A DNA stretch of 64,000 nt from Macrostomum lignano (lineage: Eukaryota): NCBI GenBank assembly GCA_002269645.1, contig NIVC01001777.1:174498-238497 (forward strand), read 5' to 3'. Within the stretch, counting starts at the first letter, position 1, and each line of letters begins with the position of its first letter. This document shows positions 1 to 64,000 of the stretch, piece after piece. The position numbers and the translations under genes are program-made. The notes under the pieces were generated by a model, which was not told where the DNA came from, did no database searches, and was given only the letters and a program-made list of their open reading frames with translations.

Positions 1-500
1 TAGACACCCTGACCCTCATGAGACACCCTGACCCTCCTATACTAGACACCCTGACCCTCATGAGACACCCTGACCCTCATGAGACACCCTGATCCTCCTA
101 TACTAGACACCCTGACCCTCCTATACTAGACACCCTGACCCTCCTATACTAGACACCCTGACCCTCATGAGACACCCTGACCCTCCTATACTAGACACCC
201 TGACCCTCATGAGACACCCTGACCCTCATGAGACACCCTGATCCTCCTATACTAGACACCCTGACCCTCCTATACTAGACACCCTGACCCTCCTATACTA
301 GACACCCTGACCCTCCTATACTAGACACCCTGACCCTCATGAGACACCCTGACCCTCCTATACTAGACACCCTGACCCTCATGAGACACCCTGACCCTCA
401 TGAGACACCCTGATCCTCCTATACTAGACACCCTGACCCTCCTATACTAGACACCCTGACCCTCATGAGACACCCTGACCCCATGAGACACCCTGACCCC
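1..500. repeat. Minisatellite with mixed 19/23-bp units (AGACACCCTGACCCTCATG / AGACACCCTGACCCTCCTATACT), HEATR5 intron 15, distal
   Basis: Tandem units are visible directly; the array runs off the window start. Confidence 0.95.
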
Positions 501-610
501 CTTAAGATGCCCTTGGCCTTTTAAGCACCCTGAAACTTGAGACAACCTATAGCAACTCTCAAGAAACCCAAACTACTTACTCAATTAAGACACTCTAAGG
601 TACTCTCAAG

Positions 611-1870
611 ACACCCTAGCCACACCAAAGACACCTTAGCCACATCAAAGACACCCTAGCCTCACCAAAGACACCCTAGCCTCATCAAAGACACCCTAGC
701 CACATCAAAGACACCCTAGCCTCATCAAAGACACCCTAGCCTCACCAAAGACACCCTAGCCTCATCAAAGACACCCTAGCCTCATCAAAGACACCCTAGC
801 CACATCAAAGACACCCTAGCCACATCAAAGACACCCTAGCCTCATCAAAGACACCCTAGCCTCATCAAAGACACCCTAGCCTCACCAAAGACACCCTAGC
901 CTCATCAAAGACACCCCAGTCTCACCAAGGACACCCCAGTCTCACCAAGGACACATTTAGCTACACTAAAGACACCCTAGTCTTACTAAGGACACCCTAG
1001 CCTCATCAAGGACACCCTAGCCTCATCAAAGACACCCTAGCCTCATCAAAGACACCCCAGTCTCACCAAGGACACCCCAGTCTCACCAAGGACACATTTA
1101 GTTAGCTACACTAAAGACACCCTAGTCTTACTAAGGACACCCTAGCCTCATCAAAGACACCCTAGTCTTACTAAGGACACCCTAGCCTCATCAAAGACAC
1201 CCTAGCCTCACCAAAGACACCATAGCCTCATCAAATAGACCCCAGTCTCCCCAAGGACACATTTAGCTACACTAAAGACACCCTAGTCTTACTAAGGACA
1301 CCCTACCCTCATCAAAGACACCCTAGCCTCATCAAAGACACCCTAGCCTCATCAAAGACACCCCAGTCTCACCAAGGACACCCCAGTCTCACGAAGGACA
1401 CATTTAGTTAGCTACACTAAAGACACTCTAGTCTTACTAAGGACACCCTAGCCTCATCAAAGACACCCTAGCAACATCAAAGACACCCTAGCCTCATCAA
1501 AGACACCCTAGCCTCACCAAAGACACCCTAGCCTCATCAAATAGACCCCAGTCTCCCCAAGGACACATTTAGCTACACTAAAGACACCCTAGTCTTACTA
1601 AGGACACCCTAGCCTCATCAAAGACACCCTAGCCTCATCAAAGACACCCTAGCAACATCAAAGACACCCTAGCAACATCAAAGACACCCTAGCCTCAACA
1701 AAGACACCCTAGCCATACCAAAGACACCCTAGCCTCATCAAATACACCCCAGTCTCACCAAGGACACATTTAGCTACACTAAAGACACCCTAGTCTTACT
1801 AAGGACACTCTAGCCATCCCAAAGACACCCTAGCCTCACCAAGGACACCCTAGCCATACGAAAGACACCC
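611..1870. repeat. Minisatellite with 20-bp unit (AAAGACACCCTAGCCTCATC) and higher-order blocks, HEATR5 intron 15, proximal
   Basis: 20-bp period seen directly. Confidence 0.95.
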
Positions 1871-1922
1871 AGACACCATTGGAGCATTGAGTCACCCCAG
1901 CTCAATATAAAAAGCGCCCCAC

Positions 1923-17303
<15,381 letters not shown>

Positions 17304-17424
17304 TTACGTGGACTGTCGATCAGGAAGAGAATTTAAATTAATATGAGGTTCAAGCTAATCAATGTGGACTAACTTTTAGCACTATTAAGTATAATAGGGA
17401 TAAGCTTAGTAACTGTATGTAGAT

Positions 17425-17520
17425 CATGGGTTGCAAACGTTTTTACCCAAAGGGCCAGATAGAGAATCCAGCTCATGGCTGTGAGCCAGATGAAAGTAAA
17501 AAGAGAAGAGGAGGGGAGGG
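17425..17520. mobile_element. Probable partial hAT-type MITE end related to the 60825-61144 element
   Basis: CATGGGTTGCAAACGTTTTTACCCAAAGGGCC resembles CAGGCGTTGGCAAACTTTTTTTACCCCAAAGG and is followed by GA-rich sequence; no second end was found. Confidence 0.35.
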
Positions 17521-17789
17521 AGCTTAGGTTATAGAGTTTGAACTTTGGCCTTAGCTATACTTCGACTAAGAATATACATTCTAGTCATTCTGACAGCCAA
17601 AGAGAAATAAACAAATAGTTCAAGATATTTTATAGGCCTACTTATTAAACAGTTGCTTGCTAAATTTTCATAAGTAAACATTGTGCTAGCAGACTATGCC
17701 TAACATTTTGCTAGCAAGGTTCTTACTAACAAATTTCAGATCCAAAGCCAAATTTGGCTAGAATATTTCTTGCTAACTTTCAGCTAAAG

Positions 17790-18005
17790 AATTACAAATT
17801 TTTGTTTCCTTGCTAGTAAGGAGAAAGAAAAGGAAAGAGAGAAAAAAAAGAAAGGAGCAAAGAGTGGTAAGAAAGAAAAGAGAGGGAAAAGAGAAAAGGA
17901 AAGGGAAGAGATAAGAAAGAGTGAGGAAAAAGAAAGGAAAATTAAAAGGAAAAAGAAAAGAAATAGTAAGCAAAAAGATAACAAAAGTTGAAAGAAAAAG
18001 ACAGC
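17790..18005. repeat. A/G-rich low-complexity tract
   Basis: Purine-only runs that generate spurious F/L/S ORFs. Confidence 0.8.
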
Positions 18006-21000
18006 CATTTTGCTTAAGAGGGGTTACTTCTAGGCTGGCCTAGTCACTTTGTCTACTGCCAACTTGTTTGTCAAAATAAATACAAGTAAGCTTATCTGCT
18101 AGAAACTTGCCTACTACCAACATGTCTACCAATGGTATTTGATCCCTATTGGAATAAGTTAACAAATTGTAGACAGCCATCTATTGCATTTTCAATAATT
18201 TTTAATGTCACTTTTTAGATTCAAGAAAGGCAAATGGAATCACATTGAATAGCAGAGTTGAATAGCAAGGCATACTAGAGAGTTGTGGTTGACAAGCAGC
18301 AGTGCCAAAAGCATAGCATATGTAAAACATTGTAAGAATAGCATAGTTGTTGTTTAAGACTTTGAATATAGTTTTAGAATATTGAATTCTATTTTGGGTT
18401 TTTGTTCTGATCATTATCTATCTTTTTTGCCATGTTTTGTAATTTTCAAATTGTATTGCATCATTTTTATTCATTTTTTGGCCTAGGGCTATTTTCTTGT
18501 ATCTATGTTGTGCATCTGCCAGTTTTTAAAAACTTTAGCTAAAATCATTTAGTTCAAGAATTATATATAGGCCTAATATTCTTAAAAATAAGAAACATAT
18601 CTATCACTTTATTTATCTATATATTTTGCTTTTACGTATTATTATATAGACATTTCAGTAGAATTATTTAAATATAATATATATATTTTTTTCTTAAAAG
18701 ACATTTACATTTATATATTTTTAATATTTTATAGGAATTTATCTATATACATATAGGCCTAAGCTAGATATATTTGAATAGTTTTACTAAAAATAATACA
18801 AATATATAGTATATAAAATAAATAATAACTAATACTATATGCCTAATGACATTAAAAATTATATTATATTATACTATACAATACTATATAATATACTATT
18901 ATACTATGCTTGCTCTATATATTATATTATTATTTTTAAATAAAAATAATGGTATACAAGACTACCTAATATTCAATATACCTAGGCTAATAATCATTTT
19001 GGAAACAAGACATTTTGGCAAACGACACTGCCAACAAATTTGGGACAAATGAATTTTGTGACAAAGTGACAAAGAAGAAAACATTTTAGGAAAAAGCCTA
19101 TAATATGAATTAAGGAATAAGTCTTGATTTGACAAACCATTTATATTTCATTTATACTAAAGGTAAAACAATCTATAAATAAGGGCACAAAGATAATTTT
19201 TTTATTATAATATTGATAGCAAAATAAAAATAGAAGTCAGTTATAGACTTCATTAAGGCAGTCATTATTTGCACGGTACCATGTAAATATTGCCAATGTT
19301 TTTAACATGGTAACTAAAAAAATACCTTCTAAATACTTATCCTATCAGCCACAGGGACTTCTCAATATTGTCCTTGTATCTTGTATTTTTATATTGAATT
19401 TTAACTAACTAAAGTTAGTGGATAGAGTTTAAGCATAATTTAGATGTTTTTATAGCTTAGCATTTTTTATTAGCTTGTACATGTAGACGTAGTACTCATT
19501 TTGAAAGTATGAAAGGTATTTCAAAAGTACAAAGAATTAATTCAACTCATTTGCCTTTAAAATGATAGATTTGTGGTCAAATATAACTAAACTATATTAC
19601 AAAGCTATAGAAATATAGCTTTAAGAAGTGCATAAAACTAGTTTATATACTAGTCTTAATTTTAGTTACTATGTTAATGACAGTACTATTTACACAGTTA
19701 CTATGCAATTAATGAGTGCCTTTCAATAGACCCTAAATACTTTGCTAAAACAATTATTAAACTTACTGATTTTAAATTGAATAAAAGAAAATTAATTAAA
19801 ATAAAATAAAATGAAGTAATCATAATCAGTCTATTTAAAAGTTAAGTAGGTATTGAGCAGTAGCTGCATTTTTATTTATTAAATTGGTTTATTTGGAGAA
19901 TTTATCAAAATAGCTTAATCTTGTTGTCAAAATGTCTAGTTGCCAAAGTGTCTATCCCTAAAATGTTTTATTACCAAAGTGACTATAGACATAGTAGCCA
20001 GATACCTATACCTAAATAATATTATGCATCGGCCTCTTCAAACATATTTCAAGTAGGCCCTATATTATATAAATCTAAAGCATAAAGGCAAACCTAGCCT
20101 AATACATTTAACATACTAAATTAAGCTCAATAGTTTCTTTTTAAAAATTGTTTTATATTGGGCCTAATTTCCTAGTGCAAGGCTTACTATACAGATAAGT
20201 TAAATTTCGTTTGGCTTTAATTTAAATAAATACTTAGTCTAGAGACATGGCCCAACTTGGTTAGGCCTAGGCCTAGCCAACTTAGGGCCTATAGCCAGGT
20301 ACTGACATCCTGTCAATGTCAATAAATAATAATAAATACCATCATAAAGAGTAGGGCCTACACATTACTTAGGATAGGTAACTATAAGTGGCGCTGCACA
20401 GTAGGGCCTAACACCTGAGAGTAGAATTCGAAATTTCCTAAATTCCGAAACTTCGAATTTTCCGAAATATTTTTTAGATCTTGTCTCAGATTCGAGACGA
20501 GATAACCTTATATTTGTAATTTATATCTCCGAAAAAAATTATAACAGATATGCAAAAAAACTGCAAATCTTGTAAGCATTATACTTGCGTAGAGCAGCCT
20601 CATTATAGTTTAAAATACCCATGGCTTATGCATGTAAATATTACGTCTACGACTACGTGTACTTACACGTAAATTGACAGCTGCAGTTGCTATATACAGA
20701 TCGTAATTACACTACTTTCTACAGTTCGATTTATCGCGAAAAACTATTACTGTGGTTTTAAGAAATTTAACTCTCTTGAGACTTAAATGCTCCCGTTCTC
20801 AGTTACATTTTCGTTTCATTCTCTTCGACTTCCATTCATCAGTATTTAGCTTTATATCGCAATATATTAATTTTGACTTCATATTAGCTGGTCAACAGAT
20901 TCATTGCTTAAATCTTAGATAAATCACCACTACAACACTACTTTCTTAAGTTTATTTCGGCGAATTTGTAAAGAGCTAAATCAGTTCTTGAAATTTTAAA

Positions 21001-21184
21001 TTTTCCTGTACAAAAACCTAATTAAAATTGTCCAAAAAACTGAATCTTAAATTAAATCAACTTAAATCATATTGTGTTAGTGTAGGCCCTAGTGTATCTA
21101 GGCCTAGAAACTTTTTAAGTGAGCATACACACAGGCCTAATTAGTTTTCTCTGCAACCAACACTGTTATTTTGCATTCTGCACT

Positions 21185-21271
21185 ATGGATTATCGACTTG
21201 CTCTTGAAAACGCACAAAAAAATGTAGAGCAACAAAAGCTGGCTCTTGAAAAAGCTAGCAAAGCCATTCAG
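21185..21271 (+). CDS. SPT2: Probable first coding exon of SPT2 (MDYRLALENAQKNVEQQKLALEKASKAIQ)
   Basis: Runs from ATG to a CAG|GTTAGT donor: 87 bp, phase 0, compatible with the phase-0 acceptor at 42519. Resembles the MDF..L..A.KN N-terminus of animal Spt2 proteins as I recall it. The link to 42519 is an inference. Confidence 0.5.
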
Positions 21272-23433
21272 GTTAGTAGATTGATTGTATTATATTTATG
21301 CCATTGTCTAGGAATAATTTTGTTCTCAAGATTTTCTTAGGCCTACTATTGATTTTTGAATCTTACAACTGAAATATGGCTGAGACTACAGATTGTAATA
21401 CAGTGTTGTAATATAAACACAATTAGGCCCACAAATAGTTTATTATACTGCACTAATTTTCATTAAAGTTTCTTATGTTACAAGGCAGTGAGGCACCTTT
21501 AAAAACCCAGCATCATATATTTAAATATGAAATTTATTCCAATATAAATTTTGATACATGATTAGCTTCTTTACTACTAGGCCTACTTAGGCTACCTAAA
21601 TATGTCGCAATATAATATTATTTTTTACGAAGAGCTTGCGTGCACAGCCGCCGTTCACGTAAGCTTGAATTGCATGCACGGCAGAGCTATATCTTATAGG
21701 CTTATACAGTAAGGGCCTTTTCATATTGCTTGCTCTGGTTCCAGAACCAGAACCAATTTGTGAAGTATAACTTTTTGTCTCCATAACTAGAGGGAGATAG
21801 TGTTATAAAGTTTTTATTATTGAATGACAATCGCCAAGAAGAAAATGAAAAATTGTGCTAAGTTAGGTTGTTAAGGCAGTCAAATAATAACAGAGTTTAA
21901 TAGTTATATTGCTGTTTTTCTTGGAATTCCGAACCGATTCTTGTTCTAGAATTGGTAATATAAAAAGGCCTTAAGTCATATACTATTCAAATTAATATTC
22001 AAGTTAACAAAAAAACAATGAATTAAGATTACATTTGGAGTGCATGGTGTATGAGGGATAAAACATTATAAAACAATGTAGTAAAAATATTTTTTAATTA
22101 GATTTGCCAATGCCAATGCGTGGATTTAAGGGCTCCAGTCCCGGCCAATTGCCGGCTGCCTTGCATGCAATTACAACACTAGGTGTACGGCTGCATACAT
22201 GCAAATAAAGCACTAGGTAGATAGCCGCCCTGCACGCAATTCTGAGCTTACATAAACGGCTGCCGTGCACGCAAGCTCTTCGTATTTTTTATCTACTAAA
22301 AACAATTATTTCTATAACAATAAAAATGGAAGCAAAAATAAGTTTATTGCATATTTTGCCTTAAAATTTCAACCTAGAAGCTTAAAAATCTATATTGTTC
22401 TGATCCTAAGATTAAATCCTAGGATTGGCCAAATTTTAAGATTAAATCCTAGGATCCCGGGATAACAAAAAACTGGCAATCCCTAGCTAAGACACTCTTG
22501 TTCATTATACTAAATCATATGTCCAATTTCTTGAAAACAAAACAAAATCCAATTAAACAAGAAACAATAATGTAATTCTCACACCTAGGTCTAATCTGTT
22601 TAGATCATATAATAGTAGCAGTGTATACTAGAGGAAAAAATTATATATTAGCTAAGAGCATACTAATGAATACCAAAAATAGATAAGCAACAAGTAAAAC
22701 TTGGCTTAACTATTAGCTGGCCTAGCTATGCCAATAATTATATAATTGTTTTTTGTCTCTAGAGTAGGGCAAAAAAGTAGTAAAGGGCCTAGGCTATAAG
22801 TTAAACTTGTATTCATACTAACATAATAAACAGGTTAGTTGAAATATCTATGATAAATTAATAACTAGGATTGTCTGTGGGAAAGAATATGATAGACAAA
22901 GGGAGTTGACTAACTGAAAAGTACAAGGCTAAATTGCAAAACAGAAAGTACAAATTTTTTAAGGATAGAAATCTGACATGTGTTGTCTGATGTGGCATTC
23001 ATGCATGTTTGTAATGTTTATAGCCCAAAGGGATAAATTGCTTAAACTATTTTTTCAATGCTAGGAAAAGGAAGTCTAAGCACTTCTTGCTGCTAATTAG
23101 TTCTTGCTAAAACCATTAACCAACCATTAAATCTATCAACACCATGCTAGGAGGCCACCCTCAAATTGTTGGGAATCGTTAGGAATTGCTAAAGATAGAA
23201 AAAGTGTTTAAAAAACAGGAAGTTGTTAATTTTACTGTTTTAATAGCTTGGGGAATGTCCAAACATGCTAAAATCTGCTTTCATTTGGAGAAAATGCAAA
23301 AAAACATTTAAAAAATAGTTTATTAAATAATTTGAGAAGAATGGTACTCTTTCTTTTCTACTAAACTCATCATATGATCATATGAATCATATGATAGTGT
23401 AGCAATTTAAATAAATTAGGCAGAAGGTGGTTT

Positions 23434-26400
23434 CAGTGTTGCCACCAATACTTGGCTCAAAAAAATCGCAGGGAACTAAAAAAATCGCAGCTAATTTTGA
23501 AGCTCACTAATCAGTGTATTGTGCACTAATTGTGTTCTGCCTTTATATTTATTGTCAATGTCAACCAAAAGATTTAGAAACTTAACAGAAGAAATAATGA
23601 AAAATTATTTGATTAACTTTTCATCAGCAAAATCTAGTCATTGGTCAGTCAAAGTATAAAGTGTTGTTAATAAATAAAAAAGTTCAGCAATCAAACATGT
23701 ATTAAATTGTAACAATATATAGCACTCATCACGCCACTTGGTTCATGGGCCTTAATTTTTCTTCTTTAGAACTTTTGGCAGTCACGACAGAGCAGCGTAC
23801 TCAGCCTGCCGCTTTTGTTTAGCCACCTCTTCAGCAACACTTGACGGTGCACTCAACAGCACTATGCTTGATTTTTAACCGTCGCACCTCGAAGCTAGAC
23901 AAGCAAACTGCGGAGTCTTTCTTGGCTTCTTGTGCCTTTTGAAGTTTGATCATTGCATGCTCAATGTGTTGCTGCACTTGAGCGCGTCACAGTTGTAACA
24001 GGTAGGATTTTGGGTCTTGCCTGCACCTTCTGCTCACGTCGGATAACAAAGAATTGAACTCGAAGCACTGTTTTCTGGGCCCAGGCTGCTGCGGCCTACA
24101 GCCCAGCCAAGGCAATGGCCATGCCTTTAGGCCCGCAGATGCGGGCGAGGGAAAAGTAAAGCGAGCGCCTCCACTGTCTCTCCTTTTATTTTAAACACTG
24201 CAGAACAGGCGCGTGGGAACGTAAACTCTTAAAGGCTACACAGAACAAAATGCAAATTTCGCAGCAAGTTTTTGGTGCAGACATCCTTTGCAAATATGAC
24301 TGCATTTTATGCAACTCATAACAGTTGTGCCTTGTCTTTCTTCTTATGTTTGTCTTTTCCTGGCTAGCTAGCTGCTCTAATTCGCTGCGACAAATGCAGT
24401 CATACAGTTTTTAAATTTTCGTTGGATTCAGGATTAAGGACATGGGTTATAAAAACAAACAATATGATGCAGAACCGAGTTCTAACTCTTCATTTTCATC
24501 AACATACCTGCGTAGCCTTCGCTTGAATTTGCCATGCCTTCTCCTCTGCCAGATGTTGCAGCTCGTTGTCCGTCTTCTCGGCTTTGCTGCTCAGCCAAGT
24601 GCTTCTTGTACTCCACATTTGCATTCAATGCTGCATCCAACAGGCTGTCCGGTATTGGAACTGTACTTGGTTTCAGCCTTCTAGCTGCCAAGTAGCTCTT
24701 TGCCAACAGTGAGTTAAGCCTAGTGCTGTCTGATATTCTGTTCCACTTCTCCTGGGCATCGATGTCATTCGACTTTCCGATGTGCCGCTCGCAGTCTGCA
24801 TTTGAAAAAGCATGCAGCAAGCAATGCCAAGGCGGCCAAGCAGCGGAAAGTCTTCTGACAGAGAAATTGTGTGCCATTCCATTGGCAAAGCCTTCACTGT
24901 TATTGCCTGAGTTGTTTGCATCTGCCTCAGGTTGAAGAGGCGGACTTCCGTTGCTAGCTAGTCAATCTCGCTGGGTGGAATGACTTCCGGCAGGCTGTTA
25001 GCTACATAAAGAACACTTTTTTCCTCAATGGGAAGGGACGTATCTAAAAACGTCAGGCTCCTCAAAATCCTTGAGGCGAACAGCAAATGCGTCTTCAAGT
25101 ACATAGCCAGGCTGACGTACACCTGCTTGAAGGCGAATAGTTGCGGTCTGGCACTTGGACCATTGCCAAGCAGGTCCTTTGCTTTAGAACCCACCATTAT
25201 TTCATCAAGCGGGAGTTGAATGGCAGAGCTCCTAAAGTCCACTTTCTGGATAATCTTCTCCTTGATAGCAACTGGCTGAATGAATTGAACCGCAACGGAC
25301 TCCAGAAACAGCTGACTTTTCAGTGGAGTGGATGCAGTGGACCAGCACTGTGTCACGCTGCTGAAACGTCATCTCGTACTTTTCAAGCAGATGTAGAACA
25401 TGGATGATGAAATTAATTGCTGGAAGTGTTACTGGGTCTTCGATTGCCTGCTGGATTTGCTGCATTCGTGCATTAGTTGAACCTTCTCGATCGCGGAAGT
25501 AGACAGCAAGCACATTCCATTGCTCCTTGATTCGTAGCAGACATTGCAGTAGACTCAGCCAGCGCGTTTCTACGTTCCGCAGAAACGTGTGCCTTGTCAT
25601 GTTTATTGTCTTCTGGAGATCTTCTATCTCCTTCAAGCGCTTTCCACTCCGGGTGAAACAGCTGTGAATATCTTCACAGAATGAAGCGGCTGTCGGCAAA
25701 TGCGATTCAACTGCAATTCAAGTGGCATTGGCAATTACATGCAATGTGCAGCCACCAGTATCAACAAGATGCTTCAGCTCAGGCTTATCTTGGAGGCACT
25801 TAACGACTCCCGAGTAGACGCCCTGCATAACATTGCAGTTTGTTGAAGAAGTCGCCGATCCACTTGCAAAAAGGCAGACCATGATCTAGGATGCACTGAT
25901 AGATCAAACTGGCATATGATTTGGCATCAAACGATTCCATTGTTACGAAGTCCAGAATCTCCGTTAAAATTTGTCCCTCCTGTAGGTAGCAGATACATAG
26001 CATCATGCGGCCATCACTTTCGTTAAAACTAACCAAATAGAATCTAGCCTGCAGCACTGCTTTAGTGATTTTAGTTTGACATAGGGCGCAATGGCATGGT
26101 TCAATAAGTAAGACATTTTTGTCCTTGCACAGCTAAAATCCTTGGCAATCCTAGAATCTGTAAACATAGCCTGAAACAACTCAGATGATTCTTCTCCAGC
26201 AAAAGACTTCGACTTAAAGGCCGCGTTCCATGTCCAAATGACCTCAGATTTGGTAACGGTTGCTTTTCGTTGATCATTGCTTGCTTCACGAGGCCGCTGC
26301 TGCACAAACTGTACCATTGGCTTGGTATTTTGCAGGCTAGCTAAGTTGGTATTGTGCTTGGCTGTCTTTGCGTGGGCCTTCACCACAGAAATGCCGCTTG

Positions 26401-26870
26401 ATGCAACATTCAGTTTCACATTACAGGCTGCACAGAATGCTTCGTGCTCTGCTGTACAAGAACGCAGCCAGGAAACAGCATCAAGTTGCTCGATCCATTT
26501 AGCATCAAAGGCAGTTTTCCTGCTAGTGCTAGCAGTCATAGTGTAGGTGCTCTGGCTGAAAGAAAACGCGAGTAGCTAAAAATTATTGCGCCAAATCTTA
26601 GCAATTCAACAACATAGAAAGTAGATATCGATAGTTAAATATGAGCAGCAAAGAAGTTAATACCTTTCTTCTGATTCTGTTATATTTTAACAATTTAGTC
26701 TCACTGAAACAATAGCAACCTTGAACATAACACAAGAGACGTAGGAAAAGACAAAATGTTGCTGCACACGCACAGTGCACAAGTGCAATTAAAACAATCG
26801 CTAAAACTAGTCTATTATAGCTCGTAACAAAAAAATCGCTAAGCGATTAAAAAAAAGAATAACCACTGGT
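23434..26870 (-). mobile_element. Decayed hAT-superfamily DNA transposon (boundaries approximate)
   Basis: Candidate end CAGTGTTGCCA at 23434; AAAAAAATCGC subterminal motifs at both sides; transposase fragments lie between. No matching second TIR or TSD was found. Confidence 0.7.
24482..26539 (-). pseudogene. hAT transposase pseudogene
   Basis: N-terminal zinc finger (FCAACNVKL...HAKTAKH), FSCARTKMSY, F(D/N)ES, GCTLHVIANA, ETRWLS and SNADCER motifs are spread over at least four frames; there is an in-frame TGA near 25720. Confidence 0.88.
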
Positions 26871-26983
26871 TATTCTTTAATAATGTTCAGTTAAGGGGAG
26901 TAAAGAAGAGTAAAAGAGTGTCACGTTTTGAGTCGTAGTCCCCAAAGAAGGATGAGTTGAACAATTGGCGGTGTAGCAGTTTA

Positions 26984-28576
26984 GGGATAGCGACGTTTGC
27001 CTGCGGGACGTTTGCCAGCCGACGTTTGCCTGCGGGACGTTTGGCTGCGGGACGTTTGCCAGCCGACATTTGCCAGCCGACGTTTGCCAGCCGACGTTTG
27101 CCAGTGGGACGTTTGCCAGCCGAAGTTTGCCTGCCGGACGTTTGCCAGCCGACGTTTGCCTGCGGGACGTTTGCCAGCCGACATTTGCCAGCCGACGTTT
27201 GCCAGCCGACGTTTGCCAGCCGACGTTTGCCAGCGGGACGTTTGCCAGCCGAAGTTTGCCTGCCGGACGTTTGCCAGCCGACGTTTGCCAGCCGACGTTT
27301 GCCTGCCGGAAGTTTGCCAGCCAAAATTTGCTAGCCAATATAAAGCCAGTCAGTGAAAAATTTGATACTGAAACATTCGCAGTTTAGCGGTTTGACAAAA
27401 ACCGTTTTTACTCCAACTTTTTGACGGTTATTCGCATGTATACAAGTTTGAAAGCAAAATATATAAATTATGCAGTTCATCAGTCTAACGTCTAATATCT
27501 AGTTTAACAACGATTTTGGCACAACATATCAAAAGATGAACATTGGGTTTGCCTCGTATGAAAGCAATAACAATTGTTGTGCTGAAAAGATGAAAACTCC
27601 CTATGGCCTTCAAAACATTTTTCATCGATTTCGAGTGCTGCGTACTTCTACTTTAGTAGTCCTTGGCATGACTAAGCTTTGCATATGTAGTGTCTAGCGC
27701 TTGCTATTCTACTAGCTTGCTACTGGCGGCTTGTCTGGCTATTCAGCTATATAGCTTACTATAAAAACGTACCGCATTCGACTCGTCTACACATGTACGT
27801 TGAGATCGCGGTTTCCTTGCTTACTTGAGTAGTAATACAACAGCATTGGAATCAATTTGCTTACTTTTAGATCTCCCAATGAACTGAGAAATAGATGAGC
27901 CAGAATTACCGCTCAGCAGCTCTTTTTGTTTGCCTCATAACTTAATCGCTGGAGATTCCCGTTGTAATCTGCGCGTCTTCTTTCGCACATCAAAAATCAA
28001 ACATCTCAAACTGGGAAAAACGATACACAATTGTCAAAAGTTAACAATATTTTCACATTCAAAGAAAATCTTTGTTAAACTGGATATTAGATGCATAAAT
28101 TTCATAATTTATAGATTTTGCTTTCAAACTTGTATATATGCGAATAACCGTCAAAAAGTTGGAGTAAAAACGGTTTTTGTCAAACCGCTAAACTGCGAAT
28201 GTTTCAGTATCAAATTTTTCACTGACTGGCTTTATATTGGCTAGCAAATTTTGGCTGGCAAACTTCCGGCAGGCAAACGTCGGCTGGCAAACGTCGGCTG
28301 GCAAACGTCCGGCAGGCAAACGTCGGCTGGCAAATGTCGGCTGGCAAACGTCCGACTGGCAAACGTCCCGCTGGCAAACGTCGGCTGGCAAATGTCGGCT
28401 GGCAAATGTCGGCTGGCAAATGTCGGCTGGCAAACGTCGGCTGGCAAACGTCCCGCAGGCAAACTTCGGCTGGCAAACGTCCCGCTGGCAAACGTCGGCT
28501 GGCAAATGTCGGCTGGCAAACGTCCCGCAGGCAAACGTCGGCTGGCAAACGTCCCGCAGGCAAACGTCGTAGACCC
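26984..28576. mobile_element. Non-autonomous foldback / MULE-like element (1593 bp) with ~530-bp TIRs containing 14-bp tandem repeats
   Basis: 26984-~27510 is the reverse complement of ~28070-28576. Ends are GGG...CCC; flanks are AGCAGTTTA (26975-26983) and AGCAGTTTG (28577-28585), an 8/9 match to a 9-bp TSD. Confidence 0.9.
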
Positions 28577-29636
28577 AGCAGTTTGTGTAGCGGTAGCACT
28601 TCTAAACAGACCGTTGGTTAAATTCGTTGTGGTCTTGGCCTTTATATTTTTCTCAAAAATAGTAATAGAATTACAGAGGATATAACAATATGGGCACTGG
28701 CGGCTGCAACAATGAGTTTATGCTAAGATGAGTAGGCGACGGCGGATGGCGATGAGGCAATAACGGTGAGCAGCGGTCGTGAGTAGCCAGAAGTGGCGGA
28801 GAGTGGCGCTAGCCGTAGTAGAAGTACAAGTGGAATACGGTGTGTAACAGGCTGGCACAGACAGAGGAGCCGTGGCGAGAGATAGGGAGGCTCGAGGCAG
28901 CCAGGAGAGAGAGAAGGAAAACGAGAGCCGCGAAGTGAGGAGGCCCCCAGCCCGCTGCCAGGCGGGGGTTAATAAAGAGCGCAAAAGGGGGTAGCATAAA
29001 ACACGGGGGGTTTTCATTGGCTGGCAAGAGAATTTGAAATTATCGATCGTGCTAAAATTTACACACAAACGCAAGGCCTACCACCCAGAGGGAAATTTTG
29101 GGTACGCCTAAGGGTACCCCGACGGCGGCGCCTTTAGTCGGGCGGAGTCCGCCAGGGCGACTGGCTGTCCAGGCGAAGCGGAGTACATCTGCACTGCGCT
29201 TGGGCGCCGGTAGAGAAGTTTTTTTTCTACTACTAGTAGAATGTTAAGCGCATGCATCCTAGAAATTAAATCCAAATTTGCACGGGCAAATTTGCACCTA
29301 CTGCACGCGGGCAGCACGGGCTTCTAGCTTCGTAGCAGCTCGTCTGCTTACTAGCTTAATAATGGCTTAATTCTATTATGATTTTCAACGAAGTCCTGAG
29401 GTTTTGGCTCGTGTATTGTTCGATATACGATACGAGCGTATTGGCAAATATACTTAATTTTGTTTGTGCTTATAAACCGTTTAACAAAATTCAGCATTTC
29501 ATGGTATTGTTGTTATACAATGCTTAGAGATTAACATATTTACTTGTCTTCCATTGAAGTACTCAGAAGAGAGAAGACAATAAAGATGAATATGAGCGTA
29601 AAAAAGCAAAGATACGGAAAATCAGTTTTCGTTTCT

Positions 29637-32600
29637 TCAAAAACAATCATCATTGCTCGAACTTGAGTCGCAATGCTCCATATTGGTGTCCGAAAGCTCG
29701 GAGTCGCTGGATTGCAGCCGAACCACTTTCATGCGTCGCTTAAATGCTCCAACGTCACTCCTGCGCTTACGAGCAACTCGACTTGAAGTGAGAGCTTGAC
29801 AGTCAAAGGCCGTGGCTGCAGTCGCAGTGACTTGCCGCTGCCGAGCACCAGAAGGCGTTGCAGCTGGGGCTTGGCATGGAGAGGCCGTGGCTGCAGTCGC
29901 AGTGACTTGCCGCTGCCGAGCACCAGGAGGCGTTGCATCAGAATGGGTGCGGCTAATAATTGATGCAACCGCCGGATTGATTGGCGTTAAGGCATCGGGA
30001 GCTGCTGCAGTGGATTTGCGGTGCAATCGCTTCTTTAGCCGATCGCTTCCACGCTTGAGCTGCTCACGACAAGCTTCTGCAACTGCTTTGACCGAAGGCC
30101 TGCCGGTGTCCTCGGTTCTGCCGAATAGCTTGGTCATCGCCTCTGTCAAAAAATAAATTGCATGGATTTTAGGTATAGTTAAATGAGTAAAAAGTATAAA
30201 TGTGCTACTCATGATCAGAACTGATAGTAGTGCTTATAGCATTTATTTCTTTTCTCTGGTTTCGTTTCGTTTGATGTGTATATATCAAAAAGCTTACATT
30301 TATATGTTCTTTCGCTATCATAATTTTTTATGTAATGTATACAGCGGGCAGCCAGGATCGTTGGCCCTTCCGTCAAGGTGCCCTATAAGTATAACCTTAG
30401 CACCCGCCGGGTCACTGGTGGACTTGCCTTTGCACATAAACTTCTCCTAGGTCGTGGCTCCGAAGAGCTTAAACTTCTCCTTCCATCTCTTATCCAGAAG
30501 TCTAGCTATGGCTTTCGTTCAAATAACTGCCTGTATGAATTCACCTTAAAAATTCCCTTCTATGGAACAGAAGTTCGAAAACGGTCCTTCTCCACAGTAC
30601 ACTGAGATATGGAATTTACTGCCAGCAAGTCAGCAACCCTAGCAGACCCTGGCCTCGGCGCAAAATAGTTCAAGAGCCAGATCTCCCAGAAGCCACTATG
30701 CAAGGACTCCTAAACCTAAGCATCGGTTTAGGAGTCCTGGAGTCCTAAGCATTTAGGAGATGCTTAGGTTTAGGAGTCCTTGTACTATGAGCACCACAGA
30801 GTCCTCCCACCATCTCAATTGCCTTCCACCTCTCTTCCTTCAACATTTCTTTTGTCATTCTTATCTCTCTCTTCATCAGTTTCTCTGTAGCCATGGGGAA
30901 CCCTTGTGGTATATTCGTCTCTGACCACTGACCAGTGACCAGTCTTATGGTGAGCTTAGTATAATAATAACAATGATTATTATTGTTATTTCTTTATATA
31001 TTCTCTAACTGGCTCGCAAACTTTTAAGAATCAAACCAGTTGTGATTGTGCGTCAATGATAAACTTCCGATTTAATAGTCTATGTGTCTATGTGAAAAAT
31101 ATGATGCCTACCTTGAATATAAGGCAGAAAAGCCATCTTAAATCCGAGGTCATCAATTGATAGTTGCGTTGAAACTCCTGCTTTGAGGGCTCGCTCACGC
31201 ATATCCGTCCCCTTGAAGTTGACCACAGCCTGCATCCGAAGCGATAGGATGTTGTCCAACATATCACGGACCGAGTCTTGCCACTTAACTCGTCGGAAGA
31301 GCCTGAGGTGAGTCCTCAGCTGTTGAACAGAAAATGCGAACATCATCGTCGGTGGAGAGTCTTAAACCCTTGCCACATTAAGCGCAAATAAAATTACATT
31401 ATGTAAACTCACCGCTGAAAGTCGTTGTTCCGACGCTTCAACAAAGTCAATGTAATCATCCCAAGAATCGATTACTTCAAAGCCAGACACTTGAGGTGTT
31501 TCAGCCTGAGGATGCAAGATGGATGACATTTGATGCATCGCAGCGCGAAGTCCGGTTACGTCTTTCTGCAAGGCCTCCACCTTGGCCTCAAGCCGAATGC
31601 TTGTTACAGTGTACTCGCGAAGGAGGCTGAGCTGCACAAACAAAAGTCCCTCGGAGCTATCAAGTTGGAAGTCGACATTATCCTGAATCTGCTGTTTCAA
31701 TTTTCTTATATATTCCGGGCCGAATCTTGCTGATGCAAGCACTGGAAGATTTGGAGTCGCAGGAGTTGCTGTTGCTGATTCAATCACTGCAACTCGTTGT
31801 CTAGGCCTTGGCTTTGGCATGGTGGAGGCAATTAGATCAACGGCAGAATCTCCTAGAGCCGCCACTGTCACCGTGTCAGCTACTCCATCCGTCTCCGCCT
31901 CCAGCGCAGCATCCGATTCATCAGCAGTCGCTTCCGCCGCTGCAGCATCCGCGTCATCTACCGCCGCCTCCGCCGCTGCAGCATCCGCTTCGTCTGCAGC
32001 CGCCTCCGCCGATGCGGCATCCGCTTCGTCTGCTGCCGCCTCCGCCGCTACGGCATCCGCTTCGTCTGCTGCCGCCTCCGCCGCTACGGCATCCGCTTCG
32101 TCTGCTGCCGCCTCCGCCGCTGCAGCATCCGCTTCATCTGCAGCCGCCTCCGCCGCTTCAGCATCCGCCTCGTGTTCTGTTGCATCAGTCGCAGTGGCTT
32201 CCTGCTCCTCAGTCTCTGGCTCGGAGTCGGGAAGTGGCAGTAACTGAGCGACAGTTTCTGGAGCGTCATGCGTCAGAAGAAGCGCAGCATTCCTCGCAAA
32301 GTTCGTCCCTCGCTCTCTGTCGGAGAAGAACGTTTCGGTATCAGATGCTGAGCCTTGTGACAGGTTCTGAAAGAGTAGGTTTAGGATAGATATGTAGGTA
32401 AAGTCAATCATCAATCCTTTTCAAAACTTTTTTTCCGACCTCAATTTTCTAACTTTTCCTCCGTCCTCTAACCTCCCCCTAAGCCTGATTGGCATTTTAA
32501 TTCTTCAATCCTCAAGCCTAAATGCCATTGCTTGCAGTTCAAACTTACACCTGTTTGATAATTTCGACGGGCCTGCTTCGCGTCAGATGAGGAGAAAACT

Positions 32601-33012
32601 CGCGGCTTGACCAGCTGCATTATGCTACGCAGACGTAGCTTCTTAGCAATAAGAGTGCGTACAAACAAGAAGCTGCCTGGCTGCATTGTATCGTCCAGGA
32701 TGACCTGTTGTAAAAAGCGGTAGAATTGAAATATCCCAACTTCCGAGGATCAAGACGCAGTAATTATAGAATTGAATGCATATACATGTAAAGAGTGGAG
32801 CAAAAATACGAGTAGCAAAAACTCACCTGAACAATAACTGCTGGGTAATATGTACCATCATATAGTGCCTCGCACATCCATGTCTCATCGGAATCTCTCA
32901 TTTTCAACCATTCGGCTTCAGAGAGGGCCTCCAGATTCGGTGACAGCCTTACGTTCTCTCTCGGCGCCTCAATAACTTGTCTGTCCGCTTTAAAAATAAC
33001 AAGGAACTTCAT
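29637..33012 (-). CDS. Transposon accessory protein, ~669 aa, 5 exons; putative DUF4806/BEN-like C-terminal region and acidic Ala-rich repeat
   Basis: Exons 32827-33012, 32549-32704, 31413-32366, 31112-31319 and 29637-30142 are joined by GT-AG introns (phases 0,0,0,1) with no stop until 29637. The VVNFKGT and REQLKRGSDR segments resemble DUF4806-type proteins (recalled, not searched). Confidence 0.8.
30701..30782. mobile_element. 82-bp micro-MITE with perfect 24-bp TIRs (CAAGGACTCC...GGAGTCCTTG)
   Basis: Flanks are CACTATG and TACTATG (6/7 match to a 7-bp TSD); it lies in intron 4 of the accessory gene. Confidence 0.7.
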
Positions 33013-33582
33013 TTCCGAAAGATAAAAAATACTATTTTAATTTTCGTCAATGCCACAAGCCAATTCAAGTTTCGGGAAGGAAATTGTTTCCCTTATTATT
33101 TTTCTCCTCCATAAACTCTAGGAGTGAGCTAGTGACATTACAGGCGCAATCCCATTGGTCCGCCCCTCTTCCCACTGCTAGCGCCGCCCAATTCTCCCTC
33201 TCTATCTTGCTGATTAATGAGATATTTTAGAAATACAAACTGTAATAAAAATATAGAAAGAAAGGAAAAAGCAAGACAGAAGGCTATAATTCCTGATGCA
33301 TCCTGATTCCTGATTACATGTATATCCCTGATGCAGACCGGATAGCGGATAATCTCCCTCAGGTCAGTTCGAAGAACCCTCAAAGGCGAAGAGGAATTGG
33401 TGGAGCTTTGTGTGTAGAAAGAAGAATGCGAACTATATCATGGATTTCTCTGTTCGATATGTGTCTCACAGATGTCAAATAAGAAAAAGACAGAAAGAAT
33501 CAAGAGTTTGAACCTTGGTTCGGTGCGTATAAAGATTCGAAGCCCCATCTTTGTCAGAAAATTCTGTTGCTCAGGGTGCGCC

Positions 33583-33867
33583 GGGGGCGTTTCACATTCT
33601 CGAAATATCATATCATCGAAATTTCACAACGCCTAAAATTCTGCACTGTTCTTTCACATCCTCGAAATTTCACATTCTCGAAACTTCACATCCTCGAAAT
33701 ATCACTTCCACGAAATTTCATAACGTCGAAAGAAGTTAGACGTGATATTCCGAGGATGTGAAAGATGGCTTCTTTCGACGTTATGAAATTTCGAGGTTGT
33801 GAAATTTCGAGAATGTGAAGTTTTTGGCTTTCTACGTTGTGAAATTTCGAGGAAGTGATAGCTGCCC
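33583..33867. mobile_element. 285-bp foldback/MULE-like MITE with internal TCGAAATTTCAC repeats
   Basis: Perfect 9-bp TSD GGGTGCGCC at 33574-33582 and 33868-33876; GGG...CCC ends; the two halves carry the repeats in inverted orientation. Confidence 0.88.
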
Positions 33868-33877
33868 GGGTGCGCCC

Positions 33878-34085
33878 ACAGACCATATAGTAAATAGACT
33901 GCGCATATAGCTAGGCCGGCATGAGCGTGCAGAGCGTGAGAAAAACACAAAGCAAAAAATGTTACTCCACGGATCGATAGTGGGGAAGCACCTACCTCCC
34001 CTACCCACATTTACATATATATATAAAAATTATACGCATTATATTTAATTTCTACCCTGTGCCAGTCTTTTTACTATATGGTCTG
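33878..34085. mobile_element. ~207-bp MITE with 16-bp TIR CAGACCATATAGTAAA
   Basis: Perfect TIR; degenerate flanks GGGTGCGCCC / GGGTTCACCC. Confidence 0.7.
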
Positions 34086-34589
34086 GGTTCACCCCTCATT
34101 TTGTTCTGATTGAATGCACAAACACAATTCAGCATTCTTGCCCAACTCCCAATTAAAGCACGAGGCTTCACAATGGGCTTGAGAGGTTCCGCAAAGACCA
34201 AAGACCAAAAACGGCACATGAGGCACAACGGAATGAATAGTCTGTATAGCATATGTACAGCACCTAAAAATCGAAAAAAGCCTGGGACGCAGACAGGGAA
34301 GCAAACAGTCACACAGGCCCTTTTGCTCATTGCTCTGGCTCTTTGCTCTTTGCTGCTCTTTGTCTTCACATCACACTAAAAAGCCCTTTACCTAGTCCTA
34401 GCTAGAAGGCATTTTGCTTGTGGGGCCTGTCTTCTAAGCAAAATAGAAGAAGGTTGGGGCAGGGACTCCTGAAGCTAACATTCCTAACAACCTTGGCTTG
34501 GCTTGCTTTACTAGTCCCGACTCCCGACTCCCTGGGTGGGGCCAGCAAATTTCCTAATTTTATTGCACAAACTATACCCAAAGAAGCAT

Positions 34590-34870
34590 TGCGAATTGGA
34601 CTGCTAATCGGCCTGTGGATATCTCAGAAACTAAAAGTCACGCGGCGATAGGTCCTTCTCTGCTTGATGGAGCTCGGCATGCCCAATGACTGTGTAAAAA
34701 TTCAGAACTGTGGGATTATCTCAGGCCTCACAAATCGAAGTGGGCTTTTCAGACTTTCCCCATTTCAAAGCATTGCAAATTGGGCAGCTAATCGGCCTGT
34801 GGATATCTCAGAAACTAAAGTCACGCGGCGATAGGTCCTTCTCTGCTTGATATAGCTCGCATGCCTAATC
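34590..34870 (+). repeat. Two copies of a ~180-bp repeat (…GGATATCTCAGAAACTAAAAGTCAC…)
   Basis: Diverged inverted counterpart of the array at 40113-40870. Confidence 0.75.
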
Positions 34871-36108
34871 TTCCCGTGGACCCCACTGAATTTGTTTTGT
34901 TCACAATTTATCACTCCATTGTTTGCTGAAATTTGGTGTGGTCTCCACGCGACGTATAGGTTTCCATTGGGTACTGTTTCATTCTAAACAAGCATTAGAA
35001 CTGTTTAGCACTTTACAAATGAAAGAAATGTACGCTGAGTACGTGCAAGTTTGCAACATACTGATTATGTGCATGTACAAGCTACATACAGGTTTGCAGT
35101 CTGGCTGGCTCCAATTAATTCATGGTTTGGAGTCCTGGACCAAAGCCCAAAACACGATGAGTTGAGGCCCGCTACGCCGCTAGGGCACCCGTTTTCGCGT
35201 GAGCTGGGGCCCTCTAGGCCAGGGCCCGACCGATGGCGTGATAAGTAGGGGTAAGGTAAAAATTGTCCACATGCTTGCACACTTTGCTCTCATAAAAGAC
35301 TGCCAGAAGTATACTGTACACTGACAGCATAAAGAATTCTTGCAAAGCAAGTGTTGTCCCATAAAAAATGTACACTCACTCGTCCCTCCTTCCCTCCCCC
35401 GGGGTCCGACCAGAAGAGACCATACTGTTGTGTTCACAGGGAGTTGCAAATTCCCTGCGGGTCCCCATTATCTATGATTCTATGGGGTCCCCGCGTGGTG
35501 GCGCAAGGGACGTGAGGTTGCTGCTTCCCTCCCCTCAGCTCAAGGACAATGATCAATAAATCTTTAAACGGAGAAGCTTGCGATAGACTTGCAATAACAA
35601 AGCTGATGAACCCCTGTTTGCTTGCAAACATATAATCCACTTGCTGAGTGGACAGAATAGAAAAAACTAGATAATTCCCTCACGCTTCAATGCATGGGTT
35701 TTCATCAAGGATTTCTATACAAACCAAGCCAGCAAGTATATTTTTGCAACACACAGAAAGTAAAGCTAGCTTGTAATTGTAACTCTCCAACAGGCAACCC
35801 AATGCTCAGAGCCAGCTAGGCCATTATTAATATCAATGCTTCTATTCCAACACTAATAGAAAAGCGAGCAGCGAGCCTCGGTATTGATCACCCTCTTTGT
35901 CCATAAATGAATGTACAAAATAATGAATACATGCACAAAGCCATCTAACAACAATATATTTTAATTTTACCCATTGCATGAACAAAATGAAAGAATATAA
36001 AGAATGCAAGACAAACCAGCGCAAGGAAAATATACAAAGAGGACCCTCCCGGAGAAGGGACATTTCGTAAAGCATTTCCTGTTAGAGTGAAAGCTTCGTA
36101 GGTCTGGC

Positions 36109-36136
36109 CAAGGAGTTCTACATTTAGAACTCCTTG
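36109..36136. mobile_element. 28-bp hairpin insertion CAAGGAGTTCTA-CATT-TAGAACTCCTTG
   Basis: Perfect 12-bp IR flanked by a perfect 7-bp direct repeat GTCTGGC (36102-36108, 36137-36143). Confidence 0.7.
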
Positions 36137-36258
36137 GTCTGGCCCAGAAAGCAACACGGCAATCGAAGTTAGGCATGGCAACATTAAATCACTTCACTTT
36201 TGTCAATCTGTCATGGTGGTAATGGTGGTACGGTTTCTTTGGGGGGGGGGGTTATTCA

Positions 36259-36281
36259 ACAGACCATATAGAATGGTCTGT
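36259..36281. mobile_element. 23-bp hairpin insertion ACAGACCAT-ATAGA-ATGGTCTGT
   Basis: Perfect 9-bp IR flanked by a perfect 10-bp direct repeat GGGTTATTCA; its terminus matches the 33878 MITE. Confidence 0.7.
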
Positions 36282-37773
36282 GGGTTATTCAGCGCCCCGC
36301 TTCCAGTCCCGGACTTAGGGGTCCTTGGATTACTTGGACTGTGAGAAATCGAGACACTTCATGAAACGTAGAAAAAAATAGAATAAAGATCGGTTCCTCC
36401 ATATCTCCTCGTCAACACAGCAAGATAGGCAAGATAAGGGTATTTGCTTTGTGTCTAAAAGTTGGGGTCCATATTGAAGCCAAAAGCTTCGGGACCATCC
36501 ATATATACCCATATAGCAGAGCACTGGCTCTTAGCCTCTTAGCAATTTAGCAACTGCTTTTGCAAACCCGCAATTACTCCCGCAAGACAGAAAGCAACCC
36601 CGCAGAGACGGGAGTGAAACGAGAACACGGAAGACAAAGACAAACATATAATTGTAATGTTCCAATCCAACAAAAAGTAAGACACCATTAATTTAGACAA
36701 GGAGTACGTTCGTTAAAGCGAAATTTTGCTTTCTAGGCCACCTCTCGTTCGATGCTTTCTATCGGAAGCATGTGGCCACTGGCCAGCCAAGGAATTCTCT
36801 ATACTATACCCATCTGCTATTCTATGAATGGCCTGCGGCCCGGGTCCGGCTAGTTTCACTTCCAGGTATAAAGGATTCCAATTTCCTTGGGCCAGTCAAG
36901 GACCCCTAAAGCTAGGAGCCTAGGACCCTTAATGCTAGTTTTATTTTGGGGTCCTCGTGCAATTTTATCACGACACATGAAGCGACACGACAGAAAATCC
37001 CGCAGGAAGTGGTGACTGGGGAATTTTACATTATTGAGTCTCCCCAGTCCCCATTACAAGGGACGGTAGAGTAGTAGGTAGATCCATGCAGGAAGTTGTG
37101 GCGGTGGGCGGACTAAGGTTGAGGTGTTCGTGTTGGACATGTGAAGGCTGCATGGAAGTCCAGATTCAAAGGAAAATGTTTTTAATTTCGATTCACTATT
37201 TTCGCGCATACGCACTCTCCAAAATCAATAGTCCAGCTTCCCTCTGTAGGCCAGAAATTGTCTAACAGGATGAAGCCTTGATAAATGAGTAGTCAGGCAG
37301 AGTAGCAACGACAAATCCTTGGCGTCGGTCGACATCGATAAGCATAGCATAGCAGGTCATAGCAGGTCAGGATAGCATATGGCCATGGCCATGCCGGTAG
37401 AGTCCCTGCAGCATGTCGTACACTGGCTCAAACAGTGGCTCTCCGCTGAGATGATTGGCCGGCCAGCTGCAGACGCAAAGGAATTGCAACTTGCAAGGGC
37501 CTAAAAGAATGTAAGCATCATTACAAATAGAGATTCTGTGATTTAGTAAGAATAGTTATATTGATAATAACTCAGTCTTATCATAGTTAAGTTGAACAAA
37601 ATCAGAAGACGTGTATCGATTTGCAAATGTCAGATCGAATGGTGCAAGTTCTATGAAAATCTGTTTTTGAGTCGTTTTCTCTGTAATCGACTGTGCATAA
37701 AGACATGCAGACAGAACATTCCAATTTTAGTATAGTGGATAGAAGAAGATTTTGAATAGCTAAATAGACTCAC

Positions 37774-39729
37774 CTAGCAGTCACCACCAGCTAGTGGAAC
37801 CACGTAGTATGTGACATTCTGGCCATCATGAGGGAGCAACCAGCATTTCCGCTGAGGCTTGCCAGTTAGGACGACTTCCGTGAGACGATAAATTCCAATT
37901 CCAATTTTCATTGAGCTGTACGGATATGAATAGACCTCCCTTTCAGGCAGCAAAACTCGGCCTGATGCTTCTCCGCTTTCACTGAAGCCCTCAATTAGAA
38001 TGCAGGAGTTGTTTATGAAGCAACAGTTCTCTCCAAATTTACAGCTGTACTTTAGTGGCTTGACGGGCGCAAATTGCGTGAGCGTGATGTTCCGCACGTA
38101 CAGAACTTGTTTCACAGCATGAGCAGCGGCATGTCTGGTCACTTTCATGCGACGCTTAATGGAGCCCAGATAGTTTTCAAAAGGGAAAGTAGAAAAGTTG
38201 TTGACACTCCCATACCTGCGAACAAATTGATCAATATGCAGTAACGCGTGAAAATTATAACTAATTGACGCCTGGCCAAACAATTGAGCGGATCGTTCAA
38301 CAAAGACTTCCAGACAGCTCTTTGCTTGGTCGAAGTATTTCGCATGCCTCTCACTGGAGTAGATGTACATGGCAAAATGCAGCAACATGAAATGATCATA
38401 CAATGCGTCCTTCAAGTATCCTCTAAAGAATACAGGAGCAAGATATAGCAGATACTGCCTGTACTCGGATGCCTTTAGAAATTTCAGATCAGAGTCGAGC
38501 CTTCTGGGTCTTCTTTGAAAATTGGACGGAGTCCATGGAGCTGCAGCTGCAATTCTGTCCGACAAACGAGTGATGCACGCTGGCAGAATTTTGCTTTTCC
38601 GTCCACCGTCCTTGCTGAAGTAGTAGAAAAACAATTTTCTCACAATTCCTAAGCAAGCTGCATGCTGGAATTCCACAGGGAAGGACCAAACAAAGTCAAC
38701 ATTTGGCAATAACAAAAGAGGCGATAACTTTCTCTTCTTTTGATTCGACTCCTTCCCAGCGCGATATTCTTCTCCGCACCTACTTTCGCCGACCGAAGTA
38801 GAATATGTCACTCTGTTGCTGACATACTGTCCGATGGCTCGGCAATAAGTGCATCCAGTATAAGCTGTGTGCCCCGCGACGCTGCAGATGTAGGCCCTTG
38901 CTGGCGTATCACACACAAATTTGATTGATGAGAACATGACGCTGACTGCATCAGCAATTTTGACTGGACCCGACAGAAATCGAGTGGCTTCATGGCAAAA
39001 TTTTCGAAGAAAGTCTTCAAGTGCCGGCTTTCCTTTTCCAGCATAAACAGCCACCGGAAATGGTCTCGCAAAAGTCTCCGGTATTAGCATGAGGATAGGC
39101 CATAGACCAAAATTACTCGATCGATACAGCGGTAATCCATCCGTGTTCAGAAGGGCAGAGAATGAGTAGAAAGTTGATTCCTCTGTTGATCGCATACTGT
39201 CCGGCCTAAGGTTTAGCTGGCCCTTGCTGTGCAGCAGTTGTAAATTGTCAAGAATCGAGATGTAATGAAAGTAGCCGTCACCCATTTCTTCAAGCGAAGC
39301 ACTCTTCTTACCACCTTTCAAAATCTTGTCGATCATGTGCGGAGACTTCGGTGCAGGTAAGCCGATTTTGCGCAATCCAGTCAACAGAAATATCCTGCCA
39401 TTGCGTGAGACATTGTACAGCACAAAGAAGAGCGCCAACAAAGTTTCAAGCTTCTCGTCCAAGCTGCGATTGTCTTCTTCCCTCTCGTCTTCATCTTCAT
39501 CGCCGCTGTAGCTGGCGCTACTCACTGACTCAAGCTCGTCAAAAATCGGTTCGCCGTTGGGATCCACTTCCAGTGTCTCTGTGACTTGTTCCGGGACAGC
39601 TTGCTGCGGCATTGCTTCATCAGTCATCAGCTCATCCTCACCATCAACTGGCAGGTCGGCTGCCCCCGTGTCTTCAAGAAGCAAGTTCATCAGATACTTG
39701 CTGGCTTGCCGTCTCACATTCCGAGACAT
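37774..39729 (-). CDS. EnSpm/CACTA-type DDE transposase, intronless, apparently intact (~651 aa from MSRNV)
   Basis: Motifs NTDGLPLYRSS..LWPIL, YAGKGKP, FVCDTPARAYI, GHTAYTGCTYC, PSNFQRRPR, KASEYRQYLLY and STFPFENYLG; uninterrupted frame. Confidence 0.92.
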   Translation of the reverse strand: MSRNVRRQASKYLMNLLLEDTGAADLPVDGEDELMTDEAMPQQAVPEQVTETLEVDPNGEPIFDELESVSSASYSGDEDEDEREEDNRSLDEKLETLLALFFVLYNVSRNGRIFLLTGLRKIGLPAPKSPHMIDKILKGGKKSASLEEMGDGYFHYISILDNLQLLHSKGQLNLRPDSMRSTEESTFYSFSALLNTDGLPLYRSSNFGLWPILMLIPETFARPFPVAVYAGKGKPALEDFLRKFCHEATRFLSGPVKIADAVSVMFSSIKFVCDTPARAYICSVAGHTAYTGCTYCRAIGQYVSNRVTYSTSVGESRCGEEYRAGKESNQKKRKLSPLLLLPNVDFVWSFPVEFQHAACLGIVRKLFFYYFSKDGGRKSKILPACITRLSDRIAAAAPWTPSNFQRRPRRLDSDLKFLKASEYRQYLLYLAPVFFRGYLKDALYDHFMLLHFAMYIYSSERHAKYFDQAKSCLEVFVERSAQLFGQASISYNFHALLHIDQFVRRYGSVNNFSTFPFENYLGSIKRRMKVTRHAAAHAVKQVLYVRNITLTQFAPVKPLKYSCKFGENCCFINNSCILIEGFSESGEASGRVLLPEREVYSYPYSSMKIGIGIYRLTEVVLTGKPQRKCWLLPHDGQNVTYYVVPLAGGDC

Positions 39730-40112
39730 CTCTGCTTTAAAAGCGATCAATTAGGTAAGTTGTAAATTTGAAAGCAATTAGCATTCGTTGGTGTTTTATC
39801 AATTTGGCTGAAAAAGTCGGAAATGGGAATGGTGGGTTTGGGCTTTAGCAGGAAGGCAGCCAATGGGCATCTGGCAATGCAAATAACGAACCGCCGTAAT
39901 TGGTTCGGCGGTTCGGCGGTTGGCAGTAATTGGTTCCGCCCCGTATCGCTCATTTTCTCCCAGAATGCAGACACCGACTTCTTCATCAAATATTGAACAA
40001 TATTGAGCAAAGCGCGAATACCAGAAGGCCATTTTTTCAGTTCAAACAAAAGTAGCCGGGCGCAGTTTTGACCATCTTGGTCCCTGCTGCATAGATCATA
40101 ACATCATGGCGA

Positions 40113-40870
40113 TCAATCAGATAAAAACCATTGCCGAGTGACTTTTAGTTTTTCAGATATCCAGAGGTGGATTAGCAGGTCTGAGAATGCCCGCTTGCGA
40201 TTTGTGAAGTTTGAACTGATCCCACAGTTCTGACTTTTCACACAGACCTTGGGCATCCAGTGCGCAGTCAATCGGAGAAAGAAACATAGCCGAGGGACTT
40301 TTAGTTTTTCAGATATCCAGAGGCGGATTAGCAGGTCTGAGAATGCCCGCTTGCGATTTGTGAAGTTTGAACTGATCCCACAGTTCTGACTTTTCACACA
40401 GACCTTGGGCATCCAGTGCGCTATCAATCAGATAAAAAACCATTGCCGAGTGACTTTTAGTTTTTCAGATATCCAGAGGTGGATTAGCGGCCAATTTCCA
40501 ATGCTTTCAAATGGGGAAAGACTAAAATGACCCACTTTGATTTGTGAAGCCCGAGATGAAACCTCCGTTCTGACTTTTCACACAGACCTTGGGCATCCAG
40601 TGCGCAGTCAATCGGAGAAAGAAACATAGCCGAGGGACTTTTAATTTTTCAGATATCAGATATCAGATATCAGAGGCTGATTAGCAGGTCTGAGAATGCC
40701 CGCTTGCGATTTGTGAAGTTTGAACTGATCCCACAGTTCTGACTTTTCACACAGACCTTGGGCATCCAGTGCGCTATCAATCAGATAAAAAACCATTGCC
40801 GAGTGACTTTTAGTTTTTCAGATATCCAGAGGTGGATTAGCAGCCAGTTTGCAATGCTTTCAAATGGGGA
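40113..40870 (-). repeat. Array of ~160-bp repeats (GTGACTTTTAGTTTTCAGATATCCAGAGG…), about five copies in two variants
   Basis: Near-identical tandem copies seen directly. Confidence 0.88.
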
Positions 40871-42518
40871 AAGTAAAAAATTATCCGCTTTGATTTGTGG
40901 AGCCCAAGTGGAGCCCATTATCCGAGGGTTTGTCACCGCAGTCCTCGAAATTCACGCAGACTTCCACTCTTGTGGTGGTAGTGATGGTCTCCAGATTTAC
41001 ATCGGGGCCAATTTGCGAAGTCTTGGTGACCGTTTCGGTTGGCTCCCAGCTACATGTAAATGGGTCGCAGAAGTTCGCCCGTCCTTTGAAAGCCTGCTTC
41101 CACGTGCTTCTGCTTCCAGTCGCATTGTCGTCGGTGTCGTTCGTGTTGTTATTTGCATCGGCGAAGAACTCGCGGAATATGTCCTCGGCAAGCCACACAC
41201 GCAGCGAAATCACGAATGTATGACAGTTGTAACATTTTGCTTTGTTATTTGTGGTAGCTTATACGAGAAGTAGAAGGGAAAACGAAGCGGGAATGCCACT
41301 GATAATGATAATTATCAACAACAATGACTACTGAAAATGCTTTTCGGGACAATTTTTTGCTGCCAATTCTACCGAGGCGCGGATCAAGGATTTTCCCCAG
41401 GGGAGCAAGCATATACGTCAGTGACCAATGTCCAGTTGAAACGCCCAACTCAAAGTGGAAAATGGAAATGAAAATTGAACAAAGTTTATCTTACTGCTCT
41501 ACTGTAAGTAGATAGGTGGGAGAAAAGGTGTGACAAGAAAGAAAAAAATTTTATGCTGACAACAATTATTGCATTATGAATTCATGATGCGTTTGCATCA
41601 TTATTCGACAAAAATCGTTAATGGGCTCAATACACAAAGATTAAATAAATTTGTTACTTGTATGCTCGATCATCTCGCCTTAGCATCGATTTTAACAAGA
41701 AAATTCGTCAACAATACTCGTAAAACAGTGCGCCAAATAGTGCGCCTTGGGAATTGTAAAGAGAACTAAAATAAATAGAATTTTTTTTTGCTTTTATAAA
41801 TTTGCAATCTCCAAAGCATCATGGTCCTCGCATTTCAGGGAAAATCAACCGCCTTTTTTATTGCATGAATGCAGTAAAAAAAATCTTCCCATAATTGACG
41901 GGCGTACCCTGGCATACCCCTAGGCGTACTGCGCCCACAGTGCGCCCAAATTTTTTTTCCCACTGGGCAAATACACAGTGAATTAGCAATTGATACAGAT
42001 TATTTGCACGCTACAAGTAAACGTTAAAATAAACTATTGGAGAAATTAAAATGAGATATTGCAAGGGAAACTACAGTCCAACGGCCCTTTTGCGGGACCA
42101 CTTTAAACTAGCAACGTCACAAAAGGGACTTGGTTATTAGCTGAGTGCCTGGCATATATTTATAGACTGCTTCGTGGAACATTCTATAATCAAGGAAATG
42201 TGTGCGTGGGAGTTTAAATTTCCTAATATTGAAAGTGCTATTTACGCGGATATTTCGAGAATAATGTTTTTGCTGAATATGGAAAGTTCGCGAAAGTTTA
42301 ATACAAGGTCATTACAATAGAAACTAGAATATTTTATCTATCATGTTATTTATAGTCTTAGGGACAGAAGTAGAATTTTTATTTGGATTTAGAAGGTGAG
42401 ACATGAACCTTTTACTCCTATGTCCATTATTTAAAAAAGTGCCAACTACTTTTAGTAATACGAGAAGCTGTTTTCAAATTAAACATCAAACCAATTATAT
42501 CTCACCCCATTTGTGCAG

Positions 42519-43745
42519 GAGAAACCCAGCCAAGCAGCCTCAAATGTGCGCACTGGTAGCTCAGGCTGGGTAGACCCAGCCAAGGTTAAGCAGTTCTTAG
42601 AACGTCGCAGACAAGAGATGGAAGCTAAAAAAGCTGCAGCTAATAAAGCTCCACCAGCGTCCTTGGCACAGCCTCGCTTGCAGCAGCATAAAACGGTTGC
42701 TAATGACAACAATGGTAAAAAGAAGAGCCAGTCATTGGATTCTCAACATAGAAGCTCAACATCGCACAAACGATTGTCTAATGGCGCTAGTTCCGGCGGC
42801 GTCAGCTCGGCTAAAAAGTCCAAGCAATCAGCTGATCAGGCTCAAATGCCTCCACCCCCACCGCCTCCTTCATCAACGTCGGCGCCCCTGTCCGGCCCGG
42901 CCGAGATGCAGCGGCATTATTTGATGATGCGACGCGAGGAGCTGCTTAAAGAGCTTGAAAAGATTGACAAGTGAGTTTGGGCGATAGGTAGCATGTTAAA
43001 GTACACTGGGTGATAGGTGGCAGGTTAAAGTACACTGAGTGATCGGTAGCAGGTTAACTACACTGAGTGATCGGTAGCAGGTTAAAGTACACTGGGTGAT
43101 AGGTGGCACTGTAGCAGGTTAAAGTACACTGAGTAGTTTATGGCAGACTTAACAATCATTGCTATTCCACAACTCCATGATTCTAGAAAGCTCCGCAAGC
43201 TCAACGAATCCAACAGTAAAGCAGGCGCATCAGCTTCATCGTCAGCTTCATCATCATCCGCTGTTAACCATTCCGATCAGCATCACAAGGACAAGACGAA
43301 ACAAGATCGATCAAGTCTACCCGCGATCAAGAAGCTCTCGACTACTTCAGCTGCCGCCTCTCGACCTTCGCCGCCCCCGACGATGCAACCTAGAAAACCG
43401 ATGCCTCAACAACAGCAACTGTCTCGACGTCGGTACAGCGACGATCATGACGAAGACGACGACGAGGACAACGACAGTTTCATCGACGACACGGAGGCGC
43501 CAAGCGCCGAAGAAGACTACGCTAATATTGTGCGCGAAGTGCATCGCAGTTTGAAATTCGATCCGAGACGCTACGCCGCTGTTAATCCGCACGACGATTG
43601 CCGAGGCATGGTGGCCAGCTTTCGGGATATTCAAGCCGAAGAGCGACGCTCGAAACGCATCGGCGCGCTAGAGGACGCGGCCGATTTGAAGGACGAGGCC
43701 GATCGGCGAGCTCGGAGAGAGGAGAAACGCAAGGCGAAGTGTTGA
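42519..43745 (+). CDS. SPT2: Chromatin protein SPT2 homolog, last two exons (42519-42970, 43187-43745)
   Basis: KVKQFLERRRQE near the N-terminus and the C-terminal SPT2 domain FDPRRY...DCRGMVASFRDIQAEERRSKRIGALED; GT-AG phase-2 intron at 42971-43186. About 365 aa if the 21185 exon is included. Confidence 0.92.
42980..43135. repeat. Minisatellite with 29-bp unit (CAGGTTAAAGTACACTGAGTGATCGGTAG), last SPT2 intron
   Basis: 29-bp period seen directly. Confidence 0.88.
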
Positions 43746-43879
43746 GCTCGAGTAGATTGTGACCATTGCGGCGTGGGATAAATGGGGACTAATCCCATGA
43801 ACATAGTCGAAAATGGCACCGACAATTAAGGCGCTCCTTAACAGGCTAATAAATTGTATATTGGTTGCATGAAAAATCG

Positions 43880-45120
43880 CCCCTGAGCAGTCAATAGAAT
43901 CGCCCCTGAGCAGCCAAGAGAATCAACCCTGAACAGTCAAGAGAATCGCCCCTGAGCCGCTAAGAGAATCAACCCTGAACAGTCAAGAGAATCAACCCTG
44001 AACAGTCAAGAGAATTAACCCTGAACAGTCAAGAGAATCGCCCCTGAGCCGCTAAGAGAATCGCCCCTGAACAGTCAAGAGAATTAACCCTGAACAGTCA
44101 AGAGAATTAACCCTAAACAGTCAAGAGAATCGCCCCTGAACAATCAAGAGAATTAACCCTGAACACTCAAGAGAATCGCCCCTGAACAGTCAAGAGAATC
44201 GCCCCTAAACAGTCAAGAGAATCAACCCTGAACAGTCAAGAAAATCGCCCCTGAACAGTCAAGAGAATCGCCCCTGAACAGTCAAGACAATCAACCCTAA
44301 GCAGCCAAGAGAATCGCCCCTGAATAATCAAGAGAATCAACCCTGAACAGTCAAGAGAATCGCCCCTGAACAATCAAGAGAATCAACCCTGAACAGTCAA
44401 GATAATCGCCCCTCAACACTCAAGATAATCGCCCCTCAACAGTCAAGAGAATCGCCCCTGAACAATCAAGAGAATCAACCCTGAACAATCAAGAGAATCA
44501 ACCCTGAACAATCAAGAGAATTAACCCTGAACACTCAAGATAATCGCCCCTGAACAATCAAGAGAATCGCCCCTGAACAATCAAGAGAATCAACCCTGAA
44601 CAGTCAAGAGAATCAACCCTGAACAATCAAGAGAATCAACCCTGAACAATCAAGAGAATTAACCCTGAACACTCAAGATAATCGCCCCTGAACAATCAAG
44701 AGAATCGCCCCTGAACAATCAAGAGAATCAACCCTGAACAGTCAAGAGAATCAACCCTGAACAGTCAAGAGAATCGCCCCTGAACAGTCAAGAGAATCGC
44801 CCCTGAACAGTCAAGAGAATCAACCCTGAACAGTCAAGAGAATCAACCCTGAACAGTCAAGAGAATCGCCCCTGAACAGTCAAGAGAATCGCCCCTGAAC
44901 AGTCAAGAGAATCAACCCTGAACAGTCAAGAGAATCGCCCCTCAACAGTCAAGAGAATCGCCCCTGAACAGTCAAGAGAATCGCCCCTCGGCAGTCAAGA
45001 GAATCGCCCCTCAACAGTCAAGAGAATCGCCCCTGAACTTGACTGTTCAGAGAATCAACCCTGAGCAGTCAAGAGAATCGTCCCTGAACAGTCAAGAGAA
45101 TCGTCCCTGAACAGTCAAAG
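43880..45120. repeat. Minisatellite with 23-bp unit (AATCGCCCCTGAACAGTCAAGAG)
   Basis: 23-bp period over about 1.2 kb. Confidence 0.95.
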
Positions 45121-45989
45121 AGAATCAAGTCCTAATGCCTTGAGAATCGCGCTTTATATGTACTCGTATCACAGAATTGGACCATAGGAAAAGGTGACAA
45201 CAATTGAGACTAAACCCTAGTTTTTTTCCGTTGAAGATTGGCTCACTGATTACAATTCGGTTTTGGTGAAATGCAACTGTTATCAAAATTTACTACCTGT
45301 ATTTTATCAGACTCAAGTTTGCAATACACTCGCACATGTCAGCTCGGATCGAACTTGTGTTGTTAAACTTTTCGCTTTTGTCAATTGCTTATAATTGTTA
45401 TAATTGAGCAAATTTTATGATTTTATTATTCATCTTCCTTGTCATTAAATTGTTATTGTTTAAGATACTTGTGCTAAATACTCCCAGGGGTCCTAAATAT
45501 AATAATATTTGTAGTATGCTTAAGAAATTGTGAAGACTTTTATTTTGCTGTTCAATGAAACACAACTTGTGCATCAGAAGTTATTGTATAATTAACATTA
45601 CATGCACAGCTCAGTGTTATTATGATTAAAGTGCGTAAAGAACTTTTAATGAATTGAATTTTGTTCCGGTCTTATCTCAATCTATGGTGCATTTTTTGTG
45701 TTGTAATTTATTTGACAAAAATAATTCCATTCTAATGCCAGAATTGACGGTGCGCGGAATTATTACGATAATTATAGTTATTATTACGATAATTATAAAA
45801 ACAAGATAATTGAATAAATAATTTGCTTTGCTTTTTGTTTGCCGCGAAGCTTTCAGTTCAGCTGAAATACCTTCGGTACTCTCAACTATTCTTTCTTTGT
45901 GTATTATGATACCCAGCTATGTACATCGGCAAACACTCAAAGTTACTTGGATCAGGTATTTCAGAGGGCATTGGTCCTTTAGTGAACTT

Positions 45990-46990
45990 TTTTCTTACGT
46001 GGACACACTGGTCCTTCAGTGGACACACTGGTCCTTCAGAGTTCACACTGGTCCTTCAGATTTCACACTGGTCTTTCAGTGGACACACTGGTCCTTCAGT
46101 GGACACACTGGTCCTTCAGAGTTCACACTGGTCCTTCAGAGTTCACACTGGTCCTTCAGATTTCACACTGGTCCTTCAGATTTCACACTGGTCCTTCAGA
46201 TTTCACACTGGTCCTTCAGAGTTCACACTGGTCCTTCAGATTTCACACTGGTCCTTCAGAGTTCACACTGGTCCTTCAGAGTTCACACTGGTCCTTCAGA
46301 GTTCACACTGGTCCTTCAGAGTTCACACTGGTCCTTCAGAGTTCACACTGGTCCTTCAGATTTCACACTGGTCCTTCAGAGTACACACTAGTCCTTCAGA
46401 TTTCACACTGGTCCTTCAGAGTTCACACTGGTCCTTCAGATTTCACACTGGTCCTTCAGAGTTCACACTGGTCCTTCAGAGTTCACACTGGTCCTTCAGA
46501 GTTCACACTGGTCCTTCAGAGTACACACTAGTCCTTCAGATTTCACACTGGTCCTTCAGAGTTCACACTGGTCCTTCAGAGTACACACTAGTCCTTCAGA
46601 GTTCACACTAGTCCTTCAGATTTCAAACTGGTTCTTCAGATTTCACACTGGTCCTTCAGATTTCACACTGGTCGTTCAGAGTTCACACTGGTCCTTCAGA
46701 TTTCACACTGGTCCTTCAGATTTCACACTGGTCGTTCAGAGTTCACACTGGTCCTTCAGATTTCACACTGGTCCTTCAGATTTCAAACTGGTTCTTCAGA
46801 TTTCACACTGGTCCTTCAGAGTTCACACTGGTCCTTCAGATTTCACACTGGTCCTTCAGAGTTCACACTAGTCCTTCAGAGTTCACACTAGTCCTTCAGA
46901 TTTCACACTGGTCCTTCAGAGTTCACACTGGTCCTTCAGAGTTCACGCTGGTCCTTCAGAGTTCACACTGGTCTTTCAGTGGACACGCTG
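45990..46990. repeat. Minisatellite with 20-bp unit (GTCCTTCAGAGTTCACACTG)
   Basis: 20-bp period over about 1 kb. Confidence 0.96.
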
Positions 46991-47619
46991 TTAGTACGTC
47001 CTTTAATGGTCCCAGTAAATTTAGTTTTGTTTGAATAAGAAGAAAAATGTCAAACCAAAAAACGTTAAGAGAATTAATTTGTTAAATATACCAAGAACTA
47101 AATTTAACAGAAAAAGTCATGTTTGTGACAAGCACTAAGCATATCCTAAAATCAAGTTGGCGGTATATTTAAAGAATTAATTAATAACTGTCAAGTATTT
47201 AACAAAAGCCGGAAGTAAAGAGAGAATGAAGATAATAGAGAACCAAGCACTTGCATTTGCTATGATTGGAAGTTAAACAAGATAGGTCACTGGGTACAGT
47301 AGATTATAGAGAAAGTTAACGAAAGGACAATTTACACCATTTACATACTTTATTACACCTATACGACGTAAACAGGTATATCAATAGATAAAATATTTAC
47401 AATCGAAAAAATATGATTGAAATTCGATTTCTTAGAAAGCCAAATTGAACGTTAAAATAAATAAATGTCGGTTCTCTGACAACTGGTTGACACAAATGGT
47501 GAAACTAGAAGTATGCGGCAAGACTTCTTGCAGATTGAAATGAGTATTTTCAGAAAATGTGCATCGCTTAGATAGCCATTCTATTGTATTGAAAGGTCAT
47601 ATTGAAAGGACCCATCATA

Positions 47620-47790
47620 GTTTTGGGGTCCATTTCCTCTCTTGTCACTCCAGTAGCTTTGGGGTCCATTCCCTCTCTTGTCACTTCAGTAGCTTTGGGG
47701 TCCATTCCCTCTCTTGTCACTTCAGTAGCTTTGGGGTCCATTCCCTCTCTTGTCACTTCAGTAGCTTTGGGGTCCATTCCCTCTCGTCCC
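47620..47790. repeat. Minisatellite with 36-bp unit
   Basis: CTTGTCAC recurs every 36 bp. Confidence 0.9.
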
Positions 47791-48879
47791 CATTCCCTTC
47801 CCTCCTCCTGCTTTGGGGTCTGTTCCCTCGTATCTGTCTATCATTTCTAGACCCTGAGCCCCCTATACAGCCCCCTATAGGCATCTAATAACGTACATAA
47901 AGTGAAAAATAAGATGCTAGCCTAGAATACTACACAAGCATAAAGACAATATCATCAAATATGGACTAAACTAAACGAACAGGTGATTTAAACCAATCAG
48001 AGCCAAAACGCGCACAGAAATTGTTGATAAAAAAGCAAAAACTATGACATCTCAATTATTAAAATATGAATATATATATGAAGCATGAGCTACTTTGCAT
48101 TTAGCATGAAAAATAAACTAGATGTTTAGCATCAAGGTTAAACCTGTTTGGAAAACAGCTGCAAAGCACCCGGGTAAAGATAAAAACCTGCGCAAGATTT
48201 ATTATTGTGTTTTTGTCTAGTTATACAAAAAGTAACTGAAACACAAATATAATAGAAGACTTTATAGTTATTGCACATTGGTTGAAACTCGCGCTAATGC
48301 AGTCTCAATGTAGACTACTAACAAATAGAAATACTAATAGAAAAATAAATTTTCCAACCGCATAAATGAAATGCTAACGAATTAAGGGAAACTAACAGTT
48401 TTGTTAAGTTTCTCTAACTTATTAAAATATAGAAAAATACACACTCCTGATTTATACTACTAACAGTAAACCAATAGAATATGACAAGTCCTTTTATTAC
48501 ATAGCACTTAGTAGTAGCAATAGCATAAAATATAGGATTTTTACGTGGATTAAACTGGTTATATTACAGATTAAATAAAATGAAAACAAAAAATAAGCAG
48601 CATGATACAATAATGGCATAGAAAAAATGCTTGCTTGTCGATACAGGCTAACTAACCAATGGGCCAATTAAGTACAACAGTCAACAGTGCATAGTTTACC
48701 TAAACTGCGTACATGCGAATAAGATTGTCTAAATAGGCATGCATTTATTAGCATAGCTGTATGGCAAAAACACATTAAAAATGCTATTAACTTCATCTGT
48801 TTCAGATGGGGAACAGAAACAGGCTGACAGAAAGAAACTAACACGTTCGGACAGACCCCAAAAGACTGAGATACAGAAC

Positions 48880-49470
48880 CCAATACAGACAGACACCAGC
48901 TAGCAAACAGACCAACAGACAACAGCACAGACCAACAGACTAACAGCACAGACCAACAGACAACAGCACAGACCAACAGAACAGATCAACAGACTAACAG
49001 CGCAGACCAACAGACTAACAGAACAGACCAACAGACAACAGCACAGACTAACAGAACAGACCAACAGACAACAGCACAGACTAACAGAACAGACCAACAG
49101 ACAACAGCACAGACTAACAGAACAGACCAACAGACAACAGCACAGACTAACAGAACAGACCAACAGACAACAGCACAGACTAACAGAACAGACCAACAGA
49201 CAACAGCACAGACTAACAGAACAGACCAACAGACAACAGCACAGACCAAGAGACTAACAGCACAGACCAACAGACTAACAGCACAGACCAACAGACTAAC
49301 AGCACAGACCAACAGACTAACAGCACAGACCAACAGACTAACAGCGCAGACCAACAGACTAACAGCACAGACCAACAGACAACAGCACAGACCAACAGAC
49401 TAACAGCGCAGACCAACAGACTAACAGCGCAGACCAACAGACAACAGCACAGATTAACACAGACAGACAG
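48880..49470. repeat. Minisatellite with 18/21-bp units (CAGACCAACAGACTAACAGCA)
   Basis: Seen directly. Confidence 0.93.
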
Positions 49471-49563
49471 ATCAGATACAAAATAGAAGTCTTTCATCAC
49501 TTATTATCAGTGCAAAGTGCCGCAGAGGTTTATCAACTAGCTTTAAAAAAATTCTACAGCAAA

Positions 49564-50175
49564 TCACAAGTCCCGTTCTATAAGTTCCAAATCTAACAGT
49601 TCGGAAGCTTCCGCAATAAAATCGCTACAAACGTCGGATTCATAAGCTTCCTCATCGCCCTCGTCTGCATCGCAGCAGCCCAGCTGGTTGGCGTTGCTAT
49701 TATCGAGAATGCTGTCGCTGTCTTTAGTAACGGCAACCGGAGTTTCAACAGCGTTAGCCACATCGGGCAGTCCAACTAAGAAGCTGCGAGATTTGCTGCA
49801 CAGAACAACCCGACGCTTCCTATTCGACTCGGACGACTGTCGAACAGACGACTCAGACGATGACTGATTCTCGTCAGAATAGTCGGACTGCTTCAAACGG
49901 AGCAAAGATTCCAAATCGTTGGCCAGAGCGCCAGGTCGAACGGGCACTGGTCGCAATAAATCAGTGTGCAATGACAACGATTGGCAGAGCCGTTTAGGCG
50001 GCAACGGCGGCGGACTGCTAGACTGAGGCGGCTGCTCTATAACTGCCGATATGTAGCCGGCAGTTTTGCCTCTTTGCTGGCGATTACTGCTAGCACCACT
50101 GCGATCAACAGTAGATGAAATAGTGGGGAGTCCAATAGACTTTCTGGGCTGGCTTAGCGTTGGCAGATTTGACAT
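49564..50175 (-). CDS. Uncharacterised low-complexity protein segment (Ser/Pro-rich, PPPLPPKR motif, acidic C-terminus); possibly an exon of a larger gene
   Basis: 203-codon non-repetitive ORF, GC-rich like other exons here; an in-frame acceptor TTCCAG|ACA AGT ATG lies just upstream. Confidence 0.55.
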   Translation of the reverse strand: MSNLPTLSQPRKSIGLPTISSTVDRSGASSNRQQRGKTAGYISAVIEQPPQSSSPPPLPPKRLCQSLSLHTDLLRPVPVRPGALANDLESLLRLKQSDYSDENQSSSESSVRQSSESNRKRRVVLCSKSRSFLVGLPDVANAVETPVAVTKDSDSILDNSNANQLGCCDADEGDEEAYESDVCSDFIAEASELLDLELIERDL

Positions 50176-50819
50176 ACTTGTCTGGAATTCGAGTGGTAAT
50201 CAGAGTTTGTGTGTCTGCTAGGTTTTTTATTTGTCCTACCATAGTGATGACTATGGCTATGGAAGGGGGCTGTAGCCCCATAGCCTAGTGGTCTAGGGGT
50301 AGCGGCCCAGGCCCGATTCCAAATTGGGCTAAATTGGAATCTTGCCTTGGCTTTGCTTGTGCAATTAACGACATTGAAAGCAATATTGCTAATGACAATA
50401 TTGCTTTCAAATTAATACAAATTTAATAGTTTTTGTTATAATATACAAAACATTTTAAGTTGTAAAAAATTCTTTAAAATGTGACCTCCTAGTATACATA
50501 GGCGCAGAGCAACGCAGAGGAAACCAACTTGTTTGCTTACTTACAAATTTAAATACTGCCTATTACTGCATTTTCTATGAAACATTCAAATAAAAGTTTT
50601 ACCAATATTTTGCAAATGGAAAATATATATTTTTGTTTTTTTTTTAGTTTTAGCAGACAGCATAAGCAGAATTTTTTATTATGATAGGAATAATCTGGTG
50701 CAAGCACTTTTTTGATAGGATTTGTTCTTACACATAGTGCAATCAAACTTTTTGATAGGATTTGTTTTGGTATAAAGCACAATAAAACTTTTTGATAGAA
50801 TTTGTTCCAAAGCAGGTGT

Positions 50820-52100
50820 GCCATGATCCTGACTCCATACCATGTCCGGATCATGCTAAGGGCACACCCAAACAAAAATTGAATAATTACAAATGCATAC
50901 AGAAAAAAATTTAGTGTATGCCATTAGTAAAAAATATGGTGGTATTGTGACAATAAATGACCTTTTTATGTTCTGACAATAAATGATCTTCAATTGTGTA
51001 ATCGACCTATACATGCGCAACCCCCCTGATTTACACTGGCCATGCGACTTACTTTTTGACCAAAAATGCAACTTACTTGTAAAAGAAACCTTAATGCAAT
51101 TTTGAATAAACAGCAGGAGTAACTATGATTGTCTTATAAGGGCTAAATGCCTCGTCATCTAATTAGTACTATGTCTGCATTCTTTGGGCTGGGCATTTTT
51201 GCAACTTACCCCTGGTCCACCACAATTTACAGTGGCCAGATTGGCCAGGTTGGCTAGCAGTTGCGCATGTATGATTAGACCCCTACTAACAGATAATTTA
51301 GTTGATTTTTATGCTTTTTGGCATTATTATTCATAGCAAATAATTAATTAAATGCAAAGATTTATGAAAATACTTATTTATGAGCTTGAAAAAACTGGAA
51401 AGTTTGAAATTTATGCTTGAAATTTAACTTTTTCAGTTTTCTTTTACTTCCCAATAACTTTTATGCATGATTCTATAAATTGCACGCCAGGTGTGCATGC
51501 ATACTTTTTTCCTAGGAATGATGCATGCCAATTGTGCATACCCAAATTTTTGGGCATATACTGATCTAGAGTATGGACTCCATAGTCTGGATCATGCTGG
51601 GTACACGCCTGAACAAAATAAGAATAATTACAAATGCATGCCAAAAAAAATTTAGTACATGCCCATTCCCAAAAATACATTGGTGTTGCAACAATAAATT
51701 ACCTTTTTTACATTGTGACAATGAATGACCCTTTTTCAATTGCCTAATAGACCCTTATTAGCAGATAATTTTGTTGATTTTTATACGTTTTTTGCCAATA
51801 TACTTTTTATAGCAGAAATTTGATACACATAAAGATTTGTTTAAATGCTTTTTGCAAGCTAAAAAACTGGAAAGTTTTTGCTAAAAAATACCTTTTTTCA
51901 TTTTTTCTACTTCACAATAACTCTAAGGCGTGATTCTATCAAGTGCATGCCAAGCAAGTATGCATGCATAGGCCTACTATTTTTTCAAAAGTGATATATG
52001 CCAACTGTGCATGCCTAATTTTGGCATGCAAGGCCAATGCATGCCCAAAATTTTGGGCATATACTACATGATCCAGAATGTGGTCCTGACTATGGATCCC
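50820..52100. repeat. Old, diverged tandem duplication (~470-bp offset, about 2.5 copies)
   Basis: 51278-51560 aligns by eye with 51745-52080, and 50830-51000 with 51580-51730. Confidence 0.65.
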
Positions 52101-53659
52101 TGTCACCTTCCCAGTTTTTCCTATGGGCATGGCCTTGGGCTAGGCTAGGGCTAGGCCTAGGTCTATTGGTATTCAGGCCTAGACCATGAGAATTAGGCCC
52201 TAGGCCTAGGCTAGACTCTATGCCTAAAAAACAAGCCTAGGGAACTTGTAATTTACGATTTATAAGCCTGGCCCTGCGTAGATGTAGATCTAAAACCAGC
52301 TCAGTTAAGCCACTAGGCCCCTATAGTTTAACAAAAAAATGGGTATCCATCAAAAAGCTTGAAGTTTTTAATAACATTTCTATCCTTAGATAGACTAGCT
52401 AGTTCGAGTAATCGAGTATAGTTAGACTAGGCATAGAACAAAATAAAAAAGTAGAATGCTGTAAGCTGTTTAGGTTATGCCCATGGCTTTAGTTTGGTTT
52501 CTAATTCTTAGGCCTAACTCTTCGAATGCCAAAATCAACGCCAACGAATATTCATCAATAAAATTATATAGACTTAGTTTTTATATAGATAGTAGGCCTA
52601 CTAGCCCTAGGCCTCCAGCCTAAAGTAAAGTGAAAACATTATTAATGTTCTTTCAATATTCAATATTTATATTACGGTGTATTTTAATATTTGAAACGAT
52701 CGCCTTCACTTTACAAGAAACAATCGTTTACAGTCGTGCTCGCGGTGTGCTCGCACACAAAATGCCTTAAGCTTTAACAACGTAGTCTACTAGTCTGTAA
52801 ACGGTCAAAATTGGTTAATTGAGGTTTCGTAACGGGAAGTTCTCTCCCACGAGAGTTAGACCACGCGAGATTTCTTCTAGCTTAGTTCACTTCGTCGAAC
52901 TTTTCCCACGGTTACAGAGATTTTGCGACCGAGTTTTCACCACCAATCTTTCTACCGATCGAGAGTTTCTCGCGGCCGGATTATATTTTTGTTCTTATTG
53001 CCCAGCCTTTTTCGACTCAGTTCAATTCTTAGTTGCTGATTTTTCATCGAAATCGAAGGTGATTCGGAAAGCGCGCCAGCTGCTGGGAGAATTACATACC
53101 TATTTTGTTCCAGTTACAAGTATCGGACATTGCATGATTTCTAGCACAAAACAAATAAATATTTGGCAAAAGAGTGCGGTTTTCTGGGGAATGATTTTTG
53201 GGGTCCCGGTGGCTGGTTTTAACATAGAAATGAGATGACATACTTGCTAAAGGGTTTTGATAATTGTAATATGCCAATTTAATTTAGCATAATTTTATAT
53301 TTCTTTGTGAAGATCTAAACCTACCTCATGGCAATTCATTGGCCGGTTCTAGCGAACCAAAAATAGCTTAGCTCTTCACCGGTATAATGACGTAAACCTG
53401 TGTCTATAATATGTCTAATAAAAAAGCCAGCAGGCCTTGTATAATGCATGACGTGTACTGCATTTATATAATAAAGAACTAAAAAATGAGTAACTTCTAA
53501 ATTTACCTGTCGTATATAATATTTTTATCTCTCACCATTACGCTCGACGCCCATTACAAACAGAAAAAAGTAATTAAAATAAAACCATCAATTACACCGA
53601 AGCTGCATATATGTGTACATGTATAATATTAATTCAGGTACGATTTTAATGTTATAAAA

Positions 53660-53970
53660 ATTAATAACAATAATTGCTTACTTCATACCTGCCCTACTAC
53701 GTGCAATGGGGCCAATGTGCAACCGACAGCTCAGCCGCAGCTATTGCGCGGCGCATCTCTGAAGGCAGCTGCGTAGGGCTGTTCAGTCAGTAGACTGCTA
53801 TAGGGGGGGAGGGGTCGCCACATCACACCCTCGCAATTATTGGCACATAAAGCAATGCAGAGCTAGTGTGCCTTGCTCAATGACCCAATTTTTTTCGAGT
53901 GAGTCGAGCATCGAACCCCGACCTTTGAGTAGTGAATCCGACACTCATCAAGGACCACTGTAGTACCTCG
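53660..53970 (-). mobile_element. tRNA-derived SINE
   Basis: Minus strand shows an A-box-like GGTACTACAGTGG, a B-box GGTTCGATGC, the TTGAGCAAGGCAC motif typical of tRNA-SINE bodies, and an ATT-rich tail. Confidence 0.6.
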
Positions 53971-55449
53971 TATAACAGCAGGAAATAAAACTAATTTATA
54001 AATTATAAAAATAAACTAAATTGCTAAATTAAAGAAATAATAATAATCTCTATAACCACTCTAACCACCAGGCTACAACCCCCTAATACGAGCTAATAAA
54101 ACAAAAACAATATAAAAAGTATTCATAGCAAATTTATTTTATAGCAGCTGCACCTTAGTGATGGGTTTCAACCTTCCGGCCCCCTTGTGGGGAAGCCTTC
54201 GGGCCTCAGGTCTCAGAAATAAATCAATTAGAGACCTGGCCCCCTGCAGTTCTGTCAGATGGTCAGCCCCATGGTAGCTTGATCGTGTGGCGAGCAGTCT
54301 AGGTCCTATAGATAAGAGAGGGACAGCGAGAGACGAGCAGGGAGAATTTGAAGGTAGAAATTAGTTAATCCGCAGATTAGCTAACTCGCTGCCACCAGCC
54401 CGTACGTCCTGGCTCACCACACCGGGACTCTCGAAATCGGGCTTCCGACTAGAAGGGGCTTTGCACTTACCTGCCAACTAGTGTCTTTTTGCTGTCAATC
54501 TCGAAGTCATAGCCGATGATAAGGGACACTGCTGGGACTAGATCGCATTGGCCATGCAGGTACAGAGGGGACTTTTGCAGGGATTCTTGCAGTGGCGAGT
54601 CTATGGGGTAGCTACATGTAGCTCGTACTATTACATTGCTAAATACGAAGATATGTACTTTTGGCCTTCAACGCGCCAACTAGCCTCTCCTAGCGCTGAT
54701 GATAGGCTAACTCGAACTTCAGAGACCTCGCATGATTCATTACCCGAGCCGCTTGGCTACCCTAGGGTGCACAAAGTACATCTCTGGCGCCGATTCTGCA
54801 CTTCTGGCAGTTTTGCTCACTGATTTGATAGATTGGTCGACTGAGAACTGCCTTGCCATTGGTCCACTGTGACCGGCGCCTACTAGCTTAGCTACTCATC
54901 TGAGCCATCGGCGAACAAAGAAATAAAACCGATAAAAATAACTGTTAGATTTAACCTTTTCCTCAGATCACTTCACACTTCAGATTGAATTGGAGTCTTA
55001 GACTACTAGCAGTATTATTGAATGACTTCTGCCTCAGCAACAGCACTACTGAACAAAAAGAGCAAAAGTGTGCGCCTAATTCAGCTACTAAAATAGGGGA
55101 CAGATAAGGGATCACCCAATCAAGCAAGTCTAGGTAGCCTCTCACCCAACCAATCTGAAACTCAACAGCCGGAGACCAGGTAATCCACAGTGACCGAATC
55201 GGCTTGATGCTTCGCAGCTGTAGACTCGGAATTATGCTGTCACAGTCTTCGCAGATAGCTAGCAGGTGATGGTCTTAACTTTGATGTTCGCTGCTGATGA
55301 CCGGGGACTCGTCCTTGATGATGAGGGGGGAAGTCGCAATCCGGGGATCAAGAAACGACGGTCGCGCTCCGGGATGTATCAAGCTAGGCTAAGGTCCCAG
55401 GAGGTTGGATTCCGAGCGGGCAAAAAATCCGGTTTAAATAGCCGCCAAC

Positions 55450-57200
55450 TGGACCACAGTTTGTTATAATGGAACACGTCGATTCTGATTGGCTGAGCCG
55501 TTTTGTTAAAATGAGCGCCGAATTTTCTGATTGGCTATAAAGCTTGTTGCTACCCAGAATCACGTGACCGGGAGATCCTATCAGTTCCCACAGGGTCGTA
55601 AAAAGATGACAGGTGCGGCCATAAATCAATCAAAATCGCAACAAAATTATTTATGACCTTTCGCGTAGGATTGACAGAAATTAATGAAAAAATATACATT
55701 AGAAAGCTCTTATTAAATAGAAAGTGAAGATAATGAAGAGAAATCACTAATCGCTAATCCCAAGGTACTTTTAGGGGTAAGACGCATAGCTGTCAAAGCT
55801 GTCATACGCTTGAGTGAACACGAACAATAGGCTCTGACCTCATAAATCTTGATGGCCTGTCAAAATGATGAGAAAAAAGCTACCGCCAGCATCCTCCCAG
55901 ACCATCTGGCGCCAGCCTCAACACTGAGTGAGGCGCAGGTGGCTGTCAGACAAACTTTGAAAGCGATGATTTACGACCCAAAAAGCTGCGCCTATGTTAT
56001 TATGACTACTAGTATGACCAGACATTATATCTAGTATAGATTCTAGGACAATTCGCAGAAAAAGAATAAAAATGCCATTAGCCTGCTGTCAGTAGGCTAG
56101 TAAGTTTAGAGCCCATGTGCTAGCGTGGGATTTGGGAAAAAGTGCGTCCTCATCATTAGAATAAAACAACGCGTACTACCATACGTTCGTCCCAGAGTTC
56201 GACCGGTAAAACTACAGGACGAGGTTTTCTACAAGCTGTGTACGCATTTTGGCTTCAGAGGGCGTGAGTGGCTTCGCCAACTGACGAAGGACGCTATTGT
56301 CTTCTCCGAGGAGGCTGGGACTGAGTGTATTGATTTGGTATTGGCTGGTAAAGAGAAGACAACCAACGCTGCTGACCCATGTACAGGAAAGCAGATTAAG
56401 ATGTACGCCACTAATAACCCATTAACTTGTCCTGTTGCTGCCGTGCGCAAGTATATCAGCTTGTTGCCCCCTAGTGTGAGTGATTTGTTTCCAAGACCTC
56501 TGTTAAAGTTCTCCTCGGTACAGTGGTTCAGTGCAACGCAAGTGCTCGGTAAAAACACCCTGAACGACATGATGGCTCGGATTTCTACAAGAGCGAATCT
56601 ATCACAGACCTACACCAATCATTGTCTTCGTGCTACGGTTGTCACGACACTAGCAAACAAGGGCATTTCTGCTGGCGACATTCAATGTGTTACCGTTCAC
56701 AAGAGGCCAGAGTCGGTTCAGAGGTACACAAAGCGGATCTCGCCAGGGAAGAAGCGTCAACTGTCCGATGCTCTGACAATGGATTCTTCGCCGCCTGGTC
56801 CAATCGTTAAACGAGTCACGAGCGACGTCCCACTCCAATCGCCTGATTTTAGCGTTGAGCGTGGCGACCCAAAAGTATCTGATACTGACTGCGAACAAAG
56901 GGACTTTAATGGAGTTCTGCCGACTGCAGTGCTTGAGAAAAATGGATCCCGTGTTCTATTTTTCCTATAAGTGAGTACCTCTGAACGCCATGTACTGTAA
57001 AGACGGCGTGGGTTGCACCACATGACTATATTAAATCGTTACTGTTGTCCTCTTTGTAATGTTGCACTTTTAACGTTTTAAATAAAATCGTTTCAGCTTC
57101 GTCTATGGCCCAGCCCGATATCGGGCAGAGAATGGGCCATTTCTTAAGCAGTTTTGCCCGCAAAATCAAGCAGGAATTACAAAAAATCGCGTAATTTTGC
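55450..57200 (+). mobile_element. Crypton-type tyrosine-recombinase transposon (boundaries approximate)
   Basis: Contains a YR ORF; no TIR or TSD evident; its 5' region recurs at 63650-64000. Confidence 0.65.
56125..56970 (+). CDS. Tyrosine recombinase catalytic domain (Crypton/DUF3504-like); N-terminal part degenerate
   Basis: LQDEVFY..HFGFRGREW, CPVAAVRKY, LGKNTL, YTNHCLRAT (HxxR), VTVHK and SVQRY (Tyr nucleophile). There is no ATG-initiated N-terminus; upstream frames contain stops. Confidence 0.82.
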   Translation: MGFGKKCVLIIRIKQRVLPYVRPRVRPVKLQDEVFYKLCTHFGFRGREWLRQLTKDAIVFSEEAGTECIDLVLAGKEKTTNAADPCTGKQIKMYATNNPLTCPVAAVRKYISLLPPSVSDLFPRPLLKFSSVQWFSATQVLGKNTLNDMMARISTRANLSQTYTNHCLRATVVTTLANKGISAGDIQCVTVHKRPESVQRYTKRISPGKKRQLSDALTMDSSPPGPIVKRVTSDVPLQSPDFSVERGDPKVSDTDCEQRDFNGVLPTAVLEKNGSRVLFFL

Positions 57201-57318
57201 TATACGTACGTGTCTATGGCTGCAATTACTGCGATTTCGTCTTTCCTCATAATTAATGCTTCCATAATTAGTTTGAATTTCAAAGATTGACTCTCGCAAC
57301 AATTGATTACTTGTAAGC

Positions 57319-61988
<4,670 letters not shown>

Positions 61989-62840
61989 AGGCAGCTGAGC
62001 GAGCTAAATATGATTGGTTAACTTTTTCGTTTTAAAACGCGGCATTCCAATTCAGATGAATGTATGGTTCACTCAGTGGATTGCATCTACTTGTTCATTT
62101 TTCCCGCTTATACTCGTAGTCGCAACTTGAGTCAAGTTGTATTTGGTAAACTATATTACAAACTGTATTGAAACCAATGTTTTTTCATACATACATGCAA
62201 AAAGTAGCGGACACCAAAAATGCTCGTGTAAACGTTGAATGTTCTACTTTCTTTGTTACCGCTAATTACGCTTACGAGCTAAATGAGGCAAACTTGGCCC
62301 ATGACTCTAAAACAGATTAGGAATTATCAAAAGGGTTTTAAAGAGCTCCAAGACTCATTGAATAGGTTTGATATGCTTACATAAGAGTACGCGATGAAAT
62401 TTATGATTACTATACGTTTTGCGTTCAATTTGGAGCGACACACGCAGCGGAAACAAGCCAAGCTGAAAGGCATAGTTTGCCATAGACATGTGCAGATAAC
62501 CAGCAAGCAACCAATTTGGTCTAAACTGCGTTTTATTTGGGCTATCTAAAGATTCTCCAAAGGTCGACCAAGCTGATTGTGCCATGTCTCAACATTTCTC
62601 TTGCAGGAGCTGTTCTTGTGCAAAACCAAATTGAACGCAGCTATTTCCAAATTGCTTTCTGCTAAGTCTATGGCCAAACCCTAAGTGGCTGACACCACAG
62701 AACTTACCCAGAATGCTCAATCAGCGAATTTATGAAATTAAACTGCGTAGAGTTAGAGATACGCACAAACTACTAATCGATGAAGAAGCATAAGTAGCCA
62801 TAGACTATTACTCAAACTCAAATGTGTAGCACAAGACCGC

Positions 62841-63557
62841 CTGAATTATATTTTTTTGCGATTGAATTCGTCCAAACTGCAAAACCTTTCGTCCACCAAT
62901 GCTTTCTTAATGGGAGCTTAATTTAGATCATACCACAGACAACTGTGTTCACGCAAAACGGTTCATCCAGTTTGTAAACCATTTTCGTCCCCTAGACTAG
63001 AGACCGAGTGTACTGTTCCTACCATAGTTAACATCCAATTGACAGTTCGCTTTTGCTACCACTACAGCTACAGCAACGCATATCTTCCATTCTGAACCCG
63101 GCAAAACAGTCGAAGATGAACCGAGGCCCCTAGCTCTCTAATCGGCAAGCTGCTGCTGCTGCGAACCTGACTCTGCATGCCTGGCGGATGCACATTTTGA
63201 AGAGAGAGGTCGAAGCTGCACTGCACGTGATTACACAGGAGAAGTGCAGCAATGGACCAATCACACTGTGGGTTACTACGCCGCTGTTTGGACTACGAAG
63301 ACATTTTGAACTAACATTCTAACAAGAGACACTGTTTTTTGCTTTGTTCAATATCTCGTGATATCAAATAAAGTCGCTCGTTTAGCTGTTAGCTGTTTGG
63401 GCGAAGGGTTTAGACGAAATGTTTTACAAACTGGATGAACCGTTTTGCGTGAACACAGTTGTCTATGGTATGATCTAAGTTTAGTTCCATTAAGAAAGCG
63501 TTTGTGGACGAAAGGTTTTGCTGTTTGGACGAATTCAATCGCAAAAAAGTAAGTCAG
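62841..63557. mobile_element. MITE-like element with ~150-bp TIRs
   Basis: 62841-~62990 is the reverse complement of ~63400-63557 with few mismatches; no clear TSD. Confidence 0.78.
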
Positions 63558-63649
63558 TAAACCAGAAACCAGCAATCGAAACGTAAAACATGAAACGTAG
63601 AAACCAGGTAAACTGGAGAATGAAAGTTTTGAAGTGATGCAACAGATCA

Positions 63650-64000
63650 GAAAAATGATTTATGACCTTTCGCGTAGGATTGACAGAAATTAATGAAAAA
63701 ATATACATTAGAAAGCTCTTATTAAATAGAAAGTGAAGATAATGAAGAGAAATCACTAATCGCTAATCCCAAGGTACTTTTAGGGGTAAGACGCATAGCT
63801 GTCAAAGCTGTCATACGCTTGAGTGAACACGAACAATAGGCTCTGACCTCATAAATCTTGATGGCCTGTCAAAATGATGAGAAAAAAGCTACCGCCAGCA
63901 TCCTCCCAGACCCTGGCGCCAGCCTCAACACTGAGTGAGGCGCAGGTGGCTGTCAGACAAAACTTTGAAAGCGATGATTTACGACCCAAAAAGCTGCGCC
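63650..64000 (+). repeat. Near-identical direct copy of 55645-55990 (5' region of the Crypton-like element); runs off the window end
   Basis: About 345 bp identical apart from a 2-bp deletion and a 1-bp insertion. Confidence 0.95.

Follow-up and report, generated by a model that had tools for sequence, protein, structure and literature searches.

In the maize transposon En/Spm, the protein TnpA acts as an end-binding partner of TnpD. A two-gene arrangement is also known from PIF/Harbinger, a DNA transposon whose transposase needs a separate Myb-like DNA-binding protein to reach the ends. For its own element, TnpA both regulates the promoter and is required for transposition, and its binding sites are short motifs repeated in the subterminal regions (PMC1636069). 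In animals, CACTA-related elements were described in 2006 as having a second, fast-evolving protein without detectable relatives (PMC1636069). One of these, SmTRC1 of Schistosoma mansoni (DeMarco et al. 2006, PMC1636069), yields shorter spliced products that lack the transposase domain and were proposed as TnpA analogues; no similarity of these products to anything in other animal elements was found.

The locus described here lies in a 64-kb stretch of DNA from Macrostomum lignano (the window, meaning the whole stretch analysed). It holds an apparently intact, autonomous DNA transposon whose ends are formed by inverted CCCAGWGGGAAA, and both a transposase gene and a second, accessory gene are found within these boundaries (Table 1). 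In the transposase, D204, D281, C300-x2-C303, H501-x3-H505 and E525 are invariant among 11 homologues; a D-D-E triad together with the C(2)C and H(3)H motifs marks out CMC transposases (PMC12730594). The ORF itself gave no direct match to Pfam. Its distant homologues P0027, P0029, P0030 and P0032 carry PF02992 (Transposase_21) together with PF06869 (DUF1258), and P0024 shows a weak match. Judged by its sequence, the element is a member of the CACTA/Mirage/Chapaev (CMC) group, in the animal "TRC" or Mirage-like branch. A DNA-binding domain of its own could not be recognised in the transposase.

Table 1. Features of the transposon and its two genes, in window coordinates.
Feature	Position	Strand	Remarks
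Left TSD copy (CA)	29082..29083	+	
Whole transposon, CMC-group (Mirage/"TRC"-like)	29084..41967	.	12,884 bp; inverted termini and 2-bp TSD
Left terminal inverted repeat CCCAGAGGGAAA	29084..29095	+	
Two tandem 11-bp subterminal units GGGTACGCCTA, AGGGTACCCC	29100..29120	+	candidate accessory-protein binding sites
Exon 5	29637..30142	-	aa 502-669 and stop; junction backed by continuity with paralogues
Bipartite basic motif RKRR-x6-KRRMK, RKRRSDVGAFKRRMK	29727..29771	-	aa 626-640; candidate nuclear localisation signal
75-nt tandem duplication	29783..29932	-	encodes repeated ...GARQRQVTATAATA... motif
DUF4806/BEN-like helical domain	30009..31484	-	aa 409-546; spans introns 3 and 4
Exon 4	31112..31319	-	aa 433-502; C-domain HMM match E 5e-22
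Exon 3	31413..32366	-	aa 115-432; disordered acidic region, long helix, start of BEN-like domain
Long predicted α-helix	31515..31655	-	aa 352-398; candidate coiled coil/oligomerisation helix; AlphaFold
36-bp coding minisatellite	31906..32173	-	TRF: 7.4 copies, 90% matches; acidic Ala-rich AEAAADEADAAA units
Exon 2	32549..32704	-	aa 63-114; P0001 reproduces junctions
N-terminal β-barrel-like domain	32696..33012	-	aa 1-65; spans intron 1; AlphaFold
Exon 1	32827..33012	-	aa 1-62; start codon 33012-33010
Internal repeat	34593..34737	.	inverted relative to 156-bp repeats at 40112-40843
Transposase ORF, 658 aa	37774..39750	-	intact DDE; first ATG 39729
156-bp tandem repeats 40112-40488 and further copy 40707-40843	40112..40843	.	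partners of 34593-34737
Three tandem ~10-11-bp subterminal units AGTACGCCTA, GGGGTATGCCA, GGGTACGCC	41901..41929	-	right end
Right terminal inverted repeat CCCAGTGGGAAA (minus-strand reading)	41956..41967	-	
Right TSD copy (CA)	41968..41969	+	

CCC-core terminal inverted repeats with a 2-bp TSD, by which such elements are recognised (PMC1636069), were found in the window and at two other M. lignano loci. L002 has CCCAGTGGGAC at both ends and the TSD AT/AT, and L003 has CCCGGTGTAAAA and TT/TT, the TSDs being seen in both cases with the ends set at CCC. In L001, inverted GTAGCCTAA motifs, one at 3892 and one at 14297, were all that could be seen of the boundaries. The terminus conserved across elements is CCC(A/G)G(T/A)G. 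One copy of the exact window element was examined. In it, a 4.7-kb repeat-rich spacer lies between the transposase and the accessory gene, and the two internal repeat sets flank the transposase gene, so that a rearrangement or a nested insertion is possible. A separate smaller element bounded by the repeats at 34593-34737 and 40198-40843, which would exclude the accessory gene, was rejected as the outer boundary because CCCAG termini and a TSD were found. Elsewhere in the window, ORFs at 24.4-26.5 kb look hAT-like by eye and gave no Pfam match.

The accessory gene had been read from the letters alone as part of a transposon. This was borne out by its place inside a TIR/TSD-bounded element with an intact DDE transposase, and by the recurrence of the pairing in L001-L005. 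Homologous gene pairs were found at three further M. lignano loci. In L001 and L002, the accessory homologue stands head-to-head with the transposase at a distance of ~340 bp; in L003, a BEN-like ORF follows the transposase within the same TIR-bounded element. At L004 and L005, from two fish genomes, a transposase homologue is followed, in the same orientation, by a DUF4806 gene, and the seahorse model P0016 is a transposase fused to a DUF4806 region. Gene order therefore varies, being tandem in the window, L003 and the fish and divergent in L001 and L002. As compared at the sequence level, the transposase-DUF4806 pairing is common to flatworm and fish elements, and the accessory gene is thus not unprecedented. 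Among 1.84 billion representatives, 16 relatives of the accessory protein were found, which share a layout of N-domain, linker, helix and C-domain. The source was looked up for ten of these, and all ten came from M. lignano.

The relationship to DUF4806 was claimed at the outset from pattern recall, and it was upheld by profile comparison. A profile of the flatworm family aligned to 18 fish DUF4806 proteins over 118 columns with an hhalign probability of 93.7% (E 1.9e-7), whereas an unrelated control gave E 0.49. N465, G468 and F491 are invariant in the joint alignment. No Pfam model, those for DUF4806, BEN and Tudor included, matched the full-length protein, the three sub-fragments tried, the seven C-domains scanned on their own or any of ten relatives; for DUF4806, the full-length protein, its pieces and seven flatworm paralogue domains gave nothing at E-values of up to 10. 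The gathering score of Pfam PF16064 is 25 bits, and the seahorse protein P0016 reaches just 24.8 bits. A BLASTP comparison with P0016 gave no signal, and hhalign against P0016 alone aligned the expected region weakly (E 0.0028, probability 11%); the 18-protein fish alignment was therefore needed. Exact-protein look-ups of P0001, P0016 and P0077 returned no record. UniProt labels paralogues "DUF4806" or, for P0045 and P0051, "BEN domain-containing", and Pan et al. (2023), cited by way of PMC10723407, place DUF4806 among the BEN subtypes. Taken as sequence evidence, these comparisons support a diverged DUF4806/BEN-type domain at the C-terminus.

The AlphaFold model of this domain has a pLDDT of 88.5, and of more than 90 across most of its residues. 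Foldseek against the PDB matched it to Insv (4ix7, probability 0.97, TM on target 0.56), Bsg25A (4x0g, 0.92, 0.57), BEND6 (7yun, 0.69, 0.67) and NACC1 (8yzs, 0.41, 0.45). These were the only matches with a raised probability, at E-values of 0.4-2.8, none of them significant; three of the four structures are DNA complexes. A search of viral models returned two bracovirus BEN proteins at low probability and nothing useful, with all E-values above 0.1. When the C-domain profile was compared with PDB sequences, the best match was the integrase-binding domain of LEDGF/p75, which was not significant (E 0.14). The sequence-only reading had named Pfam and AlphaFold/Foldseek as checks on the spliced protein; the model was well predicted with BEN domains on top, but Pfam stayed empty. 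Its BEN call is upheld in part: the structural search ranked BEN domains as most probable, but every E-value exceeded 0.1 and the Pfam BEN model did not match. A BEN-like fold is the most probable reading of the model, and from that fold we infer that the protein may bind DNA.

A candidate target is found at the ends of the element. The motif GGGTAYSCC occurs only four times in the 64 kb, always at one or other end of the element and with the copies of the two ends inverted to each other; it is the only over-represented short motif, and as a proposed binding motif it was chosen post hoc from these ends. The subterminal GTACGCCTA motif singled out earlier matches at 29102(+) and 41921(-) and is real at both ends, but it is not conserved as such in L001-L003. 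By analogy with TnpA, we regard the product with moderate confidence as an oligomerising accessory protein that binds the transposon ends of an apparently autonomous CMC element. As modelled, the protein is modular: a small β-barrel at the N-terminus is followed by an Ala/Glu-rich spacer, disordered or helical and differing in length, then by a long helix that probably mediates oligomerisation, by a diverged DUF4806 (BEN-subtype) helical domain and by a basic tail that bears a repeat and a bipartite motif resembling a nuclear localisation signal. The BEN-type domain would recognise the 11-bp GGGTAYSCC units inside both ends, oligomerisation through the long helix would bring the two ends together, and the resulting complex would recruit or position the DDE transposase. 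We infer from these features that the protein binds DNA at this motif, that it oligomerises and that transposition may require it. The protein may, as a second activity, regulate transcription of its own element.

That activity could also be the main one. In this case, the protein would be an autorepressor or would counter host silencing by binding in or near the promoter, after the model of BEN-solo factors such as Insv, which repress their targets, and it would not serve as a cofactor of cutting and joining. Among the structural matches, the BEN domains solved in complex with DNA belong to sequence-specific transcription or boundary factors (see also PMC8887127). The ~340-bp divergent promoter region common to both genes in L001 and L002 would suit autoregulation, and maize TnpA both represses and reactivates its own promoter (PMC1636069). 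However, GGGTAYSCC lies at the element ends, away from the starts of both genes in the window. A mainly regulatory protein is rather unlikely, and such a role could coexist with the end-binding one. The anti-silencing role put forward from the sequence alone had analogy with maize TnpA as its sole basis and is not supported.

It is considerably less likely that the gene belongs to the host, either domesticated or merely neighbouring a transposase, with a function in cellular chromatin. Zebrafish DUF4806 genes are discussed as ordinary cellular genes (PMC10723407), and some paralogues (P0042, P0044-P0047) may stand alone. Against this, the gene lies within the element bounded by TIRs and TSD, its family is multi-copy in M. 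lignano, and the linkage to a transposase recurs in six loci (the window and five others) from two phyla and several diverged lineages.

AlphaFold places β-strands in the N-terminal residues 1-64, with a pLDDT of ~90 over aa 1-60, and W35, Y51 and Y56 are invariant across seven paralogues. The top Foldseek match was the double Tudor of RBBP1 (2mam, probability 0.89, TM ~0.3, 60 columns), followed by SspB and then Sac7d, all with E above 0.6. A profile search of this domain against PDB sequences gave chance matches only, and Pfam gave none. Against the fish N-termini, only residues 1-22 of both align, at E 0.18, and homology was not established. Of the Tudor/SH3-like N-terminus first suggested, the small β-rich barrel is kept as a prediction, but the Tudor identity is weak. 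The other segments seen by eye were largely recovered: the roughly seven copies of a 12-aa repeat are a minisatellite of period 36 in TRF, the coiled-coil string falls inside a single long predicted helix, and the RKRR/KRRMK tail is present as a candidate nuclear localisation signal. The duplicated motif is real but measures 25 aa and not 23, its two 75-nt units (29783-29857 and 29858-29932) being 85% identical.

With a pI of 4.05 for aa 115-300, the middle of the protein is strongly acidic, and it is also repetitive. The Ala-rich repeat could on this view be what matters for function, mimicking DNA or histones so as to titrate chromatin or defence proteins of the host while the other domains serve only as scaffold. 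This we consider very improbable, and the earlier suggestion of a mimic found no support, as the repeat is conserved neither in paralogues nor in fish proteins: P0037 has EAAAA and then KAAAA units in its linker, P0042 and P0044-P0047 have S/T/P/Q-rich linkers, and the fish proteins have Ser/Pro/His-rich repeats at the equivalent place. Moreover, near-identical copies differ in repeat number (P0001 and the accessory protein), and the predicted isoform P0033 omits the repeat altogether. Being unconserved, variable in copy number and absent from P0033, the repeat fits a variable spacer.

The gene model on which these readings depend is a 669-aa frame in five GT-AG exons on the minus strand (33012→29637), as had been proposed. 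The exons total 2010 nt (669 aa and stop), and the introns of 122, 182, 93 and 969 nt are GT..AG in all four cases, with the exon-2 donor in frame (GT|GTAAGT at 32549). UniProt A0A1I8G447 (P0001, M. lignano) corresponds to exons 2-4 with two identical junctions and one repeat unit fewer. Where junctions 1, 3 and 4 fall, the protein of paralogue P0037 runs on without a break; its model, like those of the other paralogues, comes from the RNA-seq-based GenBank annotation (PMC5730564). For exon 1, identity is 53% with the L001 copy and 48% with P0037. With the frame open throughout and P0001 and P0037 in agreement, the five-exon gene is confirmed at the level of sequence. It is very unlikely that the five-exon model reflects an annotation error or a pseudogene in decay, with no such protein made from this copy: its splicing is predicted from sequence, intron 4 is unusually long with repeat-like sequence, and the UniProt models P0001 and P0033 stop where exon 4 ends, but the frame is open across canonical splice sites, family profiles match all five exons, and P0037 has equivalent introns and an unbroken protein over junction 4.

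For this one gene, the result is an advance at the level of annotation and brings no new principle. From the locus it emerges that in at least one branch of animal CACTA-related elements the second gene encodes a diverged DUF4806/BEN protein. DUF4806, whose function is unknown and which some animal genomes carry in abundance, thereby gains a concrete, testable role, and some BEN-type DNA-binding factors may have originated in transposons. Two Hydra species have 69 and 54 copies of DUF4806, listed beside transposase domains (PMC7642931). Tentatively, and with the odds rather against it, DUF4806/BEN proteins could be the ancestrally dedicated end-binding partners of Mirage/"TRC"-like CMC transposases across animals (flatworms, teleosts and probably Hydra and insects), and cellular DUF4806 genes, possibly with part of the BEN repertoire, would be repeated domestications. 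HARBI1 and NAIF1, which arose from Harbinger elements, would be a parallel. An apparently intact two-gene transposon is also a possible native genetic tool in M. lignano, for which transgenesis is established.

Among the known systems, PIF/Harbinger is comparable by analogy only, as its transposase superfamily and its DNA-binding fold are both unrelated. The BEN-solo factors Insensitive and Bsg25A/Elba1 of Drosophila and human BEND6 and NACC1 are the closest in predicted structure (TM on target 0.45-0.67), and their BEN domains are all sequence-specific DNA binders. They differ in being host transcription or boundary factors that are not transposon-borne, they lack significant sequence similarity to the accessory protein, and the Foldseek E-values are not significant. 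En/Spm likewise has a second element-encoded protein beside a CMC-group transposase, and short subterminal repeats in inverted orientation; TnpA, however, is an alternatively spliced product of a single transcription unit, and the accessory protein of the window has a gene of its own. Sequence homology to plant TnpA was not detected (no Pfam family of any kind matches), and the likeness appears to be functional only.

DUF4806 (PF16064) proteins, such as teleost si:dkey-242h9.3-like and Drosophila CG42854, the latter described as a structural equivalent of the Insv BEN domain, have a homologous C-terminal domain by profile-profile comparison. They share the layout of a short β-rich N-terminal domain, low-complexity linker, helix and C-domain ending in ...DR...R-rich, and their genes have the same neighbour, a CMC transposase (L004, L005). 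The accessory protein differs from them in its low identity (~15%), in 17 residues inserted behind the conserved N-x2-G motif and in its failure against the Pfam model, and the N-terminal domains are not demonstrably homologous. The animal TRC/Mirage-like elements also resemble the window element. SmTRC1 likewise encodes a Tnp2-type DDE transposase; both have a 2-bp TSD and a size of ~9-13 kb, and the TIRs of TRC elements begin with CCC, as in CCCAGTCAAC of the Aedes element (PMC1636069) compared with CCCAGWGGGA here. Unlike the SmTRC1 products as reported, the accessory protein of the window belongs to a recognisable, conserved DUF4806/BEN family that is also found in fish elements.

The accessory gene, which encodes 669 aa in five exons, was found to be a part of a transposon, as it lies inside the boundaries of the element and is recurrently linked to the transposase. 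The transposase ORF has 31 homologues, and Pfam Transposase_21 and DUF1258 are present in the distant ones. Across 11 aligned homologues, D204, D281 and E525 are invariant together with C300-x2-C303 and H501-x3-H505; the same residue signature is given for the CACTA/Mirage/Chapaev (CMC) transposases (PMC12730594). The subterminal motif GTACGCCTA, proposed in the sequence-only reading, was recovered once per strand, and the four copies of the broader unit GGGTAYSCC in 64 kb all lie at the two element ends, in opposed orientations. Outward of these units, the left side has CCCAGAGGGAAA and the right side, in minus-strand reading, CCCAGTGGGAAA; the dinucleotide CA borders both termini. The termini and the flanking CA delimit an element of 12,884 bp with both genes inside, which in this exact form is known from one copy. 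It contains a 4.7-kb spacer. Related elements of the same design were also delimited at two other M. lignano loci, L002 and L003, and the chance odds of the three 2-bp duplications (window, L002 and L003) are about 1 in 4096. The subterminal units of L003 differ from the 11-bp units of the window, as expected if ends and binding protein co-evolve in each lineage. This suggests that the end motifs are lineage-specific and may co-evolve with the accessory protein.

Coordinates of the features discussed (positions in the window unless a locus is named)
Feature	Position	Strand	Remark
Exon 1	33012-32827	minus	ORFs joined at GT..AG
Exon 2	32704-32549	minus	ORFs joined at GT..AG
Exon 3	32366-31413	minus	ORFs joined at GT..AG
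Exon 4	31319-31112	minus	ORFs joined at GT..AG
Exon 5	30142-29637	minus	ORFs joined at GT..AG
Intron 4	30143-31111	minus	969 nt
Coding minisatellite	31906-32173		36-bp unit, 7.4 copies, 90% matches
Tandem duplication	29783-29932		75-nt unit
Transposase ORF	37774-39750	minus	658 aa
Motif GTACGCCTA	29102; 41921		one per strand
Window element	29084-41967		flanked by CA
L002 element	3936-13324		terminus both ends CCCAGTGGGAC; flanking duplication AT
L003 element	8350-18627		terminus both ends CCCGGTGTAAAA, with 11-bp subterminal repeats; flanking duplication TT
L003 subterminal tandem units	8350-8400; 18527-18627		11-12 bp, GATTCGAAGTC / TCGACGTCGAT, behind the CCCGGTGTAAAA termini
Retroelement-like fragment in L001	7588-8400		interrupts exon 3
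Internal inverted sequence	34593-34737		~145 bp
Tandem repeats	40112-40843		156-bp unit
Palindromic structure	26980-28570		outside left end of element
ORF run	24440-26540	minus	differing frames
Satellite	2609-3225		30-bp unit
Long minisatellites (examples)	608-1870; 8135-9697; 43875-45126; 46004-46979; 57682-58604		Tandem Repeats Finder (TRF)

The pairing of the two genes is kept across two phyla, and they are linked at every locus inspected (the window and L001-L005). At the M. lignano locus L001, the accessory homologue and the transposase start about 335 bp apart on opposite strands; exon 1 of the homologue is 53% identical, and a LINE-like insertion disrupts this copy. At L002, the gene of the paralogue P0037 stands head-to-head with a transposase 50% identical to that of the window. 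L003 belongs to a more distant lineage; there, part of an ORF that lies inside the element, downstream from the transposase, matches the C-domain profile (E 1.3e-5). In the fish Triplophysa (L005) and Astyanax (L004), a gene annotated with PF16064 (DUF4806) is preceded on its own strand by a homologue of this transposase, and in a seahorse gene model (P0016) transposase and DUF4806 are fused. The gene order thus varies, being tandem in the window, L003 and the fish, and divergent in L001 and L002.

The L001 copy is decaying: a retroelement RNase H-like fragment (HCGIAGNEAADQAA..., recognised by eye) interrupts exon 3, and the reading frame of the adjoining transposase is broken near 11230. Within the window element, a sequence is inverted relative to the tandem repeats on the other side of the transposase gene (78-80% match). 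These inverted repeats could mark an inversion, the gene order of the window being unlike that of L001 and L002, or a nested insertion.

The five-exon frame of the sequence-only reading was reproduced, with 2010 nt at canonical GT..AG sites and introns of 122, 182, 93 and 969 nt. The 36-bp coding minisatellite was likewise found by TRF and encodes AEAAADEADAAA-type units, and the basic tail reads RKRRSDVGAFKRRMK (aa 626-640). The 23-aa motif described as duplicated is indeed duplicated, but the actual unit is the 75-nt tandem duplication. With the repeat masked, the sole match to the protein among 5.8 billion proteins was UniProt A0A1I8G447 (P0001) from M. lignano. It is identical over exons 2-4, with both junctions the same and one repeat unit fewer, so the minisatellite length differs between copies. 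When 1.84 billion representatives were scanned in full by HMMER with aa 327-557 as query, 16 relatives were returned, and all ten that were looked up come from M. lignano. P0037 is a full-length paralogue of 608 aa that is 37% identical in the C-terminal part; P0042 and P0044-P0047 are more distant (27-33%), with the order of parts unchanged. The introns of the P0037 gene match the positions of introns 1, 3 and 4 of the window, and the protein is continuous across all three. P0037, P0044 and P0050 are GenBank BOX15_Mlig models, an annotation derived from a genome-guided RNA-seq transcriptome (PMC5730564), which indicates that family members are transcribed and spliced.

Intron 4 is longer than the other introns (93-182 nt) and than those of the paralogue (133-150 nt). 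Within it lies a palindromic sequence of the TTTAGGAGTCC type that is similar to the 30-bp satellite, so a repeat insertion is probable. The exon 4 boundary is the exact end point of the UniProt models P0001 and P0033 (A0A1I8GKM9). The latter, a predicted isoform, splices exon 2 to an internal acceptor at about 31690, just ahead of IQDNVDF, and drops the entire acidic repeat region.

Neither the accessory protein, whole or in fragments, nor the flatworm relatives matched any Pfam family. When the C-terminal part of P0016 was used as the query, 47 fish proteins of 250-770 aa were retrieved, most with PF16064 and laid out as a short domain at the N-terminus, a linker of low complexity, a helix and then the DUF4806 region. 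The flatworm C-domain profile matched a profile of 18 fish proteins with 93.7% probability (E 1.9e-7, 118 columns, aa 409-546); the control against an unrelated transposase alignment gave E 0.49. The joint alignment conserves an N-x2-G motif, the F after it and a C-terminal L...DR...R-rich stretch, and the flatworm clade has a 17-residue insertion. AlphaFold2 on this alignment gave a pLDDT of 88.5, above 90 for most of the domain. Among PDB structures, Foldseek gave raised probability to BEN domains only (Insv 0.97, Bsg25A 0.92, BEND6 0.69, NACC1 0.41), with TM on target of 0.45-0.67 and E-values of 0.4-2.8 that are not statistically significant alone. Three of these four structures contain bound DNA, which for BEND6 is methylated. 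Published work treats DUF4806 as a subtype of BEN (Pan et al. 2023, as cited in PMC10723407; see also PMC10789644), and UniProt names several paralogues 'DUF4806' or 'BEN domain-containing'. By profile and predicted structure, aa 409-546 is thus assigned as a diverged DUF4806/BEN-type domain, in agreement with the sequence-only reading.

One long helix is predicted ahead of this domain (aa 352-398). For aa ~372-440 (profile positions 46-113), covering the helix and the first BEN helices, the best PDB sequence match was the LEDGF/p75 integrase-binding domain. The match is non-significant (E 0.14) and may well be chance, though curious for a transposase partner.

Residues 1-65 are predicted to form a β-rich unit (pLDDT ~90). 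In structure it comes closest to small SH3-like barrels, namely the RBBP1 double Tudor (probability 0.89), SspB and Sac7d, with TM ~0.3 and E above 0.6. Of the Tudor/SH3-like N-terminus proposed earlier, a small β-barrel is therefore likely, but the Tudor assignment is tentative. The paralogues keep W35, Y51 and Y56 without exception, so an aromatic cage is possible. The stretch between the domains is acidic (pI 4.05).

Just outside the left end of the transposon, 14-bp-unit arrays (CGACGTTTGCCAGC) lie in inverted orientation in a large palindromic structure, with a 252-nt arm pair of 96% complementarity around a ~600-bp centre. The whole resembles an element of the foldback type. Further out, a run of ORFs (...RWLSLLQCLLRIKEQW..., ...CAACNVKLNVASSGISVVKAHAKTAKH...) looks by eye like a degraded hAT-type transposase; Pfam gave no match for these ORFs. 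The window is extraordinarily dense in minisatellites: TRF reports 78 rows whose periods span 4-181 bp, and many of them exceed 500 bp in length, consistent with simple and tandem repeats making up ~15% of the M. lignano genome (PMC5730564).

Both the transposon clade, Mirage/TRC-like CMC elements, and the domain family, DUF4806 as a BEN subtype, are already known, and part of the protein sequence is in UniProt. Animal 'transposons related to CACTA' (TRC; DeMarco et al.) were described as 9-13 kb long, with a CCC core at the ends and a duplication of 2 bp, and include an Aedes element with the terminus CCCAGTCAAC (PMC1636069). The window, L002 and L003 elements fit this description. A second, TnpA-like product was proposed for TRC elements and said to have no detectable relatives (PMC1636069). 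Among the papers searched, none links BEN or DUF4806 to CACTA, EnSpm, Chapaev or Mirage elements, and priority is not claimed. The wider association of transposase and DUF4806 is put forward as a hypothesis.

The DDE transposase carries no recognisable DNA-binding domain. The accessory protein combines a predicted BEN-type fold with a long helix and a tail that resembles a nuclear-localisation signal, and the element ends bear short tandem 11-bp units in inverted orientation. In the most economical model, which we somewhat favour, the accessory protein would bind the 11-bp subterminal units, oligomerise, pair both ends and recruit the transposase. Alternatively, it may regulate the element's own transcription, as suggested by the 340-bp divergent promoter that the two genes share in L001 and L002; this is rather improbable, and is compatible with end binding. 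A host gene is unlikely for a gene inside the element, as is a mimic, the acidic stretch being conserved in neither sequence nor charge and read as a spacer (the predicted isoform P0033 is without the repeat), and an artefact of gene modelling is unlikely alongside the spliced paralogues. The end-binding role proposed for the accessory protein is, in Harbinger elements, the job of a Myb-like protein. TnpA does likewise for TnpD in maize En/Spm (PMC1636069).
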